Assembly: GCA_021734995.1 (NCBI GenBank)
Contig: JAIPHX010000003.1
Coordinates: 75,969 to 139,968 of the forward strand
From: Minisyncoccota bacterium
GTDB lineage: Bacteria; Patescibacteriota; Minisyncoccia; Phycocordibacterales; UBA9973
DNA: 64,000 nt
Reading direction: 5' to 3'
Shown here: one piece after another, positions 1-64,000 of the stretch
How the letters are laid out: each line of letters starts with the position of its first letter
Position numbering within the stretch: position 1 is the stretch's first letter
Notes under the pieces: model-generated
What the model was told of the DNA's origin: nothing
Database searches by the model: none
Seen by the model: the letters and a program-made list of their open reading frames with translations, nothing else
Position numbers and translations under genes: made by a program

Positions 1-257
1 CCGTGTGTTTTTTCATATGTAGGCATTATATCACAAAATTATCTTTGTATTAGATATTGATAATATTATTTTGTGTTTAAAAACTTGCTTTTATTTAAAT
101 AGTATGATATACTTGTGATGTGAGTGTGAGGTTGATCCTCACTCTTAATCGAAAAACATATGTGCCGTAAAAGCCCCCTGATGTAAGTCGGTGGGTTTTT
201 ACGTTTTATGTTGCAAATATTATGAATATATGTAGTATTAATTTTAATTAAAGTTTT

Positions 258-1049
258 TTGAAATTATTGAAACTGGAGGCAGAAATGCTTATATTCTCAG
301 ATTTTGACGGGACTATAGCAGAAACTTTTCTGCCTAGTCCTAATAATATTGGGGTAAATCAGGCTTATGAAATAGCCTGTGAAAAAATATGGGGTAATGT
401 AGGGGTAAAAAGATTCCATGCTGTTGGGGGATTACTAAACAGAGCACCTGTCCAATTAATTGAACATATGATGATGGATGATTGTAATTGGTGGCTAGAG
501 AACAGTAAATCTTTTTGGGATTTTAATAAAAATAAAGCAGAACTAAATCTCATACCTGAAGGTATGGGCGTGTCTCTAGAAAGAGATACACCTCCATTAT
601 TATTTATGTCTGAAGTTTTGGTGCGGGTAAAACTTCAGATTATGATGAAGGAAATCTCTCCAGAATGGCCCCTTCCATGCAAGGGGTTTTTGGGATTCTA
701 TAAAAAATTTCAAGGGGATTTGGCAATAATATCTTCGGGACATGATCTGTTTATTCAAAAAGTTTTTAATTCATGGGGAGTTAGAATGCCTTTTTGTTTG
801 ATTACAGATGATGTGATGCGAAGTGACCAGGCCTCCATACCTCTGGAAAAAAGATTTAAGCCCCAAATTGGTGCATTTATTTTTTTTGAAAAAAAATATG
901 GCCCCATAAAAAAGGACCAAACTGTTTATGTGGGGGATAGTTTGGTACACGATGGGGGCCTCGCCGAAAACTTTGGGATACCATTTATTTGGTTTTCTAA
1001 AGAAAAAGGTGGGGTAGATAATTGGGAATTAATAAAAGGCTGGCAATGA
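258..1049 (+). CDS. HAD-superfamily hydrolase
   Basis: Motif I FSDFDGTIA (DxDGT) near N-terminus and motif IV YVGDSLVHDG. The true start may be the internal ATG at 286 (MLIFSDFDG). Confidence 0.6.
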   Translation: MKLLKLEAEMLIFSDFDGTIAETFLPSPNNIGVNQAYEIACEKIWGNVGVKRFHAVGGLLNRAPVQLIEHMMMDDCNWWLENSKSFWDFNKNKAELNLIPEGMGVSLERDTPPLLFMSEVLVRVKLQIMMKEISPEWPLPCKGFLGFYKKFQGDLAIISSGHDLFIQKVFNSWGVRMPFCLITDDVMRSDQASIPLEKRFKPQIGAFIFFEKKYGPIKKDQTVYVGDSLVHDGGLAENFGIPFIWFSKEKGGVDNWELIKGWQ

Positions 1050-1070
1050 TTTGCTGGCCTTATTTATTCT
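1037..1070 (+). terminator. rho-independent terminator-like hairpin
   Basis: aggctggcaa-tgat-ttgctggcct forms a 10-bp stem (2 G-U pairs) followed by tatttattct. It overlaps the stop of the HAD gene. Confidence 0.45.
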
Positions 1071-1175
1071 GTATAAGCTCAGATATGTATGGCAGTCTTG
1101 ATTGATAAAAACTAGTATGCAGATACATTTAAATTGTTTACTTTTATCTATATTATGATATATTAACTTCTGTAA

Positions 1176-1251
1176 GGGCCCTTAGCTTAGTTGGTAGAGC
1201 GCCTCATTTGCAATGAGGAGGTCAGGAGTTCGAATCTCCTAGGGTCCACCA
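1176..1251 (+). tRNA. tRNA-Ala(UGC)
   Basis: Cloverleaf readable: acceptor gggccct/agggtcc with the G3:U70 Ala identity pair, anticodon loop cuUGCaa, T-loop gttcgaatc, encoded CCA. Confidence 0.9.
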
Positions 1252-1253
1252 GT

Positions 1254-1514
1254 ATGCCAGCAAAAGAACAATTAATTGACTTTGCGTATTCTCTAAAAAA
1301 TGTATTGGAGTCTGTTCCAAATGGGTTGATTTGGATACTTTTTGCTGTAGGTATTTTGATTGCAGGTACTTTTACTGCTATTTTGATTTATCATTGGAAA
1401 CATTTTGGGGTAGAAAGTAAATTGATTGTGAAAGGGGAGAGAATGTATTATATCGGTATAGCAATCCTGATTATTGTAATGCTTGTTACCGCTTTTATGT
1501 TTACTAATAAATAA
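1254..1514 (+). CDS. small membrane protein (2 TM)
   Basis: In-frame ATG just after the tRNA. The track ORF 1191..1514 would overlap the tRNA, so the start was moved to M22. Two hydrophobic helices. Confidence 0.45.
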   Translation: MPAKEQLIDFAYSLKNVLESVPNGLIWILFAVGILIAGTFTAILIYHWKHFGVESKLIVKGERMYYIGIAILIIVMLVTAFMFTNK

Positions 1515-1517
1515 CTT

Positions 1518-2024
1518 ATGTCACTTTTTTTAGAAAATGAAAAATTAATATTTGAAGCTAGAAAACATTCTTTCTATTTTTATGCGCATGTGACAGGTGT
1601 AAGTATTATTGCAATTCTTCCTTTACTTATCCATAGAATAACAATTATTTTTGTACCAATAGAGCATTCTGTCGCGTTGATTTCTTTCTTGCTATTTTTC
1701 TATGCACTTTATCTTTTAATTCCTTGGATTTACGCATTTGTTACATGGACTGATTATAGTATGGATGCATGGTTTGTAACTGATAGCAGAGTTGTTGATT
1801 TTGAATTGAAAGGACTTTTCAAAAGTGAAGTAGCAAGTGTAAATTTAAGTGAGATTCAAGATATTAAAGTAGAGGTAAATGGAATAATTGAAAATATGCT
1901 CAAGATTGGGGATGTCCATATTCAGACAGCAGGGGCTAGTAAAGAGTTTGTGATCAATGGGATAGCTAATCCAGCAGAGTTGAAAAACAAAATACTGGAG
2001 GCAAAGAATGTCTATAAAAGATAG
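1518..2024 (+). CDS. membrane protein with bacterial PH-like (YdbS/YdbT-type) domain
   Basis: Two N-terminal TM helices followed by a soluble domain. Architecture resembles the bPH_2 family. Identification is weak. Confidence 0.4.
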   Translation: MSLFLENEKLIFEARKHSFYFYAHVTGVSIIAILPLLIHRITIIFVPIEHSVALISFLLFFYALYLLIPWIYAFVTWTDYSMDAWFVTDSRVVDFELKGLFKSEVASVNLSEIQDIKVEVNGIIENMLKIGDVHIQTAGASKEFVINGIANPAELKNKILEAKNVYKR

Positions 2025-2128
2025 GGGAATATGGATAAAGTGAAAGGAAAGAGGTCTTTAAGATTTTATGCTTGTTTTTTGTGATATTTTTGGTAATATA
2101 ATTAAAGTTCTTTCAACAATTAAAACAT

Positions 2129-2448
2129 TCGGGAGTAGCTCAGCGGTAGAGCGGTCGCCTGTGGAAATGTATTACGCAGCTTTCTATCTAAAGATAGATC
2201 GAAAACGAGGTGAATTCGGGGAAGCCCAATCTTATAACAAGAGGGTAATCCCGAGCCAAGCCCTTTAATAGGGAAGGTGTAGAGACTATCCTTTATGGAG
2301 TAGCTTCATAATTTATTTATGTTGCGAAGCGCCTCGCTTCTAAGTCTTGAGAGTAATCAAAAGATATGAAGATGATATAGTCCATACTTCTAGTAATAGA
2401 AGATAAAATGTAAGCGATTGGTCGTAGGTTCGATCCCTACCTCCCGAG
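2129..2448 (+). tRNA. tRNA-Asn(GUU) interrupted by a group I intron (exons 2129..2162 and 2411..2448)
   Basis: Exon 1 is tcgggag-ta-gctcagcggtagagc-g-gtcgc-cugu. Exon 2 is uaa-gcgat-tggtc-gtaggttcgatccctac-ctcccga-g. Acceptor stems are exactly complementary. The spliced anticodon loop is CUGUUAA, identical to the E. coli tRNA-Asn loop. Confidence 0.8.
2163..2410 (+). ncRNA. group I intron (IC3-like) in tRNA anticodon loop
   Basis: The intron follows an exon U that pairs in P1 (ctgt/gcag, U.G at the splice site) and ends with omega-G. Conserved core elements are present: gaattcggggaagcccaa (P/P3-P4), aatcccgagccaagcc (Q), gaaggtgtagagactatcc (R), gaagatgatatagtcc (S). These resemble the Azoarcus/Anabaena tRNA introns. 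Confidence 0.8.
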
Positions 2449-3993
2449 CAATGTTTTGTATTTAGTGCTATTTTTACTTTTTACCTTACTGGTATTAGGT
2501 TTTTTGAGTTCGAAGATTTGTTGAGCGTCAATTCGCTCTTGAATCCTCTTTGAAATCTTTTTTACCGAACTTTTCAATACTGTATTGGCTTTTTTGTCTT
2601 TTAATATCAAGTTCGAAAAAATATGAGATAAAAGCAGTCGGCGCTCCTCCGGACTTCTCTTTTCGTAAATTTCTCTGGCCCGGCGTGCTAGATCAAGGAT
2701 GTTGATGTAAAGCTCAAAGTATTTCGTCTCTTCATTTTTGAGCTTGGTTATTTTATTCTGAATTTCTGCTTGCTCGGCATTTATTTCTTTCTGTTTGCTT
2801 TCCCACTTTTCTGGAGTTATCTTTTCTGACAGTCGGTCGTTGTAGAGTATATCCAACTGCCTCTGTAATGAGTTATAGCGTTGATCCAGAGCTTTAAGAG
2901 TGTTTTCCTTGTATTCAGCTTCTAGCTTGTGATCAGCTTTAATTCTGTCTCGTATAATGTCCGCTTCTTTTTCAGTTATATTTTCAAAGAAACTAAATAC
3001 TCCCATTAAGGAAGTATCCAAATCCGTTTCCTTTGTCATCCCTTTTTGGGTGCATGGTCGGTTGTGCTTGCAGGAGTAGTAAATAGTTCCTTTCTGTATC
3101 TCGCCACTGATTGAGCCACCACACTCTCCGCACTCTATCATTTTACTGAATTGGAATGTATGTCTTTTGTAATGTGGAGATTTTCCGCGTGTTAGCGTAA
3201 ATTGAACCTTTTCAAATAATTCTTTGGATACTAGAGGGGCGTGAAGGCCATTCGTGTAGGTAATGTCATTCCACCTTATACTGCCCATATAGAATGGGTC
3301 GCGTAATATGTCCTCCAACCTGCTCTTTGAGAGCTTGCTACCATTCCGGGTCCTTAATCCATCTTCATACAGCTTTTCTCGCAGAGATATCAATGAATAG
3401 TTCCCGGTTGAGTAATACTCAAACGCTTTTCTCATAAACGGAGCTTTTGTCTCGTCAAACACATGGGTCTTGTGGCCCTTCTCGCCAACTGTTTTGTATC
3501 CAAGTGGTGGTTTGGCTGGAAGCCAACCCTGCGCAATTTTTTCCTTCTGACCTTTTTTCACTTCTTCAGAAAGATTTGAGATGTATTTTTTAGCAAGAAC
3601 TATTTCAATATCCCAACGAAATTTTTCATCTGATTTAGCATTTCTATGAATTACAAGATTTTGCTTCACAAAATGAATTTGTCTTTTTTCATCTGCTTCA
3701 ATCCAGTCATTAGCAACAACTGCTTCTTTTAGATTTCTAGTAAGACGATCAACTTTTTCACAAAGAAGAATTGGTATATTCTTCTTACTAATAAACTCAA
3801 TCATTTCTCCGAATATTTTTCTTTGCTTTGATCCACTAGCTGATTCAGCTATTGAAAAAACTTTTACAACATCAAACCCCTTACGAGTAGCATATTCTAC
3901 AAGTAATTTTTCTTGTGCCGGAAGAGAATAACCAGTTTCTTCTTGTTCTCTCGATGATACTCTGCAATAGATTACACATTTATTTTTTTCCAT
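2437..3993 (-). CDS. large serine recombinase (resolvase/invertase N-domain, recombinase domain, zinc ribbon)
   Basis: N-terminal VIYCRVSSREQ catalytic serine motif and VDRLTRN. Central recombinase domain. CGECGG...YYSC zinc ribbon. Coiled-coil C-terminus. The stop codon overlaps the 3' end of tRNA-Asn. Confidence 0.85.
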   Translation of the reverse strand: MEKNKCVIYCRVSSREQEETGYSLPAQEKLLVEYATRKGFDVVKVFSIAESASGSKQRKIFGEMIEFISKKNIPILLCEKVDRLTRNLKEAVVANDWIEADEKRQIHFVKQNLVIHRNAKSDEKFRWDIEIVLAKKYISNLSEEVKKGQKEKIAQGWLPAKPPLGYKTVGEKGHKTHVFDETKAPFMRKAFEYYSTGNYSLISLREKLYEDGLRTRNGSKLSKSRLEDILRDPFYMGSIRWNDITYTNGLHAPLVSKELFEKVQFTLTRGKSPHYKRHTFQFSKMIECGECGGSISGEIQKGTIYYSCKHNRPCTQKGMTKETDLDTSLMGVFSFFENITEKEADIIRDRIKADHKLEAEYKENTLKALDQRYNSLQRQLDILYNDRLSEKITPEKWESKQKEINAEQAEIQNKITKLKNEETKYFELYINILDLARRAREIYEKRSPEERRLLLSHIFSNLILKDKKANTVLKSSVKKISKRIQERIDAQQIFELKKPNTSKVKSKNSTKYKTLLGR

Positions 3994-4131
3994 GTTTTTA
4001 TATTATATCTTAAAACTAATAATTTCTTAAATTGAGAGAATGTTCTCTCTTGGTTTTATCTATGATGTATTCTCTGTATATAGTATTTATGCAAGAACCA
4101 GCAATCAGTTTGCTGAAATCAACAAACTAGT

Positions 4132-4509
4132 TTACCCATATAAACTTCTACCAGAAGCTTTTTCTAATAAAGGGAAAAGTTTTTCTTTATCAATGTGAAA
4201 ATGTCTTTTTCTTGGCATTCCTCTTGATTCTACTAATAAAATTCCTAATTCTTTCCATATTTTTATAGCCCTGTCTTGCTCACTCCTAGTCATGCCAGTT
4301 TCTTTTTTTATTTCATCTATAGTCTTATAAATCCAATCTCGATCATATCCCTTATGCCACCAAAATAATAATTGCGAAAGAAATAGTCCAGCAAGTGAAC
4401 TATTGGAAATACGAGCTAAAATGGGATTAAACGCTATTGGTTTTTCTCCTAATTTTTCAATAATTAAAGAATTAAAATTCTTATTTAGTTTTTTGTTCAG
4501 CTCATTCAT
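4132..4509 (-). CDS. putative phage-type DNA-binding/replication-associated protein
   Basis: Small basic protein with a winged-helix-like segment (GMTRSEQDRAIKIWKELGIL). It sits next to the recombinase. Family assignment is uncertain. Confidence 0.35.
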   Translation of the reverse strand: MNELNKKLNKNFNSLIIEKLGEKPIAFNPILARISNSSLAGLFLSQLLFWWHKGYDRDWIYKTIDEIKKETGMTRSEQDRAIKIWKELGILLVESRGMPRKRHFHIDKEKLFPLLEKASGRSLYG

Positions 4510-4517
4510 AAATTTTC

Positions 4518-4739
4518 TTAAATGTTAGAACCTAAAACTGGCCCTCTAGGAGCTGATACTAGGGGGTCAGTTTTAAGTGCCGACATTTCTTTTTGTTTAT
4601 CTTCATAATCAAATTTTGCTAGCAAATCAAAAAAGGAAGAGATGTCATCCAACTCAAAAATATCAAACTCTTCATTTGTTTGATTATTTAAGTTCATTGT
4701 TGAAATACCAAAGACATATTTTTTCAACTGTCTTTGCAA
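4518..4739 (-). CDS. hypothetical acidic small protein
   Basis: ORF only. It overlaps the 3' end of the RHH-like ORF 4684..4851 in another frame. The start may be the internal Met (MNLNNQ). Confidence 0.3.
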   Translation of the reverse strand: MQRQLKKYVFGISTMNLNNQTNEEFDIFELDDISSFFDLLAKFDYEDKQKEMSALKTDPLVSAPRGPVLGSNI

Positions 4740-4851
4740 TAGTGCGATTATCTTCTACGGCCTTTTTCAAAAGCTTTTGGTGAATATAAGAATCAACACG
4801 AATCTGTTTCGTTATTCTTTTTCTTTTTGCACGATAAATTATCTTTACCAT
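4684..4851 (-). CDS. ribbon-helix-helix (CopG/Arc-like) DNA-binding protein, 55 aa
   Basis: Not in the ORF track (below size cutoff). Reads MVKIIYRAKRKRITKQIRVDSYIHQKLLKKAVEDNRTIAKTVEKI. This fits the RHH pattern of a basic beta-strand (KQIRVD) followed by two helices. Confidence 0.5.
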   Translation of the reverse strand: MVKIIYRAKRKRITKQIRVDSYIHQKLLKKAVEDNRTIAKTVEKICLWYFNNELK

Positions 4852-4983
4852 GCTTTAAGGATAGCTTTTTGAAAGTCATGTATGTAGATACGATAGAAAA
4901 ATTAGTAAATTAAAAATACCTAACGATTTATTGGATATTCTAGTTAGTTTGAAAAGCTCTCCACCGTATTTTTAGCGTATATC

Positions 4984-5607
4984 TTATTTTACTTTATATA
5001 CATCAGTATTTATCTCATATCCACCGTGTTTATTTATTATTAGAGGTTCTTTCTTTAACAGTTCAAGTTTATTATAAGTTCTTTCATTTACTTCTTTTAC
5101 AGTTCTAGCCCAGTTGTTTTTACCGTCTCCCAGCTCTGATCTTTTTAATGGTTTAGGACTATTTTTTAATTTATCTATTAAATCAATAGGATATTTTTCA
5201 AATTTAAAATCACATATAAAGACTTTACCATCTTTGTTTCTTTTTAGAGTATTGTCTTCAAAATATAAAATTATCAAACTATCTTCTTCTAATTCATTTT
5301 TAAGAGTTTTTATTTTTTCTCTTGTAGACCATGTATCTAATCTCCTTAAAAAAATACTGTTTTTAGACAATTCATCATCAAAACCAACTCTATTTTTTAT
5401 AACTAAATTAGTTTTTTCAATTACTTCAGATAATTTTTTTATATCTGCAACACTCACACCATACGCCCCCATGGAAGAGAAAGGTATTTCTATATGTTCC
5501 GAAGGACTAGTTTCATTCTGATATTTTTCAATCATATCTATTGATTCTAATAATTTATCACAGTCAGTTTTTGTTAGTTTATTTTTATTAACAATTTTTG
5601 GTTCCAT
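4984..5607 (-). CDS. hypothetical protein (element cargo)
   Basis: 207-aa ORF with no recognisable motif. Lies inside the putative integrated element. Confidence 0.4.
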   Translation of the reverse strand: MEPKIVNKNKLTKTDCDKLLESIDMIEKYQNETSPSEHIEIPFSSMGAYGVSVADIKKLSEVIEKTNLVIKNRVGFDDELSKNSIFLRRLDTWSTREKIKTLKNELEEDSLIILYFEDNTLKRNKDGKVFICDFKFEKYPIDLIDKLKNSPKPLKRSELGDGKNNWARTVKEVNERTYNKLELLKKEPLIINKHGGYEINTDVYKVK

Positions 5608-5995
5608 AATAAATATAATCTCATTTTTTTACGCTTTTGTCGACAATTTATTCTCCTATAACACCCCTTAAAATGCGACCATTTGCTCCACATATTTTCT
5701 TACGATTTCCTATGTGAAGAAAATACTTATTTTTTATTAAAAAATCATAATATGATATCAAACAAATAACTCGATAAATAAAGAATTTTTTGATCACACA
5801 ATCCCTCTTTATGCGACCTTTTGCGACCATATCAGACCCCACGTTTTCCCCCTATTTCCACCCATCATTATCAGACATTTTCAGATATCATGTTTCCGAC
5901 CATTTCCGCCGATATACTTTATTGTATTTGTCGACAAAAAGAGCTATTATAAAAATACAACGCCTAAACCAGAAATGGCATGGCTACATAAGAAT

Positions 5996-6041
5996 CCCAC
6001 GCAAATAGTAATGGCCTCATAGTCATCACCATTTGCGTGGG
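5996..6041. promoter_or_regulatory. 11-bp perfect inverted repeat cccacgcaaat / atttgcgtggg (24-bp spacer)
   Basis: Seen directly. A third copy of cccacgcaaa sits at 6137..6146, abutting the ATG of the 6147 gene. A second hairpin gtatcctc-gaaa-gaggatac is at 6064..6083. Confidence 0.5.
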
Positions 6042-6146
6042 TCCATATTCGAAAGAGTATGGGGTATCCTCGAAAGAGGATACCAGATGGTCTGTGAGGC
6101 CTTTACTGTTTTCACAACCATATTATAAATTAAAAACCCACGCAAA

Positions 6147-7100
6147 ATGAAAAAAATACAAATAGTTTTTTTGTTTATTTTTTGCCTTTTTTCTTTTAAT
6201 GCAGTTCATGCAGAAACTTTAATTATCAAATCGGTAGAAAAAAGAATTGAAGATATTGAAAAAATGAGAGAAAAATTAGATAAAGACAATGAGACAAATT
6301 ACAAACAACTCCAAGCCGAACTTAAAAGTTTAAGTGCTCAAATAGATAGTAATATAAAAAGTAATTTTACTTGTGTTCAGCCGGTTGCTATGTGTGATGA
6401 ATCTACTTACCAAAGAATAAGAGGAATCGCTATATCAAATGGTCTTACCCCAGACGCCATCGAACTTGCTCAATGCAGAGCCAAGATCGATGAGTATAAT
6501 CAAAAACTTCAAGAATATAATATATGTTTTCTAAATTGGCAAAATAAAAAGATTGAGGATTCAGCACAAATAGAATATAAAAATCAATTACAAATTTATG
6601 AATTAAAAGCAGAACTTTGGTGTATTGATAAAGAGGGATATTATTCTTCTTACAACAAAAACACTAAAGAATGTGAATGTGTAGAGGGTTCAACTTTTAT
6701 CAATGGAAAATGTAAAAGCAATCTAGAGAATCTTCTTTTTTGTGCCAAAAACTTTGGCTCATTATCTTACAGTGATGAAAAAGGAGCATGTGCATGTGAA
6801 GATGGAAGTCAGTTTGATTGGAATAATAATGGTCTTTGCACTAAAAAAGAAAGATCAGTAACTGAAAACAAGTATATCCCTATTAAAGAGCGTCAAGATA
6901 TCAAAACAGCAATTATCCCATCTTCAGAAGTAAAAGCCCCGGAAATCGCAAAAACAAGGGAGGAATTACCTTCTAAAAGTGAAGTAATCCCAGAGACACC
7001 CTTACCTGTGTCTATTTCTAATACACCAGACAACAAAATACCTCAAACTACCTTTTGGAAGAAATTAAAAATTAGCATATCCAAACTTAAGTTTTGGTAG
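6147..7100 (+). CDS. secreted Cys-rich protein with N-terminal coiled coil and Pro/Thr-rich tail
   Basis: Signal peptide MKKIQIVFLFIFCLFSFNAVHA, more than 14 Cys in the central region, PETPLPVSISNTPDN tail. Confidence 0.5.
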   Translation: MKKIQIVFLFIFCLFSFNAVHAETLIIKSVEKRIEDIEKMREKLDKDNETNYKQLQAELKSLSAQIDSNIKSNFTCVQPVAMCDESTYQRIRGIAISNGLTPDAIELAQCRAKIDEYNQKLQEYNICFLNWQNKKIEDSAQIEYKNQLQIYELKAELWCIDKEGYYSSYNKNTKECECVEGSTFINGKCKSNLENLLFCAKNFGSLSYSDEKGACACEDGSQFDWNNNGLCTKKERSVTENKYIPIKERQDIKTAIIPSSEVKAPEIAKTREELPSKSEVIPETPLPVSISNTPDNKIPQTTFWKKLKISISKLKFW

Positions 7101-7107
7101 AATTTTT

Positions 7108-7371
7108 ATGCAAATAAATTTATTATTTTGGGTATTTATATTGATTACTTTCACTGGAACATCTCTATATTATTTAGGTAAGACAAAAAGAGGTAATCAA
7201 AGTGAAGTTATTAAATTTTCTGGTGGAATTATTACATTTGGCATTTTGATTACTTCTTTCTTTTTCTTGGGGTGGAAAATTGCTATTTTGTTAATCATTA
7301 TAGAATTTACAATTATTAGTTTTGTTTCTGCTTTTTTGATTGAATCTATTATGAAAAAGCGTATTAAATAA
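7108..7371 (+). CDS. small membrane protein
   Basis: Three predicted TM segments. No homology recognised. Confidence 0.4.
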   Translation: MQINLLFWVFILITFTGTSLYYLGKTKRGNQSEVIKFSGGIITFGILITSFFFLGWKIAILLIIIEFTIISFVSAFLIESIMKKRIK

Positions 7372-7389
7372 TTTATTTATAAAAGTTTT

Positions 7390-7818
7390 ATGGATAAAGA
7401 TATAGAAAAATTAAAATTATTAACAATAAACATGCTTCAAGAAACACAAAATAATGACATGGAACACAAACAACAATTAAAAAATTTAGTAATAAGTATT
7501 TTATTAACCCTTTTGCCGATTCTGATATTTATGCTAATTCCCAGTATGGGAAATAAATACTTTGATATGTTTTCCGGTAGAATAATGTATATTAGCTCTG
7601 ATCATTTCTTTTCTTTTTCACCAATCTTTGTTTTGAATTTACTGTATTTTCTACCACCAATAATCTGGATCTTTTCAATATGGTTTTGTCTTAAAATTAG
7701 AAGAGGAATACAAGACCGAAAATCATTTTTTAACTATTTCAATTTAATTTTAATTGTTTTAGGTAGTGTTGAACTCTTATATTCTTTATGGTTTTTATAT
7801 AGGTATTATTTACTGTAA
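7390..7818 (+). CDS. membrane protein
   Basis: Multiple hydrophobic helices. No homology recognised. Confidence 0.4.
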   Translation: MDKDIEKLKLLTINMLQETQNNDMEHKQQLKNLVISILLTLLPILIFMLIPSMGNKYFDMFSGRIMYISSDHFFSFSPIFVLNLLYFLPPIIWIFSIWFCLKIRRGIQDRKSFFNYFNLILIVLGSVELLYSLWFLYRYYLL

Positions 7819-7902
7819 ATGTGCTAGAATAAACTTATATCAGAAAATATTAGGTATCTATTTTGAGATTGGATATCTTTTTGGTTTTATTTTGAAAATG
7901 AG

Positions 7903-9468
7903 ATGAAAATAAAGAAAATACAACTTATAAATTTTAAGAGATTTGATGATTTGACAATTGATTTAGGGAATATGCCTAAAAAGATTATTGCTTTAGTCGG
8001 CCCCAATGGATCAGGAAAAAGTTCGGTTTTTGATGCATTTGAAGAAAAACTTAAAAACTATAAGGGGACACATCAACAAGAACACGCTTCTTTTTTTGCT
8101 AAACTTTATTTTTCGATTTTTCCTGAAAAGAAAAGTGAATCTTATAATAAAGAAAATTCTATAAAAATAGAAAATGACAATAATAATGAATTTAATAAAA
8201 AAAGTTTTTACATAAGAACAGCCTATCGATTTACTTCAAGATTACAGGTAGATAATTTGAGAAAATTACCTGATGTGATTGATGATGTTAATAGGCCTTA
8301 TAGCTCAAATGCTATGGATAATAGATTGCAGGAAAATTATGAACGGATGTTAAGTAAAGCCTTTCAAGAATTTTTTAATGACACTTCTGGCAAGACGGGT
8401 TTAGTAACAAGAAAGGAACTTATTGATAAAATCAATAATATTTTAGGTAATATTTTAGATATTAAAATATCAAACATTGGTGATGTAACTCAAGGAAAAG
8501 GGCAATTGTTCTTTGAAAAAGAAAGTTCAAAAGATTTTCCTTTTGAAAATCTATCTTCTGGTGAAAAAGAGGTGGTAGATATTATTATAGATTTAATTAT
8601 AAAAACCCCAGAATATGATAACACTGTTTATGCTATAGATGAGCCTGAATTACATCTTAATACTAGCATTCAAAGAAAATTATTGATTGAAATTGAAAAA
8701 CTTATTCCTGATAATTGTCAGATATGGGTAGCGACACACAGTGTGGGATTTTTAAGATCCTTACAAGAAGAACTAAAAGAAAAATCCCAAATAATTGATT
8801 TTTCAGAAAAAGATTGTTTTAATGGAACTCAAACTGCTTACCCAATCAAAACAACTAGACAAAACTGGCAAAGAATTTTTCAAACTGCCCTAGAAGACCT
8901 CACTGGATTAGTAGCTCCAGAAGTAATAATTTATTGTGAGGGTAGACCGGACCCAACAAATTCAGGAGGAGAACAAGGGTTAGACGCAAGTATTTATAAC
9001 TTAATTTTTGGAGAAACTAACCATAATACATTATTTGTCTCGAGTGGAGGAAATGATGTAATTGCTAATTCTACCCTAGCATTAAAAATAATAACTAAAG
9101 CATTTACTAAAGTAAAATTATTTCTACTTAAGGATCGTGACGATCTAACTGAGCAGGAAAGAATCGATTTTCTTGGTGCTTCAAGTAGTAATAAGATGTT
9201 GGAAAGAAGAGAAATAGAAAATTATGTTTTTGACTATGAGATACTAAATGCCTACGCAGTTTCAATAAGTAATAATATAAATAAAACGGATTATGATAAA
9301 ATTGTAACTGATATAGAAAATCAAGATCTTAAATTAGGAACTACTATGGTGGATTTACAAAAATTAGTAAATGGTAAAGGTTCTTTGGAGAGTTTCAAAA
9401 TAGAGTTGTCAAAATTCATAATTCCTACCACAGAAGTATATAAAAGACTTTACACAGTAATTTTTTAA
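7903..9468 (+). CDS. OLD/PARIS-like ABC ATPase fused to Toprim/DUF4435-like domain
   Basis: N-terminal IKKIQLINFKRF. Walker A GPNGSGKSS, signature-like LSSGEKE, Walker B VYAIDEPELHLN (the DEPExHLHP hallmark of AAA_21/OLD), H-loop ATHS. The C-terminus carries a Toprim-like Glu (IIYCEG), DxD (LKDRDDL) and a terminal EIENYV. Confidence 0.65.
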   Translation: MKIKKIQLINFKRFDDLTIDLGNMPKKIIALVGPNGSGKSSVFDAFEEKLKNYKGTHQQEHASFFAKLYFSIFPEKKSESYNKENSIKIENDNNNEFNKKSFYIRTAYRFTSRLQVDNLRKLPDVIDDVNRPYSSNAMDNRLQENYERMLSKAFQEFFNDTSGKTGLVTRKELIDKINNILGNILDIKISNIGDVTQGKGQLFFEKESSKDFPFENLSSGEKEVVDIIIDLIIKTPEYDNTVYAIDEPELHLNTSIQRKLLIEIEKLIPDNCQIWVATHSVGFLRSLQEELKEKSQIIDFSEKDCFNGTQTAYPIKTTRQNWQRIFQTALEDLTGLVAPEVIIYCEGRPDPTNSGGEQGLDASIYNLIFGETNHNTLFVSSGGNDVIANSTLALKIITKAFTKVKLFLLKDRDDLTEQERIDFLGASSSNKMLERREIENYVFDYEILNAYAVSISNNINKTDYDKIVTDIENQDLKLGTTMVDLQKLVNGKGSLESFKIELSKFIIPTTEVYKRLYTVIF

Positions 9469-9470
9469 TT

Positions 9471-10499
9471 ATGGCATATCCACTTATAATTTTTGGAGCA
9501 GGAGCATCTCATGATTTTTCACCCTTAGGGAAAATGGCCCCTCTTACTAATGATCTCGCAGAAGATCAATTTATTCATTCTGGATTTCTTGAAAAATACA
9601 AAGGGGCAGGAAATTTATTAGTAGAAATAATCAATCAAGTAAAAAGTCGCAAAAGAAATTTTGAAGAAGTTTTGACTGAAATACAGAATGATTCCATAAA
9701 ATCTGAGGCTATGCGAAGACGATTCGTAGATTTTGAATTTTATTTAAGAGATTTGTTTTCTTATATTTCAAAACCACATGACTTAAATCGTAAAATACAT
9801 CAAGCTAATAATTATCATGCAATAATAAATCGCATTGATACTTATACAAACGGGAAAGCGTTAATAGCAACATTTAATTATGATTCTTTATTTGAAAATA
9901 GTCTTAGCTCCTTAAAACCAAAAAACATGAGAGATTATATTTCAAGTGATATTAAAATTATTAAATTGCATGGTTCTCATGATTGGGGTTATATTAGAAG
10001 AACATCAGAAATGGAAAGAAAGCATCTTGGTATAAAAGATGGCTATGAACTTTCCATAAAAGAACCTGACATTCTTAAGGAAATTAAAGAGGGTAAATAT
10101 GACCCATATCATATTCAAGAAATAGAAGAAAATGCTGAAAAAAATGATTTTAACTCATTTCCTGCTATAGCTATTCCTTTGATAGGGAAAGATAAATATG
10201 TATGTCCGACTCAACATATTAAAGTTTTTGAACAACATTTACCACAGATAGATAGAGTTTTAATTGTTGGTTGGAGAGCAGAAGATCCATTACTACTTGA
10301 AACACTGAAAAATAATTTACCAAAAGAAGGAGGATATAAAGTTCTTGTTGTTTCTTGGACACTTGAAGGGGCTCAAAAAATAGCCAAGAAAGTTAAAGAA
10401 GGTCTTGGTATTCTTAATGATTTTTATGTTCAAGCCAGAGGAAATGGTTTTTCAACATTTATGGCGGATGAAGCTTCAAAGATTTTTTTCTCTCAATAA
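9471..10499 (+). CDS. SIR2-like (SIR2_2/DHS-like NAD-binding) domain protein
   Basis: LIIFGAGASHDF at the N-terminus. ATFNYDSLFE and IIKLHGSHDW match the TTNYD...KLHGS hallmarks of defence-associated SIR2_2 domains. Starts 3 nt after the ATPase gene. Confidence 0.6.
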   Translation: MAYPLIIFGAGASHDFSPLGKMAPLTNDLAEDQFIHSGFLEKYKGAGNLLVEIINQVKSRKRNFEEVLTEIQNDSIKSEAMRRRFVDFEFYLRDLFSYISKPHDLNRKIHQANNYHAIINRIDTYTNGKALIATFNYDSLFENSLSSLKPKNMRDYISSDIKIIKLHGSHDWGYIRRTSEMERKHLGIKDGYELSIKEPDILKEIKEGKYDPYHIQEIEENAEKNDFNSFPAIAIPLIGKDKYVCPTQHIKVFEQHLPQIDRVLIVGWRAEDPLLLETLKNNLPKEGGYKVLVVSWTLEGAQKIAKKVKEGLGILNDFYVQARGNGFSTFMADEASKIFFSQ

Positions 10500-10504
10500 T
10501 TATT

Positions 10505-10942
10505 ATGAAAACAATTATACAAATTTTAATAATTTCATTTTTAATTATTCCTAATTTTTCATTTGCTCATCCGGGCCGAACAGATTCTTCTGGTTGTCAT
10601 ACTTGTCGGACAAATTGTTCTAATTGGGGATTATCTACGGGTGAGTATCATTGTCATAATGCTAAAGCATTGCCACAACCAGAAGAGCCAATTAAAAGCA
10701 CTTATGGAGAAAACGGGACCGGATACACAACACTAGCACCGGAGTATAAGATTCCAGCAACACCTAAAAAAGTAATTCCAAAAGTTGTTGAACAAAAACC
10801 TGTTTCTACTACGCCCATAAACAAAATTGAAACATCACAAAATACAAAAATAGAAACTCCCGCTCCTTATCCAGTTCCAATACAAACCCCAGAACCTGTT
10901 AAGAAAAAAAGTTTCTGGTCAAAGATATTTTGGTTTTGGTAA
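10505..10942 (+). CDS. secreted protein with YHYH-like Cys/His motif
   Basis: Signal peptide. HPGRTDSSGCHTCRTNC...GEYHCHN resembles the HPGxxDxxGGH...YHYH domain. Pro-rich C-terminus. Confidence 0.4.
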   Translation: MKTIIQILIISFLIIPNFSFAHPGRTDSSGCHTCRTNCSNWGLSTGEYHCHNAKALPQPEEPIKSTYGENGTGYTTLAPEYKIPATPKKVIPKVVEQKPVSTTPINKIETSQNTKIETPAPYPVPIQTPEPVKKKSFWSKIFWFW

Positions 10943-10951
10943 ATAATTTTT

Positions 10952-11581
10952 ATGACAGCTAAAGATCATGTAAAAGAATGGTTAGATAGTATCTCTAAAC
11001 GAGGTGGCTATATAGAAAAACAAGAAATTATTTTTCTAATGGTTCAAGCACGACACTTAATCGAAAACCACCCCAATATCTCTAAATATAGAACAATTGA
11101 ATTTTATAGTAATTGGGTAGTTCATACTCAACTGGATAGACCATCAGAAGTGAGTTTATCTATATTTCGAGACATCACAAAAATACTTTCAGCTAATTGG
11201 AATCCTACTGACCCAGAAATGGGAAATCAAATATCAAAAGTAATTGGCCTTTCCACTTTAAGAACTGAACTTGTCTCTTTATTTCAAGAGAATAATCTTA
11301 ATGTTGAACTTTTTAGTATTTATGAAAATTGGAAAAATATCGCAGTATTTTTGATTTACTTTTTGCAAAATAAACCATTGGTATTTCCTAAAACTACAAA
11401 AAATAAGTTTAAGCTCCTTATTGAAGAAATAATGAATCTTAAGAAACCGGCTGACTTTTGGATAAAAAACTTATCTATAATCGGGATAGATAATCGTCCC
11501 CATTGGTGCTTTGAATTAGGGGGTGAAAAAAATACTACGAAAATTATTGGAGAACTATTTATTGAAAAAGACCCTGCTTAA
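10952..11581 (+). CDS. hypothetical protein
   Basis: 209-aa ORF with no motif. It is the last gene before the first cassette-boundary repeat. Confidence 0.4.
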   Translation: MTAKDHVKEWLDSISKRGGYIEKQEIIFLMVQARHLIENHPNISKYRTIEFYSNWVVHTQLDRPSEVSLSIFRDITKILSANWNPTDPEMGNQISKVIGLSTLRTELVSLFQENNLNVELFSIYENWKNIAVFLIYFLQNKPLVFPKTTKNKFKLLIEEIMNLKKPADFWIKNLSIIGIDNRPHWCFELGGEKNTTKIIGELFIEKDPA

Positions 11582-11649
11582 TTAAACAAAAGAGATTTAA
11601 TTTCTGCTAGTGCAATACTAGGGAAAGGATATTCATTTAGCCAATCTAT

Positions 11650-11738
11650 CGTTCGAAAGTCATCCACCAAAGCGAGCCATCAAAAAACAGCTCAAATACT
11701 GGGCTGTTTTTTTGTTACCCCAATAGGGTTCAGAACTC
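11650..11738 (+). repeat. cassette-boundary repeat copy R0 (degenerate, contains terminator hairpin)
   Basis: cgttcgaaagtcatccaccaaagcgagcca ... agggttcagaactc. The embedded hairpin aacagc-tcaaatactgg-gctgtt plus T7 (11686..11713) is followed by tttgttataat and the ATG at 11751. Confidence 0.6.
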
Positions 11739-11750
11739 AAATTTGTTATA

Positions 11751-12461
11751 ATGGTAGTAATGAAAAAGATTATTATCTATTTTTTATCGGCAATACTCAT
11801 TCTCGTAGTTTGTGGATATGGACTGCTTCAAATCAGTAAATCACGCACTTTTCAATTTTTCGGCAGTATCGTAAACCGAGTTGATACTGAAGAAAAAGTT
11901 ATTGCCCTCACATTTGATGACGGACCAGAGACACACACGAATGAGATACTGGATGTACTGCAGGAAAAGCAAATAAAAGCCACATTTTATGTGATTGGTG
12001 AAAGATTGCAGGAAAACTTAGAGATTGGACAGCGTATTACTGATGAGGGACACGAACTTGGCAACCATTCGTACACGCATCAGAGATTTTTATTCAAACC
12101 TCTATCTTTTATAGATAGTGAAATTCAAAATACAAATCAACTTATCCGAGAAGCAGGATATGAAGGAGCTATAACATTCCGCCCTCCTTATGGAAAAAAG
12201 CTTCTGGGACTTCCTTGGTATCTAAATAAACACAACATTGAAACTATTATGGTTGATGTTGAACCTGATACTTATGGCACAACGTCGGACTTCTTTGTTG
12301 AATATACGATTGCAAATACAAAAGCTGGCTCTATTATACTTCTTCACCCATTTTGTGAGACCTGTAGTGAACAAAGAAAAGCTGTTCCGCTAATAATAGA
12401 TGCACTGAAGGAAAAGGGTTATACATTTGTTACGGTTTCTGAATTGCTTTCCAGAAGATAA
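11751..12461 (+). CDS. polysaccharide deacetylase (NodB homology domain)
   Basis: TFDDGPETHT...GNHSYTHQ motifs of carbohydrate esterase family 4. N-terminal TM anchor. Confidence 0.75.
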   Translation: MVVMKKIIIYFLSAILILVVCGYGLLQISKSRTFQFFGSIVNRVDTEEKVIALTFDDGPETHTNEILDVLQEKQIKATFYVIGERLQENLEIGQRITDEGHELGNHSYTHQRFLFKPLSFIDSEIQNTNQLIREAGYEGAITFRPPYGKKLLGLPWYLNKHNIETIMVDVEPDTYGTTSDFFVEYTIANTKAGSIILLHPFCETCSEQRKAVPLIIDALKEKGYTFVTVSELLSRR

Positions 12462-12538
12462 ATCACTTAGCTAAAGCTATAAGATTATTGATTGTATTCA
12501 AATGATATTCAGGATCGGGATATAAAGTAGCCCAGTCA

Positions 12539-12648
12539 AAAGTTCGAAATGCACACCTCCATTCGAGCAAAATAAAACGTAGAGAATACGCTGATACATA
12601 TAGAGTTAAAAGTGTGAAATATCCTACCTGTGAACAGGGTTCGAACTT
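12539..12648 (+). repeat. cassette-boundary repeat copy R1 (variant 5' half)
   Basis: aagttcgaaatgcacacctccattcgagcaaaat ... cagggttcgaactttt. It shares a ~70-bp upstream extension (gatattcaggatc...) with copy 13201..13275. Confidence 0.65.
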
Positions 12649-13143
12649 TTACAATAACTTCCTAACTCTTTCAGTAAATGTATTCATATGGTAATGAAGT
12701 GGAAAAGGTACAAGCACTCCATTGTTTACAACGTTGAACCCGTCCTCGAGGAGAGGTTTTTCTAATAATCTACAAATGTTAGATTTGACTAAAATGATAG
12801 GTATCTGTTTGTCGCCTATAATAGATCGCAAATCATTCTTGAAGTTTTCGTAATTAGACAAAATAAGTTTGTCCGCTTCTTTATCTGAGAGTTTATTAAC
12901 CGGGGTGTAAATTGGATTAACTAACAAATATCCCTTACTAGCCAATTTCTTCAAACCCTCATCTTTGTTGGTGGGAGAGAAATCTATAACGGCTTTCATA
13001 AAGGCACGAAACAATACTTCCGAAACACGTCCACTTGGATCGTAAAAATAACCGTGACCTGCTGGCGGGGACTCTAATACAAAAATAGCCTTAATCTTTT
13101 TAGGTAGATATTTATTCCGTAGAGAAACATAGTCCGTGTCCAT
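12649..13143 (-). CDS. hypothetical protein (inverted cassette)
   Basis: 164-aa ORF on the opposite strand to most cassettes. No motif recognised. Confidence 0.45.
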   Translation of the reverse strand: MDTDYVSLRNKYLPKKIKAIFVLESPPAGHGYFYDPSGRVSEVLFRAFMKAVIDFSPTNKDEGLKKLASKGYLLVNPIYTPVNKLSDKEADKLILSNYENFKNDLRSIIGDKQIPIILVKSNICRLLEKPLLEDGFNVVNNGVLVPFPLHYHMNTFTERVRKLL

Positions 13144-13200
13144 ATAAGTATTATATAAAAATTAGCGTGCCAAAGCGATTAGTCTGTCGATTTGCCCTAA

Positions 13201-13275
13201 GTGATATTCAGGATCTGTGTATACACCAACCCAATCAAAAGTTCGAAATGCGTCCCTCCACTCGAGCCAACAAAT
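13201..13275 (+). repeat. cassette-boundary repeat, 5' half-copy
   Basis: gtgatattcaggatctgtgtatacaccaacccaatcaaaagttcgaaatgcgtccctccactcgagcc. No 3' GTTCGAACC partner. Confidence 0.55.
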
Positions 13276-13278
13276 TTT

Positions 13279-14163
13279 TTAAAAATTAATAAAATAGTTT
13301 TTCTTATTAAACCATTTATCATACCAAGGGCTCGGGTCTTTATTTTCTTTTCCATAATAATGCCAAAGGTCATTCAGGGCACAATGAGCAAAAAGAAGTT
13401 TTCTGTCTATTTTTTCTCCTTTCAATTTTTCGTACTCAAGAACCATAGCTATTCCTAGATCAATATCATAACGACCCATTAATTGACGAAAATCAACTTC
13501 TGGATGGTCTAAACAAACATTTCCAAAATCTATTAATCCATTAAATTTATAAGAAGTAGTATCTATTATAATATTCTTCCAATGAAAATCACTATGAGTT
13601 AAAACTAGATTACTCTCAGAAAGAGAAAGCTCAATAATCTGACTAATTTCTGTAATTAGTTTTCCTATATTTTCCGACTTATCTTTATAACTATTTATAA
13701 TACTTGCCTGATGTTGTCTTTTTGTATGATAGTTTTTATTGGGACAAGACTGAAGATCTATATTAATTTTTTGACTATGAAATTCATACAAAAAAGAACC
13801 TAGTTGTTTACCTAGCTCTTTTTTCTTCTCTTCGTCCATTTTGAATAAAAATGGTTTAAGTATCTCTCCTTTAATTAGATTTGATAAATAACAATTGAAA
13901 TTCGAGTTACGATAAATCAATTCAGGCATGTGATGCATTTTCCCATTTAAAGATTCAAGAATAGCACTCTCTGTATTAATATCATTTACCTCTATTCCTT
14001 TTGGGTTTTTCTTAGCTACCTTAAGTACATACTGATTATCGATTAAAAATATTTCATTTGCGTTTCCTTCAGCAAAAGATTCTATTTTCCCAACAGGATT
14101 AATTAAATTCAATTCATCTATTTTTTGAACTATTTTTTTAATTTGATCCATTTCTAATGCCAT
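13279..14163 (-). CDS. aminoglycoside/antibiotic phosphotransferase-like kinase (APH/choline-kinase fold)
   Basis: Brenner motif LTHSDFHWKNIII and IDFGN (the HxDxxxxN...DFG pattern of the APH family). Confidence 0.65.
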   Translation of the reverse strand: MALEMDQIKKIVQKIDELNLINPVGKIESFAEGNANEIFLIDNQYVLKVAKKNPKGIEVNDINTESAILESLNGKMHHMPELIYRNSNFNCYLSNLIKGEILKPFLFKMDEEKKKELGKQLGSFLYEFHSQKINIDLQSCPNKNYHTKRQHQASIINSYKDKSENIGKLITEISQIIELSLSESNLVLTHSDFHWKNIIIDTTSYKFNGLIDFGNVCLDHPEVDFRQLMGRYDIDLGIAMVLEYEKLKGEKIDRKLLFAHCALNDLWHYYGKENKDPSPWYDKWFNKKNYFINF

Positions 14164-14440
14164 ATATTATTAATATACCTTATTTTTCCTTATTCAGACA
14201 GTTTCAAACATCATCCCAAACTCGGATCCATTTTAAAAAATTATATTTTATAATAATCATTTTGATACTAGATAGGGAAACTAAGTCATACATAAGTATC
14301 TCATATAAAAGGTAGGGGTCGTTTCCAGGGTCCAGAGACCCCCCTGCTTGCGTTTCTATAATAATTCTATATTAAAGATAATAAATGAGTAATCTCCTTG
14401 TTTGTTGTTTCTATGTCTCCCACAGCTTTAGGCCAATCAT

Positions 14441-14528
14441 AAGTTCGGAAAGCAGACTCCCACGCGAGCAGAGTTTAACCCATATTTTATAAAGGTTATT
14501 TTTCGGAGGTTAGTATAAGTTCGAACCT
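14441..14528 (+). repeat. cassette-boundary repeat copy R2
   Basis: aagttcggaaagcagactcccacgcgagcagag ... cccatattttataaaggttatttttcggaggttagtataagttcgaacct. A degenerate 5' half also sits at 14203..14230. Confidence 0.7.
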
Positions 14529-14576
14529 AAGTATATAGTGCTACTTACAGTGGGATAAATATGATAAGATAAAAAA

Positions 14577-15062
14577 ATGACAGAAGAATTTTCAAAACCT
14601 AATTTTAATTTAGAAAATATAATTGATCAAAAAATATTTGATAAAAATAGGAATTTTCATGGAGTAAAAGGTCTTGTTTTTATCGGTGATAAAATTCTTA
14701 CATACAGAAGAGATACTAAAACAAAAAGTTTTCCACTATATATAGATTTACCTGGTGGTGGTAAAGAAGAAGGTGAATCGCCATTTGATACTTTTAAAAG
14801 AGAGACTAAAGAAGAATTTGGAATTGAAATAAATCCTGATGATGTAAAATATGCAAAACAATATATGAGTGCAATGGATACAACCAAGGAATCATATTTT
14901 ATTGTTGTTAATCCATTAAATATGAAAGAAAGCGATGTAGTTTTTGGAGATGAAGGATTAGAGCCTGTGTTAATTACCCCTGATGAATATTTGAAGTTAA
15001 ATGATGCAATCAAAAGACAACAGGATAAAGTAGTAGATTACCTAGCTACATTTAAAGAGTAG
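14577..15062 (+). CDS. NUDIX hydrolase
   Basis: Nudix box GGGKEEGESPFDTFKRETKEEFGI (Gx5Ex7REUxEExGU). Confidence 0.75.
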   Translation: MTEEFSKPNFNLENIIDQKIFDKNRNFHGVKGLVFIGDKILTYRRDTKTKSFPLYIDLPGGGKEEGESPFDTFKRETKEEFGIEINPDDVKYAKQYMSAMDTTKESYFIVVNPLNMKESDVVFGDEGLEPVLITPDEYLKLNDAIKRQQDKVVDYLATFKE

Positions 15063-15086
15063 ATTATTCTTTCTCTAATATACTCC

Positions 15087-15172
15087 CTCGAACTTCATCC
15101 CAAGTTCGGAGCCATTTTTTGAACCTTAATTTGCAATGGTTATTTTTCGAAGGTTAGTAGAAGTTCGAACCT
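15087..15172 (+). repeat. cassette-boundary repeat copy R3
   Basis: cctcgaacttcatcccaagttcggagcc ... ggttatttttcgaaggttagtagaagttcgaacct. Confidence 0.7.
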
Positions 15173-15196
15173 ACTCTTTATGTTATAATTCCCTTT

Positions 15197-15967
15197 ATGA
15201 AAGAATTTCAGAAACCTATTGGTAGGTTAGATGGCCATACTTTTGTTTTAGGTACTGCTGTCAAAAAAGAAATAATCGGGATTTTGTCAAAAAAATCCTC
15301 TCAAAAAGCAACTCAAGAAACTCTAGCTGCTTTTGTTCCTGAAAGAGTTCGAAGTGTTGCTGTAAATCCAAAAAACATAGAACTCTATCAACTTTCCGAT
15401 GAACAAGGTGAAATTTCAGTACTAGTACTTGAAAAAGATTATCCTACTAAACTAACTGATAAAGAAGAGTATAGTAAGTGGAAACACAATATTGAATTAG
15501 CAAAACAAGTACAAGAAAGAGTAAGATTCAAAATCTTACCTAATGCTCCTACCTCTGTAAACAAACTACATGCAAAATTTAGTTCACTAATTGACTCAGG
15601 ATATTTATCTCTCTCTACTAGAGTCCTTATGTTTACCAAAGTATTATTATACCCAAGCAATCCAGAGGCTTTATTTGTGAAAGATTTTGATGGTGAGACT
15701 CAGCAAGGGATTGGGCAAGATTTTTATAAAAACCAACTCCCAGTATTGGCTAAGAATTTAGGACTAAGGTTTGTTGTAGGACAAAATAATGGCGGAAATT
15801 TTACTTTCTTCAAGGATACACTAGGAAGATATACTCAGGAAGACTTGAAACCAGAATTCAGAGTTGTGCTCTTTCCTGATCATATAAATGATAGATTTTT
15901 TACTATTCAGTTTTTATATCCTGAAGATATTGAGAAATATGTCCAGAAAGAAGCAATTAAGTCTTAA
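15197..15967 (+). CDS. hypothetical protein (cassette)
   Basis: 256-aa ORF between two repeat copies. No motif recognised. Confidence 0.45.
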   Translation: MKEFQKPIGRLDGHTFVLGTAVKKEIIGILSKKSSQKATQETLAAFVPERVRSVAVNPKNIELYQLSDEQGEISVLVLEKDYPTKLTDKEEYSKWKHNIELAKQVQERVRFKILPNAPTSVNKLHAKFSSLIDSGYLSLSTRVLMFTKVLLYPSNPEALFVKDFDGETQQGIGQDFYKNQLPVLAKNLGLRFVVGQNNGGNFTFFKDTLGRYTQEDLKPEFRVVLFPDHINDRFFTIQFLYPEDIEKYVQKEAIKS

Positions 15968-15976
15968 GTAATACCA

Positions 15977-16062
15977 TTCGAACATCACCCCAAGTTCGGA
16001 GCAGAATTTCAAACCATATTTTATAAAGGTTATTTTTTGGAGGTTAGTAGAAGTTCGAACCT
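15977..16062 (+). repeat. cassette-boundary repeat copy R4 (near-consensus)
   Basis: ttcgaacatcaccccaagttcggagcagaatttcaaaccatattttataaaggttattttttggaggttagtagaagttcgaacct. The -10 tgatataat (16065..16073) follows, with a GTG start at 16080. Confidence 0.75.
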
Positions 16063-16079
16063 AATGATATAATTCCTTT

Positions 16080-16532
16080 GTGAATAATTTTCTCCAGCAA
16101 GCAATAGAATTATCAAAAAAATCTATCGAACAAGGAGGTTTTCCTGTTGGTGCTCTAGTGGTAAAAGATGAGGTCATAATCTCTGAAGGACTTAGTGACG
16201 GAAAAAATAGAAAGGACGCTACTAGCCACGCGGAGATCGAAGCAATAAGAAACGCCTCAATTAAATTAGATACTCGTGACTTAAAAGGTTGTGAAGTATA
16301 CTCTTCGATGGAACCTTGTCTTATGTGTTTTTCTGCTTGTTATTGGGCAAAAATAACAAAGATAGTATATGCCGTCGGAAAGGATAAACTTTCCAAGCAA
16401 CATTATGAAGGATTACATTCAATTGAAAATATCAATACAGAAAATAACAGGCAAATTGAAATTATTCATATCAAAGAATTAGAAAACGAAGCTCTTTCCC
16501 TTATCCAAGATTGGGAAAAGAATCTAAGATAG
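16080..16532 (+). CDS. CMP/dCMP-type zinc deaminase (TadA/guanine deaminase-like)
   Basis: HAEIEAI ... SSMEPCLMCFSAC zinc-binding motifs (H-A-E, PCxxC). GTG start. Confidence 0.7.
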   Translation: MNNFLQQAIELSKKSIEQGGFPVGALVVKDEVIISEGLSDGKNRKDATSHAEIEAIRNASIKLDTRDLKGCEVYSSMEPCLMCFSACYWAKITKIVYAVGKDKLSKQHYEGLHSIENINTENNRQIEIIHIKELENEALSLIQDWEKNLR

Positions 16533-16535
16533 CCA

Positions 16536-16621
16536 TTCGAATATCATTCCAAGTCTAGAGTCAACAAAATCACCTTATTTTACACGGTGATTTTTTCCTA
16601 CCTTGATATAAGTTCGAACCT
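16536..16621 (+). repeat. cassette-boundary repeat copy R5 (central terminator hairpin)
   Basis: ttcgaatatcattccaagtctagagtc-aacaaaatcacc-ttattttacac-ggtgatttttt-cctaccttgatataagttcgaacct. A 9-bp stem plus T-run sits in the variable core. Confidence 0.7.
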
Positions 16622-16649
16622 AAATGTTTTTTGTGTATAATATAAATAT

Positions 16650-17534
16650 ATGAAAAAACAGAAATTGGGATTTATTGGGCTTGGCCTGATGGGAAAATAT
16701 ATGACTCTTAATTTACTCAAAAACAAGTATCAAGTCGTCGGGTATAATCGTTCAAAGAAGGTATTAAATGAATTAAAAAAATCAGGTTTAATTATTGCTC
16801 AAAATCCTAAAGAGATAGCTCTTAGAAGTGAAATTATAATTTTAATGTTGCCGAGCTCAAAAGAAACAGGTGAGGTTATTTTCGGCAAGAGTGGATTAAT
16901 TGAGGGTTTAAGAAAGGGGCAGGTTGTTATTGATATGAGCACTTCTAACCCCGCAGAAACTAAAAAGATAATGGAAGTTTTGAAAAAGAAAGGTGTGTTT
17001 ATGATGGATGCTCCAGTGTCTAGGGGGCAAAAAGCAGCAGTCGCAGGAGTTCTGTCTATAATGGTTGGTGGTGATAAAAAGATTTTTAATAAATGTTTAC
17101 CAATTTTTAAAGCAATGGGGGAGTATGTAGTATATTTAGGATCTTTTGGTTCCGGGTTGTATGTGAAAGCATTAAATAACTTTCTTTTTGCAATGAACTT
17201 ATTGGCAAGTAGTCAGGGATTGATGATGATAAAGAAAAATAAGATAGATTTAAAAAAGGCAATAGAAGTTATTGAAGAGAGTTCAGGAAATAATACAGCT
17301 CTATCTCCATCTATTAAAAATCGTCTTGGTGAAAAACATCCTTCTATTGGTTTTTATCTTAAACATATGGCTAAGGATATGAAGATATTTAACGATGTTG
17401 TAAAAGATCAAAAGATCTACAATACTCTTGCAAAACCCGTTTCTGACTTTTTCGCAAAAATGGCAAAGTTGCACACTGGTAAAGATTCAATGTATTTGTT
17501 TGAGCATTATGTGGTAAAAAGCAATAAAAAATAG
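16650..17534 (+). CDS. NAD-binding 3-hydroxyisobutyrate/6-phosphogluconate dehydrogenase-family oxidoreductase
   Basis: N-terminal Rossmann motif LGFIGLGLMGKYM. Overall length and layout fit the HIBADH family. Confidence 0.6.
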   Translation: MKKQKLGFIGLGLMGKYMTLNLLKNKYQVVGYNRSKKVLNELKKSGLIIAQNPKEIALRSEIIILMLPSSKETGEVIFGKSGLIEGLRKGQVVIDMSTSNPAETKKIMEVLKKKGVFMMDAPVSRGQKAAVAGVLSIMVGGDKKIFNKCLPIFKAMGEYVVYLGSFGSGLYVKALNNFLFAMNLLASSQGLMMIKKNKIDLKKAIEVIEESSGNNTALSPSIKNRLGEKHPSIGFYLKHMAKDMKIFNDVVKDQKIYNTLAKPVSDFFAKMAKLHTGKDSMYLFEHYVVKSNKK

Positions 17535-17566
17535 TATTTACCACTTATTTTTTTCCATTAAACTTA

Positions 17567-17652
17567 TTCGAACATCACCCCAAGTTCGGAGCAAAATTTT
17601 CGCCCATATTTTATAAAGGTTATTTTTCGGAGGTTAGTAGAAGTTCGAACCT
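17567..17652 (+). repeat. cassette-boundary repeat copy R6 (consensus)
   Basis: ttcgaacatcaccccaagttcggagcaaaattttcgcccatattttataaaggttatttttcggaggttagtagaagttcgaacct. Confidence 0.75.
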
Positions 17653-17738
17653 AAATATATATATTGATACCCACTGTGGGGGAAATATGATAAATTTTGC
17701 ACATATTCTACATAGGCGTGAGATGATATAATGAGACC

Positions 17739-18299
17739 ATGAAACAAGTACTTGGTCTTAGAAAGGGATTTGTTAAGATAGAAAAATATAATCCCTTGTG
17801 GCAAAAAGAGTTTGACAAAGAAAAGAAAAACTTGAAAAAAATTTTTGGTGATGTTTCTCTATCAATAGAACATGTAGGATCTACTTCAGTTGTAGGCTTG
17901 TCTGCAAAACCAATAATTGATATTGCTATTGGAGTTGATTCACTAAAAGACATAGCACAAGTTAAAGAGAAAATATTAAAGTTCTCGCATTATTCGATCA
18001 AGGAAAATAACGCAGATGGTGAAATCCTTATGAGAAGAGGTGTGCCAATAAAGTTGGGTGAAGATAAACCAAATTTTATAACTCATTTTATTCACATTAT
18101 GGAAATAGATAGCAGGAAATATAAGGAAACACTAATATACCGTGATTATCTAAGAAAAAATAAAGAAGTCCTAAAAGAATATGATAATCTAAAGAAAAAG
18201 TTGGCTATAAAATACCAGAAAGAAAGAAAATCTTATACTAAAGCAAAGGATGAGTACATCAAAAGTATTTTAAGTAAGTGTAATAGCTCGAATTTATAG
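17739..18299 (+). CDS. GrpB-family (nucleotidyltransferase-fold) protein
   Basis: HVGSTSVVGLSAKPIIDIAIGV matches the GrpB/UPF0157 signature. Confidence 0.6.
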   Translation: MKQVLGLRKGFVKIEKYNPLWQKEFDKEKKNLKKIFGDVSLSIEHVGSTSVVGLSAKPIIDIAIGVDSLKDIAQVKEKILKFSHYSIKENNADGEILMRRGVPIKLGEDKPNFITHFIHIMEIDSRKYKETLIYRDYLRKNKEVLKEYDNLKKKLAIKYQKERKSYTKAKDEYIKSILSKCNSSNL

Positions 18300-18411
18300 T
18301 ACTGATTTGTAGCTAGACCCTTCTTACTACAACTTATTCGTAAAACTTATTACAGTATTACGATACTTACGATATATTTATATATCTTTTATTTATCATT
18401 CAATATCTCTT

Positions 18412-18497
18412 GTCGAACATCATCCCAAGTTCGGAGCAAAGTTTTAAGCAATATATCCCAATGGTTAGTCTTCTTACCTTAGTAAAAGTTCGAACCC
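18412..18497 (+). repeat. cassette-boundary repeat copy R7
   Basis: gtcgaacatcatcccaagttcggagcaaagttttaagcaatatatcccaatggttagtcttcttaccttagtaaaagttcgaacc. Confidence 0.7.
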
Positions 18498-18556
18498 CAT
18501 TGATACTTGCACGGTTTTACTAATGTGATATAATAGGCGTATCACTATGAAGAAGA

Positions 18557-18595
18557 CCCTTATGTAGATTCGTCTACATTGGGGGCTTTTTCTTT
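18557..18595 (+). terminator. rho-independent terminator hairpin (bidirectional context)
   Basis: cccttatgtaga-ttcg-tctacattgggg is a ~11-bp stem followed by ctttttcttttt. It is preceded by promoter-like tgtgatataat (18522..18532) and a tiny ORF (MKKTLM). Confidence 0.5.
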
Positions 18596-19078
18596 TTAGG
18601 CTTTATTTGAGAATTTGTGGTAGTGGTCGTTTAAGAAGGTTATTTCTGTATTTTTATTTCTCAATAAAATAGAGCACTTCTTCTCATCTGGAGCAATAAT
18701 GCAATCCATCGATTTATTTTCTTTTAGAAATTCTACTAAACACCCAAAGTCACCATCTCCTGTTATTAAGATACAAGAATTAAATGATTTAGTATAAAAA
18801 TCAGATGTGGCTTTTAGCACAAGCTCAGCGTCGCAATTTCCTTTTATTTTCTCTCCGATAGATACAGTTTGCTTAAAAATTAAAATATAACCGCACTTTT
18901 GAAGATGTTCATAGAACTTTGTCCTCTCTGGTACTAGCCCAATGAATAGATATACAATCCCTGGATTATATTTTTGACGGAGCCAGCCACGAAATTTTTT
19001 ATAATCAATCTCGAATCCCAGTTCCTTGGCTGATCTGTATAAGTTATTTCCATCAATGTAAATGTTTGCCTTGTTCAT
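18596..19078 (-). CDS. NYN/LabA-like PIN-fold domain protein (inverted cassette)
   Basis: IYIDGNNLY at the N-terminus and ILITGDGDF match the conserved acidic motifs of the NYN domain. Confidence 0.6.
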   Translation of the reverse strand: MNKANIYIDGNNLYRSAKELGFEIDYKKFRGWLRQKYNPGIVYLFIGLVPERTKFYEHLQKCGYILIFKQTVSIGEKIKGNCDAELVLKATSDFYTKSFNSCILITGDGDFGCLVEFLKENKSMDCIIAPDEKKCSILLRNKNTEITFLNDHYHKFSNKA

Positions 19079-19120
19079 TACGTAATTATATCACCCCTTA
19101 ATCCTTTAACAATATACTTA

Positions 19121-19206
19121 TTCGAACATCACCCCAAGTTCGAAGTCAACAAAATCACTTTATTTTACAATGTGATTTTTTATTACTTTAATAGGAATTC
19201 AAATCT
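19121..19206 (+). repeat. cassette-boundary repeat copy R8 (central terminator hairpin, degenerate 3' end)
   Basis: ttcgaacatcaccccaagttcgaagtc-aacaaaatcac-tttattttacaa-tgtgattttttatt...ggaattcaaatct. The -10 atgatataat and an ATG at 19223 follow. Confidence 0.7.
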
Positions 19207-19222
19207 ATGATATAATTTTTGC

Positions 19223-20086
19223 ATGAATGTTGATTTAAAAAAGTTAGGGGAGTCATTGAAAGAAGTTTTTCTTAATCAGGAAAAGTTTGAGATGGATTTA
19301 GTGATCAAAGAATTTAATGGTGCAGATTTTCTTTTCTTTTATATTTATGAGTCACAAGATGATGCATCTCCAATATTTTATTTTATTCTAAGTCCATGGG
19401 ATGCTAAATCAAAGGTTGCACCGCAAGGGGCACAAGTATTCAAAGGTGGCAAGTTAATTTTTCAAACTGATTATACTGAGTATGTAAAAATACGTACTGG
19501 ACTAATGGACGCTTTTGCCCTTCAAGCTATTGGGAAAGATCCATCAAATGCACGTATACTTTATATAGGAGCTGGTGGAGTGGCTGGTTGGTCATTACGT
19601 GCTCTTAAAACATATTTTCCAAAAATCACTAACATAGATTACAAAAATGAAACAAATGGTCAACTAATCTTTGAGGAAATAGGGAAAGAAATTGGTGTTA
19701 AAACAAAATTTATAGATAAGCCAGATTTTGGTGAATATGATTATATTTTTATGCACACTAATTCACGTGAACCAGTACTTTTAGAAGATGATGTACAGAA
19801 ATTAAAAGATGGTGCATTTATTTCAATTTTCAGTGATAAAAATGAAGCAGTCCTTGATGTATACAAAGATGCAACTATATTAGTAAACTGGCTTGATAGT
19901 TTTGAGAAAGAATCAGATCTAATAGAAGGGAAGTCAAAAGGGATTATTGACCCAACACAAGCAATAACAATACGTCATCTTTTAGAAGGCGGAACATTAC
20001 CCACTAAACATCATATTGTTTTCCGTTCTGGTGGTACGCCTATGCAAAACGTTGCAATGCTTAAGTATTTAATGATGAAGGAGTAG
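19223..20086 (+). CDS. hypothetical protein with Rossmann-like GxGGxxG motif
   Basis: ILYIGAGGVAGWSL suggests dinucleotide binding. Otherwise unassigned. Confidence 0.4.
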   Translation: MNVDLKKLGESLKEVFLNQEKFEMDLVIKEFNGADFLFFYIYESQDDASPIFYFILSPWDAKSKVAPQGAQVFKGGKLIFQTDYTEYVKIRTGLMDAFALQAIGKDPSNARILYIGAGGVAGWSLRALKTYFPKITNIDYKNETNGQLIFEEIGKEIGVKTKFIDKPDFGEYDYIFMHTNSREPVLLEDDVQKLKDGAFISIFSDKNEAVLDVYKDATILVNWLDSFEKESDLIEGKSKGIIDPTQAITIRHLLEGGTLPTKHHIVFRSGGTPMQNVAMLKYLMMKE

Positions 20087-20095
20087 ATAAATATA

Positions 20096-20192
20096 TTCTA
20101 ACGTTCTCCCAAGTCCGAAGCAAAATCTCTAACTTTATTTCATAAGGAATTTTTTTCCTACAATTTTAGGAACTATTGCGAAGTTTGAACCT
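20096..20192 (+). repeat. cassette-boundary repeat copy R9 (degenerate)
   Basis: ttctaacgttctcccaagtccgaagcaaaatctc ... ggaactattgcgaagtttgaacct. The -10 tgataaaat and an ATG at 20213 follow. Confidence 0.6.
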
Positions 20193-20212
20193 GTGATAAA
20201 ATTATTGACAAT

Positions 20213-20608
20213 ATGAAACAATCAATTGCTCTTACATCGTTAGTTGTTGCAGATTACGATGAGGCTATTAATTTTTATACAAAAAAACTTCATTTTTCTT
20301 TAATTGAAGATACATATCAACCAGAAGAAAATAAGAGATGGGTAGTTGTTGCTCCACCAGGTTCTTCTAGTTCTCAGCTTCTATTAGCAAAAGCATCTAC
20401 ACCTGAACAAAAATTATTTATCGGTAATCAAACTGGGGGAAGAGTATTTCTTTTTCTAAATACTGATGATTTTTGGAGAGATTATAAAGAAATGATTTCT
20501 GTGGGAATTGAATTTGTGAGAGAACCCAAGACTGCTTCTTTTGGGACATTTGCTGTCTTTAAGGACTTGTATGGAAATTTATGGGACTTAATTGAGGTAA
20601 AAAAATAG
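20213..20608 (+). CDS. VOC-family (glyoxalase/bleomycin-resistance fold) protein
   Basis: 131 aa. Paired beta-alpha-beta-beta-beta modules. The C-terminal FGTFAVFKDLYGNLWDL is typical of VOC proteins. Confidence 0.6.
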   Translation: MKQSIALTSLVVADYDEAINFYTKKLHFSLIEDTYQPEENKRWVVVAPPGSSSSQLLLAKASTPEQKLFIGNQTGGRVFLFLNTDDFWRDYKEMISVGIEFVREPKTASFGTFAVFKDLYGNLWDLIEVKK

Positions 20609-20634
20609 GATTTTTTATTTTCCTACAATACTCA

Positions 20635-20667
20635 TTAGAACATCGTCTCAAGTGCGGGTCAAAATTT
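20635..20667 (+). repeat. cassette-boundary repeat, degenerate 5' half
   Basis: ttagaacatcgtctcaagtgcgggtcaaaattt. Confidence 0.45.
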
Positions 20668-20755
20668 AAAGATAGCTATTAATACATATAAAGTATATGC
20701 TTAATATATTATCTTGTTTTGTCGGGAACATGGACTTATTCTAGATTTTTATTTT

Positions 20756-20893
20756 ATGATTACAACAATTGCAATTATCTTATTGATCTTATGGGTTTTA
20801 GGTTTTATTGGTTTTCCTATTTTAGGAGGATTTATTCACATACTTTTAGTGATAGCTGTAATCCTTGTTTTGCTTCGTATCATTCGCGGGTAA
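20756..20893 (+). CDS. lmo0937-family small membrane protein (45 aa)
   Basis: MITTIAIILLILWVLGFIGFPILGGFIHILLVIAVILVLLRIIRG. The track ORF 20719..20904 is in a different frame. This frame gives the conserved ...LRIIRG C-terminus typical of the lmo0937/DUF5670 family. Confidence 0.55.
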   Translation: MITTIAIILLILWVLGFIGFPILGGFIHILLVIAVILVLLRIIRG

Positions 20894-20924
20894 AACTCAT
20901 TTAATTTTATCCAAAAAGGTTCTC

Positions 20925-21010
20925 ACTTCGTCTAGTAGAGGGAGCAAAATTTTAAGCCATATTTTATAATGGTTACTTTTTGCTATTTTTTTTTGCAAAA
21001 GTTCCTGCCT
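20925..21010 (+). repeat. cassette-boundary repeat copy R11 (degenerate)
   Basis: cttcgtctagtagagggagcaaaattttaagccatattttataatggttactttttgc ... gcaaaagttcctgcct. Confidence 0.55.
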
Positions 21011-21036
21011 GAATTATTTTGGTGTATAATTTAAAA

Positions 21037-21573
21037 ATGGAAACAATAATAGAAAAAGCAAAAAGATTTGCAAAAGAAGCTCATAAAAATCATTCAGAGA
21101 ATGATTCACTTAAAACACCTTATTTCTTCCATCTACAGAGAGTTGCTAGATTGGTTCAATTATCTGGTGGAACAGATGAAGAAATCGCTTCTGCGTGGCT
21201 TCATGATACGGTAGAAGATACTGATGTAACAATTGAAGATATACAAAAAGAGTTTGGTGACAATATAGCAAGTATTGTTAACGGACTAACAGACCTACTT
21301 GAATGGAGTAAACTTTCTATTTCAGAAAAAAAATTAGCCCAAGCAGAAAGGATTTCCAACGAAAATGATTCTGTAAAACGAGTTAAGATTGCTGACCAAA
21401 TCTCTGGTAGTGAATTAGATGCTAGAAATCTTCTTATAAGCAAGCAAGATAGATTGGAAAGTTTTGAAGGTGTTAAAAAGGTTGCTAGTGCTTGTAATGG
21501 AGTTAGTCAAGGTCTTGATGATTTATTTTCTGAAATAAGCGAAGAGATAGACTGGTATTTAGCGAATAGCTAG
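21037..21573 (+). CDS. HD-domain metal-dependent phosphohydrolase
   Basis: HLQRVARL ... WLHDTVEDT gives the H...HD...D motifs. Start moved to the ATG at 21037 (METIIEKAKRF), because the track start at 21019 would include the tgtataat promoter. Confidence 0.65.
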   Translation: METIIEKAKRFAKEAHKNHSENDSLKTPYFFHLQRVARLVQLSGGTDEEIASAWLHDTVEDTDVTIEDIQKEFGDNIASIVNGLTDLLEWSKLSISEKKLAQAERISNENDSVKRVKIADQISGSELDARNLLISKQDRLESFEGVKKVASACNGVSQGLDDLFSEISEEIDWYLANS

Positions 21574-21581
21574 AATAGCTA

Positions 21582-21666
21582 TTCGAACATCCTCTAAAGT
21601 TCGGAGCATTGCAAATATTCTCATTTTTCAGGGGTATTTTTTCTACTTTATAACAAGTGCTAACCT
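21582..21666 (+). repeat. cassette-boundary repeat copy R12
   Basis: ttcgaacatcctctaaagttcggagcattgcaaatattctcatttttcaggggtattttttctactttataacaagtgctaacct. Confidence 0.65.
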
Positions 21667-21683
21667 GTGGTAGAATTAAAATT

Positions 21684-22247
21684 ATGCAAAATAATGTATT
21701 TATATTCCACGGAACTGAAGGATACCCAGAAGAAAACTGGTTTCCTTGGCTAAAAGAAAAACTTGAAGCAAAAGGTTGTAATGTTATTGTGCCACAATTT
21801 CCAACTTCTCCAGTAGTGCCTGCTAAAATAGCAGAATGGTTTGAGGTCCTAAAAGGTTATGAGCAGTATATAAATGAAGATACAATTTTAATTGGTCATA
21901 GTTTAGGTGGCGTATTTGCTCTAAGAGTATTAGAACAATTAAAACATCCAGTCAAAGCAGTTTTTCTAACAGGAACACCAATAGGAGTAAAACCAATTCT
22001 TAGTTATGATAGGGATAATAGTTTTGGTGGTTTTAATTTTGATTGGCAAAAGATTAAAACTAACGCTAAACATTTTGATGTTTTTCAATCAGACAATGAC
22101 CCTTATGTTTCTTTAGGGAATGGAGAACAATTAGCTAAAAAATTAGGTGTTGAGCTTACTTTTATACCAAATGCTGGGCACTTTAATAAAAAAGCAGGAT
22201 ACTTAAGTTTTCCTGATTTATTAACTAAGATTGAAACAATTTTATGA
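21684..22247 (+). CDS. alpha/beta hydrolase (YdeN/RBBP9-like serine hydrolase)
   Basis: Nucleophile elbow GHSLGG, catalytic-region Asp and a C-terminal His (NAGHFN). Start moved to the ATG at 21684 (MQNNVFIFHG), downstream of the tggtagaat -10. Confidence 0.6.
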   Translation: MQNNVFIFHGTEGYPEENWFPWLKEKLEAKGCNVIVPQFPTSPVVPAKIAEWFEVLKGYEQYINEDTILIGHSLGGVFALRVLEQLKHPVKAVFLTGTPIGVKPILSYDRDNSFGGFNFDWQKIKTNAKHFDVFQSDNDPYVSLGNGEQLAKKLGVELTFIPNAGHFNKKAGYLSFPDLLTKIETIL

Positions 22248-22253
22248 GAATAT

Positions 22254-22649
22254 ATGGAAAATTATAGAGGTGTAATAATTGAAGAAAGCTTAGAAAACAA
22301 AGAAGTGCTTAAAAAAGTTCAGATTTTGGAAACCAAGATTAGTATTGTTTCAGAAAAACATAAAACTCCTTGGATTAAACAATGGACCTTGCATACTGTT
22401 TTAATTCCAGAAAATGAAGCTGAGAACATTGCTAAAGAGCTGAGCGTCTCTTTGGATACAGAGCATAACTGGTATGCTGATTATAGAAGCAAAACTCATC
22501 ATTATATTATTTTCAGAGATAAGGTTTTTTACATAAACAGAAAAAGCATAGAAGAATATAATAAAGCAAAAGAGTATGGTCTTTCTTTGGGTATTCCAGA
22601 ATACCAAGTAGATTTTCACCCAGATGTGAAAGAGTGGGAAAAAGAATAA
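22254..22649 (+). CDS. hypothetical protein
   Basis: 131-aa ORF directly after the hydrolase with no intervening repeat. Same cassette. Confidence 0.4.
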   Translation: MENYRGVIIEESLENKEVLKKVQILETKISIVSEKHKTPWIKQWTLHTVLIPENEAENIAKELSVSLDTEHNWYADYRSKTHHYIIFRDKVFYINRKSIEEYNKAKEYGLSLGIPEYQVDFHPDVKEWEKE

Positions 22650-23251
22650 AATTAGTTCTGAGCATTGGTGTTGCTTTTGTAATACATCTATTATTTGGTA
22701 TAATTAATGTTATGAAAAATAACAAAGGTTCAGTGTTAGTTATTGTATTAACAATGGCGTTATTGGTTGCTGTTGGGGGTGTTATATATTATGCAGGTAA
22801 GAGTTCAAAAACTATTCCTTTTGTAGAGGAAAATAATCTACTACAAGAGAATCAAGGTAATGTTGTAAATAATCCAGTAAACAATAATACAACAACAGTA
22901 ACAACTACAACAACTACAGTTGCAACTCCTTCTATTACAGTTCTTTCTCCAAATGGTGGAGAATCATATACTACTAGTACTACCATTAAACAGATTCCAG
23001 TAACATGGAAAAGTTCTGGTATTGTAAGTCGTAATGTTGCCATATATGTTAAAAATGTTTCTACTGGGAATGAAGCACCTATTTTAGTAGCTCCTGATAA
23101 CGGCTCAACAGAAATTTACGGTATTCCTTCTGGAAATTATAAAATAAGAATTTGTAATACTAATGCCCAATCAGGAAATTTTGAGGTTGTATATAACCCA
23201 GATTGTTCCTCTGCTTCTGATTATTCTGATAATTCATTTACAGTTCAATAG
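22634..23251 (+). CDS. membrane-anchored protein with Thr-rich linker
   Basis: Two N-terminal TM helices, a TTTVTTTTTTVATP linker and a beta-rich extracellular domain. Overlaps the previous ORF by 16 nt. Confidence 0.45.
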   Translation: MGKRIKLVLSIGVAFVIHLLFGIINVMKNNKGSVLVIVLTMALLVAVGGVIYYAGKSSKTIPFVEENNLLQENQGNVVNNPVNNNTTTVTTTTTTVATPSITVLSPNGGESYTTSTTIKQIPVTWKSSGIVSRNVAIYVKNVSTGNEAPILVAPDNGSTEIYGIPSGNYKIRICNTNAQSGNFEVVYNPDCSSASDYSDNSFTVQ

Positions 23252-23339
23252 GTATAAGTAATTTAACAAAAAGACCCATTGTAAGGTACCCCATTTTTAA
23301 TACTAAAAGTTAACCTTTAATCCATGTTATAATTAAATT

Positions 23340-23627
23340 ATGGTTAAACATATTTTACTTTTTAAATTCAAGCAAGGAGTAAGCGAAGAGGAAAAGAATA
23401 AAGGAATAGAAATGCTTAGATCATTAAAAGAAAAAGTTCCTGAAATTAAGGAATGGGAGATAGGAATACAGAGAGAGAAATCAGAAAAATTCTATGATTT
23501 TGCCCAAGTATCTTCTTTTGAAAATATTGAAGATATAAAAAGGTTTGGTGAAAATCCAGAACATGAAAAAGTTAAGGCATATCTAAAAGAAAGAGCAGAT
23601 TGGGTAAAGGTTGATTATGATTTTTAA
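23340..23627 (+). CDS. Dabb (stress-responsive dimeric alpha+beta barrel) protein
   Basis: 95 aa. MVKHILLFKFKQGVSEEEK ... fits the Dabb domain. Confidence 0.55.
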   Translation: MVKHILLFKFKQGVSEEEKNKGIEMLRSLKEKVPEIKEWEIGIQREKSEKFYDFAQVSSFENIEDIKRFGENPEHEKVKAYLKERADWVKVDYDF

Positions 23628-23657
23628 ATCATAACTACTAATTTCCACCAATATACT

Positions 23658-23713
23658 TATTTGAACATCATACGAAGTTTAAATTTGCATTAAGGTTTAT
23701 TTATGGGAATAAG
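23658..23713 (+). repeat. cassette-boundary repeat, degenerate copy
   Basis: tatttgaacatcatacgaagtttaaatttgca ... aaggtttatttatgggaataag. Confidence 0.45.
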
Positions 23714-23834
23714 AATCAAAAAACTTAAATACTGTTGTTTAATTACAGAAGAAAATGTTTGATACATTAAGATTCGTCTCCAAATAAAACTATCCAAATA
23801 CTTCCATAGTATGAAATATTTTTTAGAACTGTAT

Positions 23835-24284
23835 TTATGAATTAATTTTTATAAATGCTTCTTTCACTGACTTGTTAAATATAAAATAATAACCAATAAT
23901 AAGGTTAATCACCAAAATAATGAAATTATCATAATTGCCATTTAATATTGATCCAATACTTACCAAAATTCCAAGAATAGAAATAATGATAACAAGAATT
24001 CTTGTCCAGTTTTTACCAGACCATAAACCCCTAGCTACAAAAAAATATACAAAACCAATTAGGATTACAATAAAACCAATAACAACAAAAACAGCAGTGC
24101 CTATTGTAGTTATTGGTGGGAAAAATTGACCCATAACTCGAGACAATATATTGCCTGCAAATATTGCCCAAATTCCTGAAATCCAAACACCTACCGCAAT
24201 AATATAATTTATAACAGCTAGTATTTTTACTGGCAAAGGTACAATTTTTAATAAACTTTTATCCTCTATAATTTTATTATCCAT
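23835..24284 (-). CDS. membrane protein (inverted cassette)
   Basis: 149 aa, 4 predicted TM helices. Confidence 0.45.
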   Translation of the reverse strand: MDNKIIEDKSLLKIVPLPVKILAVINYIIAVGVWISGIWAIFAGNILSRVMGQFFPPITTIGTAVFVVIGFIVILIGFVYFFVARGLWSGKNWTRILVIIISILGILVSIGSILNGNYDNFIILVINLIIGYYFIFNKSVKEAFIKINS

Positions 24285-24430
24285 AAATTTTATTAATATT
24301 AATTACTTTTCTAATACATATATATTAACCTAAATACTAAAAAATTCATAAAAATTAAACATCTTCTTTTTTCGCTAAATAACTTGGAATATTCGCTTTA
24401 GTTTCATCTTTGGTGAGATGGGACTGTCTC

Positions 24431-24501
24431 ATGTTTGGATCCTAATTTAAAGTCATATATTTTAATGGTTATTTTGCCTACCTAAGTAGCAGTTCAAACC
24501 C
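24431..24501 (+). repeat. cassette-boundary repeat copy R14 (3' half conserved)
   Basis: catgtttggatcctaatttaaagtcatatattttaatggttattttgcctacctaagtagcagttcaaaccc. The -10 tgatataat and an ATG at 24518 follow. Confidence 0.6.
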
Positions 24502-24517
24502 ATGATATAATACTAAA

Positions 24518-24865
24518 ATGTTTAATAAAAAAAATATACAAAATATACCAACAGAGCAAACCTCACATAACTCTGGTTCTAGAAAGATGTTGACTACCAA
24601 AGAAGAAGTTGACTCTAGGTGCTTTGAAGCTTTTACTTACGGGTTTTTACCACCAAAAGAAAAATGGGTAATGCACAAACATGAAAATATTGTTGAAATA
24701 TGTTTGGTAGTAAAAGGGTCTGGTGTTATCAGAAACTTAAAAGGGGAAACAGAAAAATTTGAATCTGGAGACAGATTTATTTTCCCCTCTGACATAGAAC
24801 ATGAAATAGAAAATCTTTCGGAGGAGACAGCAGAATTTTATTTTTTTAGGATTCAATGTATTTAA
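24518..24865 (+). CDS. cupin-domain protein
   Basis: HKHENIVEICLVVKGSG ... GDRFIFPSDIEHEIEN gives the two cupin motifs. Confidence 0.6.
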   Translation: MFNKKNIQNIPTEQTSHNSGSRKMLTTKEEVDSRCFEAFTYGFLPPKEKWVMHKHENIVEICLVVKGSGVIRNLKGETEKFESGDRFIFPSDIEHEIENLSEETAEFYFFRIQCI

Positions 24866-24871
24866 GACTTA

Positions 24872-24956
24872 TTCGAACATTGTCCAAAGTATAGAGCCTG
24901 TGAATCACTTTTATCTTCAAGGCAACTTTTACCTACCTTTGTAGAAGTTCGAACCT
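24872..24956 (+). repeat. cassette-boundary repeat copy R15
   Basis: ttcgaacattgtccaaagtatagagcctgtgaatcacttttatcttcaaggcaacttttacctacctttgtagaagttcgaacct. Confidence 0.7.
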
Positions 24957-24972
24957 ATGATAAAATCATCAT

Positions 24973-25668
24973 ATGAAAAAAACACCAGAACAAGCATTAG
25001 AAGAAATATTTGATGAGTATAAAGATCAAGGCCTCATCTCCCTATATTTATATGGTTCAATTTTAACAAAAGATTATATTGAAGGTGCGAGTGATATTGA
25101 TTCAATTGGTTTTGCCACTGAAGAAATGTCAATTACTCTTGAAAATGAAATAAAAAATAAATTGTGTGAAAAAACTGGTTTTGAACAATTTGGTTTTAGA
25201 CTTTTATATAAATCTGAATTAGATACAGGGGTCATAAAAGGCAATTTAGCAAGTTTCATTCATCCACAGTTATTGCTTCTTGATTTTCCACATTGGAAAT
25301 ATGTAATTGGTAAAAACTTTCTGAGGTCAGATTTTTTACTAGTAGATATTGATGCAATTGGGGCTGTAAAAATTAGGTTAGATCACTTAGTAAGAATTGA
25401 AAATGAGTCATTTAAAACACATCCAGGGGGTAAACACATTTTGTTTTTAAAAGTTTTAGCTCGGATAATGTTTCATTTACAAAAAGAACGAGGTTGTAAT
25501 GACCCTTTTTCATATAGTTCAGTATTTTCTAATTCAAACGAGGAAGAAAAACCAGTTGCCGAAGCAATCCTTAACTGTAAAAAAAGTAAATGGGATGAAT
25601 CTATGTTCAAGGAAAATGTGACTATTTATAAAAACTATATTGATACTCTGAGGAGTCGTTATTTATAG
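24973..25668 (+). CDS. ANT-like nucleotidyltransferase (putative aminoglycoside/lincosamide adenylyltransferase family)
   Basis: LYLYGSILTKDYIEGASDIDSIGF matches the GS-x9-DxD polymerase-beta-like NTase motif seen in ANT(9)/AadA/Lnu enzymes. Confidence 0.55.
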   Translation: MKKTPEQALEEIFDEYKDQGLISLYLYGSILTKDYIEGASDIDSIGFATEEMSITLENEIKNKLCEKTGFEQFGFRLLYKSELDTGVIKGNLASFIHPQLLLLDFPHWKYVIGKNFLRSDFLLVDIDAIGAVKIRLDHLVRIENESFKTHPGGKHILFLKVLARIMFHLQKERGCNDPFSYSSVFSNSNEEEKPVAEAILNCKKSKWDESMFKENVTIYKNYIDTLRSRYL

Positions 25669-25683
25669 AACCTATCATATTCA

Positions 25684-25769
25684 GTCGAACATTGTTCCAA
25701 GTTTGGAGTAGAATTTAAAGCCATATTTTACAATGGATATTTTGGGTACCTTTTTATGCTTTGAAACCT
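25684..25769 (+). repeat. cassette-boundary repeat copy R16
   Basis: gtcgaacattgttccaagtttggagtagaatttaaagccatattttacaatggatattttgggtacctttttatgctttgaaacc. The -10 tggtataat and a leaderless ATG at 25786 follow. Confidence 0.7.
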
Positions 25770-25785
25770 TTGGTATAATAAAATT

Positions 25786-26379
25786 ATGAAAACTGAAATT
25801 GAAGCTAAATTTTTAAATATTGATGTTGAAAAAATAAGAACTAAATTAAAAGAAATTGGTGCTGTTTTAAAATATCCAGAAAGATTCATGAAAAGAAAGG
25901 TTTTTGATTACCCAGATGAAAGATTAAAAAAAGAAGGGGCATGGATTCGTGTTAGAGATGAGGGAGATGAAAAGATAACTTTGAGTTATAAGAAACTTAT
26001 AGATAGAACTCTTAATGGAACAAAAGAAATAACCTTAGATGTAAGCAATTTTGAAACTATGTGTGATTTTCTTCAGGCATGTGGTTTTGATAGTAAATCG
26101 TATCAAGAAACTAAAAGAGAAAAATGGATGATCGGAAATTCAGAAATTACGATTGATACATGGCCTTGGATTCCAACATTCGTAGAAATAGAATCTGAAA
26201 CAGAAGAAGAAATACATAGAACTTCGGACCTGCTTGGTTTTGATTGGAATAAAGCTTTTCATGGAAGCGTAGAAACAGCTTACCAAGATGTATTTGATGT
26301 TACAGAAGATGAGGTTGATGGATGGGAAGAGATTACTTTTATTCCTGTCCCAGATTGGTTAGAAATTAAGAGAAAATAG
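25786..26379 (+). CDS. CYTH-domain protein (class IV adenylate cyclase / triphosphatase family)
   Basis: N-terminal EIEAKF (ExExK) signature. Acidic residues recur through the tunnel fold. Confidence 0.65.
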   Translation: MKTEIEAKFLNIDVEKIRTKLKEIGAVLKYPERFMKRKVFDYPDERLKKEGAWIRVRDEGDEKITLSYKKLIDRTLNGTKEITLDVSNFETMCDFLQACGFDSKSYQETKREKWMIGNSEITIDTWPWIPTFVEIESETEEEIHRTSDLLGFDWNKAFHGSVETAYQDVFDVTEDEVDGWEEITFIPVPDWLEIKRK

Positions 26380-26606
26380 TATTTATTCACATTTCTTTCC
26401 AAGCGCAGAACAAACAGTGAATCCTAATTTAGATGGGTGCATTTCTTGTTGCGGTAATCTCCCATATATTTCTTGGACGTCGTTTTTCCTCCATAAATAG
26501 TTTAATCAAGAAATAATCTTAGTGATTTTTATAGATTATGCTAAAGATAATAATTAATTAAACAATACACTCGGGTTAGGGAACACTTCATTCCACTCTA
26601 TAGCCC

Positions 26607-26692
26607 CTAAGTTATCCTTCCAACAATCGAGCCCTTTTTCTATACATATCTCCACATACTTGTTTGATCTACCTAAGTAGAAGGGTGAACCT
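26607..26692 (+). repeat. cassette-boundary repeat, last (degenerate) copy
   Basis: ctaagttatccttccaacaatcgagcc ... acctaagtagaagggtgaacct. The -10 tggtatagt and an ATG at 26709 follow. A further degenerate 5' half sits at about 26395..26430. Confidence 0.5.
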
Positions 26693-26708
26693 ATGGTATA
26701 GTGTTTAT

Positions 26709-27743
26709 ATGCAAAATAAATTTAATAGTAAGATTTTATTGGTTATTGTAATAATTTTACTGGTTATCGGGTTAGTTTATGTTTTCTTTAATAATTCAAA
26801 ACAAAATCAAAATGAATTGATTAATCAGAACCAAACAGCATTACCAGCTGATTGTATAGATCAACAAGAAGGTGTTCCAGTGATAACATCAATATCAAGT
26901 TATTCAGGTTCTGTTGGAGATAAAATTGAAATCAAAGGATGTAACTTTTCTGGATTTGAGGGAGACAAAAATGTTTGGATGGAAAGTGATAATGGTATAA
27001 GAGGAATTATTTATGGAGAAAAAGAATCTACTGATAAATCAGTAATTTTTGTTTTAAAATCTACACTTTGCCAAACTGACAATAGTTATAGTGGTAATGA
27101 ATGTGAAAAATCGTTAAATATTATACCAGGAGTATATAAAATATATACAACCCCTTGGGGAAAGAAAAGTAATGAAGTTACTTTTACTGTAGAAAATAAA
27201 GGAAATCTAAATTCTGAGCTGGAACGTAAACCTAGCCGTTATTTTTGTGTGGGAGAATTTTGTGATGGTAGCGGTAGTGGTAATCAAGATTCTTTAACTG
27301 TTTTAAAAATTCCCTTGGTAACTTCTGGGGGGAATGTGGGTTGTGGTTCAAAAATATTTTTTGCCCCACATACAGTTGCAAAAACTACTGCAGTTCTTGA
27401 TGCAACCTATAAAATGCTATTTGATATAAAAACAGAATCAGAAATTCAAACTGTTGAGGCAAGAAATCCAATTGGAAGTTATACAAAATTATTTTATCAA
27501 TCAGTCAGTATAAAAGATGGGACAGCAAAGGTTATGCTTACAGGTAATATGTATGGTCCGGGGGAATGCTCTTTTCCAGAAATTCGTGAGCAAATAAATC
27601 AATCAGCGTTTCAATTTGATACAGTAAGTAAAATAGAAGTTTATCTTAATGGGGAAATATTTGATTGGTGTTCAGTAAGTGATGCGGATATTTCAGAAAG
27701 TAAGTGCGACAAAATACCCAGATATTGGATTGATAAAAAATAA
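26709..27743 (+). CDS. secreted/membrane-anchored hypothetical protein
   Basis: Start moved to the ATG at 26709 (MQNKFNSKILLVIVIILLVIGLVYVF signal anchor). Cys-containing extracellular domain. Confidence 0.45.
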   Translation: MQNKFNSKILLVIVIILLVIGLVYVFFNNSKQNQNELINQNQTALPADCIDQQEGVPVITSISSYSGSVGDKIEIKGCNFSGFEGDKNVWMESDNGIRGIIYGEKESTDKSVIFVLKSTLCQTDNSYSGNECEKSLNIIPGVYKIYTTPWGKKSNEVTFTVENKGNLNSELERKPSRYFCVGEFCDGSGSGNQDSLTVLKIPLVTSGGNVGCGSKIFFAPHTVAKTTAVLDATYKMLFDIKTESEIQTVEARNPIGSYTKLFYQSVSIKDGTAKVMLTGNMYGPGECSFPEIREQINQSAFQFDTVSKIEVYLNGEIFDWCSVSDADISESKCDKIPRYWIDKK

Positions 27744-27818
27744 AAGCCTTAAGTATGCTTGTCTGAAAATTTCTACACACACAGAGCCTTTTGAGAGTTT
27801 CGTGATATACTTTTTGAT

Positions 27819-28214
27819 ATGAATAGTTACAATTGGTATTCGCAATTAATTAAACCATATTGGTCACCACCGTCTTATCTTTTTGGCCCAGTTTGGACAG
27901 TTTTGTATGTATTAATTTTTATTTATTTTGCTAAAGTATTTTCAATGGCTTGGCAAAAACAAATTCCACTTATTGTTGTTTTGCCATTTGTTTTAAATCT
28001 TATTTTTAATTTTTCTTTTACTTATATTCAATTTGGTTTGAAAAATAATCTATTAGCATCAATTGATATTTTGTTAATTTTAATAACTCTAATATGGGCA
28101 ATGATTGCGATATCCCCATATGTAAAATGGGTTACTTATATTCAAATTCCATATTTACTTTGGGTTTCTTTTGCAACTGTGTTACAACTCACTATTACTT
28201 ATTTGAATAGATAA
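27819..28214 (+). CDS. TspO/MBR (tryptophan-rich sensory protein) family membrane protein
   Basis: WYSQLIKPYWSPPSYLFGPVWTVLY is the typical TspO N-terminal motif. The protein is short, so it may be truncated. Confidence 0.6.
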   Translation: MNSYNWYSQLIKPYWSPPSYLFGPVWTVLYVLIFIYFAKVFSMAWQKQIPLIVVLPFVLNLIFNFSFTYIQFGLKNNLLASIDILLILITLIWAMIAISPYVKWVTYIQIPYLLWVSFATVLQLTITYLNR

Positions 28215-28247
28215 ATGGGTTTGTTTAAGGTATTCATTTAAAGCATT

Positions 28248-28277
28248 TTGACATCTAAATATATTTAGATGTATAAT
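28248..28277 (+). promoter_or_regulatory. sigma70 promoter TTGACA-N18-TATAAT with embedded 22-bp perfect palindrome (operator)
   Basis: The -35 ttgaca is at 28248..28253. The palindrome acatctaaatat|atttagatgt is at 28251..28272. The -10 tataat is at 28272..28277. The ATG at 28285 gives a leaderless transcript. Confidence 0.6.
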
Positions 28278-28284
28278 ATAGAAT

Positions 28285-28593
28285 ATGAAAAACATAAACG
28301 TAGAAATAGTAAAAGATTTAATATTATTAATTGAGAATTCAAGTTTTTATAATAAAATTCAGATTACTGAAAATATGGATTTAGGGATTTCCACTGAGAC
28401 TTTTTATTTTGCCGAAGAGGGTATTGGGCATGCTGTTTTGGTGGAGAAAACAAATGGAGAGATAGAAACTGTTCAAGAATCTCACATGGTTGATAAAGAT
28501 TTTGTGTATAACAAATTATCTTCTGTAAGTGAAAAAGCAGTACTCAGTATCGCTGGAAATTCTGGTGAATATATACTTTCTCTAAAAGTATAG
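28285..28593 (+). CDS. hypothetical protein
   Basis: 102-aa ORF downstream of the operator-containing promoter. Confidence 0.45.
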   Translation: MKNINVEIVKDLILLIENSSFYNKIQITENMDLGISTETFYFAEEGIGHAVLVEKTNGEIETVQESHMVDKDFVYNKLSSVSEKAVLSIAGNSGEYILSLKV

Positions 28594-28739
28594 TTTTTGA
28601 TATAATAAATATAAGCTTGTAATATTTTTACTTTTTTTACTATGTAATTTAGTATTGACTTTTATTAAAAAGTATGTTACTATATTTGAAATAATTATTT
28701 AGTTTTTTACAATAAAAAAGTAAAGGTAAGGGTTCTGTT

Positions 28740-29438
28740 ATGAAAAATTTAAAAAATAGTCTTAAAGACTATGTATATTTTTTCGTTTGTGTTGTATTTT
28801 TTTCATTAATTTTTCCATCATCATCCTCTTCTTATGCAAAGAAAAGTGTTGCTGAGGTGGAGGCAGTAACAATCATAGAACGAGCAATTGATTTGTGTGA
28901 TTTTATTCCTGATCCAAATTATAAACAATTAATTATTTCTGGTTTACAGAAAATGGTTATAATTGAAACAGAGGGGGAATATATTGAATTTTCAGATTCA
29001 AAAAAATTTGTTCTTTGGATAAGAGACTCAGAATTGCCTAAACTTGTAGGTAATATAAAAGTATTTGAGTTCTTTCTAGAACCTTTCGAAAAAAATGCAT
29101 GTGTGCTTGTATCAATGAATAAATATATACATCTATTGTCCAAAGATCTAGATGCAAAAGCATGTATTTTGATACATGAATTTGTTCATGCAATACAAGC
29201 AAACAATCGCCTTGCCAATAATATTAAGGCGAACGAAGTTTCTTCATTTTTGGACGAAAGACAGGCATGGGATTACTCTGTTTTTGTTTACGAAAGTAAA
29301 AATGGTTTCTTTCGTAAAGATTCAGATTGTACCAACTTTTTGACAATAAATGGAGTTGATCCGTTTGTGCAGAATTTCCAATTCTTTCGTAACTGTGGGG
29401 ATGAATTTTTGAAAACAATGTACAAAGACGACAGGTAA
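28740..29438 (+). CDS. secreted protein with HExxH motif (putative metallopeptidase-like)
   Basis: Signal peptide, then ILIHEFVHAIQ (HExxH). Assignment is tentative. Confidence 0.4.
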   Translation: MKNLKNSLKDYVYFFVCVVFFSLIFPSSSSSYAKKSVAEVEAVTIIERAIDLCDFIPDPNYKQLIISGLQKMVIIETEGEYIEFSDSKKFVLWIRDSELPKLVGNIKVFEFFLEPFEKNACVLVSMNKYIHLLSKDLDAKACILIHEFVHAIQANNRLANNIKANEVSSFLDERQAWDYSVFVYESKNGFFRKDSDCTNFLTINGVDPFVQNFQFFRNCGDEFLKTMYKDDR

Positions 29439-29446
29439 TTAATTTA

Positions 29447-29498
29447 CACACTACAAGTGCAATACGCATAAGTAGTGTGTTTTTTTTGTTTAAAATAC
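29447..29498 (+). terminator. rho-independent terminator
   Basis: acacactac-[17-nt loop]-gtagtgtgt is a 9-bp stem followed by T8. Confidence 0.6.
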
Positions 29499-29724
29499 AT
29501 GCCTACAATATATATTGTATAGATTTATATTTTGTTTGAGTACTATTGGTTTCTACATAAATTTAGGATTTTTTTAGTTATATCATTTTTGCACCTTACA
29601 AAATTACTGGGGGGGGGTGATTCCAAGGTATTGAACCATAAGAAATTATTGACTTTTATTAATCTTTGTGTTAAAATATAAAGAGTTCTTTTTTAATTAA
29701 ACAAATAAAGTAAAGGAGTTAAAA

Positions 29725-30360
29725 GTGGAAAGTTCAGGACAAATTTTATCTGGAACGTTATGTTCTGTGTCACCTAATAATAATAAAATGTCTGCGATAA
29801 AGTTAGGCATTTATCTTGGGGAAAAAATTCAAAAGATTTTCCCTGAAATTGGGGATTTGTACAGAGAGGGTCTCACCCTTTCAAAATTAGTACAGAGATT
29901 TAATATCATGGATCACTTCTCTGTAAATTTTAAAGTGGCTGAAAGTGCTGTTCATCGGGCCCTTAAGGGGTATCAAGGGGATCTTAGAAACATTGAGACA
30001 CCTCAGTATCCAGGCTTATTGTCAAAAGAAGAGTTAATCTTTTATGGCAAAGAGCATAACAGACTTTCTGGTATTGAGACTGCCACAAAAATGGTAAAAG
30101 AAAAGAAGGGTATTTTCTCTTTTACTAAAGAGCAACAAGAGGAAGTACGAAGGAAATCTGTTTTCGCTTGTGGGGATGTGCCATATTCTCAAGAGGAAAT
30201 AGATTTTATTCAGGAATTAATTTCACAAAAAAAATACCAGAAAGGAAGTTTGATAAAAGTTGATGAAATCGCGTCACAGGTAAATAAAATTTTTCATGAT
30301 GGTAAAAACATCAGGAAACCCAGATCTATTTCAAAGATCGTTATACGCAGTAACTTATAA
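29725..30360 (+). CDS. hypothetical protein
   Basis: GTG start, 211 aa, no motif. Preceded by a G9 tract and a ttgact-N17-tgttaaaat promoter. Confidence 0.4.
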   Translation: MESSGQILSGTLCSVSPNNNKMSAIKLGIYLGEKIQKIFPEIGDLYREGLTLSKLVQRFNIMDHFSVNFKVAESAVHRALKGYQGDLRNIETPQYPGLLSKEELIFYGKEHNRLSGIETATKMVKEKKGIFSFTKEQQEEVRRKSVFACGDVPYSQEEIDFIQELISQKKYQKGSLIKVDEIASQVNKIFHDGKNIRKPRSISKIVIRSNL

Positions 30361-30406
30361 AAGTTGCGGCGTTTTCTATATTTAGTTTTTTTGATATAAT
30401 AAATAG

Positions 30407-30718
30407 ATGTTAAAAGAATATATTGCATACTTGAAAGACAACCCAAATGGCTATTGGTTTAAAAGAAAGCTCTATGGCTGGGGATGGACTCCTGTTAAGT
30501 GGCAGGGATGGGGTGTTCTTTTTGTATATGTCGCAATTATCTCTGCTTTATTAATTTCAAGAGAAGAGGACATACCAGGTAATCCTGATTCGGGAAGTAA
30601 TTTTTTGGTATTCGCTTTGCCAGTCATCATACTGACCATTCTTTTTGTAATTATAGCTTACAAAAAAGGAGAAAAGCCACGCTGGCAATGGGGGATTAAA
30701 AAAGAAATTAAAGAGTAA
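30407..30718 (+). CDS. small membrane protein
   Basis: Two TM helices, Trp-rich ends. Confidence 0.4.
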   Translation: MLKEYIAYLKDNPNGYWFKRKLYGWGWTPVKWQGWGVLFVYVAIISALLISREEDIPGNPDSGSNFLVFALPVIILTILFVIIAYKKGEKPRWQWGIKKEIKE

Positions 30719-30766
30719 GTATGACACCCTGTTTTAATTTAAATTGTTCTGTAAACAAATAATTAA

Positions 30767-31381
30767 ATGGAAGAACTTTTAAATAAAAAAATACAAGAAG
30801 TGTCTTTAGAAAACCAAATATTCAATCAATATTTGGTTGATTTAAAACTTACCACTCAAGATTTAGATAAAGTAATTTTGGATGTAGGAGCAGGTGATGC
30901 TCGTTTTGCAAAATATGCTAAAGATAAAGGTGTCAGCTCTTCAATCTACAGCTTAGAACCAAATCAAAAAATGGTTGTTGTGGAAAAAGCTTTAATAGGT
31001 CACGCAGAAGAGATCCCCATGCAAGATAATTTTTTTGACTTAATTATTTCAAATAGTGCTATCCCTAATATATATATAGGAGATAAAAATGTTTATGAAA
31101 AAGTATATAAAAGTTTTTCTGAAATGTTGCGTGTTTTAAAAAACGGAGGTGAAATTAGATTGGCTAGAGTTTTGGTTGGAGATAAGTATGAAAACCAAAA
31201 GATATTGGCGAATAGTGTAAATAAAGTTCTAAATGAACTAAAAGAAAGGTATAACATTGAAGTTAAAAAGATGCATATATCAATTAATGATGTTTATGAA
31301 AATGAAAATAACAAAAAGAAAGCTTTATTAGCAGAGAGTTTTTTAATTATTTTAAAAAAGCCAAACAAAAAGAGTATTTAG
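30767..31381 (+). CDS. class I SAM-dependent methyltransferase
   Basis: Motif I VILDVGAGDARFA and motif post-I. Confidence 0.6.
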   Translation: MEELLNKKIQEVSLENQIFNQYLVDLKLTTQDLDKVILDVGAGDARFAKYAKDKGVSSSIYSLEPNQKMVVVEKALIGHAEEIPMQDNFFDLIISNSAIPNIYIGDKNVYEKVYKSFSEMLRVLKNGGEIRLARVLVGDKYENQKILANSVNKVLNELKERYNIEVKKMHISINDVYENENNKKKALLAESFLIILKKPNKKSI

Positions 31382-31387
31382 TATTTG

Positions 31388-32716
31388 TTACTCACTCTCA
31401 AAAACCTTTGGTTTAAGTTTTTCAAAATCATAGTTTGGTGGAAAATGCTCTTCAAAAATCTGCATTGCAGGTTCTCCTGTGTATTCTTTACGTATAGATG
31501 CGTAATGCATAGCTAGAATCATTTCTTCTGGTTCTCCAACACAATCAAGAGGCTTGAAACCTTCTATTCCAAGAATTTGTTTAAAAAGTGGTAAGAGATT
31601 TTTGTGGGTATATAGGTTGGCGCCAAATATGTCAATTAATTCTTTTTTAGACAAAAAAGCTGAAAAAGAAGCAAAAAGAAAAACACATTTTGGGCAATGT
31701 TTGCACCAATAAGATTTACGTGATAATACTTGAGCAAATCGTGGAAGCCAAAAATAATTATTGCAACTTGTTACATAATGAAGATATTTTGGATATTGAA
31801 CAAATCTTTTTACAATTTCAAGTTCACTAAATTCTCGTAATAGGGATTTTGTAGAAATATCCGGAGTGATATATTTTTGAATGTAATCGTTCGTTATTTT
31901 CTCTGCTTCAGATGATTTGCACCATTGGTGGTTTACACACAATCCTAAATAAGTAAGATTACCAAAATCAGCACTTCGTTCGTTGGAGAAAATAATTGAA
32001 TTATAACCAAGAAGTTCTGCTAACAATGTGGCAATAAATGTAAAAGTTGAAACAGAAGGATATGCATTGGATACTCCGTACCATGATCTTGTATTTTCAA
32101 TACTTGAATCTCGGCGGCGACTGACTTCTATTGTTTTTGCACCGACTAAGGTAGCAATTTTTTTATGAGCAGGAGTTGGAGCAAAAGCAAAAAAGTCAAA
32201 AGGAATATTTGAAGCTTTTAATATTTCAGATGAAAGAATAGAATCTTTGCCTGCGCCATTTAATAAAAGAGTACGAAAAGGGCGTTCAAATCGTGTTGGG
32301 GTAGGGGTAGACATAGTGTCTTTATATGGAAAAGCAATAAGATCATGGAAATCCATTTTCATATCGTAAAAGAATTCACCAAGTCCATTTAGATAGAGTG
32401 TGTTCCAAAAATCTGCTTGTTCTCGTGTTAGAGAAAATCCTTCTATGTGAATATTTTTTGTTGGGAAGACACACCAATAGTTGATACCTAGCATTAAAAG
32501 AAGAGCTTGTAGTGTGGGCTCGAGTACTGTCTTTGGTATTTTCTCCCATAACTCTGGCTTTATATTTTTTAAAAAGAGTTTGTCTGTATAAGTTTTTATT
32601 TTTCCTTTTTTGAATTCTACATGATAGGTAAAACTTATGGTTGAGCTAGAAGTATTCACTTTGTATTTACCAAATGTAAAAGAGGAAGCTTTGGCTATTT
32701 TCATGTCGTACCACAT
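31388..32716 (-). CDS. hypothetical protein with PP-loop-like motif
   Basis: LLNGAGKDS resembles the SGGxDS PP-loop. C-terminal CKHCPKC. Family unassigned. Confidence 0.4.
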   Translation of the reverse strand: MWYDMKIAKASSFTFGKYKVNTSSSTISFTYHVEFKKGKIKTYTDKLFLKNIKPELWEKIPKTVLEPTLQALLLMLGINYWCVFPTKNIHIEGFSLTREQADFWNTLYLNGLGEFFYDMKMDFHDLIAFPYKDTMSTPTPTRFERPFRTLLLNGAGKDSILSSEILKASNIPFDFFAFAPTPAHKKIATLVGAKTIEVSRRRDSSIENTRSWYGVSNAYPSVSTFTFIATLLAELLGYNSIIFSNERSADFGNLTYLGLCVNHQWCKSSEAEKITNDYIQKYITPDISTKSLLREFSELEIVKRFVQYPKYLHYVTSCNNYFWLPRFAQVLSRKSYWCKHCPKCVFLFASFSAFLSKKELIDIFGANLYTHKNLLPLFKQILGIEGFKPLDCVGEPEEMILAMHYASIRKEYTGEPAMQIFEEHFPPNYDFEKLKPKVFESE

Positions 32717-32817
32717 TGCTGTATTGTAGCATGTATTAGTGTCTTTTAAATAGAGTCTTTCAAAAGATAGTATAAATAATTTAACTCACCAAGCATTCAT
32801 GTTAGAATATACAAAGC

Positions 32818-33753
32818 ATGGAACAACAATTTTTTAGCATTTTGGTTTCTCTTGTAGCAGTCGTCTTTGTTTTTCTTTTTGCTGTTAAAAAATTTAGCAA
32901 TCAAGTACAGCATCTTTTTGGTGATAAATTTAAGAATTTGCTTGAAAGATTTACAAATACTCCACTAAAAGGTGTCTTGGTTGGAGCAGGATTAACTTCA
33001 ATAATACAATCTAGTACAGCTGTGACAGTTTTGCTTGTATCTCTTGTGGATGCAGGTGTCTTGTCTTTTACAAATAGTATTGGCGTGATTATAGGGTCCA
33101 ACATAGGCACAACACTGACCACTCAACTCATTGCTTTTAAAGTTTTAAATATTGCACCTTATATACTGATATTAGGTTTTCTTTTGATGAATATTAATCA
33201 TAGATACAATAAATTTCAGTATTTAGGTAAACCTATTTTTTATTTTGGGCTTATTTTTTCTTGTCTGTTTATTATTTCTGTTTTTGCTGATATTTTCCGT
33301 GATAGTACAATGTTGTTATCTTTAATCAGCAAAACTTCAAATCTTTTTGTAGCTATAGGGGTGGGAATTGTAGTAACTACGGTTTTACAATCAAGTTCTA
33401 TTGCGACAAGTTTGATTGTTATTTTTGCTGGAGGTGGCTTGCTTACATTCGCTCAGGCATTTGGAATTATTTTGGGGACAAATATTGGTACCACCACTAC
33501 AGCACTTCTTGCTTCTACTGTAACTGGTAAGCAGGGTAAGCGTGTTGCGATGATGCACTTTATTTTTAATTTTGCAGGAGTTATTATATTCCTACCTTTT
33601 GTTGGTTTGTTTTCAGATATAATAAGTCGCATAAATACTGGGTTGGTAGGACAGATAGCTATTTCACATTTAGTTTTCAATATTATTATTGCAACTCTTT
33701 TCCTTTTTATTATTAAGCCTGTTTCAAAGTTGATACACAAGATTATTCCTTGA
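32818..33753 (+). CDS. Na+/phosphate cotransporter family (NptA/YjbB-like) membrane protein
   Basis: Two internal repeats each with an IQSSTAVT / LQSSSIATS motif, characteristic of Na/Pi cotransporter domains. Confidence 0.65.
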   Translation: MEQQFFSILVSLVAVVFVFLFAVKKFSNQVQHLFGDKFKNLLERFTNTPLKGVLVGAGLTSIIQSSTAVTVLLVSLVDAGVLSFTNSIGVIIGSNIGTTLTTQLIAFKVLNIAPYILILGFLLMNINHRYNKFQYLGKPIFYFGLIFSCLFIISVFADIFRDSTMLLSLISKTSNLFVAIGVGIVVTTVLQSSSIATSLIVIFAGGGLLTFAQAFGIILGTNIGTTTTALLASTVTGKQGKRVAMMHFIFNFAGVIIFLPFVGLFSDIISRINTGLVGQIAISHLVFNIIIATLFLFIIKPVSKLIHKIIP

Positions 33754-33789
33754 TTTTATTTAAAGGGAATGATATTTTAAATAAAGAGT

Positions 33790-34593
33790 ATGAAATTCGA
33801 ACTTCCAAAGATTTTTCAATCAAAAAAACCAAAAGTACAAAACGAGCCAGTTTCTATTAAAGAAATTATAAACGGTAAAGAAGTTTATCGGCCTATTATG
33901 ACTTGCCTTATTGATTCTAGTAAAAAAGTTACAGAGCAGGAAATTGAAATAATAAAAACAAGAGGGTTTAATGTTAATTGGAAATATAGCAATAGAGAGT
34001 TAGAAATGTATCAACTTAAAAATAGTGGGGAAAGGACATATGTAATTTCTCGCATAGATAGTGAAGATAAATACTCAGAAGCATTTGTTAATTGTGTTGG
34101 TCTTGTAGCTGTGGGAGAAAATATCATTACGGGCAAACAGATATCTTTCATGTCTCATCAAAACCCTATCAGTATTTTAGGCGTAAATTATAGAGAATTT
34201 GAAAAAGATTTAGCAGATTCATTGAAAGAGTTAAAAATGAATTCTAAAGAAGGTAGTATTGATTTAATTTTGTTTGGTGGAAATAATTATATTATTCCAA
34301 TGATTTCAAAAGACATACAATCTGAGGAAAATCGCGTAGATTATACAATGGTTATAAAGAGATTAGGAGACATAATTGAAAAAAATTTAGGTATTGATCC
34401 TCTTGTCATTACTGGTCCACATATTATTGGTGCAATAAGTTTTAATGATGGTAGTGCGAGAGATACAAATGTTTATTTTGATAACAATCAACGTCGTTTG
34501 TTTTTATTACGACCCTTTATTTCATCAGGAGCAAATGAACCCTATAGAGCAAGTAAATTAGATGAGATGGTGAGTAAGTATGAATTATTTTAG
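33790..34593 (+). CDS. hypothetical protein
   Basis: 267-aa ORF, no motif. Confidence 0.4.
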   Translation: MKFELPKIFQSKKPKVQNEPVSIKEIINGKEVYRPIMTCLIDSSKKVTEQEIEIIKTRGFNVNWKYSNRELEMYQLKNSGERTYVISRIDSEDKYSEAFVNCVGLVAVGENIITGKQISFMSHQNPISILGVNYREFEKDLADSLKELKMNSKEGSIDLILFGGNNYIIPMISKDIQSEENRVDYTMVIKRLGDIIEKNLGIDPLVITGPHIIGAISFNDGSARDTNVYFDNNQRRLFLLRPFISSGANEPYRASKLDEMVSKYELF

Positions 34594-35008
34594 TAATGAA
34601 TTTTCAACAATGAAAAAACTTTTTTTAATCTTTGGTCTTTCTTTTATAATAAATTGGATATGGGAAAACGCACACGCAGTCTTGTATTTTTTGCCTAACG
34701 GAGAATCAATATCGCAATATATGTTACTTAGGTCAACTTTCTTTGATGCAATATTTACTTTGTTGGTAGCATTTATTTTTATCAAGTTTCCATATTTTAA
34801 TCAAAGAAAATGGTATGCATTAGTCTTTGGTATTGTTGTGGCTGTATTGTTAGAAAAAATAGCACTTGGTATGGGCTTTTGGGCATATACTGAATTTATG
34901 CCTATTATTCCTTTTATAAATACAGGACTTACTCCGACTATTCAGCTTGGTGTAATATCTTATACTGTCTTATCTTTTTTTGATCTTAAAATTAAAATAT
35001 TTAAATAA
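34580..35008 (+). CDS. membrane protein
   Basis: Four TM helices. The start may be the internal Met at 34610. Confidence 0.4.
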   Translation: MNYFSNEFSTMKKLFLIFGLSFIINWIWENAHAVLYFLPNGESISQYMLLRSTFFDAIFTLLVAFIFIKFPYFNQRKWYALVFGIVVAVLLEKIALGMGFWAYTEFMPIIPFINTGLTPTIQLGVISYTVLSFFDLKIKIFK

Positions 35009-35093
35009 GTCTCTTGAAAACTATCTTCGTTTCAAAATTATGTTATAACATTTGCTTGCGTTATGTTTTTTTAAATAATATAATTTTCATTAT

Positions 35094-35543
35094 ATGAATA
35101 ATAATGAAAAAATAGATTTGAGGCCAGACTGGATGAAATCAAATGAAGTGGGGAAAGGAATTTTGGCTTATAAAGGTACAAATTATGAGTTTACTATTCT
35201 AAAGAAGACAGTAGCTCCCAAACTGCCGGGATTTTTGGGTTATTTAGATAAGAAATTTCTTTTTATTTCAGAGGAGGTACCAGAAAAGTTTAGATTGCCT
35301 CAATTAATGCATGAAATAATTGAATTTATTGAATTGTCAGGATTAAAAGATAGGTGCTTAGGTGCTTTAGAACGCGAGCTTTCTGATTTTGTTCCTGAAG
35401 ATATTAAGCCAGAGTATATAGAGTATAGAAGAAATTTTTTCAAAAATCTTGTTTCTTACTATGATACAATTGAGAATTTTGAAGATAAAGAATTTCTGGC
35501 AGAAATTAAAGCTAGTTTAGATTTTTTGGAAGGTATAAAATAA
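35094..35543 (+). CDS. hypothetical protein
   Basis: 149-aa ORF, no motif. Confidence 0.4.
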   Translation: MNNNEKIDLRPDWMKSNEVGKGILAYKGTNYEFTILKKTVAPKLPGFLGYLDKKFLFISEEVPEKFRLPQLMHEIIEFIELSGLKDRCLGALERELSDFVPEDIKPEYIEYRRNFFKNLVSYYDTIENFEDKEFLAEIKASLDFLEGIK

Positions 35544-35546
35544 TTT

Positions 35547-36032
35547 ATGACAAAAAAAGCAGTATTAGCAGGGGGTTGTTTTTGGGGATTAGAAGAATTA
35601 ATCCGAAAACAGCTCGGAGTGGTAGATACAAGAGTAGGTTATGCTGGTGGCAAGAACACAAATCCCACATATCAGGATCATGAAGGTCATGCAGAAGCGG
35701 TAGAAATTACTTATGATGATACTCTGACCTCTTACAGACAAATTTTAAATTTCTTTTTTCAAATACACAATCCTACAACTTTAAATCAGCAGGGAAATGA
35801 TAAGGGTACATCTTATCGTTCTGCTATTTTTTATACTAATGAAGAAGAAAAAAAAGAAGCAATTGATTTTATTGATATCGTAAACAAATCAGGCCGTTGG
35901 CAGAATCCTGTAGTGACCACTCTTGAACCATTCTCTAAATTTTATTTAGCAGAAGAATATCATCAAGATTATCTTCAAAAGAATCCAAATGGCTATACTT
36001 GCCATGCTATTTATTTTGATAGTTATTTGTAG
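35547..36032 (+). CDS. msrA: peptide methionine sulfoxide reductase A
   Basis: Active-site GGCFWGLEE (GCFWG) and conserved YHQDYL. Confidence 0.85.
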
Positions 36033-36105
36033 GGGTAATTTAGTAAAATATTTTTATATTTTCTTTTTCTTGTTTCTTTATTTGTAATTTTATATAATAA
36101 TATGT

Positions 36106-36795
36106 ATGAAAATTACAATAAGAGAGATTCCTAACCCCAAAAAAGAGCCTGACCTAAAAGAGTCTATTACTACATATTTTAAAATAAATGGGCATAAAAT
36201 TCCTTTTACTCATCAAGAGACTACCGCTAATTGTGGACCACTTGCTCTGGTAAATGGTGCAAAAACATTACAATCTGTCTCAAAAGAATTTTTTATGCCT
36301 AAAGATTTTCCTATAACCGCTAAAGGAATAAGAGAACTCTTTATTTTAAAGCCAAGTTTAAAAAAACAAATCTGGGGGACACACTCAGATGAGACTATTG
36401 TTAGTGACTCTTTTCCTTTACTTACTACTCATGTAGATAATTTATTAAGAATGCTTTGTCAAGGTTCAAATTTAAAAATCATTGGAGACAGATTCCATGT
36501 GAATAATACTAGTGAGGTTATGAAAATGGGGCAAACCGATAAATCCATTGATCAAGCAGACTGGTTATTTTGCCATAAAAGCATGGGTAAAATTGGTCAT
36601 TATGTCAGTTTCGTACGGATCAATAAAAATGAATGGGTTTTACTAGATTCTCTGATGAAAGAACCGCTAGTTGTTAATCAAAATCATATAAAAAATGAAT
36701 ATAGAGATACAAAACAAAGCTTCCCTCTTTTTGTTGCTTTAAAGGTTTCTTTAAAGGTTGAGGCTTCTCCTATTATAATTACAAGAACGAAATAG
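36106..36795 (+). CDS. hypothetical protein, possible C39-like cysteine peptidase fold
   Basis: TTANCGPLAL (Cys) ... GHYVSFV (His) suggests a papain-like Cys/His pair. Tentative. Lies between msrA and a duplicated msrA 3' end. Confidence 0.35.
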   Translation: MKITIREIPNPKKEPDLKESITTYFKINGHKIPFTHQETTANCGPLALVNGAKTLQSVSKEFFMPKDFPITAKGIRELFILKPSLKKQIWGTHSDETIVSDSFPLLTTHVDNLLRMLCQGSNLKIIGDRFHVNNTSEVMKMGQTDKSIDQADWLFCHKSMGKIGHYVSFVRINKNEWVLLDSLMKEPLVVNQNHIKNEYRDTKQSFPLFVALKVSLKVEASPIIITRTK

Positions 36796-36809
36796 TTTTG
36801 ATTCTTTAT

Positions 36810-36898
36810 GCTACGCAGAAGAATATCATCAAGATTATTTACAGAAAAACCCAAATGGCTATACTTGCCACGCTATTTATTTTGATAGTTATTTATAG
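36810..36898 (+). pseudogene. duplicated 3'-terminal fragment of msrA
   Basis: cgcagaagaatatcatcaagattatttacagaaaaacccaaatggctatacttgccacgctatttattttgatagttatttatag is ~90% identical to 35945..36032. It encodes ...[26 protein letters not shown]. Confidence 0.7.
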
Positions 36899-36971
36899 AT
36901 AGAGCTTTCTATAAAAAAATAGAAAAATAGTTTGGTGCCCAGTCAAGTCTACTTTGTGCTATAATGTATAT

Positions 36972-37700
36972 ATGAATAATATAAACAAATGGTACTTATA
37001 TGTTGTTGTGCTTTTAGTAGTGGCTACTGCTGTATATTTTTTTGTTTTTAACAAAAAGGACAGTATTGATGATACTTCTATGTCTAAAACTATCCAGATG
37101 TGTTATCGTTACGAAGAAAAAACTTCTTCTGGGTTCTACGATAAGGCATGGCTTAAAATGGATATAACAGAAGAAAAGGTTGTAGGAGAATACAGAAATC
37201 TTCCTGCTCAAAAAGATAGTAAGATTGGTAAATTTGAAGGGACTGTTGGAGCAATGAACCCAAACACAAGTAGCAGAACAGCAGATGTGATGTGGGAAGC
37301 TTTAGCTGAAGGAATTCTCAATAAAGAGCAATTAAAAATAAATTTTGGAGAAGGAAGTGCTGTAGCAATGTTTGGTGTAATGTCTGATAAAGGAGACGGT
37401 ACATATGTATATAAAGATCCAACAAATCTTTCTGCTAGCTTTCAAATGTCTCAAATTGATTGTGTTTATCTAGATGATTATATATTTGTAGAAAAGTATA
37501 TTAGAGAAAATATTAATTCTATTGTGGAAGAAGCACCTGTCCTTGGAGGAAGCTGGTATCCTACTAGAATATATATAAATCCTTTTGCTCAATCTGGGAC
37601 TATTTCTTATGAGGATGGCCATATTCAAGGAGAAATGGATTTTTATTATATTAGAGATGGTGAAAATGTAGAAATCAACAAATTGGATTTGTCTAAATAA
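36972..37700 (+). CDS. membrane-anchored hypothetical protein
   Basis: Start moved to MNNINKW. Single N-terminal TM, then a soluble domain. Confidence 0.45.
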   Translation: MNNINKWYLYVVVLLVVATAVYFFVFNKKDSIDDTSMSKTIQMCYRYEEKTSSGFYDKAWLKMDITEEKVVGEYRNLPAQKDSKIGKFEGTVGAMNPNTSSRTADVMWEALAEGILNKEQLKINFGEGSAVAMFGVMSDKGDGTYVYKDPTNLSASFQMSQIDCVYLDDYIFVEKYIRENINSIVEEAPVLGGSWYPTRIYINPFAQSGTISYEDGHIQGEMDFYYIRDGENVEINKLDLSK

Positions 37701-37738
37701 TTTTCTATATATAAATATTTTATTAATTCATTTTTTAA

Positions 37739-38059
37739 ATGATTAAAAATAATTATAAAATAAAATCACAGGTCTGGGTTTATCCAGGAGAGACAGCTAA
37801 TTGGCATTTTGTAAATGTCCCCAAAAAAGAATCTGATGAAATAAAAAAGAATTTTGGTCCACAAAAAGGTGTAAGACAAAGAGGTTGGGGTTCTGTTTCT
37901 GTCAGTGTCTCTATTGGTAAGACAAGTTGGAAAACTTCTATTTTTCCTGATAAAAGATCGGGGACTTATCTATTACCTCTAAAAGCAGAGGTAAGAAAAA
38001 AAGAGGGGATTTATGATAAAGATAAAATTAATTTTACAATAAAAATTTTACCTAAATAG
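37739..38059 (+). CDS. DUF1905-family protein
   Basis: WVYPGETANWHFVNVP ... GWGSVSVSVSIGKTSWKTSIFPDKRSGTYLLPLKAEVRKKEGI matches the DUF1905 pattern. Confidence 0.5.
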   Translation: MIKNNYKIKSQVWVYPGETANWHFVNVPKKESDEIKKNFGPQKGVRQRGWGSVSVSVSIGKTSWKTSIFPDKRSGTYLLPLKAEVRKKEGIYDKDKINFTIKILPK

Positions 38060-38151
38060 TATTTAGGGTCTTGGTGTGTTACACTTAAAAAGTACACTAG
38101 AAAAGAATTGAAATGAAGATGGTAGTATAAAAAAGTATTTAAATAAAAATT

Positions 38152-38718
38152 ATGAAACTTTCTGATGAAAATTTGATAGCGAGTTATTTGGAGGGAAACG
38201 ATAAATCCTTGTCTGTGTTGATCGATAGATATCTTGATGATTCTTTTAGGTTTGCTATGAGTATTGTGAAAGATGAACAAGTAGCAGAGGATATTGTGCA
38301 AGAGTCTTTTATAAAAGCATGGAAAAATGTGCGGAGGTTTATTCCTACCAATAATTTCCGTAAATGGCTTTTTAGTATTATTCACAACACTGCTATAGAT
38401 TATTTAAGAGCAAAAAAAGAAATTGTTTTTTCTCAATTTGAAAATATAAATGGAGAAAATCCATATATAAATCAAATTAAAGATGATGCAATGTTGCCTG
38501 ATGAGCTTTTAAACAAAGCTCAAAATATGTTTTACATGCAAAGTGTTTTGGAAGAAATTAATCCAAAATATCGTGAAGTTATTCTTTTGAAGCAAGATAA
38601 TGATATGACTTTTGAGAATATTGGCAAAATCTTAAAAAGACCTCTACACACTGTCAAAAGTCAGTATCGTAGAGGAATTGTTTTAGTAGCTAGATTACTG
38701 AAAGCTCAAAATATATAA
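38152..38718 (+). CDS. ECF-type RNA polymerase sigma-70 factor
   Basis: Region 2 (FRFAMSIVKDEQVAEDIVQESFIKAWKN) and region 4 HTH (MTFENIGKILKRPLHTVKSQYRRG). Confidence 0.8.
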   Translation: MKLSDENLIASYLEGNDKSLSVLIDRYLDDSFRFAMSIVKDEQVAEDIVQESFIKAWKNVRRFIPTNNFRKWLFSIIHNTAIDYLRAKKEIVFSQFENINGENPYINQIKDDAMLPDELLNKAQNMFYMQSVLEEINPKYREVILLKQDNDMTFENIGKILKRPLHTVKSQYRRGIVLVARLLKAQNI

Positions 38719-38734
38719 CAATATTTGTTTTTAA

Positions 38735-39154
38735 ATGAAAATGCACCAAAAGAGGTGTTTTTTGCGTATATATAATATGGGGGGAAAAATATTAAAAAAT
38801 GATTTAAAAAATAGAGTGATCCTTTCTATCCAAAAGGAAGAAGTTCGTCAAGCTAAAATCTGGGTATCAATCTCATTAGTTACTTCTTTGTTGTCATTTG
38901 TTGGTATTTTTTATTATATAAAAAATCTGATTAATGTTTTTTATAATTCAGGTTTGTATAATTATTTTTCCATTATAATGTCTGATACTGATATAGCATT
39001 AGAGCATTGGCAGTATTTATCATTGTCTATCTTAGAATCATTGCCGGTATTTCAAATTGCCACTTCTTTTGTCATTGTTATTATTTTTATGGTATCTATT
39101 CGTGTATTGGCGAGCAATATGCGAAAAGATATAAGTTTTTCTTTTATTAATTAA
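38735..39154 (+). CDS. candidate anti-sigma factor (membrane protein)
   Basis: Lies immediately downstream of the ECF sigma. TM helices. The start may be the internal Met at 38777. Confidence 0.4.
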   Translation: MKMHQKRCFLRIYNMGGKILKNDLKNRVILSIQKEEVRQAKIWVSISLVTSLLSFVGIFYYIKNLINVFYNSGLYNYFSIIMSDTDIALEHWQYLSLSILESLPVFQIATSFVIVIIFMVSIRVLASNMRKDISFSFIN

Positions 39155-39165
39155 TTTAATTTATT

Positions 39166-39663
39166 ATGGATATTAAAGAATATTTAAAATCAAGTTCATT
39201 TAAAGGTGTGATAATTGGATTATCAATCGGGGTGTTTTTGCTGGTAATATTTCAATCAGGAGTTTTGGTTGGTTACAAGAGAGCAATGTTCTCAAATAGA
39301 ATGGGGAATAATTTTAATAAAAATTTTGTAGATCCTCGTGGTCGTGGTATGGGAATGATGGGAGAAAAATTTGGTAAAGGAAACATGTCTGTGGGTCATG
39401 GTGCAGCTGGAAAGATTATCAGTATTGGTGATATGAGTTTAGTAGTTGCTGATGCTGAAAATCTTGAAAAGATGGTGCTAATAAATGAAGATACTGTAGT
39501 GAGAAAGTTTAGAGATGATATTAAATTTGCAGATTTAAAAGTAGGAGATTTTGTTGTGGTGTTTGGAGCACCAAATGAAAATGGTGGGATAGATGCAAAA
39601 CTTATCAGAAATACTCCAGAAATATCAAATAATATGAAAAATGGTGTAGCACCTAAGAAATAA
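39166..39663 (+). CDS. membrane-anchored hypothetical protein
   Basis: N-terminal TM and a Gly-rich region. Directly upstream of the efflux adaptor. Confidence 0.4.
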   Translation: MDIKEYLKSSSFKGVIIGLSIGVFLLVIFQSGVLVGYKRAMFSNRMGNNFNKNFVDPRGRGMGMMGEKFGKGNMSVGHGAAGKIISIGDMSLVVADAENLEKMVLINEDTVVRKFRDDIKFADLKVGDFVVVFGAPNENGGIDAKLIRNTPEISNNMKNGVAPKK

Positions 39664-39664
39664 T

Positions 39665-41341
39665 ATGAAAAAAAAGTTTTTTACATTAAAAAATTGGGTT
39701 CTTGCTCATAAAAAAATAGCTATTTTAATATTAGTTGTTTTTATTGGATTGATTTTTGGTGGCTTTAAAATTTTTGGGAATAATGCCGAAGATCCTCGTT
39801 ATGTCTTAGCTATCGCTAAAAAAAGTGATTTAGTCACTACCATAAATGGGACAGGGCAAGTTTCAGCGTCCAATCAAGTTGACGTGGTCAGTAAGGTATC
39901 TGGGGAAGTGTTATATCTAAATGCAAAATCTGGACAAGAGGTAAAGAATGGTCAGTTGTTGGCACAAGTTGATTCAGGTGATGCAAAGTATGATCTAGAA
40001 ACAGCTAGATTGTCTTATGATGATTTGGTCACTGTTGATGCTGATGAACTTCGTGATACTGAAAACGCTTTAGAACAAGCAGTGCTTGATCTTGAATCTT
40101 CTTATTTAGATGCTAGGTCCAAATTATCTTCTGCTGTGACAGATATCAATGATGTAATGTCTGGAGTAGATGATTTATTTAGTGGTTATTTAAGTACTTC
40201 TAATAATTTTAATTTAAGTAGAGCAGAAAAAGATTATATTGATAGGGCAGAGCAATTTTGGTATAGCGCTGATCGTCTATTGAATACTTTCTCTAAAAAA
40301 TATAGAACACTTTCTATTACCGCTAAAGATGAAGATATTGAATCAAATCTTGTAGAATTAAATAGTATTGTAAATTCTATTGTAGAAGCTACTAAATATG
40401 CAAAAGATGCAGTGGTATATAGAAGAGATACAGCAGACAATACTTCTACTTCTGCAGATACAGCATATCTTGATGTAAATGATTTATTGACCAAAATAAA
40501 TACTACAGCTTCTAATGTTTTATCTGCTCGTAATTCAATCTTGAATAATAAAAAAAATGTTGATAATAAAAAGTATGATTTAAAAAAATTAAAAGATGGG
40601 CCTGATACTTTGAGTCTTAGAGAAAAAGAGCTTTCTGTAAGACAAAAACAAAATACTTATGCTGATTATTTTATCCGAGCTTCTTTTGATGGAATTATTG
40701 CTTCAGTGAATGCTACTAAGGGACAAAATGTAAGCAATGGTACAAATATTGTTACATTGATTACAAAACAAAAAATTGCTGAAATTTCTTTAAATGAAAT
40801 AGATGTTGCAAAAGTTGAGGTTGGTCAAAAAGCGACTCTTTCTTTTGATGCTTTAGAAGAATTAAAATTGGACGGAGAAGTAATAGAAGTAGATTTGGTT
40901 GGTACTACTACTCAAGGAGTGGTAAATTATAAAGTAAAAATTGGTTTTAATTCAGATAATGAAAAAATTAAAACAGGAATGACTGTCAGTGCAGACATTG
41001 TTACTTCTAAAAAAGAAAGTGTGATAAATGTACCTATTAGTGCAGTAAAAACTCAAAATAATAGAAGTTTTATTGAAATTGTAGATCCGGCAATAGAGAT
41101 TACTAGAGAAAATCAAGTTGTTGGCAGTGTTTTGAGCACACTTCCTAAAAGAACACCTGTTACTGTTGGAAGTCAAAATGAAGATTCAATAGAGATAGTT
41201 TCTGGATTAGATGAGGGGCAAATGTATGTTGTACGAATGATCGTCTCTTCTTTGACCACTACCACAAATCAAAATTCAAGTTTGTTTGGCGGTAACATAA
41301 GGACAGGTACAGGTGGGGCAACAAGAAATTTTCAGAGATAA
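39665..41341 (+). CDS. periplasmic adaptor (membrane fusion protein, HlyD/MacA-like)
   Basis: N-terminal TM, long coiled-coil hairpin, C-terminal beta-barrel. Followed by MacB-type ABC genes. Confidence 0.65.
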   Translation: MKKKFFTLKNWVLAHKKIAILILVVFIGLIFGGFKIFGNNAEDPRYVLAIAKKSDLVTTINGTGQVSASNQVDVVSKVSGEVLYLNAKSGQEVKNGQLLAQVDSGDAKYDLETARLSYDDLVTVDADELRDTENALEQAVLDLESSYLDARSKLSSAVTDINDVMSGVDDLFSGYLSTSNNFNLSRAEKDYIDRAEQFWYSADRLLNTFSKKYRTLSITAKDEDIESNLVELNSIVNSIVEATKYAKDAVVYRRDTADNTSTSADTAYLDVNDLLTKINTTASNVLSARNSILNNKKNVDNKKYDLKKLKDGPDTLSLREKELSVRQKQNTYADYFIRASFDGIIASVNATKGQNVSNGTNIVTLITKQKIAEISLNEIDVAKVEVGQKATLSFDALEELKLDGEVIEVDLVGTTTQGVVNYKVKIGFNSDNEKIKTGMTVSADIVTSKKESVINVPISAVKTQNNRSFIEIVDPAIEITRENQVVGSVLSTLPKRTPVTVGSQNEDSIEIVSGLDEGQMYVVRMIVSSLTTTTNQNSSLFGGNIRTGTGGATRNFQR

Positions 41342-41343
41342 TT

Positions 41344-42054
41344 ATGATTGAAATTAAAAACATAACAAAAACATATAAGACTGGAGATTTTGAATTTCAG
41401 GCATTGAAAGGAGTTTCTTTTGATATAAATGATGGAGAGTTTGTAGCCATTATGGGTCCTTCTGGATCAGGTAAATCTACATTGATGCATATATTGGGAT
41501 GCCTTGATACCCCTACTTCGGGGAATTATCAATTAGATACAAAAGATGTGTCTGTGTTGTCAGATGATGAATTGGCTGATATTCGGAGAGAAAAAATTGG
41601 CTTTGTTTTTCAATCTTTCAATTTGTTGCCTCGGGCATCTGTAGTGCGTAATACAATTTTGCCTTTAGTGTATGCTGGAATTACAAAAGAAGAAAGGCTT
41701 GAAAAGGCAAAAATAGCCTTAGCTTCTGCTGGTTTAGATGAAATTTATTTTGAACATCTTTCCAATCAGTTATCAGGGGGGCAGATTCAAAGAGTTGCTA
41801 TTGCTAGGGCTTTGGTAAATAATCCAAGTTTAATTTTGGCTGATGAACCTACAGGAAATCTAGATACAAAAACAGGAAATATTGTATTGGGAACATTTCA
41901 AAAATTAAATGAAGATTTTGGTAGAACTATTATTTTAATTACTCATGAAAAAGAAGTAGCAGAGCATGCAGATAGGATAATCTTTATTAGAGATGGCCTG
42001 ATTGTGGAAGACACAAAAACACATCAGAAAAAAAGTGTAAGACATTTACTATGA
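41344..42054 (+). CDS. ABC transporter ATP-binding protein (MacB/LolD-like)
   Basis: Walker A GPSGSGKST, signature LSGGQIQRVAIARAL, Walker B ILADEPTGNLD. Confidence 0.85.
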   Translation: MIEIKNITKTYKTGDFEFQALKGVSFDINDGEFVAIMGPSGSGKSTLMHILGCLDTPTSGNYQLDTKDVSVLSDDELADIRREKIGFVFQSFNLLPRASVVRNTILPLVYAGITKEERLEKAKIALASAGLDEIYFEHLSNQLSGGQIQRVAIARALVNNPSLILADEPTGNLDTKTGNIVLGTFQKLNEDFGRTIILITHEKEVAEHADRIIFIRDGLIVEDTKTHQKKSVRHLL

Positions 42055-43274
42055 AAACAATAGATATTTTACAAGAAACATATTCAGCTTTACTTTCAAA
42101 TAAAGTACGAACAGGACTTACAATGCTTGGTATTGTGATTGGTATTTCTTCGGTTATAGCAATGGTATCTATTGGTAAAGGAGCACAAAGTACTATAGAG
42201 ACAAATATTCAATCTATTGGCTCAAACTTGATTCAAGTTATCCCTGGGGTACAAGGAGGCGCTGGTTCACAGGTAAGTCAAGGAAGGGGAACTGCTAAAA
42301 CACTTACTTATGATGATGCTTTAAACATTAAAGAAAAAATTTCTTCTATAAAAGCAGTTGCTCCTGAATTATCTGGGAGATATCAAATTACAGGAAAGGG
42401 GACAAATACAAATACTTCTGTGGTAGGAGTAACAGCGGATTATTCAGATGTTCGTAATATCAGTATTGCAGAGGGGTCTTTTATTTCTGAGCAACATTTT
42501 CGGGGTATGTCTAAAGTTGCAGTGCTAGGTCCAACCACAAGAGATGATCTTTTTGGTGAGGGTGTATATGTGATAGGACAAAATATTAGAATCAATAATA
42601 TTCAGTTTAAAATTATTGGAGTCACCACCTCAAAAGGAGGAAGTGGATTTTTAAATCAAGATGATAGAGTGTTTATTCCTCTTACAAGCGCTCAAAAATT
42701 TTTAGCTGGGGATCCTTATCTTTCTAATATAAGTGTCCAAGTATTAGATAATTCTTTGATGGCAGAATCTCAGATACAGATCACCAATTTACTTTTAGAA
42801 CTTCATAATATTTCAGATAAAGCTCAGCCAGATTTTAGTATTTTAAATCAAAATGATATTGTAGCCACAGCTTCTAGTATCACACAAACCTTCACAATTT
42901 TACTTGGAGCAGTAGCAGGTATCTCTTTGTTGGTGGGAGGGATCGGTATCATGAATATGATGCTTACGACTGTAACAGAACGTACAAGAGAAATCGGACT
43001 TAGAAAAGCCATTGGAGCAAAAAGAAAAGATATAAATTTACAATTTTTAATTGAAGCAGTGGTTATTACATTATTGGGAGGAATAATTGGTGTATTGCTT
43101 GGGAGTATCGCTTCTTTTTTTATAAATCTTTCAGGTTTAATCCAAACTAAAATTTCATTAAACTCTATTTTGCTTGCGTTTAGTGTTTCTGCGGTTATTG
43201 GTGTTGCTTTTGGTTATTATCCTGCACGCAGAGCTTCCAATCTAAATCCTATTGATGCATTGCGTTATGAATGA
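42051..43274 (+). CDS. ABC transporter permease (MacB_PCD + FtsX domains)
   Basis: N-terminal TM, large periplasmic domain, three C-terminal TM helices (FtsX-like). Confidence 0.75.
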   Translation: MKTIDILQETYSALLSNKVRTGLTMLGIVIGISSVIAMVSIGKGAQSTIETNIQSIGSNLIQVIPGVQGGAGSQVSQGRGTAKTLTYDDALNIKEKISSIKAVAPELSGRYQITGKGTNTNTSVVGVTADYSDVRNISIAEGSFISEQHFRGMSKVAVLGPTTRDDLFGEGVYVIGQNIRINNIQFKIIGVTTSKGGSGFLNQDDRVFIPLTSAQKFLAGDPYLSNISVQVLDNSLMAESQIQITNLLLELHNISDKAQPDFSILNQNDIVATASSITQTFTILLGAVAGISLLVGGIGIMNMMLTTVTERTREIGLRKAIGAKRKDINLQFLIEAVVITLLGGIIGVLLGSIASFFINLSGLIQTKISLNSILLAFSVSAVIGVAFGYYPARRASNLNPIDALRYE

Positions 43275-43286
43275 TAATATTAAGAG

Positions 43287-43841
43287 GTGAATAACTTTTC
43301 CGAAGATGAGAATGTAATCACTGAGAGGATTGACCATATGATAGAGCATAGAGCTTTTTGGTTGATGCTCGGGTTGATTGCTGGATTATTTTCTACTCTA
43401 CTTATTGCAAAATACGAAGCAATTCTTTATGCAGATATCCGTCTAGCTTTCTTTATTCCGATTGTGGTATATGTAAGTGCCGCAGCGGGAGTGCAGACCA
43501 CTACTATTTACATAAGGGCATTAGCTAGTAAAAGAAAGATAGATTTTCATAAGTACTTATTAAAAGAGACTATCAATGGAGTAGGATTGGGGATAATAGC
43601 TGGTATAGTCCTTGGTGCTTTTGCTTATTTTTGGCTTCACTCAACACAGATTGCTTGGACTTTAGCATTCACAATGCTTATAAACCTTACTATCGCTCCA
43701 GCTCTTGGTGTTTTTGTGCCAAGATTGCTTTACAAAGAAAGAGCAGATCCTGCTTTGGGTTCTGGTCCTGTGGACGCTATTGTTCAAGATATTATTAGTC
43801 TTTTAATTTATTTATTTATGGCTAGTATATTTATTTTGTAG
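43287..43841 (+). CDS. MgtE-like divalent cation transporter membrane domain protein
   Basis: Five TM helices. PALGSGPVDAIVQD resembles the conserved MgtE TM-domain motif. Lacks the cytoplasmic CBS part. Confidence 0.45.
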   Translation: MNNFSEDENVITERIDHMIEHRAFWLMLGLIAGLFSTLLIAKYEAILYADIRLAFFIPIVVYVSAAAGVQTTTIYIRALASKRKIDFHKYLLKETINGVGLGIIAGIVLGAFAYFWLHSTQIAWTLAFTMLINLTIAPALGVFVPRLLYKERADPALGSGPVDAIVQDIISLLIYLFMASIFIL

Positions 43842-43947
43842 AAAATGTAGAAAGTAAATATAAATTGTTTATTTTTAAATTGTAGATGCCACAACAATCT
43901 ATTCTGAAGCCTAGATTTTAGTTTTATTTTAGTATATTATTGCAAGT

Positions 43948-44349
43948 ATGTATAAAAAGATTATTCATTATTTTGATAAGCTTGAAGATAGAATCCGAGC
44001 CAAATTATCTCGCAAGCCATTACTCTATGCTTTTGTTGGCAGTATTGGAGTTGTGCTGATATGGAGAGGAGTTTGGATGCTTGCTGATGAGATATATATG
44101 CCAAGTTGGATTTCTCTAGCTTTGGGAATTGGTATTACTATGGCTACAGGTCTTTTTGTTTCTTTCTTTATAGGAGACAAGATTATTATTTCAGGTATTA
44201 AAGAAGAAAAAAGAATTGACCAAAAAACAGCTGAAGAAATTATGAAAGAAGAAGAAGTATTGGAAGAAGCTGAAAAAGATTTGAAGGAAATTAAAGAAGA
44301 ATTGGTGGAAATACGTAAAGATACTGAAAAACACCATTCTAAAAATTAA
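43948..44349 (+). CDS. membrane protein with K/E-rich coiled-coil tail
   Basis: Two TM helices, then EEEVLEEAEKDLKEIKEEL. Confidence 0.4.
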   Translation: MYKKIIHYFDKLEDRIRAKLSRKPLLYAFVGSIGVVLIWRGVWMLADEIYMPSWISLALGIGITMATGLFVSFFIGDKIIISGIKEEKRIDQKTAEEIMKEEEVLEEAEKDLKEIKEELVEIRKDTEKHHSKN

Positions 44350-44373
44350 TTAGAAATATGTTATAATACATAT

Positions 44374-44922
44374 ATGATGATGGATTCCAAAATAATAAAA
44401 GTTGTTCTTACCTGTGTGGCTGTTGCAGTGCTTGCTTTTGGTGTTTGGTATCTAGTGACTACCAAATCTACCATTAATGACTCAGTAGAAGTTGTGTCCA
44501 TTGAAGATTTAAAAGACTCCACAGATGATATTCAAAAAGTGAATTTTCAATACCCAGAAAAGCTCTCTGCTCAAAATATATTTTTAGTAGATTGGCCACC
44601 AAAGATTGTAGTAATGAATGTGCCTTTTGTATGTAAGCCTAGTGAAGATTCTGGAGTTTTTTCTAAAAATATAAATGGGAAAGAATATTGCGTTAGGGTA
44701 TCAGCCGAAGAGACAGCTCTTAGTCTATATACTTATTATTCTTATGCTTTTGAAAAAGAAGGCAGATCTCTCAATATGACATTTAGTGTTAGAGAAAACA
44801 AATGTGAAGCTGTTGAGACAAAAGAAGATAAAAATCTTTGTGAGGTAGAAAAGAATAGTTTTGATTTAGAAAAGATGATACAAGATATTGTTGCTACGAT
44901 TTCTTTTGTTGCCAATCAGTAA
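44374..44922 (+). CDS. membrane-anchored hypothetical protein
   Basis: N-terminal TM, Cys-containing soluble domain. Confidence 0.4.
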   Translation: MMMDSKIIKVVLTCVAVAVLAFGVWYLVTTKSTINDSVEVVSIEDLKDSTDDIQKVNFQYPEKLSAQNIFLVDWPPKIVVMNVPFVCKPSEDSGVFSKNINGKEYCVRVSAEETALSLYTYYSYAFEKEGRSLNMTFSVRENKCEAVETKEDKNLCEVEKNSFDLEKMIQDIVATISFVANQ

Positions 44923-44965
44923 CATTAGTTTGTTTTATTAATGGGCTTTTAACTAAAAAATATAT

Positions 44966-45376
44966 ATGAAAATAAATTTACAAGGAAAGAATATAGAACT
45001 TACTGATCAAATTAAAGATTATGTATTAAAAAGGGTGACTAATCTTGAAAAACTACTTCAAGGATCTGAGGATGTGCAGAGTGAAGCTGTTGTTGTTTTT
45101 GAAGTTGGGAAAAATACTCAGCACCACAAAGCAGGGGATGTTTTCCATGCTGATTGCTATGTAGATATTAATGGAGATCGTTTTTATTCTAGTGCCGACG
45201 AAGAAGATTTGTACACAGCAGTGGACAAAGTAAGAGAAAGCCTGTTTAAAGAGATTAGTAGAAATAAGGGCCGTAAACAAACTTTATTTAAAAGGGGAGC
45301 AATGAGTGTAAAGAAAATGATGAAAGGACTTTCCAAAAGAAACCCTTTTACTAGTAAGTATGATAAAGAAGATTAA
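44966..45376 (+). CDS. hpf: ribosome hibernation promoting factor (HPF/RaiA family)
   Basis: MKINLQGKNIELTDQIKDYVLKRVTNLEKL is the typical HPF N-terminus. The beta-alpha-beta-beta-beta-alpha fold length fits. Confidence 0.75.
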   Translation: MKINLQGKNIELTDQIKDYVLKRVTNLEKLLQGSEDVQSEAVVVFEVGKNTQHHKAGDVFHADCYVDINGDRFYSSADEEDLYTAVDKVRESLFKEISRNKGRKQTLFKRGAMSVKKMMKGLSKRNPFTSKYDKED

Positions 45377-45410
45377 AAATCTTAGATTAAAGATAAATAA
45401 TTTGTGTTTC

Positions 45411-45442
45411 TAAAAAAGCTTGAGGGAATCAAGCTTTTTTAA
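45411..45442. terminator. bidirectional rho-independent terminator
   Basis: aaaaaa-aagcttga-ggga-atcaagctt-tttttt between convergent hpf (+) and fmt (-). Confidence 0.65.
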
Positions 45443-46288
45443 TTAGTCTTTTTGTGTATTTTTTAAAAATATTTCGTAAGGAATTTCTTTTTTCCCTTCG
45501 GGTAAAACTTTTTTAATCTTAAAAATGTTATTTTCTAGTGTTGCCTCAGTGATAATAATTCTTTTATTATTTTCAAAAAAGAATGTTCTAGGCCACTCTA
45601 TGTATGCTCTAAATTTATTGTAATTTTTTATTGCACTATCTTTCAGATCTATCAGTCCATCATCTTTTTGAATTTTGTGACAAAAAGTAGCATCATTTTC
45701 ATTTTGCACAATAGGAGAAATTTTCTGCGCATATATTTCTGGTAGTGTTTTTGCTAAAAGCTCTCCACCAAGTGTGATTAATTTTTCTCGTAAATTTTGG
45801 GTGTTTATATCATTAGCTATTTGTATTTTTTCTACAGCAAGTATTGGGCCACTATCCATCTTTGATTCCATTTGTTGAATAGTTATTCCAGTCTCAGTAT
45901 CTCCGTTTAAAATAGCACTTTCAAGAGGGGAAGCTCCCCGATATTTTGGTAGTAAGGAATAATGTATATTTATGGAGCCAAATTTTGGCATATCTAAAAT
46001 ACTTTTTGGTAATATTTTTCCAAAAGCGACTACAATAAATAAATCAAAATTATATGGGAGTAATTCATCTGTAAAGTTTTTGTCTATTTTTTCAGGAGCA
46101 AGAAATGGGATGTTGTTTTCTGTTGCCCATATTTTAGTAGGGGATGGAGTAAGTTTTAATTTCCTTCCTTTTGGTCTGTCTGGGGTAGTAACTACCAAAG
46201 AAGGCATTATTTGATGCTCTTTTAGGATCTCCAATGTTTTACTTGATACTTCTGGGCTTCCCCAAAATACAAAATTTAATTTATTCAT
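45443..46288 (-). CDS. fmt: methionyl-tRNA formyltransferase
   Basis: Formyl-transferase N-domain with HYSLLPKYRGASPLESAILNGDTETGITIQ (the SLLP...GD.ETG motif) and a C-terminal domain. Confidence 0.85.
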   Translation of the reverse strand: MNKLNFVFWGSPEVSSKTLEILKEHQIMPSLVVTTPDRPKGRKLKLTPSPTKIWATENNIPFLAPEKIDKNFTDELLPYNFDLFIVVAFGKILPKSILDMPKFGSINIHYSLLPKYRGASPLESAILNGDTETGITIQQMESKMDSGPILAVEKIQIANDINTQNLREKLITLGGELLAKTLPEIYAQKISPIVQNENDATFCHKIQKDDGLIDLKDSAIKNYNKFRAYIEWPRTFFFENNKRIIITEATLENNIFKIKKVLPEGKKEIPYEIFLKNTQKD

Positions 46289-46330
46289 TTTAGAATATGG
46301 ATTGTGTTATTTTTAAGTAAGTTTATAGTT

Positions 46331-46918
46331 TTATTCTATAGGTGGTTCGTCATGAATGTCTTTTGCCGTATCAATGAATAATTTTCCTTTTAAATGATCG
46401 GTCTCATGTTGGAATATTTGTGCCAAAAGTCCACTTGCTCCTCTGGTAAATTTCTTTCCATTCTCGTCATAAGCTGTAACTGTCGCCTTGATTGATCTTA
46501 ATACTTTTCCATAAAGCCATCGCACAGATAGACATCCTTCAGGAAGCCATTCTTTATCTCGTGATAGTTTTGAAATTTTTGGGTTTATAAAAATTAGATC
46601 AGGTATTTGAGGGGTTTCAATATTTTGATCTTGAATATTTTCGTCTGTAATTTTTTCTGTAGAGTTTTCTGGATCTACCTCTTTTGCAAAACGTACAAAA
46701 TCTTCATTGAAAATTTTTCCAGACACTACAAAGATACTCAAAGAATATCCAATCTGTGGAGCTGCAATAGCCACGCCATCATTTTGACTAGCGAGAGCTT
46801 CACGCATTTCTTTTAAAACGTTTTGTATTTTAAGAGAAGTGATTTCTTCAATCGGAACTTCTTCAGCGATTTTCCTTAGAACAACATCTCCTTCTCCTTT
46901 TTGAAGGATTGTTTTCAT
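46331..46918 (-). CDS. def: peptide deformylase
   Basis: Motif I GVAIAAPQIG, motif II EGCLS, motif III HETDHL. Confidence 0.9.
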   Translation of the reverse strand: MKTILQKGEGDVVLRKIAEEVPIEEITSLKIQNVLKEMREALASQNDGVAIAAPQIGYSLSIFVVSGKIFNEDFVRFAKEVDPENSTEKITDENIQDQNIETPQIPDLIFINPKISKLSRDKEWLPEGCLSVRWLYGKVLRSIKATVTAYDENGKKFTRGASGLLAQIFQHETDHLKGKLFIDTAKDIHDEPPIE

Positions 46919-48279
46919 TATTTTAATTCTTTTAGATATTCCAAAAGGTTTTCTATTTTCACTGTTTCTTGAGAACGTGTTTCCATGTTTCTAACGATTA
47001 CTGAATTTTCAATTGCTTCCTTTACTCCAAAAATGATTGCACAGGGAACTGATAATTTTTCAGCAATAGCCAACTGAGAACCAAGGCTATCTCTGGATAG
47101 GGATTGAGTAATAGGAATATGTGCTTTGCGTAATATGTCTATAACATTTAGACTTTTTAATTTTGCTTCTACTCCAAGCTGAATAAAACATATTTTTGGT
47201 TTTTTCATTATTCTTGGAGCAAGCTTTTTGTACCAAGAAGCTTCTATGATTCTATCTACTCCAATAGAAAATCCAACAGCAGGAACGTCTTTTTTGCCAC
47301 CTATTGTTTTCGCTAGGTAATCATATCTTCCTCCACCTGCCACAGACACAGAGCGAGTCTCTCCTCCTTCATTTGTTTCTTCTGTGACTACTTCAAAAAC
47401 AGTGCGAGTATAGTATGAAAGACCTCGCACCAAGTTTTTGTTTAAATTATATGGAATATCCATTTCTTCTAAATATTCTAAAACTTCTTTAAAGTGTTTT
47501 TTACAAGATGAACATAAAAAACTAACAGAGTCTGGAGCTCCTTGATTGATCTCTTGAGTTTTTGGATCTTTGGAATCCAAAATACGTAGAGGGTTTGTTT
47601 TTAGTCTTTCTCTATCAATAGCAGACAAGACAGAGATATTTTTTTTGTAATAGTTAGTTAATTCTTTTAGATATCCATTACGACATTCTTTGTCTCCAAT
47701 TGAATTTATATCAATAGAAAGGTTCTTTGCTCCTGCATCTTCTAGAATACTCATTCCTGCTTTTATAACCAAAGCGTCCATAATACTTTTTGGAGAACCA
47801 AGAGCGTCTAAGTCAAATTGACGAAACTCTCGATATCTTCCTTTTTGAGGATTGTCGTGCCTAAAAGATGGTCCAAATTTATACAGAAGAACTGGTTGGG
47901 GGAGTGTATGCATTCCATGCTCTATATAGGCACGCATTTGCCCTCCTGTTAGCTCTGGGCGCATTGCCAAATGATCACCACCTTTGGTTTTAAGGGTATA
48001 CATTTCTTTATCTACAATATCAGTACCTTCTCCCACTCCACGACTAAAAATTTCCTCAGATTCTAAAATGGGAGTTTGTAATGGTTTGAACCCATAATAG
48101 ACTGCCACTTCTTGAGCTTTTTCAAAAAATCCTTGAAAAGCATAATACTCATCATTCATGATATCTCTCATTCCTTTTGGAGAAGCCAATTCTTTCTTTT
48201 CTGTTTTTGTGGTAGTTTTTTTTGTTTGTTTCATTTTAATTTTGTATTGGTTTATAATTTCCAGGTAAAACACTAACAT
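46918..48279 (-). CDS. hisS: histidyl-tRNA synthetase
   Basis: Class II motif 2 FRHDNPQKGRYREFRQFDLD (HisRS-specific) and a C-terminal anticodon-binding domain. The start may be the Met at 48234. Confidence 0.85.
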   Translation of the reverse strand: MLVFYLEIINQYKIKMKQTKKTTTKTEKKELASPKGMRDIMNDEYYAFQGFFEKAQEVAVYYGFKPLQTPILESEEIFSRGVGEGTDIVDKEMYTLKTKGGDHLAMRPELTGGQMRAYIEHGMHTLPQPVLLYKFGPSFRHDNPQKGRYREFRQFDLDALGSPKSIMDALVIKAGMSILEDAGAKNLSIDINSIGDKECRNGYLKELTNYYKKNISVLSAIDRERLKTNPLRILDSKDPKTQEINQGAPDSVSFLCSSCKKHFKEVLEYLEEMDIPYNLNKNLVRGLSYYTRTVFEVVTEETNEGGETRSVSVAGGGRYDYLAKTIGGKKDVPAVGFSIGVDRIIEASWYKKLAPRIMKKPKICFIQLGVEAKLKSLNVIDILRKAHIPITQSLSRDSLGSQLAIAEKLSVPCAIIFGVKEAIENSVIVRNMETRSQETVKIENLLEYLKELK

Positions 48280-48859
48280 CTTGGATTGGTAAAAGTCTAA
48301 CTAAAGCTCTACCTTCCATTAGGTCTCTAGAAACTGCTCCCCAGTATCTAGAATCTGAACTTGCACTTCTGTTGTCTCCCATTACAAAGTATTCGTTATC
48401 TTTTAATTCAAAGTGTATGTTGTTGTTGCCTTCCCATTTTACATAAGGTTGTTCTATTTCAAAACCTTCAGGATTTTCTTTATTAAAAATAGTGACGGTA
48501 TTGCCTTTTATTTCTACTATTTCATTGGGCATACCTATAATGCGTTTTATAAAAAACTTCTCTATGTCATTTGGATATTTAAAAACTGCCACATCATATC
48601 TTTCTGGGTCAGATATACGATAAGAAATCTCATCTACGATAAGATAATCTCCTGTGCTAAAAGTAGGTGACATTGAAGAGCCAGATACTACAAATGGCTG
48701 AGCGACGTACATTCTAATAGGAGCTACTATGATAATGGCTAATGCTAAAAATCTTACTAATTCCCAAAAGGATTGTTTTTTGTCCTCTTCTTTTGGTATA
48801 GAATCTTGTTTCTCTGTATCCATTTGGAGAATTATATCACTAAAAATACTTTGACACAA
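48236..48859 (-). CDS. lepB: signal peptidase I
   Basis: Ser box SGSSMSPTF, Lys box KRIIGMPNE, GDNRSASSDSRYWG. Overlaps the hisS start. The true start may be the internal Met. Confidence 0.85.
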   Translation of the reverse strand: MCQSIFSDIILQMDTEKQDSIPKEEDKKQSFWELVRFLALAIIIVAPIRMYVAQPFVVSGSSMSPTFSTGDYLIVDEISYRISDPERYDVAVFKYPNDIEKFFIKRIIGMPNEIVEIKGNTVTIFNKENPEGFEIEQPYVKWEGNNNIHFELKDNEYFVMGDNRSASSDSRYWGAVSRDLMEGRALVRLLPIQDVSVLPGNYKPIQN

Positions 48860-48886
48860 TAGAGAATTTCAGTGTATTATAAATAT

Positions 48887-49471
48887 ATGAAAATAATTGT
48901 AGGGCTTGGAAATATTGGGGAAGAATATCTTGGGCATAGACATAATGCTGGCTTTATAGTTTTAGATTATATCCTTGGGAAAAAAGCAGAATGGAAAGAA
49001 ATTTCTGGCGGTAAATTGCTCTATGTAAAAGATTCTTTGGGAAGTAAACAAGTGCAGTATATAAAGCCTACTACTTTTATGAATAACTCTGGGACTGCGG
49101 TGGCTTTTATGAAAGAAAAAAATAAACTTACTCTAAAAGATATTGTTGTGATTTACGATGATATAGATCTACCATTGGGAAAAATAAAAATATCTTTTGA
49201 TAAATCTTCTGGTGGGCACAATGGGCTAGAATCTATAATCAAAAAGTTAAAGTCAAAAGAATTTGTACGCATAAGGGTAGGGGTGTGTCCGACTACTCCT
49301 TTAGGGAAAATGAAAAAACCACAGGGAGAAGAAAAACTCCTTAATTTTTTGCTTGGAGATTTCAAAAAAGAAGAATTGGACCAACTTAAAAAAGTTTCTA
49401 AAAAAATAGCCGAAGCCTTGGAAATGATTTTTAATGAAAGCAAAGAGAAGGCAATGAGCCTGTATAACTAG
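48887..49471 (+). CDS. pth: peptidyl-tRNA hydrolase
   Basis: MKIIVGLGNIGEEYLGHRHNAGF matches the Pth N-terminal signature. Start moved to M6 of the track ORF. Confidence 0.85.
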   Translation: MKIIVGLGNIGEEYLGHRHNAGFIVLDYILGKKAEWKEISGGKLLYVKDSLGSKQVQYIKPTTFMNNSGTAVAFMKEKNKLTLKDIVVIYDDIDLPLGKIKISFDKSSGGHNGLESIIKKLKSKEFVRIRVGVCPTTPLGKMKKPQGEEKLLNFLLGDFKKEELDQLKKVSKKIAEALEMIFNESKEKAMSLYN

Positions 49472-49481
49472 CTATCTGTGA

Positions 49482-52400
49482 CTAGATTTCTTTCATATCT
49501 TCTATAATGATGCTTTTTTCTCCATTACGTATAGATACTTTTCCAGATAGAGCAATACATTTTTCTTTTTGAATAATTTCTTTTTTATCTTTAAATAAAG
49601 AGGGGAAGACTACTGCTTCAATGTTACCAGTAAGATCTTCTATGTTTAAAAAAGCCATCTGATCATTTTTCTTTGTGATGACCTCTCGGATATTTGCAAT
49701 CATTCCACCAATAGTGATAGGGAAGCCATTGGTTACTTCTTCCTTAATTTTTTTGATGTTCATATTTTTGTTTTGAAGTTTTTCTTTTACTCTCTCTAGA
49801 GGGTGACCAGAAATATAAAGACCAAGCAATTCTTTTTCCCAAGAAAGTTTTTCATTTTTAGTAGCGGGCTCTGATTCTTTCAATTGAAATTCTGGCATTT
49901 TTATTTCAGCCATTCCTCCAAAGAGAGAATTTTGATTTGCAGGCGCTTTATCTATCTCTTTGTTGTAAGCAAGCATACTTTCTAAATTATTTAAAAGTGT
50001 TCCTCGTTCTCCAAACTCATCCATTGAACCGGATTTGATTAAAGCTTCCATGGATTTTTTGTTTAAGTTTTTATGTCTGACTCTTTCCAAAAAGTTTCCA
50101 ATAGATATAAATTTGCCTTTTGTTTTTCGTTCTTCAATTATTGCTTCTCCTATATCTGCACCAAAGTTTTTTATTGTATATAATCCAAAGCGAATAGTAT
50201 TTTGATCTATGTATGTAAAACCTTTAAAACTTTCATTTATGTTTGGGGGTAGTATTTTGATACTCATTACTTCGCACTCTTTTACTATTTCAGATATTTT
50301 ATCTACATCACCACTTTCTGCAGTAAGAATAGCAGTCATATATTCAGTAGGATAATTGGCTTTCATATATGCTGTTTGATAAGCGACTCTTCCATAGCTG
50401 GCTGAGTGCGCCTTGTTGAAACCATAAGCAGCAAAAGGTTCTATCCAGTTCCATAATTCTTGAGCTTTTTTTAATGGCCATTTACTCTTCTCTACACAGC
50501 CATTGATAAATTTTTCTTTCTGTTTCGCCATCTCTTCTGGAATTTTTTTTCCAACTGCTTTACGGAGTTTGTCTGCTTCTCCCCAAGAATATCCTGCTAT
50601 GTGGATAGCGATAAGAAGTAGGTCATCTTGATAGACAAGCACCCCATAAGTCTGTTTGAGGATTGGCTCTAAGCTAGGATCCATATATTTTACCAATCTT
50701 GGGTTGTGTTTTCTTTCTATATAGAGGGGGATAAATTGCATAGGTCCAGGACGATACAGAGCTACCATTGCATTTATATCATGAATAGAAGAAGGCTTTA
50801 GTTGTTTTAAATAATTAGTCATACCAGAACCGTTTAATTGGAAAAGCCCTTCAGTCTGTCCTTTTGCCAACAGTTCAAAAGTTTTCTTATCTTCAATATC
50901 TACGTTCTCAATATCTACAATTTTGTTGTGCACTTTCTGTACGATTTTTACAGCATCAGCAAGAATAGAAAGATTACGAATACCCAAAAAATCAAACTTC
51001 GGTAGTCCTACATCTTCTATTTGGTACATATCATATTGAGTGATTACGTCACCACCTTTGGGATCGTATTGAATAGGGGTAAATTCATATAAAGGTTTTG
51101 GAGAAATGACAATTCCTGCAGCGTGCACAGATACATGTCGGACACATCCCTCCATTTTCTTTGCTAAGTCTATTATTTTTTTGGTGTCAGTTTCTTTTTT
51201 GTATGCTTCTTTTAATTCTGGGACTAATTCCATTGCATGATCAATAGTCATGGGTGTTCCTTGAGAACCAAGAGGAATTAATCCTGCTATTCTATCTCCA
51301 ATAGCATATTCATAACCAAGAGCTCGAGCGACATCTCGCACAGAACCTTTTGCCATCATTGTGCCAAAGGTTCCAATCTGAGCCACTCTATCATGCCCAT
51401 ATTTGTCTCTAGCATAGGTAATCATTTCTGCTCGTCTATTGTCAGCAAAGTCCATATCAATATCAGGTAGAGATGGTCTTTCTGGATTTAGAAATCTTTC
51501 AAATGGGAGTTTATAAAAAAATGGATCTACATTGGTAATACCCAAGAGGTATGTAGTAAGGGATCCTGCTACAGATCCTCTAATATTTGTAAGAATATTT
51601 TTTTCTCTAGCAAAACGAAGCAAATCTCCTACCACTAAAAAATATGTAGCGTAACCTTTTTGTTTGATGATATCCAATTCATAAGTAAGTCTTTTTAAGT
51701 ATTCTTCGCTTTGAGGTAGTTTTCTAAATTCAAAACCATTGTATGCTAGTTTTTTTAAAACTTCATTTGCATCCTCATCATTTTCTGTTTTAAAATCAGG
51801 GAAGTAAGCTTTGCCGAGCTCTATTTCGTAATCTTCACAAAGATTTGCTACAAGCATAGTGTTTGGTACTGCTTCTGGGGTATCTTTAAAATATTCTAAA
51901 GCAGTCTTTTCATTAATAATAGAAAAGTCATCATCAGAAAATTCAAACTTGCCTTTGTCTTTACCTGTAGCTCCTGTGTTCACAGCAAGAAGAGTGTGGT
52001 GTGCCTCATGATCATCTTTGCAAGGATAGTGTGAGTCTTGTGTAGCTACTACAGGAATATTACATTTTTTTCCCAACATTTTTATTCCATCTCTTAGTTC
52101 TTTATCAAATTCTATGCCGGCATGAGCTTGTGTTTCTAAAAAATAATTTTCTTTACCAAAAATTTCTTGATGTTGAAGTATTATTTTTTCTGCTTTTTCA
52201 AAATCTTTTGCTCGCACAGCATGAGAGAGCTTGCTGTTTGGACAACCTGATAGACATACAAGACCATCACTGTATTTTGCTAAATGCTCTTCATCTATTC
52301 TTGGCTTGTAGTAATATCCTTCAAGATTGGCAATAGTAACTAAGCGCATTAAGTTTTTGTATCCTTGAAGATTTTTTGCCAAGATGGTCATATGGTATCT

Positions 52401-52670
52401 ACGATTGTCTATCCCAGGGTCTTTGTCTGTGAGTTTTCTTTCTGCAATATAGAATTCGCATCCAATAATGGGTTTAATTCCTGCTTTTTTGCATTCTTTG
52501 TAGAATTCTATTGCTCCATACATATTGCCATGGTCAGTAATAGCCACAGCAGGCATATTGTTTTCTTTGGCTATCTTTACGATTTGTTCTATTTTTGAAA
52601 GTCCATCAAGTAGGGAATAGTGAGAGTGGGTATGCAAATGGACAAATTGTGAATCTTTTTGGTTCATCAA
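49482..52670 (-). CDS. dnaE: DNA polymerase III alpha subunit
   Basis: N-terminal PHP domain (FVHLHTHSHYSLLDG), polymerase core, OB-fold C-terminus. 1062 aa. Confidence 0.9.
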   Translation of the reverse strand: MMNQKDSQFVHLHTHSHYSLLDGLSKIEQIVKIAKENNMPAVAITDHGNMYGAIEFYKECKKAGIKPIIGCEFYIAERKLTDKDPGIDNRRYHMTILAKNLQGYKNLMRLVTIANLEGYYYKPRIDEEHLAKYSDGLVCLSGCPNSKLSHAVRAKDFEKAEKIILQHQEIFGKENYFLETQAHAGIEFDKELRDGIKMLGKKCNIPVVATQDSHYPCKDDHEAHHTLLAVNTGATGKDKGKFEFSDDDFSIINEKTALEYFKDTPEAVPNTMLVANLCEDYEIELGKAYFPDFKTENDEDANEVLKKLAYNGFEFRKLPQSEEYLKRLTYELDIIKQKGYATYFLVVGDLLRFAREKNILTNIRGSVAGSLTTYLLGITNVDPFFYKLPFERFLNPERPSLPDIDMDFADNRRAEMITYARDKYGHDRVAQIGTFGTMMAKGSVRDVARALGYEYAIGDRIAGLIPLGSQGTPMTIDHAMELVPELKEAYKKETDTKKIIDLAKKMEGCVRHVSVHAAGIVISPKPLYEFTPIQYDPKGGDVITQYDMYQIEDVGLPKFDFLGIRNLSILADAVKIVQKVHNKIVDIENVDIEDKKTFELLAKGQTEGLFQLNGSGMTNYLKQLKPSSIHDINAMVALYRPGPMQFIPLYIERKHNPRLVKYMDPSLEPILKQTYGVLVYQDDLLLIAIHIAGYSWGEADKLRKAVGKKIPEEMAKQKEKFINGCVEKSKWPLKKAQELWNWIEPFAAYGFNKAHSASYGRVAYQTAYMKANYPTEYMTAILTAESGDVDKISEIVKECEVMSIKILPPNINESFKGFTYIDQNTIRFGLYTIKNFGADIGEAIIEERKTKGKFISIGNFLERVRHKNLNKKSMEALIKSGSMDEFGERGTLLNNLESMLAYNKEIDKAPANQNSLFGGMAEIKMPEFQLKESEPATKNEKLSWEKELLGLYISGHPLERVKEKLQNKNMNIKKIKEEVTNGFPITIGGMIANIREVITKKNDQMAFLNIEDLTGNIEAVVFPSLFKDKKEIIQKEKCIALSGKVSIRNGEKSIIIEDMKEI

Positions 52671-52814
52671 TTATATATTAACATATTTTTTAAGACTTGC
52701 CTTTTGCCTTTTTTTTAGCTCAGCAACCAATTGTAGGGCATGTATTGTCGTATTAGATATATCTAATTTTAAGTGTATTATGTAGTTTTTTAAAAAGTTT
52801 GATATAATAAATGC

Positions 52815-53840
52815 ATGAATAAAATAAAAGTAGGAATCAATGGTTTTGGCCGTATTGGCCGTGCTTTTTTTAAAATAGCTTTTGATCGTGAAGATTTAGA
52901 AGTAGTGGCAGTAAATGATCTTGGAGATGTTCACAATATGGCGTATTTATTAAAACACGATACCGTTTATAGAACATGGGCACACGATGTTCAGTCTGGT
53001 GAAGGTGAGATAGTAGTAGATGGTAGAAAAATAAAAGTATTAGCCGAAAAAGATCCAGTAAATTTACCTTGGAAAGATTTAGGAGTAGATGTAGTAGTAG
53101 AGTCCACAGGATTTTTTACTTCTTTTGATAAAGCTTCTGCCCATTTGCAAGCAGGCGCAAAAAAAGTAGTAATTTCAGCTCCAGCAAAAGGGGAAAATGA
53201 TTCAGTAAAAGGTGAGACTATATTACTGTCTGTAAATGAAGAAAAATTTGGTACTTGTGATGTGACTTCTAATGCTTCTTGTACTACAAACGCTGCTTCT
53301 CCTTTGATTGCGATTTTGCATGAAGCTCTTGGTATAGAGAAAGCAATTTTAAATACTGTACATGGGTACACAGCTTCTCAAGCATTAGTAGATGGAGCTA
53401 ATAAAAAAGATTTTAGAGAAGGAAGGGCAGGGGCGCAAAACATAGTGCCAAGCTCTACAGGGGCTGCGATTGCGGTAATAAAAGCATTTCCAGAGCTTAC
53501 AGGGCTTTTTGATGGTATATCTATCAGAGTACCCGTACCCGCTGGATCTATTGTAGACATTACTTTTATTTCTAAAAAAGAAACTTCTAAAGAAGAAGTA
53601 AATGAAATTTTACGCAAAGCTTCACAAGATCCAAAATGGAATAAAATTTTTGGAGTCACAGAGGAGGATTTAGTATCTAGTGATATTTTGGGAGAGTCTA
53701 GAGCATCTTTGGCTGATCTAAAAATGACTAGAGTGGTAGGTGGAAATCTAGTAAAAGTTCTTGGGTGGTATGATAATGAAATGGGGTATACTTATACTTT
53801 AGTAGATCATGTTATAAAAACTGGAAATACAATACGTTAA
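52815..53840 (+). CDS. gap: glyceraldehyde-3-phosphate dehydrogenase
   Basis: KVGINGFGRIGR NAD-binding motif, catalytic ASCTTN, C-terminal WYDNEMGY. Leaderless start after tgatataat. Confidence 0.9.
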   Translation: MNKIKVGINGFGRIGRAFFKIAFDREDLEVVAVNDLGDVHNMAYLLKHDTVYRTWAHDVQSGEGEIVVDGRKIKVLAEKDPVNLPWKDLGVDVVVESTGFFTSFDKASAHLQAGAKKVVISAPAKGENDSVKGETILLSVNEEKFGTCDVTSNASCTTNAASPLIAILHEALGIEKAILNTVHGYTASQALVDGANKKDFREGRAGAQNIVPSSTGAAIAVIKAFPELTGLFDGISIRVPVPAGSIVDITFISKKETSKEEVNEILRKASQDPKWNKIFGVTEEDLVSSDILGESRASLADLKMTRVVGGNLVKVLGWYDNEMGYTYTLVDHVIKTGNTIR

Positions 53841-53864
53841 AAGTTTGAAACTGAGAAATTTAAG

Positions 53865-54485
53865 ATGAGCTATTCGGAAGAAAGTAAAAATAAATTACTT
53901 CAATACTATAATAATTTAATTTCAGAGCATACAGATAATAATGCACAAGCTCAAGGTTGGGCGAGTGAAGATACAGAGAATGCTCGTTTTGAAATATTTT
54001 CTAAAGTTGGTGATTTAAATAATCATTCAGTTTTGGATGTTGGGTGTGGCTTTGGAGATTTCTACAGTTTTCTGAAAAGTAAGAGAATTGATTGCAAATA
54101 TACAGGTATAGATATAAATCCGGAAATGATAAAAACAGCAGAAACAAAATATCCAAGTGCGCAATTTCAAGTAATAGATTTTGGGGATAATGATTTTACA
54201 GAAAAGTTTGATTATATCTTTTGTTCTGGCGCCTTGTCCTTCATGGTGCCCGACTATAAAAACTTTTATTTTGCTAAAGTAAAAAAAATGTTTGAATTGT
54301 CCAAAAAGGGAGTGGCCTTTAATATGCTTACAGAAAAAAATAATATTAAAACTGAAGATGAAAAATTATATGCGACTTATTCTACCCAAGAAGTTCTTGA
54401 TTTTTGCAAAGAATTAACAGAAAAAGTATCTATACAAGAGGGTTATTTACCAAATGATTTCACGGTATTCTTGTATCACATTTAA
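53865..54485 (+). CDS. class I SAM-dependent methyltransferase
   Basis: Motif I VLDVGCGFGDF. Lies inside the segment bounded by the duplicated gap 3' ends. Confidence 0.55.
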   Translation: MSYSEESKNKLLQYYNNLISEHTDNNAQAQGWASEDTENARFEIFSKVGDLNNHSVLDVGCGFGDFYSFLKSKRIDCKYTGIDINPEMIKTAETKYPSAQFQVIDFGDNDFTEKFDYIFCSGALSFMVPDYKNFYFAKVKKMFELSKKGVAFNMLTEKNNIKTEDEKLYATYSTQEVLDFCKELTEKVSIQEGYLPNDFTVFLYHI

Positions 54486-54602
54486 TTCGTTTCTTGCTAT
54501 ATAAAAATGTTTTGGTATGGTGTTCGTTGGTGATTAATTCATTGTCTCGAAAGAGGTCAGTCGGGTATACGGCTTGATGCTAAAAATGAAAAATCACAGG
54601 GC

Positions 54603-54636
54603 AGACATCTGAGCAAGGTGTCTGTTTCGTTCTTTA
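54603..54636. terminator. terminator-like hairpin between convergent genes
   Basis: cagacatc-tgagcaag-gtgtctg followed by tttcgttcttt. Confidence 0.4.
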
Positions 54637-54649
54637 GAGTAAAATTTAA

Positions 54650-55081
54650 CTAGGCATCACTTAAATCAATAAGATATTTTTTCAGCGTTCTTTGAATTTG
54701 AATGACTATTTTCTCACGAGAAATTGGTTTACTTCTCGCTATGCCTTTTGCAAAATTGTACAAATCCTCGTTACTCATCCGTATCCACTTTCCATTTTTA
54801 TGACAAAGATAAAGCATACTCATAACTGCAATTCTTTTGTTCCCATTTTGGAATGGGTGATTTTTAATTATAAAATAGAATAAAACACTAGCTTTTCCAA
54901 TAAGCCCTCTGTATAAATCTTTCTTATTAAATTGCATAAACGGGGTTTCTATACAGCTCTCGAGTATATTAGGAAATCTAGTGCCGAATTCGGGGATAGG
55001 TTCATCGTAAGTCATTAACTTTTGTGCAAATAAGAATGCAACGTATTCTATTTCCTTTACCGTAATTTTCTTTGTTCTCAT
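54650..55081 (-). CDS. Fic/Doc-family toxin (Doc-type)
   Basis: HPFQNGNKRIA matches the Doc-type Fic motif HxFx(D/N)GNKR. 1-nt overlap with the upstream HTH gene. Confidence 0.75.
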   Translation of the reverse strand: MRTKKITVKEIEYVAFLFAQKLMTYDEPIPEFGTRFPNILESCIETPFMQFNKKDLYRGLIGKASVLFYFIIKNHPFQNGNKRIAVMSMLYLCHKNGKWIRMSNEDLYNFAKGIARSKPISREKIVIQIQRTLKKYLIDLSDA

Positions 55082-55335
55082 TACTCTTTACTTAATTTAT
55101 TAAATACTTCCCCGTATTCTTTTAATGCTTTATCAATTACTTTTTCTATTTCTGTTCTTTTGTGAGTACCAATAGTTTCTCCCAAAATTTCTTCGATAGA
55201 TTCATAGGGAATGACATAATTGCGACCAATTTTTTCAGCCTTAATTTTTCCGCTCTTTATTTTCCTAAAGATCTCTACTCTACTTAAGTGTAGTATGTTA
55301 GCGACCTCTTGAGTTGAATACATGTTTTTCTTCAT
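55081..55335 (-). CDS. helix-turn-helix DNA-binding protein (putative antitoxin)
   Basis: YSTQEVANILHLSRVEIFRKIKSGKI is an excisionase/MerR-like HTH. Upstream of, and overlapping, the Doc gene. A palindrome gtaacatatgttac (55345..55358) lies in its promoter. Confidence 0.6.
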   Translation of the reverse strand: MKKNMYSTQEVANILHLSRVEIFRKIKSGKIKAEKIGRNYVIPYESIEEILGETIGTHKRTEIEKVIDKALKEYGEVFNKLSKE

Positions 55336-55484
55336 GTTTGTATGGTAACATATGTTACATTACAAATCAACCCATATTTAAAAGGTCAAACAAGACATTG
55401 CTATTTAAAACCAAGCTTGGTAAACTTATATCTAGGTGAGCTCGACAGGGGCTTTTCTTAGAGACTTTTATGATAAAAATGATA

Positions 55485-55558
55485 TGGTATCGTAATGAAA
55501 TGGGGTATACTTATACTCTTGTAGATCATGTGGTAAAGACAGGTGGGAGTATAAAATA
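55485..55558 (+). pseudogene. duplicated 3'-terminal fragment of gap
   Basis: tggtatcgtaatgaaatggggtatacttatactcttgtagatcatgtggtaaagacaggtgggagtataaaataa is ~80% identical, in frame, to 53766..53840. It encodes WYRNEMGYTYTLVDHVVKTGGSIK*. Confidence 0.7.
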
Positions 55559-56506
55559 ATGGATAAAAATTTAGAAATATTAAGAGATGTCCCTCAATTA
55601 GATTTTAAAGATATCTATAGTGATATTCTTGATATAGAAAATTTAATTAAATATAAAGATTATACTAGCGATAAAATAGAAGAAGAAAAAAAGAAAAAGA
55701 TAAAAAACAAATTAGGAACTATAAATAACTACAGTCAAGTTACTTTAGGACTTAAATTCTCTTTTTTCCAAAAAAAGGAACCAGACTTAGAGGAATTATC
55801 ACACAAAGAAAGATTAACAATAGATATTGTTGATTATGATATGTTTGTTAATTTTTTAGAAAGTTTAAAGAAAGACATAGAAAATAAACCTCAAAATGAT
55901 TTTTTGGTTTTCATTTTATCTAAATTAGTTGGTCAGTTTAGGTATCATTATCACTTTGATACATTTAATAAAAGAAAAGTAGATGATAATTTTTTAGATT
56001 TTGTTTTTTGTATAGAAAAAATATTAAAAGAATATGATCGATTAGGTTTAGAAAGTTATACAACAAAACTAAAAGAATATAATGATTTATTAAAGAAAGG
56101 TTATATTAAAGAATATATTCTTGCAAAAGAAATGGGTTTCATTAAATCAAATGATGAAAAGATTTTTAATTATTTATCTACTTCAAATCCAAAAATGTAT
56201 TCAGAAAGTTGGAATGATTTCTTTGTGTTTGTTCAAAAATGTAAAGAAAATCCTAAATCCATCCCTTTATTGAAAGAAGTATTTGAAAATGCAAAAAATG
56301 CAATAAAACAGCACAGACAATATATAGATTATCGTTTAGAACAGTTTAAGAATGTAGATATAAAAATGATGAAAAGAAACGATAAGGAAATGTACTTATT
56401 TAAAAAAATTGTAGAAGATTATGATAGAGTTCACTCAGTTGATGATATAATTAAATCTGTAGAATATAAGTTTTCTTTTTTAGAAGAATATTTAAAAAAT
56501 AATTAA
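55559..56506 (+). CDS. hypothetical Lys-rich protein
   Basis: 315-aa ORF starting at the ATG overlapping the stop of the gap fragment. Confidence 0.4.
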   Translation: MDKNLEILRDVPQLDFKDIYSDILDIENLIKYKDYTSDKIEEEKKKKIKNKLGTINNYSQVTLGLKFSFFQKKEPDLEELSHKERLTIDIVDYDMFVNFLESLKKDIENKPQNDFLVFILSKLVGQFRYHYHFDTFNKRKVDDNFLDFVFCIEKILKEYDRLGLESYTTKLKEYNDLLKKGYIKEYILAKEMGFIKSNDEKIFNYLSTSNPKMYSESWNDFFVFVQKCKENPKSIPLLKEVFENAKNAIKQHRQYIDYRLEQFKNVDIKMMKRNDKEMYLFKKIVEDYDRVHSVDDIIKSVEYKFSFLEEYLKNN

Positions 56507-56509
56507 ATT

Positions 56510-57157
56510 ATGAAAAAACAAATAGGAGGAGTTGTGTTAAGTAAAATAAAAAAAGGTAAATTGATATTTTTTGTTGTTTTGTTTTTCTCTTTTGTTTTTG
56601 TTACACAAAATGTTTTTGCTTGTAGTCCTATACAAAGAACTGCACAAGAAAATATTGAATATGCAGATATAATTTTTACAGGGGAACTTGTGTCAAACAT
56701 AGAACCTAAATCTGAATATATAGAAAACTTGGGAGAATTTTTTGGTTTGCACACTATGACTTTTAAAGTTGAAAAATATTGGAAAGGTAAACCAGATGAA
56801 ATTTTAGAAGTAAAAGGTGTCACAGAATCTTGTATAGGATTTAGTCCAAAGATCGGTGCTAAATATCTTTTGTATGCTAAAAAAGATAATAATCTTAATG
56901 CATATACTGTTTCCTTTTTGAATATAATTGAAGTCTCAAGTTTATCTGATTATAAAGTATTAGAATCTCTTGGAGAAGCAAAAACTTTTATCAATCAAAA
57001 GTCAATTATAAAAGATGATATTAATAAAAAAAATATCAAAAAAGAATCTGATAAAAGTATAGAAACAAAAGATTTAAATAATGATATTAATATTGAAGAA
57101 TATAAACCTTCCATCCTACGAAGATTCCTTTTGTGGCTTTTGAGTTTTACTAAATAA
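56510..57157 (+). CDS. secreted hypothetical protein
   Basis: Signal peptide with VFAC (possible lipobox) and a K/D-rich tail. Confidence 0.4.
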   Translation: MKKQIGGVVLSKIKKGKLIFFVVLFFSFVFVTQNVFACSPIQRTAQENIEYADIIFTGELVSNIEPKSEYIENLGEFFGLHTMTFKVEKYWKGKPDEILEVKGVTESCIGFSPKIGAKYLLYAKKDNNLNAYTVSFLNIIEVSSLSDYKVLESLGEAKTFINQKSIIKDDINKKNIKKESDKSIETKDLNNDINIEEYKPSILRRFLLWLLSFTK

Positions 57158-57263
57158 TCTTGTTTTTTATATTAGATTTTATCTACTCAAGAATCATTAA
57201 AGACTCAAAAATTTATAACTTATCAGAGTAGAATTAAAATTAATTTTTTGCTATTATTAAGTT

Positions 57264-57770
57264 ATGAAAATATACATATCAAGCGATCATGCTGGATTTG
57301 AGCTAAAAAAGTTTTTAAAAGAAGCTTTGACTGGTCTAGATTATGAAGTCGTAGATAATGGCCCAGATACTTATTCATCAGATGATGATTACCCAGATTA
57401 TATATCTATTACAGCAGATTTAGTCTCTAAAGAAAAAGAAAGTTTTGGAATTGTAATTGGCGGTTCAGGACAAGGGGAAGCTATTTGTGCAAACAGATAC
57501 AAGGGGGTGCAGGCCATAGTTTGCTATGGTTTGGTCCATTCTTTAGGAGAGCTTGATGTTTCGGGTTCAAAATCTACAGGAGATGGTTTTGACATTATCC
57601 GTCTTGGAAGAATGCACAATAATGCTAATATTCTTTCTTTGGGGTCTCGTTTCGTATCAAAAGAAGATGCTTTAAATGCAGTTCAAATATTTTTGAATAC
57701 TAAGTTTTCTGAGGAAGAAAGGCATGTTCGTAGAATTTTAAAAATTGATAATCAAAACAAAAATGGCTGA
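57264..57770 (+). CDS. rpiB: ribose-5-phosphate isomerase B
   Basis: MKIYISSDHAGFELKKFLKE and GIVIGGSGQGEAICANRYKGVQA match the RpiB/LacAB signatures. Confidence 0.85.
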   Translation: MKIYISSDHAGFELKKFLKEALTGLDYEVVDNGPDTYSSDDDYPDYISITADLVSKEKESFGIVIGGSGQGEAICANRYKGVQAIVCYGLVHSLGELDVSGSKSTGDGFDIIRLGRMHNNANILSLGSRFVSKEDALNAVQIFLNTKFSEEERHVRRILKIDNQNKNG

Positions 57771-58479
57771 TATTATCCCCGCAATTTTATCAAACAACTA
57801 TGAAGATTTAAAAAATAATCTTTCTTTGGTGCGTCATATCGTGCCAATTGTGCAGATTGATATTTGCGATGGTATTTTTACCCCTCATATGACTTGGCCA
57901 TTTTTAAAAAAACCAAAAGGGGATGTAAATGAATTTGAATTGGATTATCATTTTCAAAAAATATTAAACGAGCAGGAAGGTATGCCTTTTTGGGAAGATT
58001 TAGAGTTTGAATTGGATTTAATGGTGCAAGATGCAATGGAAAATTTTGATATATATACAAAAATGGGACCAAGACGAATTGTTTTTCATTTGGAAGCTTT
58101 AAAATCTTTGGAAGACTTTAAAGAATTTTTGGAAGGTGTTGATCCTTTTATAAAAGAATCTGTAGATATTGGTATTGCCTTTGGAACAAATATTGATTTG
58201 GAAAAAGTATACACCTTCGGTAATGTTGTAGATTTTTTTCAAGTAATGGGAATTAAAAAAATAGGTTTTCAAGGAGAGCCTTTTAATGAAGAATGTTTGG
58301 ACTATGTAAAAGCATTAAAAGAAAAATTTCCCGATGTGCCTGTATCAGTAGATGGATCTGTAAATTTTGACACAGCCAACGATCTTTTGTCTGTGGGAGC
58401 AGATAGGTTGGTCATTGGTTCAGCAATTTTTAATACAAATGATATAATAAATACTATAGAAGAGTTTAAAAATTTATAA
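57763..58479 (+). CDS. rpe: ribulose-phosphate 3-epimerase
   Basis: IIPAILSNNYEDL ... VQIDICDGIFTPHMTW fits the RPE pattern (iaPSiLsad...hvDvMDGhFVPN.tf). Start moved to MADIIPAIL. Confidence 0.75.
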   Translation: MADIIPAILSNNYEDLKNNLSLVRHIVPIVQIDICDGIFTPHMTWPFLKKPKGDVNEFELDYHFQKILNEQEGMPFWEDLEFELDLMVQDAMENFDIYTKMGPRRIVFHLEALKSLEDFKEFLEGVDPFIKESVDIGIAFGTNIDLEKVYTFGNVVDFFQVMGIKKIGFQGEPFNEECLDYVKALKEKFPDVPVSVDGSVNFDTANDLLSVGADRLVIGSAIFNTNDIINTIEEFKNL

Positions 58480-58508
58480 GTATAATTTTTTTTAAACAAA
58501 AATACAAA

Positions 58509-59375
58509 ATGAGTTTTTTAAGTGATAAAAAAATAAAAGAATTAGAGCTTAAAGCAAATGAAATTCGTCAATCCTTGATTGAAATGTTGCTTGAAGCTGG
58601 AAGTGGGCATACTGCTGGACCTCTTGGTATGGCAGATATTTTTACTCTTTTCTATTTTCATATTTTAAAGCATAAACCAGAGGATCCATTTTGGGAAGAA
58701 AGAGATAGGGTAGTATTATCTAACGGCCATATATGCCCAATACTTTATACAGTGATGGCTTGCGCGGGATATTTTCCTGTAGAAGAATTAAAAACACTTC
58801 GCAAGTTTGGGTCTCGTTTGCAAGGACATCCTCATAGAGAGTTTTTACCATTTTTAGAAACATCTTCTGGTCCGCTTGGATCTGGATTGTCTCAAGCTGT
58901 CGGAATGGCTTTAGCTGATAAAATAGATCATAAAGAAAAAGACAGGTATATATATTGTTTTATGTCTGATGGTGAACACAATGAAGGAAATACATGGGAA
59001 GCGATAATGCTAGCTGGAAAAAATAGGTTGCACAACCTTATCGCTATTATAGATAGAAATAATATTCAGATTGATGGATTTACAGAAGATATAATGCCTT
59101 TAGAATCTTTGACTCAAAAATGGAAATCTTTCAATTGGCATGTAATGGAAGTTGGAGGACATGATTTGCGAGCAATCAATGAAGCAATAAATGAAGCGCA
59201 CTCTATATATTCAAAACCTATAGTAATTATTGCAAATGTAATTCCTGGAAAAGGAGTGAAAGAATTTGAAAGAGATTATACTTGGCATGGGAAACCACCT
59301 ACAAAAGAAGAAGCAAACATGGCACTTAGAGAATTGCGTACTTTAAAAGGAAAGATAAAAAGTGAACATCAATAA
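58509..59375 (+). CDS. transketolase, N-terminal (TPP-binding) subunit
   Basis: GSGHTAGPLGMADIF, the TPP-binding GDG...N region (MSDGEHNEGNTWEA). Split-gene form. Confidence 0.85.
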   Translation: MSFLSDKKIKELELKANEIRQSLIEMLLEAGSGHTAGPLGMADIFTLFYFHILKHKPEDPFWEERDRVVLSNGHICPILYTVMACAGYFPVEELKTLRKFGSRLQGHPHREFLPFLETSSGPLGSGLSQAVGMALADKIDHKEKDRYIYCFMSDGEHNEGNTWEAIMLAGKNRLHNLIAIIDRNNIQIDGFTEDIMPLESLTQKWKSFNWHVMEVGGHDLRAINEAINEAHSIYSKPIVIIANVIPGKGVKEFERDYTWHGKPPTKEEANMALRELRTLKGKIKSEHQ

Positions 59376-60372
59376 AATTATGCTTAACCCTAAATTAAAA
59401 CTTAATCCAAAATTTTTTAGCTCTGAAGTGGAGCAAGTACCTATCCGTAAAGGTTTTGGCAAAGGGCTTGTCTTAGCAGGAGAAGAAAATGAAAAAGTAG
59501 TAGCTTTGTGTGCAGATCTTACTGAGTCCACCCAAATGCATTTGTTTAAAGAAAAATTTCCTGAAAGATTTGTAGAAGTAGGAGTCGCAGAGCAAAATCT
59601 AGTAACAGTAGCTTCAGGAATGTCTGCAATGGGTAAAATTCCTTTCTGTTCTTCTTATGCAATGTTTTCTCCTGGAAGAAATTGGGAACAGATTCGCACC
59701 ACTATCGCATACAATGATAGAAAAGTGGTGGTAGTAGGATCACATGCTGGTATTTCTGTTGGTCCAGATGGGGGAACACATCAAGCTCTAGAAGATATTG
59801 CTTTAATGCGAGTAATTCCAAATCTTGATGTTATTTCTCCTTGTGATTCTATTGAAGCACAAAAAGCTACTCTTGCTTTGGCAAAAAGTAAAAGGCCTGC
59901 ATATTTGCGATTGGCTAGAGAAAAAACTCCTGTAATCACTACAGAAGAAACTCCTTTTGAAATAGGAAAGGCAGAGGTATATTGGATTCCAGAAGTTGGA
60001 TTAGCACAAGTTGGAATTATTGCTACAGGAGGTCTTTTGTACAAAGCATTGTTGTCCGCAAAAGAATTAGAAAAAAAAGGAATTAAAGTAAAGGTTATGA
60101 ATATGTCTTCAGTAAAGCCATTTGATAAAGAGGCAGTATTGGCTCTTGCAAAAGAAACTAAAAAAATCGTCACAGTAGAAGAGCATCAGACAGCAGGAGG
60201 ATTGGGGAGTGTGGTAGCTGAATTTTTGGCAGAAAATTATCCTGTGCCCATGAGATTTGTGGGAGTAAAAGATAGATTTGGGCAGTCAGGCACACCTGAA
60301 GAATTGATAAAAGAGTACAATTTAGATGTAAAAGACATTATAGCAAAGGTCGGGGAATTGTTATCAAATTAA
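59362..60372 (+). CDS. transketolase, C-terminal (pyrimidine-binding + C-terminal domain) subunit
   Basis: FGKGLV ... VGVAEQNLVTVASGMS ... ARLAREK motifs of the transketolase Pyr domain. Overlaps the N-subunit gene by 14 nt. Confidence 0.85.
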   Translation: MNINKIMLNPKLKLNPKFFSSEVEQVPIRKGFGKGLVLAGEENEKVVALCADLTESTQMHLFKEKFPERFVEVGVAEQNLVTVASGMSAMGKIPFCSSYAMFSPGRNWEQIRTTIAYNDRKVVVVGSHAGISVGPDGGTHQALEDIALMRVIPNLDVISPCDSIEAQKATLALAKSKRPAYLRLAREKTPVITTEETPFEIGKAEVYWIPEVGLAQVGIIATGGLLYKALLSAKELEKKGIKVKVMNMSSVKPFDKEAVLALAKETKKIVTVEEHQTAGGLGSVVAEFLAENYPVPMRFVGVKDRFGQSGTPEELIKEYNLDVKDIIAKVGELLSN

Positions 60373-60381
60373 TTATTTTAT

Positions 60382-60621
60382 GTGATGGTAATAAAAGTAG
60401 AGTATTTAGGAGCACAACCAGACAAAGAAGCTGTAAAAAATTTGATTAATAAGGTTAGATATGCAAAGGGATATATGTATCCACAAGGTGCAAATGATAT
60501 TGAATTTCCCTCCTTAGATTCATTTCTTGATATATTACAAAAAGAAAATTTAACCCTAGAAGAGTTTAATAAAGTGCAAAAAAATTTTGAAGCAATGATG
60601 AATAGTAAACAGGAAAGATGA
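60382..60621 (+). CDS. hypothetical small protein
   Basis: 79-aa ORF. Preferred over the overlapping low-complexity minus-strand ORF 60378..60707. Confidence 0.35.
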   Translation: MMVIKVEYLGAQPDKEAVKNLINKVRYAKGYMYPQGANDIEFPSLDSFLDILQKENLTLEEFNKVQKNFEAMMNSKQER

Positions 60622-60687
60622 CTAAAATTATATTTTAATATATTATTTTCTATTTTTCCCTTACCAATTTTTAATATAATTTTCTTA

Positions 60688-61011
60688 TTATTCTTCTGAT
60701 AACGCATTCGACAATGTTAAAAAAAGAGATATCTGTTCATTTTGAACATCTTTGTTTTTTATTGAGGGTATTTGTTTAAATATTTTTTCTATCCTTAACT
60801 TAATTGATGTTTTAAATTGTTCTTCTATCTCTTCCCCTAGTTTTATATCCCTCTTTTTAATTTCTTGTAAAATTTCTTTTAAACTTGATATTAATGTTTT
60901 AGGGTCTGCTGGTGTTCCTATCGTAAGTATTTGTGCTATATAGCTATTAGCTAGAATGATTTTTTTATTAAATGATTGCTCACTTTCTCCATGTATGTCA
61001 CCGCCTTCCAT
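60688..61011 (-). CDS. hypothetical protein
   Basis: 107-aa ORF upstream (on the minus strand) of the PfkB kinase. Confidence 0.35.
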   Translation of the reverse strand: MEGGDIHGESEQSFNKKIILANSYIAQILTIGTPADPKTLISSLKEILQEIKKRDIKLGEEIEEQFKTSIKLRIEKIFKQIPSIKNKDVQNEQISLFLTLSNALSEE

Positions 61012-61014
61012 ATT

Positions 61015-62016
61015 TTATATCTTAGTTACTTTATAATCTGCCGGAGCATTATTTAGATAATACTCTAATTTTTCTTTTTGCAAAAGTCCTTTTTGTGCAC
61101 CAATATATTGGACTACAGACATAGAATTTATCGGTCCCAAAGCAAATGCTTCTAAGGGTGTTTTACCTAAAGCTATTGCAGAAGTAAAAGTAGAAGCAAA
61201 AGCATCTCCTGCTCCTGTGCGATCTGTTGGTGGAGCAATATCAGGATATATTGGATTATGCCAAACTTCACTATCTACATAAAGATACGCTCCATTTGGA
61301 CCATCGCTGATCACTACAATTTTTGGTCCTAAGGCTTTGATTCCTTCTGATAATACTTTTATGTCTTTTGAATCATTATTTAATATTTTTTGAGCTTCTT
61401 CTAAATTGCAGAAGAATAATTCTGTTTTAGCATAGATGTCTTTTAATTTTTCTGTTCCAAGTTTTATTTGGAAAGTACCAGGTTGGAAAGCAAGCTTGGT
61501 AGATGGATTTTTTTCTAAATATGATGCAACTTCTGCGTGATAAGGGAGGGAATTTTCAGAAAGGGAGCTTAGATAAATCCAAGACACATTTTTTATATCA
61601 GGCATTTTGTATTCAAAAGCAGTGTGCTTGATAAGGATCGTACGATCTACATCATAAAGTAATACATAATGATAATTTGTTTTTTTACCAGCTTCAGTTG
61701 TAATATAATCAATCAATACATTGTCTTTCTTGAGCCATTCTAGACATTCTTTTCCTTCATCATCATCTCCAATATTTGCTACTAAAGCAGACCTCAAACC
61801 AAGTCTTGAAGCAGATACTGCTGCGTTGGCGCTATTGCCTACAGCAGGTATTACAGTGACTTCTTCATAAGGGACTTTGTCTCCAAAACGAACACACAGC
61901 TCACATTCTTTATTGTCCACTCTGCAGTGAACGTTTGCATCTTTTAATCTAATAAAAGCATCGGTTACAATATCACCGATTGCTAAAAAATCAATATTGC
62001 TTTCTTGTTTATCCAT
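61015..62016 (-). CDS. PfkB-family carbohydrate kinase (ribokinase-like)
   Basis: N-terminal LAIGDIVTDAF and C-terminal DRTGAGDAFASTF (the DTxGAGD PfkB signature). Confidence 0.75.
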   Translation of the reverse strand: MDKQESNIDFLAIGDIVTDAFIRLKDANVHCRVDNKECELCVRFGDKVPYEEVTVIPAVGNSANAAVSASRLGLRSALVANIGDDDEGKECLEWLKKDNVLIDYITTEAGKKTNYHYVLLYDVDRTILIKHTAFEYKMPDIKNVSWIYLSSLSENSLPYHAEVASYLEKNPSTKLAFQPGTFQIKLGTEKLKDIYAKTELFFCNLEEAQKILNNDSKDIKVLSEGIKALGPKIVVISDGPNGAYLYVDSEVWHNPIYPDIAPPTDRTGAGDAFASTFTSAIALGKTPLEAFALGPINSMSVVQYIGAQKGLLQKEKLEYYLNNAPADYKVTKI

Positions 62017-62180
62017 GCTAGTATTATAACATATCCTTTTTAGAGATTTAATTTTTGTTCAATTTACAAAATTTTAAATTCAAAAAAAGAAAAAATGTTT
62101 TTGCCATTATAAATATAATTTACAGACCGCTCCGAGTGGCAAAAATGTTTATGTCTATATATTATCGTGCGAGAGTCTTT

Positions 62181-63314
62181 ATGTTTTTTAAGTTTTTGGT
62201 TTTTGGTTTTTTGTTATTTATTAATTTCACCGTAGCTAATGCAATTTCAATTACTGAGATTATGTATGATTCGGAAGGATCAGATGTTGATTGGCTTGAA
62301 ATCTATAACAATGAGAGTGAAAGTATAGATGTATCAAGTCTAAAGCTTTTGGTTAGTAATTCTACAGCCAATCACTCAATAAAAAAATATGCGGGTGAGT
62401 CTTCCTTGGCTTCTGGAGAATATGGGGTGATAGTAGTAAATTCTCAAATTACTTCTTTTATTGAGAAGTGGGGAAGTATTGGCAATATTTTTACTGCGAG
62501 TTTTAGTTTGCCAAATGTTTCTGAAGATCAGATCGCTAAAGTTGAGCTTAATGCTGGAGATAAAAACACTCCTCTTGCTTCTGTTGTTTATGAAGCATTG
62601 TTTGGGGCAAAAGGAGACGGCTCTTCTTTGCAGTTGTTTGACGGAGAATGGAAGAGTTCTACCCCTACTCCTTTTGTGGAAAATATTTTCAATTCTATAG
62701 ATTCAGAAGAGGGTGAAAGTGAAGAAAGCTCAGACAATAAAGATTCAGATTCTAAGAAAAGTACACCCAAAAAACCAATTATAAGTGCCAAAATATCTTC
62801 CCCTAGCGTGGTTTTTGCGGGGGAACCGTTTCTTATAAAAGGGATGATTACTGAAAATAACAAAGATGCTCAGTATGATGGAAAATATTTTTGGAATACA
62901 GGGGATGGGGTGGCAGTGACTCAATATGGTCTTCCTAAAAAAATTAGTCATATATATCACTACTCTGGAGAGTATCCTCTTTTTTTAAAATATTTTCCAG
63001 ATGTTTTCGCGGAAGATCCTACTTTTGAAGCTCGTATGAATATAAAATCTGTACCGATAGAAATATCTATCAAAAAGTTTGAAAATAATCATAATGATTT
63101 TGCTATTGAAATAATAAACAATTCTTCTTATGAAATGGATATATCTTCTTGGTTTTTATGGTCTGAAAATAGAATGTTCATATTTCCCAAATATACTGCT
63201 ATCCTACCAAAGAAAAGCATGATTCTCTCAGGTAAAGTTAGTGGTTTTTCTTTTATAGATGAATTTTCTTTGAAATTGTATTCAAGTACTGGTGCATATG
63301 TAATAGGTTTTTAA
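62181..63314 (+). CDS. secreted lamin-tail-domain (LTD) protein
   Basis: Signal peptide MFFKFLVFGFLLFINFTVANA, then ISITEIMYDSEGSDVDWLEIYNN (LTD signature). Start moved from the track's 62055. Confidence 0.55.
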   Translation: MFFKFLVFGFLLFINFTVANAISITEIMYDSEGSDVDWLEIYNNESESIDVSSLKLLVSNSTANHSIKKYAGESSLASGEYGVIVVNSQITSFIEKWGSIGNIFTASFSLPNVSEDQIAKVELNAGDKNTPLASVVYEALFGAKGDGSSLQLFDGEWKSSTPTPFVENIFNSIDSEEGESEESSDNKDSDSKKSTPKKPIISAKISSPSVVFAGEPFLIKGMITENNKDAQYDGKYFWNTGDGVAVTQYGLPKKISHIYHYSGEYPLFLKYFPDVFAEDPTFEARMNIKSVPIEISIKKFENNHNDFAIEIINNSSYEMDISSWFLWSENRMFIFPKYTAILPKKSMILSGKVSGFSFIDEFSLKLYSSTGAYVIGF

Positions 63315-63370
63315 GATGATAAACAAAAAAATACAGCAAATGGTCGCTGTATTTTTTGAAAATATTTTGT

Positions 63371-64000
63371 TTAGATAGCGCTCGCAGAAGAAGTGTCGAT
63401 GTTTGTTTTTATGGGTAGGATGTCTTTTATAGTAGGTTCTATTTTTGTTTCTTCTTTTGAAATAGGAGTAGTATTTTGCTCTGTGGATTTTGTCTCTGTT
63501 TTTACTTCTTCTTTTTTGTCTATAGAAGAAATATTTTCATCAAGCTCTGTGTTGATATTGATATCTAGGCTTTCAAGTTCTTTTTGGATTAAATCAAACT
63601 CTATATTCTCTTCTATTTGGACATCTATTTTTTCTAATCTAGCACTAATGTTTGATTCTACTTTTTCTTTCACTTCTTTTGCTATCTCAGGATTATCTTT
63701 GTTGACTTCTTCTATGCTTGCAGATATTTTTTCTTTTTCTAGTTGGATTTCTGTTTCAGCAATAGATCTATTGGCTGGGGTGATTCTCTTCTCTTTAATC
63801 AATGTTTCAATTTCGGAAAATCTGTCCTCTATTCTTTTTTGTCTTAAAGCAACCTTTTTTTCTGGAGTAAATGTAATTTTTTCTTCAATGCTTTCTATCA
63901 GGTCTGTCTTTACTGAATATAGAAAATCACCGGGGAGAGAATCTGCGGATGCATAAGATAGGCCACCTAAAATCAAAATGATTGCAAAAGCAGAAGCAAA
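63371..64000 (-). CDS. DUF5667-like secreted/membrane protein (5'-partial, runs off window)
   Basis: GDFLYSVK motif and coiled-coil E/K repeats. The ORF continues upstream beyond position 64000 (FASAFAIILILGG TM). The overlapping plus-strand ORF is low-complexity. Confidence 0.5.
   Translation of the reverse strand, partial: FASAFAIILILGGLSYASADSLPGDFLYSVKTDLIESIEEKITFTPEKKVALRQKRIEDRFSEIETLIKEKRITPANRSIAETEIQLEKEKISASIEEVNKDNPEIAKEVKEKVESNISARLEKIDVQIEENIEFDLIQKELESLDININTELDENISSIDKKEEVKTETKSTEQNTTPISKEETKIEPTIKDILPIKTNIDTSSASAI

Follow-up and report, generated by a model that had tools for sequence, protein, structure and literature searches.

In the window, a stretch of 64,000 nt from a Patescibacteria/CPR genome, the gene for tRNA-Asn(GUU) is almost certainly split between U35 and U36 of its anticodon by a 248-nt group I ribozyme that has no open reading frame. 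The two exon halves occupied 2129–2162 and 2411–2448 of the forward strand, and the intron lay between them at 2163–2410. Sequence and comparative analysis supported the predicted fold, borders and spliced product of this intron.

Gene borders and intron fold

The 5′ exon (2129–2162, + strand), found by ARAGORN in intron mode and read directly from the sequence, comprised the 5′ strand of the acceptor stem, the D arm, the 5′ strand of the anticodon stem and the loop nucleotides C32, U33, G34 and U35. It ended in ...GGTCGC-CUGU, and after 248 nt the tRNA was resumed with UAA-GCGAT and its remaining part. This 3′ exon (2411–2448, + strand), supported by ARAGORN and by comparison of the ligated exons with uninterrupted genes, contained U36, A37 and A38, the 3′ strand of the anticodon stem, the variable loop, the T arm, the 3′ strand of the acceptor stem and G73. 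The acceptor stem TCGGGAG/CTCCCGA was composed of seven Watson-Crick pairs out of seven, the first of which was U1-A72; the discriminator was G2448 (G73), and CCA was not encoded. U1-A72, G73 and the GUU anticodon are identity features of bacterial tRNA-Asn.

ARAGORN reported the gene in intron mode as tRNA-Asn(gtt) i(35,248), and in default mode it found only a tRNA-Ala in the whole window and missed tRNA-Asn. Each junction was moved from −3 to +3, and among the 49 resulting combinations the junction given above was the single one that passed, combining a 7-nt anticodon loop with U at position −1 and G at the omega position (G2410). The predicted spliced product of the window was a 72-nt tRNA-Asn, folded by ARAGORN into a cloverleaf with GUU in a 7-nt loop. 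The original prediction, made by reading the letters, had placed two tRNA halves with complementary acceptor stems 248 nt apart, the intron between anticodon nucleotides 35 and 36 in the loop CUGUUAA, the U of the 5′ exon opposite a G in P1 (ctgt/gcag) and a G at the intron end; all of these agreed with the analysis, the borders to the base. The P, Q, R and S core blocks that it had named were also recovered, with one copy each in the window (2213–2227, 2247–2262, 2273–2291 and 2368–2383). A scan of 1900–2700 for sigma-70 promoters and intrinsic terminators gave nothing beyond shuffled expectation near the tRNA.

The covariance-model search that had been proposed as a check matched Rfam Intron_gpI (RF00028) at 85.9 bits (gathering score 50, E 1.8e-20), and 13 of the 19 relatives scanned also passed this model. 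The Rfam alignment of the intron spanned 2094–2403. These coordinates are not the intron borders, because P1 was misplaced on an upstream AT-rich hairpin and the 5′ half of the tRNA was taken as an insertion. The z-score of the minimum free energy of the intron was −3.6.

A helix model comprising P1–P9, the P3/P7 pseudoknot and two additional hairpins between P7 and P3′ was written on the window sequence, and each proposed pair was a standard pair there. Relatives were fetched by a pattern in which the conserved P7′ element was followed, after a gap, by G, UAA and a T-loop, and the window was aligned with 36 short relatives by MAFFT (37 sequences). In this alignment, 84.4% of the structure cells were paired, compared with 34–51% when the 3′ partners were slid by 1–3 columns. 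Changes on both sides were found in 46 of the 70 pairs, and none of 500 shuffles equalled the observed values. Clear compensatory changes occurred in P2, P3, P4, P6a and P8; P3, P4, P6 and P8 were 92–100% paired with compensatory changes, and P7 was invariant.

All helices are on the + strand. P1 (2159–2179) was formed by the exon CUGU and G2163 (2159–2163) with C2175 and GCAG 2176–2179 (2175–2179) around a loop of 11 nt, and it was paired in 37/37 sequences. The 5′ splice site is marked by its U2162-G2176 wobble. Covariation was seen in the next pair, G2163-C2175, which lies across this site (GC 17, AU 9, GU 3, CG 2); the four exon pairs are dictated by the anticodon loop. The P2 hairpin UCUAUC/GAUAGA with the loop UAAA (2183–2198) had changed on both sides in 6/6 pairs, with 94.6% of cells paired. 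P3 (2206–2212 with 2330–2336) is long-range and forms a pseudoknot with P7; 97.7% of its cells were paired, compensatory changes were found in 4/7 pairs, and its variants among the relatives included CGAGGUG/CGCCUCG and UCAGGUG/CGCCUGA.

The P4-P6 domain spanned 2216–2278. P4 (2216–2221/2249–2254) covaried, occurring as CGGGG/CCCGA in 18 sequences versus GCUGG/CAGCA in another 18. P5 (2224–2227/2243–2246) was extended by P5a (2230–2233/2239–2242), which is length-variable and was poorly aligned by MAFFT, and P6 (2255–2257/2276–2278, 100% paired) by P6a (2261–2264/2270–2273, 92.6% paired). P7 (2282–2383) consisted of G2282 and 2284–2288 paired with 2378–2383, with A2283 bulged. Its six pairs were invariant in the 37 sequences; this is the guanosine-binding helix, and its invariance is consistent with a catalytic core and carries no covariation information. 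P8 (2337–2340/2368–2371) was 99.3% paired, with compensatory changes in 3/4 pairs, and the inner P8a (2344–2348/2361–2365; P8 and P8a together 2337–2371) was length-variable. The P9 hairpin CUUCUA/UAGAAG with a GUAA tetraloop (2387–2402) was present as a single hairpin in 37/37 sequences (mean z −3.1), and its loop was GNRA in most of them.

The segments between P7 and P3′ were anchored and folded sequence by sequence, because MAFFT misaligned the length-variable hairpins. Exactly two hairpins were obtained in 37/37 (mean z −3.0), which are in the window P7.1 (2289–2291/2297–2299; overall 2289–2299) and P7.2 (2303–2304 and 2307–2311 with 2317–2321 and 2324–2325; overall 2303–2325). The omega G was invariant throughout the alignment, by construction, since the search pattern demanded a G there. 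In the window, UAA could pair with 2172–2174 as a P10 helix; this pairing forms in 3/37 sequences only and was rejected as a class feature because it is unconserved among the relatives. As counterpoints, covariation lends no support to P7 or to four of the five P1 pairs, which do not vary, the window L2 is UAAA versus a GNRA loop in most relatives, P7.1 has only 3 bp, and P7.2 is AT-rich.

These peripheral features bear on another explanation, namely that the intron is a decaying, non-splicing remnant in a redundant tRNA-Asn gene and that the cell relies on a second, intact gene elsewhere. The non-GNRA L2, the short P7.1 and the absence of the homing endonuclease that relatives carry would suit such a remnant, and the 64 kb analysed are a part of the genome, so that a second gene could lie in the rest. 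We consider this very unlikely. The core helices of the window are all fully paired, the window keeps all 61 positions that do not vary among the 37 aligned sequences (window included), and uninterrupted genes that look functional match its exons exactly. Degeneration of the core pairings, which the original prediction had named, in combination with an intact tRNA-Asn elsewhere, as speaking against its reading, was absent. The preferred reading remains a group I ribozyme in a tRNA-Asn gene.

Uninterrupted twins, relatives and splicing

A metagenome scan with the spliced anticodon arm and the T arm as the query matched at least 120 contigs. Among the matches listed, 15 metagenome contigs carried an uninterrupted tRNA-Asn that was identical to the predicted spliced product in 72/72 positions. 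Therefore, the splice junction is supported without any intron model. This shows that intron-bearing and intron-less alleles of one tRNA sequence exist in nature. The locus is one more correctly mapped example of its class, and the intron-less twins confirm the junction independently, from sequence only.

The same intron site was found in at least 120 species genomes, which belonged mostly to Patescibacteria, with some from Omnitrophota, Planctomycetes and others; nine viral contigs were also matched (pattern search; among the matches listed). In at least 98 of 129 loci, the 5′ exon ended in a CUGU that came right after a strand complementary to the 3′ strand of the anticodon stem. About half of the relatives were labelled by ARAGORN as Thr(tgt)@33/34, which is a two-base slip.

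The label raises the possibility that the host is tRNA-Thr(UGU) with an intron at 33/34, both junctions being moved by 2 nt so that the junction would read CCU/UGUAAGCG. ARAGORN and tFind often annotate such genes in this way, and a −2 move of both junctions in the window still folds as a tRNA. However, the last intron nucleotide would then be A2408 and no longer a G, and P1 would lose its conserved U-G wobble; U1-A72 and G73 are features of tRNA-Asn and not of tRNA-Thr, and it is the Asn product that equals uninterrupted tRNA-Asn genes throughout. Spliced products of Patescibacteria introns were sequenced by Nakagawa et al. (mSystems 2026; PMC13011429; preprint July 2025) and had the junction 35/36, and the same Thr(UGU)@33/34 mis-annotation was reported there. 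The tRNA-Thr reading is effectively refuted and hardly credible, and the host is taken below as tRNA-Asn(GUU).

A minority of the relatives (L009, L016, L030, L039, L046, L093, L095 and L105) belonged to a second intron lineage at the same 35/36 site. They were without P7.1/P7.2 and had a different core (…GGGAUAACGGUGAA…GCGCCGUAGAGACUAGAUACC…), so the site is used by two or more intron lineages. Separately, the IMG/VR viral contigs L121, L127 and L129 had an intron-split tRNA with a GUU loop and a G1-C72 acceptor stem (GGCTCG…CGGGCC), and L126 resembled a tRNA-Lys(UUU) with its split likewise at 35/36 (CUUU/…G/UAA). Two Logan contigs, SRR12088350_23000 and SRR12088350_20000 (L131 and L133), were 100% identical to the window and had ends exactly at 2162, where the 5′ exon finishes, and at 2410, the intron's terminal G. 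Branching of the assembly graph at the two splice sites points to a second allele in sample SRR12088350. Since the contig starts at 2410 and not 2411, this allele is more readily explained as another intron variant with the same terminal G than as one lacking the intron.

The splicing chemistry would be the standard two-step group I pathway, judging from the intron family and from the published in vitro splicing of the same class. In that pathway, the transcribed intron would fold into the P1–P9 core, with the P7.1 and P7.2 hairpins at its periphery. The guide sequence GCAG (2176–2179) within the intron would pair with the exon CUGU and present the U2162-G2176 wobble. An exogenous guanosine held in P7 would attack after U2162; G2410 would then replace this guanosine, and the freed 3′-OH of U2162 would attack after G2410. 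Ligation of the exons is predicted to yield a tRNA of 72 nt whose anticodon loop is CUGUUAA. Precise self-splicing in vitro was demonstrated for another tRNA-Asn intron from Patescibacteria, and an omega G-to-C change abolished it (PMC13011429).

Among the matches listed, about one third of the relatives were introns of 430–720 nt. Most of these long relatives had an ORF of 100–135 aa that started 20–60 nt into the intron, in the P1 loop. Relatives of 510–630 nt encoded HNH proteins of 100–135 aa with Cys and His motifs; against Pfam PF01844 (HNH) the ORFs of long relatives scored 19–24 bits with a cut-off of 21.4, and one of four passed. The closest relative of the window intron among the matches listed was L033 (79% identity over the ribozyme), and it has an HNH-type ORF. 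No homing endonuclease ORF was found in the 248 nt of the window intron, which is the ORF-less form because its P1 loop measures 11 nt. Since the HNH homing endonuclease of the relatives is absent from the window copy, this intron is probably no longer mobile by itself.

The serine-recombinase element downstream

A large serine recombinase of 518 aa (Pfam Resolvase, Recombinase and Zn_ribbon_recom) was encoded at 2437–3993 on the − strand, and its unconserved C-terminal tail ran into the 3′ end of the tRNA. The DNA homology between the window and locus L230 covered 2497–4007 and then 11587–11679, identity ended at ~11683, and the flanks differed; the spacers between tRNA and element were unrelated before 2497. 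This homology-bounded block with different flanks brackets an element of ~9.2 kb with the recombinase at one end. The putative integrated element (2497–11683, unstranded, borders approximate) also contained a replication-initiator-like ORF (4132–4509, − strand; PHROG replication-initiation match), a LOOT RNA (5961–6084, + strand; Rfam RF03000, 67.6 bits), an AAA_21/AAA_15 ATPase (7903–9468, + strand; Pfam) and a conserved right-end block (11587–11683; homology to L230).

Among the matches listed, a recombinase homologue located downstream of tRNA-Asn and convergent on it was found in 23 of 79 intron-bearing loci with at least 1.5 kb of downstream sequence, and a homologue was present beside 24 of 70 intron-less metagenome loci, where 22 of the 24 were convergent. 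The association is thus with the tRNA and not with the intron. Overall, recombinase elements lay 20–300 nt downstream of tRNA-Asn in ~30% of the loci with enough flank. The original prediction had regarded the tRNA as the target of an integrated element; the element is real and its association with tRNA-Asn was borne out, but it lies outside the tRNA, with homology starting 48 nt downstream, and the link is independent of the intron. That the intron arrived together with the element as its cargo has a negligible probability and is already contradicted: the recombinase ORF overlaps the tRNA 3′ end and recombinase genes adjoin many intron-bearing tRNA-Asn genes, but they are equally frequent beside intron-less ones, the sister element in L230 (recombinase 80% identical) adjoins an intron-less tRNA, and the homology of the two elements begins only at 2497.

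In five of nine junctions (window, L094, L096, L024 and L111), the recombinase frame was open through the spacer and stopped inside the T arm of the tRNA. No direct repeat of the tRNA 3′ end of at least 12 nt, as expected from an att duplication, was found, an outcome of little weight, since a very short crossover core is enough for serine recombinases. GTTCGAA was present at both element ends, with the left copy also inside the recombinase reading frame. A GGTTCGAA motif downstream of the tRNA was conserved in nine recombinase-bearing loci and recurred at the right end; in its left-side copy the variation fell on third-codon positions, as would fit an F-E-P/L motif encoded in the tail of the recombinase. 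In L230, the spacer between tRNA and element had two GG(A/T)TTTTTG…GGTTCGAA copies, at ~185–195 and ~290 (tRNA on +), and this double junction motif could be the remnant of an earlier insertion.

No empty attB or empty site was found in the 249 loci. A search through relatives of the upstream bPH_2 gene also gave no empty site, the nearest relatives being 51–54% identical and non-syntenic; one of them had an unrelated structured region in place of the tRNA. In the distant relative L134 (4840–5270; also L135–L137), a region of ~400 nt with a tandem duplication followed the bPH_2 gene. It had complementary ends (GCTCCGTG … CACGGAGC) and a T-loop-like GTTCGACCC, and ARAGORN made no tRNA call there. 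A tRNA-Ala(UGC) gene was located at 1176–1251, a few hundred nt upstream of tRNA-Asn, and likewise in many intron-less loci (e.g., L159 4303–4382), which suggests a conserved tRNA-Ala/tRNA-Asn neighbourhood.

LOOT (RF03000) is an orphan RNA with no function described in the literature examined. It was also found in four other recombinase elements beside tRNA-Asn (L009 1–120, L199 2821–2945, L230 3476–3597 and L253 67–191), and the ORFs adjoining it were unconserved among elements. A role of LOOT as the leader of the 317-aa ORF at 6147–7100 was rejected because this ORF has no homologue beside the other LOOT copies. We tentatively propose, with somewhat less than even confidence, a joint reading in which the tRNA-Asn locus is a meeting point of a homing intron and serine-recombinase elements, and LOOT is a functional RNA borne by the elements. 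One layer may be a polymorphic homing intron, with intron-less, ORF-less and HNH-bearing alleles on near-identical exons; the other may consist of recombinase elements whose insertion point lies tens of nt downstream of the tRNA; five of the elements found here carry LOOT. If true, LOOT would be an RNA of the elements instead of a host sRNA, serving for example in defence, replication control or recombination directionality. Of the findings at this locus, only the LOOT RNA and the recurrent recombinase element may exceed published knowledge, and modestly so.

Relation to known introns

The intron is already known: earlier publications describe the arrangement and its splicing in vitro, and the window holds an ordinary example. 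The number of intron-split bacterial tRNA types was raised from 4 to 21 by Williams (2020; bioRxiv 10.1101/2020.01.27.920355), who catalogued the tRNA-Asn 35/36 intron class as 'Asn.4Ug'. In 95 complete Patescibacteria genomes, Nakagawa et al. counted 15 tRNA-Asn(GUU) genes interrupted at 35/36 by group I introns; nearly all such introns were classed as IA, HNH endonucleases were found in the long ones, and the tRNA-Asn intron was the commonest tRNA intron in Patescibacteria (PMC13011429). The expectation of the original prediction that an Asn host would be unusual is overturned by this frequency and by the species genomes counted here. Because the source MAG is outside the complete-genome set of that study, the locus is a further instance of the described class. 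The window intron shared with the published Patescibacteria tRNA-Asn introns the host tRNA, the site, the phylum, the U-1 and omega-G borders and the P7.1/P7.2 periphery, and at 248 nt it is within their range of 184–894 nt (PMC13011429). No structural difference from the class was seen; the window copy has a UAAA L2 and an AT-rich P7.2. Standard tRNA finders miss or mis-name the intron-split tRNA-Asn, thus such genomes seem to lack tRNA-Asn and score less complete, and this apparent loss and the lower completeness scores have already been pointed out in published work.

The introns of Azoarcus tRNA-Ile(CAU) and cyanobacterial tRNA-Leu(UAA), which belong to IC3, are likewise located in the anticodon loop of a bacterial tRNA, small and usually ORF-less. 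Their insertion sites differ, being 36/37 in Azoarcus tRNA-Ile and 34/35 in cyanobacterial tRNA-Leu, compared with 35/36 in the window. The close resemblance to these introns that had been predicted held in part. It applies to the core blocks, as the J3/4-P4, P4′-P6 and J6/7-P7 sequences (AAUUCGG.GAA, CCGAGCCAAGC and GAAGGUGUAGAGACUA) are presumably very similar to those of Azoarcus and cyanobacterial IC3 introns. It does not extend to the segment between P7 and P3′, where the window and its 36 relatives have both P7.1 and P7.2 and the Azoarcus IC3 intron has neither. Such a P7.1/P7.2 pair characterizes IA introns and is not known from IC3. Together with the published classification as IA, the two hairpins point to an IA-type layout of the window intron.

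Phage IA introns reportedly carry a P7.1-P7.2 insertion between P7 and P3′. Those of T4 td and Twort orf142-I2 share this insertion with the window, and some phage IA introns contain HNH-type endonucleases. The two phage introns reside in protein-coding genes, are larger and have extended P9 regions, whereas the window intron interrupts the anticodon loop of a tRNA and has just one GNRA-capped hairpin as P9.

Follow-up and report, generated by a model that had tools for sequence, protein, structure and literature searches.

A 9,228-bp mobile element is integrated at the end of a tRNA-Asn gene in a tiny candidate-phyla-radiation (CPR) bacterium, and its attachment site lies inside its own serine integrase gene. 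Insertion therefore cuts off the last 31 amino acids of the enzyme and leaves them at the far end of the element, a layout that recurs across many related genomes. The window, i.e. the whole stretch of DNA that was analysed, comprises 64,000 nucleotides of contig JAIPHX010000003.1 from a Minisyncoccota bacterium. The preliminary description of this region had reported a 518-aa large serine recombinase (LSR) gene ending within the last 12 nt of a tRNA-Asn gene on the opposite strand, and this observation was confirmed. Its reading as a small element of about 3.2 kb was only partly supported by the analysis. The features that define the integration site are as follows.

2129..2162, plus strand: exon 1 of the host tRNA-Asn(GUU)
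2163..2410, plus strand: group I intron in the anticodon loop of tRNA-Asn, belonging to the host and not to the element
2411..2448, plus strand: exon 2 of tRNA-Asn, whose T-arm and acceptor 3' strand form the inferred B half-site of attB (now in attL), with the T-loop GTTCGAT at 2428-2434
2446..2449: attL common core GAGC (GCTC on the LSR strand)
2437..3993, minus strand: LSR in its integrated (truncated) form, 518 aa, with the last two codons (G, R) and the stop read from antisense tRNA
11578..11676, minus strand: displaced 3' end of the LSR gene (the tail), L-ALVDDFRTIDWLNEYPFPSIALAEIKSLLFN followed by a stop, which also forms the inferred P half-site of attP, with the T-loop mimic GTTCGAA (codons F-R-T)
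11674..11677: attR common core GAGC, the right end of the element

The sequence GGTTCGATCCCTACCTCCCGAG occurs once, at 2427-2448, and is the 3' end of a real tRNA-Asn(GUU), which places the LSR stop codon (2437-2439) 12 nt inside the tRNA. ARAGORN does not call this tRNA because its anticodon loop is interrupted by a group I intron (Rfam RF00028, 85.9 bits, E 3e-21). Joining 2129-2162 to 2411-2448 yields an ARAGORN tRNA-Asn gtt of 72 nt, with U at the exon end and G at the intron end. The same intron is present in the LSR-adjacent tRNA-Asn of six homologous loci (L004, L006, L013, L021, L032 and L049; L numbers denote the loci and contigs compared). The recombinase showed the Pfam domains Resolvase (1.2e-20), Recombinase (6.7e-16) and Zn_ribbon_recom, the last with a score of 23.9 bits that is just below its cutoff of 25.3 bits, and it has more than 1800 homologues. 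The LSR stop lies inside a tRNA 3' end in 57 of 77 homologous loci spanning 43-89% identity, a geometry far beyond chance. Most of these tRNAs are tRNA-Asn, but Gln, Leu, Tyr, Val, Arg and Lys tRNAs are found as well.

The right boundary of the element was then investigated. A search for a second copy of the tRNA 3' end, which had been proposed beforehand as the signature of attR, found none in the 64 kb, where nothing reaches 23/38 identity. The element does not reconstitute the tRNA end, as the preliminary description had suggested, and attL and attR share only the block CGAGC (2445-2449 and 11673-11677), which on its own would not be convincing. The far end is instead marked by the displaced C-terminal coding segment of the recombinase gene, which lay beyond what the preliminary description could have seen. 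A conserved segment at 11588-11688 starts at GCTCG and continues the LSR frame for 31 codons, and homology with L003-L006 starts exactly at the attR core. The integrated gene ends ...KYKTLL-GR before its stop, whereas the unsplit homologue P0113 ends LLALVDDFRTINWAHEYPYPSIELKQIKLLLS. Further unsplit genes were found in the homologue hit list (P0087, P0027 and P0072) and on the contigs L082 and L083, although the latter two show no terminal overlap and are thus not demonstrably circular. The four nucleotides GAGC are the minimal identity shared by attL, attR, the empty attB and unsplit attP across the Asn-targeting loci, and must contain the 2-bp crossover.

Orphan tails are widespread. Hits with a tail HMM (E 1e-11 to 1e-20) occur in about 45 loci, 5.5-11.5 kb upstream of the LSR on the same strand and preceded by GCTCG. 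The tails are under purifying selection, with pN/pS of 0.23 overall and about 0.07 for the closest pairs, pS being near 0.7; for the window tail, pN/pS is 0.05/0.70 against L003 and L004. Body and tail identities correlate across 31 loci (rho 0.74), a value reached in 0 of 2000 permutations, as expected for one gene. Two LSR-less remnant units adjoin the right end of the element at 11678..13266, each ending in an orphan tail of a different clade that is preceded by GCTCG (tail HMM E 1.9e-16 and 4e-17).

11751-12461: unit 1, polysaccharide deacetylase
12463-12567, minus strand: unit 1, tail2
12649-13143: unit 2, orf164
13162-13266, minus strand: unit 2, tail3

An empty site was found at L131, where the flank joins the tRNA directly; the same flank joins the tail in L028 and L031, and homology breaks exactly at GCTC. 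No empty site was found for the window's own species, and the attR flank of the window is another remnant rather than the original host flank. The T-loop motif lies 15 nt from GCTC on the tRNA side in 39 loci, and 20 nt from GCTC on the tail side in 26 loci. This matches the 5-bp shift of the zinc-ribbon-domain motif between attB and attP in PMC3783163. Members of the family on tRNA-Tyr and tRNA-Lys have cores that match their own tRNA, with the same 15/20 spacing. The other two half-sites, on the LSR-body side and in the host flank, showed no clear conserved motif.

Between these ends, the element carries a core module, a control region, a structured RNA and variable cargo.

4132..4509, minus strand: RepO/DnaD-like winged-helix protein, 125 aa (replication-initiator-like or DNA-binding)
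4518..4739, minus strand: small acidic ORF (73 aa as an ORF; called as 59 aa, 4518-4697)
4684..4851, minus strand: Arc/CopG-like ribbon-helix-helix (RHH) regulator, 55 aa (weak assignment)
4984..5607, minus strand: hypothetical protein, 207 aa, first gene of the leftward core module
5608..5955: divergent control region with short repeats (possible iterons or operators)
5956..6110, plus strand: LOOT RNA with its own terminator at 6089-6101
6136..6146, plus strand: copy of the LOOT P2 5' arm (ACCCACGCAAA) immediately before the orf317 start codon
6147..7818, plus strand: cargo, a secreted 317-aa protein and two small membrane proteins (6147-7100, 7108-7371, 7390-7818)
7903..9468, plus strand: cargo, defence-type ABC/AAA ATPase, 521 aa
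9471..10499, plus strand: cargo, SIR2-like protein, 342 aa (weak assignment), probable partner of the ATPase
10505..11581, plus strand: cargo, 145-aa secreted protein and 209-aa hypothetical protein

The genes next to the LSR are as given in the preliminary description, namely a winged-helix protein, an RHH protein and two proteins without a database match. The winged-helix protein matched phrog_9773 (6.2e-23) and phrog_6493 (2e-10) and has homologues in L003, L006, L040 and L060. The small acidic ORF, without any Pfam or PHROG match, is the most widely conserved accessory gene, with tblastn hits in 20 loci at a fixed position 0.5-0.8 kb upstream of the LSR. It is a candidate recombination directionality factor (RDF), a role that is inferred only. 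The RHH protein matched the Arc-like repressor phrog_582 weakly (E 0.0025) and has a homologue in L010, as has the 207-aa protein (32% identity), which gave no family hits. The 539-bp gap at 5608-6146 holds short repeats, a GCGACC(A/T)TTTGC-like motif at 5673, 5811, 5820 and 5894, and the palindrome TTTGTCGACAA at 5636 and 5927. However, the gap is not simply non-coding, because the cccacgcaaa palindrome noted previously is helix P2 (5996-6005 / 6032-6041) of a LOOT RNA (RF03000, 67.6 bits), a hallmark of these elements. A covariance model built in this study found this RNA in about 44 of 87 sources, inside the elements, with 96.6% of cells paired and compensatory changes in 21 of 22 pairs. 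The copy of the P2 5' arm before orf317 is complementary to the P2 3' arm. Such a copy of at least 9 nt, matching the element's own arm, is present in 12 of 43 elements, against 0 of 43 in the upstream control.

The cargo is mosaic, which speaks for mobility. The block 6147-7818 is shared with L010 at 56-70% identity, and orf145 has homologues in L006 and L035. The ATPase matched Pfam AAA_21 (3.9e-20) and AAA_15 as well as PADLOC AriAB (2e-35) and PtuA (7e-26). The assignment of the SIR2-like protein rests on Pfam SIR2_2 at E 0.001, below the cutoff, and PADLOC SIR2 at 4e-4. A 52%-identical homologue lies inside the L009 element.

Taken together, window 2446-11677 is with high confidence an integrative element of a large family found in Patescibacteria (CPR) genomes, inserted at the extreme 3' end of the host tRNA-Asn(GUU) gene by its own LSR. 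The analysis shows that attP lies inside the LSR gene, at the boundary between a disordered basic linker and the 31-aa C-terminal tail, and that integration splits the gene. The body of 516 codons becomes fused to antisense tRNA sequence, which supplies two codons and a TAG stop from the T-stem, and the tail is left 9.2 kb away at attR. Excision, or tandem insertion, would restore a 547-aa protein across the predicted attP junction (…CAAAACATTGCTCGCTTTGGTGGATG…). The presence of the motif GTTCGA(A/T) 15 nt from the core in the tRNA T-arm and 20 nt from it in the tail-coding DNA is likewise shown. By contrast, it is inferred from the published LSR model that these are the B-type and P-type half-sites, with the motif as the zinc-ribbon-domain contact. 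In this view the crossover lies within the 4-bp core, at the discriminator and acceptor end of the tRNA, so the tRNA stays intact and no long repeat is made. The LOOT P2 helix can pair alternatively with the start region of the first cargo gene; this is a pairing potential seen in sequence. That the tail makes the enzyme depend on the state of the element, with the full-length form made only from the circle and the truncated form only from the integrated copy, is an inference without direct support. The canonical LSR domains end before the tail, and AlphaFold2 predicts a disordered linker at 490-509 followed by three short helices, but confidence in the tail structure is modest (pLDDT 60-68) and few sequences cover the tail in the alignment. 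No direct evidence of excision was obtained, and the reconstructed unsplit proteins of this element and seven relatives are absent from the 15-billion-protein collection that was searched.

That no excised form was found leads to the question whether the copy in the window is an immobilised or domesticated remnant, whose LSR is kept next to tRNA-Asn by vertical inheritance and which no longer excises. The neighbouring LSR-less remnants, the streamlining of CPR genomes and the unusually high conservation of the LSR family, at about 60% identity across classes, would fit this reading. It is nevertheless unlikely. The LSR, core and cognate tail are all intact, the tail type matches the closest LSR relatives, cargo differs even between LSRs that are 76-87% identical, and unoccupied tRNA-Asn sites exist in CPR-like contigs. 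It is also unlikely that the orphan tail is conserved only as DNA, as an attP/attR binding site with no role as protein and an incidental reading frame. The most conserved codons (F-R-T) do coincide with the T-loop-mimic motif TTCGAAC, and an LSR half-site is about 25 bp long (PMC3783163). However, conservation extends about 95 nt, well beyond such a half-site, and synonymous sites are near saturation (pS about 0.76) while pN is 0.17. In addition, the frame is open to a stop at a conserved position in 26 or more loci, unsplit genes translate the same peptide, and tail and body co-diverge.

A prophage or phage satellite with a serine integrase is a still more doubtful reading. Serine integrases are typical of temperate phages, the RepO-like protein and the Arc-like repressor are phage-type genes, and five distant relatives lie on IMG/VR contigs. 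On the other hand, no capsid, terminase, portal, tail or lysis family was found among 10 cargo proteins in PHROGs, the element is only 9.2 kb, the viral collection holds only relatives at 43% identity or less, and the cargo consists of defence and surface proteins. The preliminary description was correct in proposing an integrative element driven by an LSR at the tRNA-Asn 3' end. The recombinase is not a transposon resolvase, and the gene order is not fixed across relatives. The proposed extent of the element, about 3.2 kb (2437-5640), with a right boundary near 5640, 5931 or the palindrome, is contradicted, although the core module (LSR, RepO-like, RHH) does lie within 2437-5607, because nothing in 5600-6150 resembles the attL core plus a half-site, the repeats and the palindrome belong to an internal control region and the LOOT RNA, the displaced LSR end lies at 11578-11676, element sizes in relatives are 5.5-11.5 kb, and the block 6147-7818 travels with the LSR and LOOT in L010.

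The large serine integrases of phages and ICEs (A118/LI, phiC31, Bxb1, TP901-1, SPbeta SprA) share with this enzyme the three-domain structure of Resolvase, Recombinase and a zinc ribbon with a coiled coil, a short common core without long direct repeats, and attB and attP half-sites carrying the same distal motif offset by 5 bp, as modelled for LI integrase (PMC3783163). In the present element, the target is the 3' end of a tRNA gene rather than a protein-coding gene or intergenic site, and the distal motif is the universal tRNA T-loop, which would explain easy retargeting between tRNAs. Furthermore, attP lies inside the integrase gene, so the C terminus of the enzyme differs between the integrated and excised states, there is an extra C-terminal tail on a flexible linker, and the hosts are CPR bacteria. 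In SSV1-type archaeal integrases, attP also lies inside the integrase ORF, and integration into a tRNA gene partitions the gene, which excision restores. Those enzymes are tyrosine recombinases of archaeal viruses and plasmids, however, and their gene is cut roughly in the middle, which inactivates it, whereas here a serine recombinase loses only a 31-aa tail outside all catalytic and DNA-binding domains.

The tRNA-integrating genomic islands with tyrosine integrases (Islander/TIGER type; tycheposons) likewise insert site-specifically at a tRNA 3' end and leave the tRNA functional, with tandem accretion of remnants and defence or adaptive cargo in streamlined genomes. Their integrase family differs, and they duplicate 15-50 nt or more of the tRNA as a direct repeat, whereas this element shares only 4-5 nt and marks its far end with the displaced end of its integrase gene. 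Tn4451, with its recombinase TnpX, is a serine-recombinase element whose circular form re-creates a gene-expression feature across the joint, but there the joint rebuilds a promoter for tnpX, not coding sequence, and target specificity is low. The LOOT RNA of the window scores above the gathering threshold of RF03000 and has the same multi-hairpin fold. Rfam lists LOOT as an sRNA gene, and it is not known to have been assigned an organism or function beyond its occurrence in metagenomic sequence. Here it is placed inside LSR elements of Patescibacteria, next to the core module, with pairing potential to the downstream start codon region.

The preliminary description had noted that a gene for a large serine recombinase (LSR) ends within the 3' end of a tRNA-Asn gene on the opposite strand, and this observation was confirmed. 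The 518-aa ORF has its stop codon 12 nt inside the sequence GGTTCGATCCCTACCTCCCGAG (2427-2448), which is unique in the window. ARAGORN reports no tRNA at this position, and the reason is a group I intron (Rfam RF00028, 85.9 bits against a gathering score of 50) in the anticodon loop. Joining 2129-2162 to 2411-2448 yields a 72-nt tRNA-Asn(GUU), and this junction (2162/2411) is the only one that places U at the exon end, before the 5' splice site, and G at the intron 3' end. A tRNA-His reading of the split gene (junction 2163/2412) was rejected, since it violates the U/G splice-site rule and since a G discriminator fits Asn better than His. The predicted intron sits inside the anticodon, between U35 and U36, and the same intron is present in the LSR-adjacent tRNA-Asn of at least six other CPR genomes (loci L004, L006, L013, L021, L032, and L049). 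It lies outside the att site and seems unrelated to the element. The features discussed below are as follows.

2129-2162 and 2411-2448: exons of tRNA-Asn(GUU)
2163-2410: group I intron (RF00028)
2437-3993, minus strand: LSR, 518 aa in the integrated form
2446-2449: core GAGC at the tRNA end
5636 and 5927: two copies of the palindrome TTTGTCGACAA
5673-5907: four copies of a GCGACC(A/T)TTTGC-like motif
5956-6146: LOOT RNA (RF03000) and the region up to the next start codon
6136-6146: copy of the LOOT P2 5' arm, directly before the orf317 start codon
7903-10499: AriAB/PtuA-like ABC ATPase and weakly SIR2-like protein
11588-11688: conserved segment with the displaced end of the LSR gene
11674-11677: core GAGC at the far end (attR)
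11678-13266: two LSR-less units, with orphan tails at 12463-12567 and 13162-13266

To assess whether the enzyme is a large serine integrase, its domains were compared with Pfam families, homologues, and solved structures. The N-terminal resolvase-type catalytic domain (PF00239, 74.5 bits, E 1.2e-20) aligns to the TP901-1 integrase catalytic domain (3bvp), and R11, V12, and S13, which include the catalytic serine, are invariant in 16 homologues. The recombinase domain (PF07508, 58.8 bits) aligns to the A118 integrase C-terminal domain (4kis/6dnw) over residues 180-360. The zinc-ribbon family PF13408 scores 23.9 bits, just under its cutoff of 25.3, although many homologues carry the precomputed hit; Cys-288, Cys-291, Cys-308, and Cys-314 are invariant, and AlphaFold2 predicts long paired helices at 337-441.

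The preliminary description had proposed that a second partial copy of the tRNA 3' end would mark attR. A pattern search with 3 mismatches, k-mers, an ungapped scan, and blastn-short all failed to find such a copy, and nothing else in 64 kb reaches 23/38 identity. The idea that the element duplicates the tRNA end was therefore rejected. Direct repeats of 15-20 nt were found in seven relatives, but their reading as attR was also ruled out, because they turned out to be a displaced tRNA fragment in an older flank segment 110-210 nt outside the true junction. This flank of ~200 nt (L131 5876-6089, L028 3691-3907, and L031 1178-1355) is conserved at 75-80% between genomes, starts with a displaced tRNA-Asn 3' fragment (GCTCCGGGGGTAGGGT), and ends in an inverted copy of the tRNA end that forms a terminator-like hairpin with it. 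It is probably an older remnant.

The question was then whether the geometry recurs in related genomes. The LSR has more than 1,800 homologues at 55-89% identity in Parcubacteria and Paceibacteria. Among 79 loci taken from species-representative genomes, the LSR stop falls inside the 3' end of an oppositely oriented tRNA in 57 of the 77 loci where it can be placed. Of these, 32 are intact tRNA-Asn, 15 are tRNA halves that ARAGORN misses, like that of the window, and the other 10 are Gln, Leu, Tyr, Val, Arg, or Lys. Relatives of this LSR at 45-52% identity occur on contigs binned as Nanoarchaeia, Methanoperedens, Methanodesulfokora, Pseudomonadota, Omnitrophota, and Thermotogales (L030, L033, L042, L041, L050, L058, L069, and L081), which reflects either binning errors or a host range beyond CPR.

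The four closest loci share with the window a ~95-nt DNA segment at 11588-11688. In the alignment the conservation begins exactly at GCTCG, the reverse complement of the tRNA end CGAGC. Read in the LSR frame after ...KYKTLL, the segment encodes ALVDDFRTIDWLNEYPFPSIALAEIKSLLFN followed by a stop. Thus, attP lies inside the LSR gene, and integration splits it. The integrated gene ends LL-GR-stop, with the last codons and the TAG read from the antisense tRNA acceptor and T stems, whereas the 31-codon tail sits at the other end of the element. Measured core to core, the element is 9,228 bp long. The common core comprises 4-5 nt (GCTC / CGAGC), which is compatible with recombination at a 2-bp crossover within a short common core. 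The predicted attP junction reads ...AAATACAAAACATTGCTCGCTTTGGTGGATGACTTTCGAAC... and the predicted attB junction ...GATCCCTACCTCCCGAGCCATCAAAAAACAGCTC... A weak Rfam hit to RNAI at 11632-11715 corresponds to the tail/attR segment plus a terminator and is not an RNA I.

Six independent lines support the split-gene reading. First, a profile of tails finds orphan tail fragments in about 45 loci, 5.5-11.5 kb upstream of the LSR on the same strand, nearly all preceded by GCTCG. Second, the tails evolve as protein, with pS of about 0.76 and pN of 0.17 overall, and pS of about 0.70 and pN of 0.05 against the closest relatives. Third, tail and body identities are correlated across 31 loci (Spearman rho 0.74, 0 of 2000 permutations as high), and the tails are therefore the cognate ends of the resident genes, not debris from other copies. 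Fourth, unsplit genes exist; the homologue P0113 (543 aa) ends LLALVDDFRTINWAHEYPYPSIELKQIKLLLS, and other clades have their own tails (proteins P0027, P0087, and P0072; loci L028, L042, and L069), the unsplit tail of L042 lying on one of the contigs binned outside CPR. Fifth, an empty site exists. In the metagenome contig L131 the ~200-nt flank runs straight into the tRNA-Asn 3' end, whereas in the occupied loci L028 and L031 the same flank runs into the tail, and homology switches exactly after GCTC. This was shown for relatives; for the window's own species no empty site was found; a metagenome scan with the tRNA T-arm mostly returned unrelated high-GC bacteria. Sixth, members that target tRNA-Tyr (L052) and tRNA-Lys (L071) have cores that match their own tRNA ends, CTTGTGC and GTCCGC.

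In an attempt to find an excised form, several searches were performed, and none revealed one. The exact unsplit proteins reconstructed for eight elements are absent from the protein collection searched, and the contigs L082 and L083, which carry unsplit genes, show no terminal overlap and are thus not demonstrably circular. A tail-profile search of 5.8 billion proteins returned only 14 short fragments and no new full-length forms.

The sequences suggest how the sites are read. On the tRNA side, the T-loop motif (xTCGAAC on the LSR strand) lies 15 nt from GCTC in 39 loci. On the tail side, the same motif, encoded by the conserved F-R-T codons, lies 20 nt from GCTC in 26 loci, and the same spacing holds for the Tyr- and Lys-targeting members. 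Rutherford et al. showed for the Listeria integrase that the zinc-ribbon-domain motif sits 5 bp closer to the center in attB than in attP, and that this offset underlies site identity and directionality (PMC3783163). We therefore infer that the tRNA T-arm and acceptor form the B half-site and the tail-coding DNA the P half-site, and that use of the universal T-loop would explain why the family moves between tRNA species. No clear motifs were found in the other two half-sites.

The tail lies outside the canonical enzyme. Solved LSR structures align only to residues 4-115 and 180-360. An AlphaFold2 model of unsplit P0113 gives confident catalytic, recombinase, zinc-ribbon, and coiled-coil regions, whereas residues 490-509 are predicted to form a disordered basic linker (pLDDT below 50), followed by three short helices for the tail (pLDDT 60-68). 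The breakpoint falls at the linker-tail boundary, and the integrated 518-aa form thus keeps the whole known architecture.

The leftward core module holds a 207-aa protein, an Arc-like RHH protein (a weak assignment), a small acidic ORF conserved in about 20 loci that is a candidate directionality factor, a RepO/DnaD-like winged-helix protein (phrog_9773, 6e-23), and the LSR. A 539-bp gap contains a LOOT RNA with its own terminator and, in the divergent region between the core module and LOOT, the four GCGACC(A/T)TTTGC-like motifs and two palindromes, which could be iterons or operators for the RepO-like or RHH protein. The rightward cargo comprises secreted and membrane proteins, an AriAB/PtuA-like ATPase, a weakly SIR2-like neighbor, and two proteins with no database match. 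The ATPase hits AriAB (PARIS) at 2e-35 and PtuA (Septu) at 7e-26 in PADLOC, and is followed 3 nt later by the SIR2-like protein, a weak match (E 4e-4) that is neither AriB nor PtuB; the pair is a possible two-gene defense system. A homologue of the SIR2-like gene sits in the element at locus L009. Cargo is mosaic between relatives, and only locus L010 shares a larger block. Outside the element, the 107-aa ORF at 1191-1514, which starts inside tRNA-Ala (1176-1251), looks like a spurious extension, as the MAG annotation calls only an 86-aa gene there (L001 12480-12740).

LOOT RNA is a hallmark of the family. The window copy scores 67.6 bits against a gathering score of 46.4. A covariance model built from 12 copies finds LOOT in about 44 of 87 sources, inside the elements and usually antisense to the LSR and 1-5 kb upstream of it, and Rfam's own model confirms five copies at gathering score. 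The fold is strongly supported, with 96.6% of cells paired and 21 of 22 pairs showing compensatory changes across 43 copies. In 12 of 43 elements, an exact copy of at least 9 nt of the element's own P2 5' arm lies 14-50 nt downstream of LOOT and 0-8 nt before an ATG, whereas the upstream control gave 0 of 43. In the window this copy is ACCCACGCAAA at 6136-6146. The P2 3' arm could therefore pair with the start region instead, suggesting a leader-type switch that could control translation of the first cargo gene.

Beyond attR follow two further intact tails of another clade (EWRDAFRTFDW type), each preceded by GCTCG and each closing a 0.7-0.9-kb unit with one gene and no LSR. They may be remnants of earlier insertions or mini-elements mobilized in trans. 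Several relatives also have multiple tails or tandem copies (L003 and L028). In L003 (1291-2940) a second LSR copy lies directly upstream of the resident element's tail and shares the last 19 nt before the core, which looks like a tandem array in which the older LSR body is fused to the newer element's tail. On the 1.5-kb metagenome contig L165 (682-1393), a tail plus its neighboring gene, homologous to L014 3367-3964, abut the tRNA-Asn 3' end in inverted orientation, which could be an inversion at the near-palindromic GAGC/GCTC core or an assembly chimera.

Taken together, the preliminary interpretation of an integrative element whose attachment site reconstitutes a tRNA 3' end is supported only in part. 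The feature is a real 9.2-kb LSR element, judged from sequence to be probably active, whose integrase gene is split by integration. The position of attP within the gene, the displaced cognate tail, and the recurrence of this layout were shown by the analysis, whereas the half-site assignments, a crossover within the core and catalysis, splicing of the intron, and any role of the tail or of the alternative LOOT pairing are inferred. A mainly phage origin was rejected, since a PHROGs scan of 10 element proteins found only replication-initiator-like, Arc-like, and ATPase families and no virion structural or packaging genes, and the viral collection returned only 5 distant hits.

A further, tentative reading, which we consider less likely than not, is that the gene split is a built-in state sensor. 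Only the excised circle can encode the full-length enzyme with its tethered 31-aa tail, and only the integrated copy encodes the tail-less enzyme. The two forms would then differ in reaction preference, for example if the tail were required for attP x attB synapsis or blocked the directionality factor, and directionality would be set partly by the topology of the element's own gene rather than by a separate factor alone. In the same view, recognition of the universal tRNA T-loop would let the family hop between tRNA genes by changing only a few core-proximal bases. Because the C terminus of the enzyme depends on whether the element is integrated (547 or 518 aa), the family offers a natural experiment on directionality control in serine integrases, an active structural topic. 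Patescibacteria have almost no genetic tools, and a compact integrase with predictable attP and attB sites at a conserved tRNA is a candidate tool. The results also give LOOT RNA a genomic home and a testable regulatory hypothesis, and show that intron-split tRNAs hide integration sites from standard tRNA finders.

Serine integrases are described as inserting within protein-coding genes, and tRNA 3' ends as the territory of tyrosine integrases (PMC5704250; PMC4383910). The large LSR survey by Durrant et al. does not mention tRNA, and no report of an LSR gene that spans attP, or of tRNA-targeting LSRs in CPR, was found, although absence from the literature searched does not prove novelty. The present family breaks the described target rule, and the inferred sequence logic, a T-loop motif at attB spacing in the tRNA and at attP spacing in the integrase gene's own tail, would explain how. 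With tRNA-integrating genomic islands of the tyrosine-integrase type the element shares neither the integrase, as its only recombinase is a serine recombinase, nor the direct repeat formed by a displaced tRNA 3' fragment at the distal end. The 5-bp displacement of a distal motif between attP and attB half-sites is as in the published model for serine integrases (PMC3783163). SSV-type archaeal tyrosine integrases have been reviewed (PMC8371274). They are the closest analogue in arrangement, with attP within the integrase ORF, so that integration partitions the gene. This is an analogy of arrangement only, since the enzyme is not a tyrosine recombinase and the element is thus not a member of that family.

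Follow-up and report, generated by a model that had tools for sequence, protein, structure and literature searches.

In Lamassu, an SMC-like ATPase, LmuB, works with a LmuA-Sir2 effector (PMC12663957). The PARIS system has a documented single-gene form in which AriA and AriB are fused (Rousset et al., 2022, PMC9122126; Burman et al., 2024, PMC11464382). OLD proteins, including Gabija GajA and the OLD effector of retron Eco8, likewise hold an ABC ATPase head and a Toprim domain in one polypeptide. SIR2 catalytic cores occur in SIR2-HerA (Nezha; PDB 8w9l, 8wld and 8j4u), and also in ThsA, DSR1/DSR2, SIR2-STAND Avs5 and SPARSA, in which a dedicated sensor is either built in or supplied by a partner (SLOG, long C-terminal repeats, STAND or pAgo). 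Genes resembling both kinds of protein stand side by side in a Minisyncoccota bacterium (Patescibacteria/CPR), in a 64,000-nt window of contig JAIPHX010000003.1, the whole stretch of DNA analyzed here. Gene A (7903..9468, + strand) encodes 521 aa and gene B (9471..10499, + strand) 342 aa. The initial annotation joined the two into a new coupled module, with A as sensor and B as SIR2 effector. Such a coupling of a PARIS/OLD sensor to a SIR2 effector would, if true, be a new defence architecture, but the comparative evidence is against it; A and B are probably two independent adjacent accessory genes rather than a coupled system.

Both ORFs were found on the + strand at the coordinates first reported, and every motif quoted for the two proteins is present in its place in the translations; only the spacing differed, trivially, being 2 nt and not 3 nt. 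Judged by sequence, A and B are both real genes, since database entries from a ‘Candidatus Pacebacteria bacterium’ MAG (P0001 and P0097) match them identically and each has many homologs. Their motif residues are invariant or nearly so in family alignments. Co-transcription of the pair in the window is probable because the genes are adjacent, lie on the same strand and are separated by 2 nt with no predicted terminator between them. This spacing is itself unremarkable, as the neighboring intergenic gaps of this run measure 7, 18, 5 and 9 nt. Scans for promoters and terminators around the pair were uninformative, returning fewer sites than in shuffled sequences.

The mobile surroundings initially described were all recovered in the window. 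They comprise a large serine recombinase (2437..3993, − strand; Pfam Resolvase, 1.2e-20, and Recombinase, 6.7e-16), a cassette-type array of attC-like repeats in ~96-nt units (~14.2 to 25.8 kb), and signal-peptide-bearing Cys-rich ORFs on either side of the pair (6147..7100 and 10505..10942). A tRNA-Ala gene lies at 1176..1251. The recombinase is context, a mark of a mobile or accessory region, and has no part in the function of either gene; it shares 26% identity with the recombinase found beside an XRE gene and an A homolog in another locus (L175). Two ways of enclosing the pair in a mobile unit were considered and rejected. No att-type direct repeats were found that could delimit a recombinase-bounded element around A and B, and no attC-like repeats flank them as a single cassette, the array starting beyond about 12.6-14.2 kb. 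No relevant neighbor of the pair in the window was found to recur near homologs of A or B.

By its domains and motifs, A is an ABC ATPase with a DUF4435-type Toprim tail, the architecture of a single-polypeptide PARIS-like AriA-AriB fusion. The head (residues ~1-296; 7903..8790, + strand) matches Pfam AAA_21 (3.9e-20) and AAA_15 (2.1e-15), the type of N-terminal ATPase present in fused AriAB. It contains the Walker A motif GPNGSGKSS (residue 33, nt 7999-8025), the signature LSSGEKE (residue 217, nt 8551-8571), the Walker B motif IDEPELHLN (residue 245, nt 8635-8661) and the H-loop ATHS (residue 277, nt 8731-8742), all on the + strand. The tail (residues ~300-521; 8800..9465, + strand) contributes IIYCEG with the catalytic Glu (residue 342, nt 8926-8943), LKDRDDL with the DxD (residue 409, nt 9127-9147) and EIENYV (residue 437, nt 9211-9228), also on the + strand. 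The catalytic residues of the tail are intact on family alignment: E346, D411, D413, E437 and E439 are invariant in the A family alignment (A2), and E346, D411, D413 and E439 in a wider alignment of tails (A4). In the structural model, a strand at 341-345 leads into E346 and another at 405-410 into D411-x-D413.

Several searches connect this tail to AriB. The top PADLOC model for A is AriAB (PDLC02981; E 2e-35, 120.7 bits), covering residues 100-455, and AriAB is the sole PADLOC match when the tail is searched alone (5.6e-6). In hhalign, the tail-family profile A4 aligned with seven Pfam-verified DUF4435 tails (probability 98.3%, E 2.5e-14), its CEG, DRD and ExEN columns lining up with the DUF4435 catalytic E, DxD and ExEN. 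A itself gave no direct Pfam DUF4435 match; its membership is supported by homology at the profile level instead of a score above the Pfam threshold. DUF4435 is nevertheless matched by 8 of 43 A relatives (Pfam, 0.01), one relative (P0322) passes the family cutoff (PF14491; 33.9 bits vs 27), and tblastn with A reaches a protein annotated by NCBI as ‘DUF4435 domain-containing protein’. The A family forms a clade lying below the Pfam DUF4435 threshold, and an XRE regulator gene and a serine recombinase often precede its members. These results uphold the initial reading of A as an ATPase with a Toprim/DUF4435-like tail. Structure databases were less telling for the tail: Foldseek searches with the whole protein were dominated by the ATPase head, so that the Toprim fold went unseen there, the tail-only profile A4 found no significant match among PDB sequences by hmmsearch and did not reach AriB, and a mixed profile (A3) found ATPases only. 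The neighbors of the ATPase, in structure and in sequence, include AriA. Tail relatives of 220-300 aa were considered as stand-alone AriB proteins and rejected, as none of the 10 scanned matched DUF4435 and at least one is a fragment of a fused protein.

The A family is large, with more than 2,483 homolog clusters (defined at 90% identity) of ~520 aa. Elsewhere most members either stand alone or follow a small XRE HTH gene (67-68 aa) that is missing at the window copy, while the genes downstream vary; two relatives on plasmids are solitary. From these contexts, A appears to be self-sufficient in other genomes. When genome contigs were scanned with the A alignment, most matches were generic ABC ATPases and only four were full length, so that the scan was of little use for context statistics.

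The best explanation is that A would be a divergent single-polypeptide PARIS, in which an AriA-like ATPase head is fused to an AriB-like DUF4435 nuclease tail. Like fused AriAB, it has an AAA_21/AAA_15 ATPase followed by a DUF4435-type Toprim domain with the conserved Glu, DxD and ExEN, finds AriAB as its best PADLOC model, and stands alone on DNA of mobile or accessory type. It differs in being very divergent, with a tail that falls short of both Pfam DUF4435 and PDB AriB, and in the XRE regulator found upstream of many of its relatives. By analogy with two-gene PARIS, we infer that the head would sense a phage-encoded trigger and that the Toprim tail would then be allowed to cut nucleic acid (host tRNA is the probable target), halting translation and aborting the infection. 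The release of AriB that activates two-gene PARIS is ruled out in A by the covalent fusion; because head and tail are joined, activation would instead proceed by conformational change or oligomerization. To our knowledge, no biochemical function has been described for the fused form. The proposal that A is a mere sensor in need of an effector does not hold, as A has a nuclease-type domain of its own and matches the single-gene AriAB form.

B is confidently placed in the SIR2 fold (sirtuin-type Rossmann) by its AlphaFold model, a single domain with pLDDT 95.2 and pTM 0.93. The top 50 Foldseek matches in the PDB are all sirtuin or SIR2 chains, the best being 8wld, the SIR2 of SIR2/HerA (1.4e-6); the fold search also recovered the SIR2 chains of EfAvs5 and SPARSA. 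A profile of B against PDB sequences found 8w9l_A at 3.9e-7. The protein carries FGAGAS (residue 8, nt 9492-9509), TFNYDSLFE (residue 134, nt 9870-9896) and KLHGS (residue 165, nt 9963-9977), all on the + strand, and these motifs align with TNYD and KLHGS of PsSIR2. In an alignment of 40 family members, G9-A-G-A-S13, N136-Y-D138, K165 and G168 are invariant, and H167 and S169 are kept in at least 90%. The assignment of B to SIR2 with catalytic motifs was thus borne out by the fold search and the invariant residues, and no non-SIR2 fold emerged among the top 50 matches. Pfam SIR2_2 (PF13289) scored 19.6 bits on B against a cutoff of 24.5, and many B homologs carry a precomputed PF13289 match. 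B is best described as a candidate NADase, a stand-alone, single-domain SIR2_2-like protein.

Among described proteins, the best sequence-profile and fold matches of B are the SIR2 subunits of SIR2-HerA, which share its GAGAS, TxNYD and KLHGSxxW motifs and its approximate size (~340-415 aa). Identity to them is only ~14-15%, with a TM of about 0.5, and no HerA-type ATPase was found beside B in the window or in those B homolog loci for which gene tables were available. ThsA, DSR1/DSR2, Avs5 and SPARSA have the same catalytic core together with a sensor, whereas B is a bare SIR2. For Thoeris in particular, B gave no ThsA match in PADLOC, contains no SLOG domain and has no TIR-domain neighbor. 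A solitary SIR2 of 342 aa without a sensor domain raises the question of its regulation.

The B family is rare and patchy, comprising 96 clusters that are mostly from Patescibacteria, and its members (matches of 191-430 aa) are solitary. Their contexts vary, with recombinases, R-M genes, toxins, Fic or a diversity-generating retroelement nearby; one homolog (P0005) is monocistronic between genes on the opposite strand. No B relatives were found on PLSDB plasmids. A scan of genome contigs with the single B sequence found no relatives, and an alignment-based metagenome scan succeeded instead. A literature search on Patescibacteria, SIR2 and defence systems found nothing. By analogy with defence SIR2 proteins, the likeliest activity of B would be NAD+ hydrolysis, exerted alone or with an unlinked partner.

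Two further readings concern the individual genes. B might not be a defence NADase but an NAD-dependent protein deacylase, an ADP-ribosyltransferase or another CPR regulatory enzyme: canonical sirtuins (SIRT1/2/3/5, CobB and Sir2Tm) appear among its fold matches with similar scores, its SIR2_2 score is below threshold and no known defence partner adjoins it. The leading matches in both sequence and fold are, however, the defence subunits 8w9l and 8wld, and the precomputed PF13289 matches, the patchy distribution over 96 clusters and the shifting company of recombinases, R-M genes, toxins, Fic and the retroelement point the same way, making a non-defence B unlikely. A more improbable reading takes A for an OLD-family nuclease, either Class 1 stand-alone or similar to GajA, working on DNA as an ATP-regulated nickase or exonuclease and not as a PARIS-type protein. 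The layout of ABC ATPase and Toprim domain is common to OLD proteins, and Foldseek gives long whole-chain alignments of A with the retron Eco8 OLD nuclease (694 columns) and GajA (642 columns), to which a weak PDB sequence match of the ATPase head to OLD 6p74 can be added. Against this, the tail is of the DUF4435 (AriB) type and does not match an OLD-type Toprim model. Pfam searches found no Toprim or OLD family on A, even with E allowed up to 1, and none in 43 relatives with a cutoff of 0.01, and the PADLOC match to GajA is weak (1.3e-11) and confined to residues 134-284. Retron partners are likewise missing, and neither a UvrD-like GajB gene nor any helicase domain was found in the ORFs neighboring A.

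A very unlikely reading is that A and B form one recently assembled, lineage-specific system in which A senses infection and activates an NAD-depleting B. Same-strand genes 2 nt apart with no terminator-like site between them would suit such a system, as would the absence of a sensor domain from B and the defence-type relatives of both families. ATPase and SIR2 combinations also have precedents in SIR2-HerA and in Lamassu-Sir2, whose ABC/SMC-type ATPase and SIR2 effector come nearest to the proposed arrangement. LmuB, however, has coiled-coil arms and no Toprim domain, where A has a Toprim tail; the C-terminal domain specific to LmuA is absent from B; no Lamassu model was found among the PADLOC matches of B or the best 25 for A; and Lamassu genes are co-conserved, unlike A and B. 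The module reading falls because the two genes are not neighbors elsewhere. No A-like ORF was found in 91 B-homolog loci in all, among them a first 85 (46 of these with 1.6 kb or more of flanking sequence on a side) and the further loci L166-L170. Around the six closest B lineages (40-61% identity), a gene-by-gene inspection of the called genes found no ABC ATPase. Conversely, none of 12 loci with a full-length A homolog yielded a B-like ORF, and the partner is also missing beside the informative close A homologs and the two plasmid relatives of A. Fusions of A and B were absent from the matches, in which B relatives span 191-430 aa, the listed A relatives 478-579 aa and tail-domain proteins up to 683 aa. 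The families differ more than 25-fold in size, the genes of this run are closely packed in general, and A already has a nuclease effector domain.

Two independent accessory genes of defence type in a variable region thus remain the preferred account of the locus, within which a lineage-specific functional link may still exist as far as the sequences tell. One speculative form of it, to which little probability is given, is that a fused PARIS-like A in the Pacebacteria lineage recently captured an orphan minimal SIR2 as a second effector, so that cleavage of tRNA or other nucleic acid would be joined to NAD+ depletion in a dual-effector system that has not yet spread; in a more modest variant, the B family would be a new class of stand-alone SIR2 immune effectors, sensor-less and self-regulated, enriched in CPR.

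As judged from its domain order, A is a further member of a known architecture, the fused PARIS type, and its clade raises the question of how PARIS-type activation works when the nuclease cannot leave the ATPase. B represents a family of bare SIR2 proteins of ~345 aa, found mainly in Patescibacteria, whose catalytic motifs are intact and which have no partner gene linked to them; if these proteins are NADases, they would offer a convenient minimal model for SIR2 regulation. A and B, each with a presumed role in defence, also enlarge the still thin record of defence-type genes from CPR.

Gene A (7903..9468, + strand) encodes a 521-aa protein and gene B (9471..10499, + strand) one of 342 aa, with a gap of 2 nt between them. 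These coordinates agree exactly between the window ORF read-out and the initial annotation, which had joined the two genes into one candidate defence module, and all the motifs it quoted lie where it had placed them. Its domain identities stand; the two-gene module does not. Proteins identical to both products are deposited from a 'Candidatus Pacebacteria bacterium' MAG, on a contig of 142.8 kb (P0001, P0097), which places the host in the candidate phyla radiation (CPR; Patescibacteria).

The C-terminal ~220 residues of protein A have no match in a Pfam scan. Scanned whole against PADLOC, the protein scores best with the fused 'AriAB' model (2e-35, residues 100-455), which is also the sole PADLOC match of the tail alone (5.6e-6). 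A phmmer search of 1.8 billion representatives returned 380 relatives of the tail, most within ~520-560-aa proteins of equal layout. Pfam DUF4435 matched 8 of 43 sampled tail relatives, and one relative (P0322) exceeds the DUF4435 gathering threshold, at 33.9 vs 27 bits, exactly over the aligned region. On plasmids, tblastn aligned residues 174-498 with a gene from Burkholderia labelled 'DUF4435 domain-containing protein' by NCBI. Two fold searches with protein A were swamped by its ATPase head, and the Toprim assignment of the tail rests on profile comparison. The reference profile comprised seven annotated DUF4435 tails, all seven passing Pfam DUF4435 (best 3.2e-62). Against it, hhalign placed the A-tail family profile at 98.3% probability (E 2.5e-14, 102 columns), pairing CEG with VEG, DRDD with DRD and EIENY with EVENL. 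The catalytic residues of the Toprim are retained, as the initial annotation had proposed, with E346, D411, D413 and E439 invariant across the family alignments. In the AlphaFold model they lie just beyond strands 341-345 and 405-410; catalytic residues directly after such strands are expected from the general Toprim layout.

The AriAB model match and the DUF4435 profile-profile match bear out the proposed domain call, and by its sequence protein A joins an ABC ATPase to a DUF4435-type Toprim. This combination on one chain defines single-gene PARIS (PMC9122126; PMC11464382). Protein A resembles fused AriAB in its ATPase, its DUF4435 tail, its catalytic residues and its detection-model match, and is filed on these sequence features as a divergent member of that form. 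Two A-family genes are interrupted. The Phascolarctobacterium copy (L089:5968-7607) consists of two overlapping ORFs, apparently from a frameshift, and a Campylobacter coli plasmid copy (L187:1719-3226) carries annotations for an AAA ATPase gene and a separate DUF4435 gene, with a 28-nt overlap. Such interrupted copies may be pseudogenes, or routes between fused and two-gene forms.

Protein B falls below the Pfam SIR2_2 threshold (19.6 vs 24.5 bits), and its PADLOC SIR2 matches are weak. Its homologs form 96 clusters, many with a precomputed PF13289 match. Across the family alignment, G9-A-G-A-S13, N136-Y-D138, K165 and G168 are invariant, while H167 and S169 are kept by 90% or more of the members; in sirtuins this set of residues serves NAD binding and catalysis. 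Among PDB sequences, the family profile matches 8w9l_A (3.9e-7), the SIR2 subunit from a complex of SIR2-HerA type. With the AlphaFold model (pLDDT 95.2, pTM 0.93), the best 50 Foldseek matches in the PDB are all SIR2/sirtuin chains, headed by SIR2/HerA 8wld (1.4e-6). Model, fold matches and conserved motifs together confirm the SIR2 fold assigned initially. Protein B is a SIR2 superfamily member consisting of a single domain, with no sensor or partner-binding domain.

By analogy with PARIS, the ATPase head of protein A would detect a phage trigger, whereupon the DUF4435 Toprim would cleave nucleic acid, probably tRNA, causing translation arrest. Two-gene PARIS releases its nuclease on activation, whereas protein A cannot, because head and nuclease are covalently joined in one chain; activation would presumably proceed via conformational change or oligomerisation. 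Protein B, judging from its motifs and nearest relatives, would hydrolyse NAD+.

Other readings of either protein fare less well. Protein A differs from Gabija and OLD in both tail type and partner and belongs to neither; an OLD/GajA-type DNA nuclease is improbable, since the tail is DUF4435 and not OLD-type and the helicase is missing. The nearest relative of protein B is the SIR2 of SIR2-HerA, but the defining partner of that system is missing beside it. Thoeris, DSR, Avs5 and Lamassu-Sir2 are excluded, as the defining partner or extra domain of each is absent. That protein B is a sirtuin outside defence is unlikely, if less so than an OLD/GajA-type protein A.

A coupled A and B module is the least probable of these alternatives. 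Its nearest precedent is Lamassu, in which the ABC/SMC ATPase LmuB occurs with a LmuA-Sir2 effector (PMC12663957); every architectural detail differs, however, and the Lamassu genes are co-conserved whereas A and B are not. Among 85 B-homolog loci, gathered by looking up three close homologs and by an alignment-driven metagenome scan, no ORF matched the A-family HMM (E < 1e-5); in 46 of them the flank on one or the other side reaches 1.6 kb or more. An A-like ORF is also absent from additional B loci (L166-L170). Read gene by gene, six close B lineages (61, 58, 55, 52, 48 and 40% identity) have no ABC ATPase neighbour, and in one the SIR2 gene is monocistronic, flanked by opposite-strand genes. 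Conversely, none of 12 full-length A-homolog loci holds a B-like ORF at E < 1e-3; the downstream genes differ (R-M, unknowns, transposases, or nothing). No SIR2 gene is annotated alongside two plasmid A relatives or the plasmid DUF4435 reference proteins, and no match in any search was long enough for an A-B fusion. Family A is more than 25 times as large as family B (>2,483 clusters vs 96). The 2-nt gap is unremarkable, since the eight co-directional genes at 6147-12461 are separated by 7, 18, 84, 2, 5, 9 and 169 nt. Co-conservation as neighbours, set beforehand as the refutation test, is absent from both sides, and the module hypothesis fails accordingly; a singular functional link, peculiar to this lineage, is a residual possibility.

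The accessory surroundings described initially are all present. A tRNA-Ala(TGC) gene (1176..1251) marks the left edge of a low-GC stretch (0.24-0.30 at 4-10 kb vs roughly 0.31-0.33 across most of the window), next to a large serine recombinase gene (2437..3993, - strand) 4 kb upstream of gene A. These features would fit an integration hotspot; the tRNA-Ala/recombinase region showed no flanking att repeats, and no attC-like or att-like repeats bracket A and B as one unit. Cys-rich ORFs with signal peptides lie at 6147..7100 and, just downstream of gene B, at 10505..10942. The latter encodes a secreted, Cys/His-rich protein of 145 aa with no match in a Pfam scan. Its GEYHCH motif recalls a tiny 'YHYH domain-containing protein' gene (L182:1015-1143) upstream of a Rhizobium fused DUF4435 gene, probably by coincidence. 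Two 102-nt direct repeats, 74% identical (12470-12571 and 13169-13270), bracket a minus-strand ORF (12649..13143) between polysaccharide deacetylase and APH-type kinase genes.

From ~14.2 to 25.8 kb (14198-25778), imperfect ~96-nt repeats with inverted TTCGAAC...GTTCGAA ends alternate with successive small + strand ORFs, with weaker copies near 12636 and 26218-26693. Their core pattern occurs 14 times vs 2 expected. The whole resembles an attC-type cassette array, its cassettes coding for NUDIX, GrpB, a 3-hydroxyisobutyrate-type dehydrogenase and unknowns; none of the ORFs scanned was identified as an integron integrase.

No other neighbour of the pair in the window recurs near either family. 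Three independent lineages do share small secreted DUF3761-type proteins lying no more than 3 kb from the B-family SIR2 gene (L001:6121-6546, L004:4222-4509, L067:3845-4384; also L002, L005, L006 and L069), which could be chance in CPR genomes. On a Taylorbacteria-type contig, a diversity-generating retroelement signature (RVT_1 reverse transcriptase and bAvd; L001:312-1717, L002:312-1717) lies ~3 kb upstream of a B-family SIR2 gene. Contexts of B homologs are variable and mobile-looking: for example, L166 combines a serine recombinase and type III R-M genes, L003 has a PemK toxin, L004 has Fic, and L001 has this retroelement.

A-family genes have a recurrent context of their own. In five loci an XRE-type HTH (XRE/HTH_3) gene of 67-68 aa sits 2-25 nt upstream (L171:1423-1629, L174:3792-3998, L175:3789-3992, L176:1500-1703, L177:995-1198), an arrangement spanning several CPR and other genomes. 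A complete, divergently oriented large serine recombinase adjoins the XRE gene in L174 and L175, and L171 and L176 have cut-off ORFs at this position whose N-termini match. The window copy of A has no XRE gene, and the window recombinase is 26% identical to that of L175. XRE gene, recombinase and A homolog may constitute the native regulated, mobile unit of the fused PARIS-like clade, and A and B behave as independently mobile accessory cargo.
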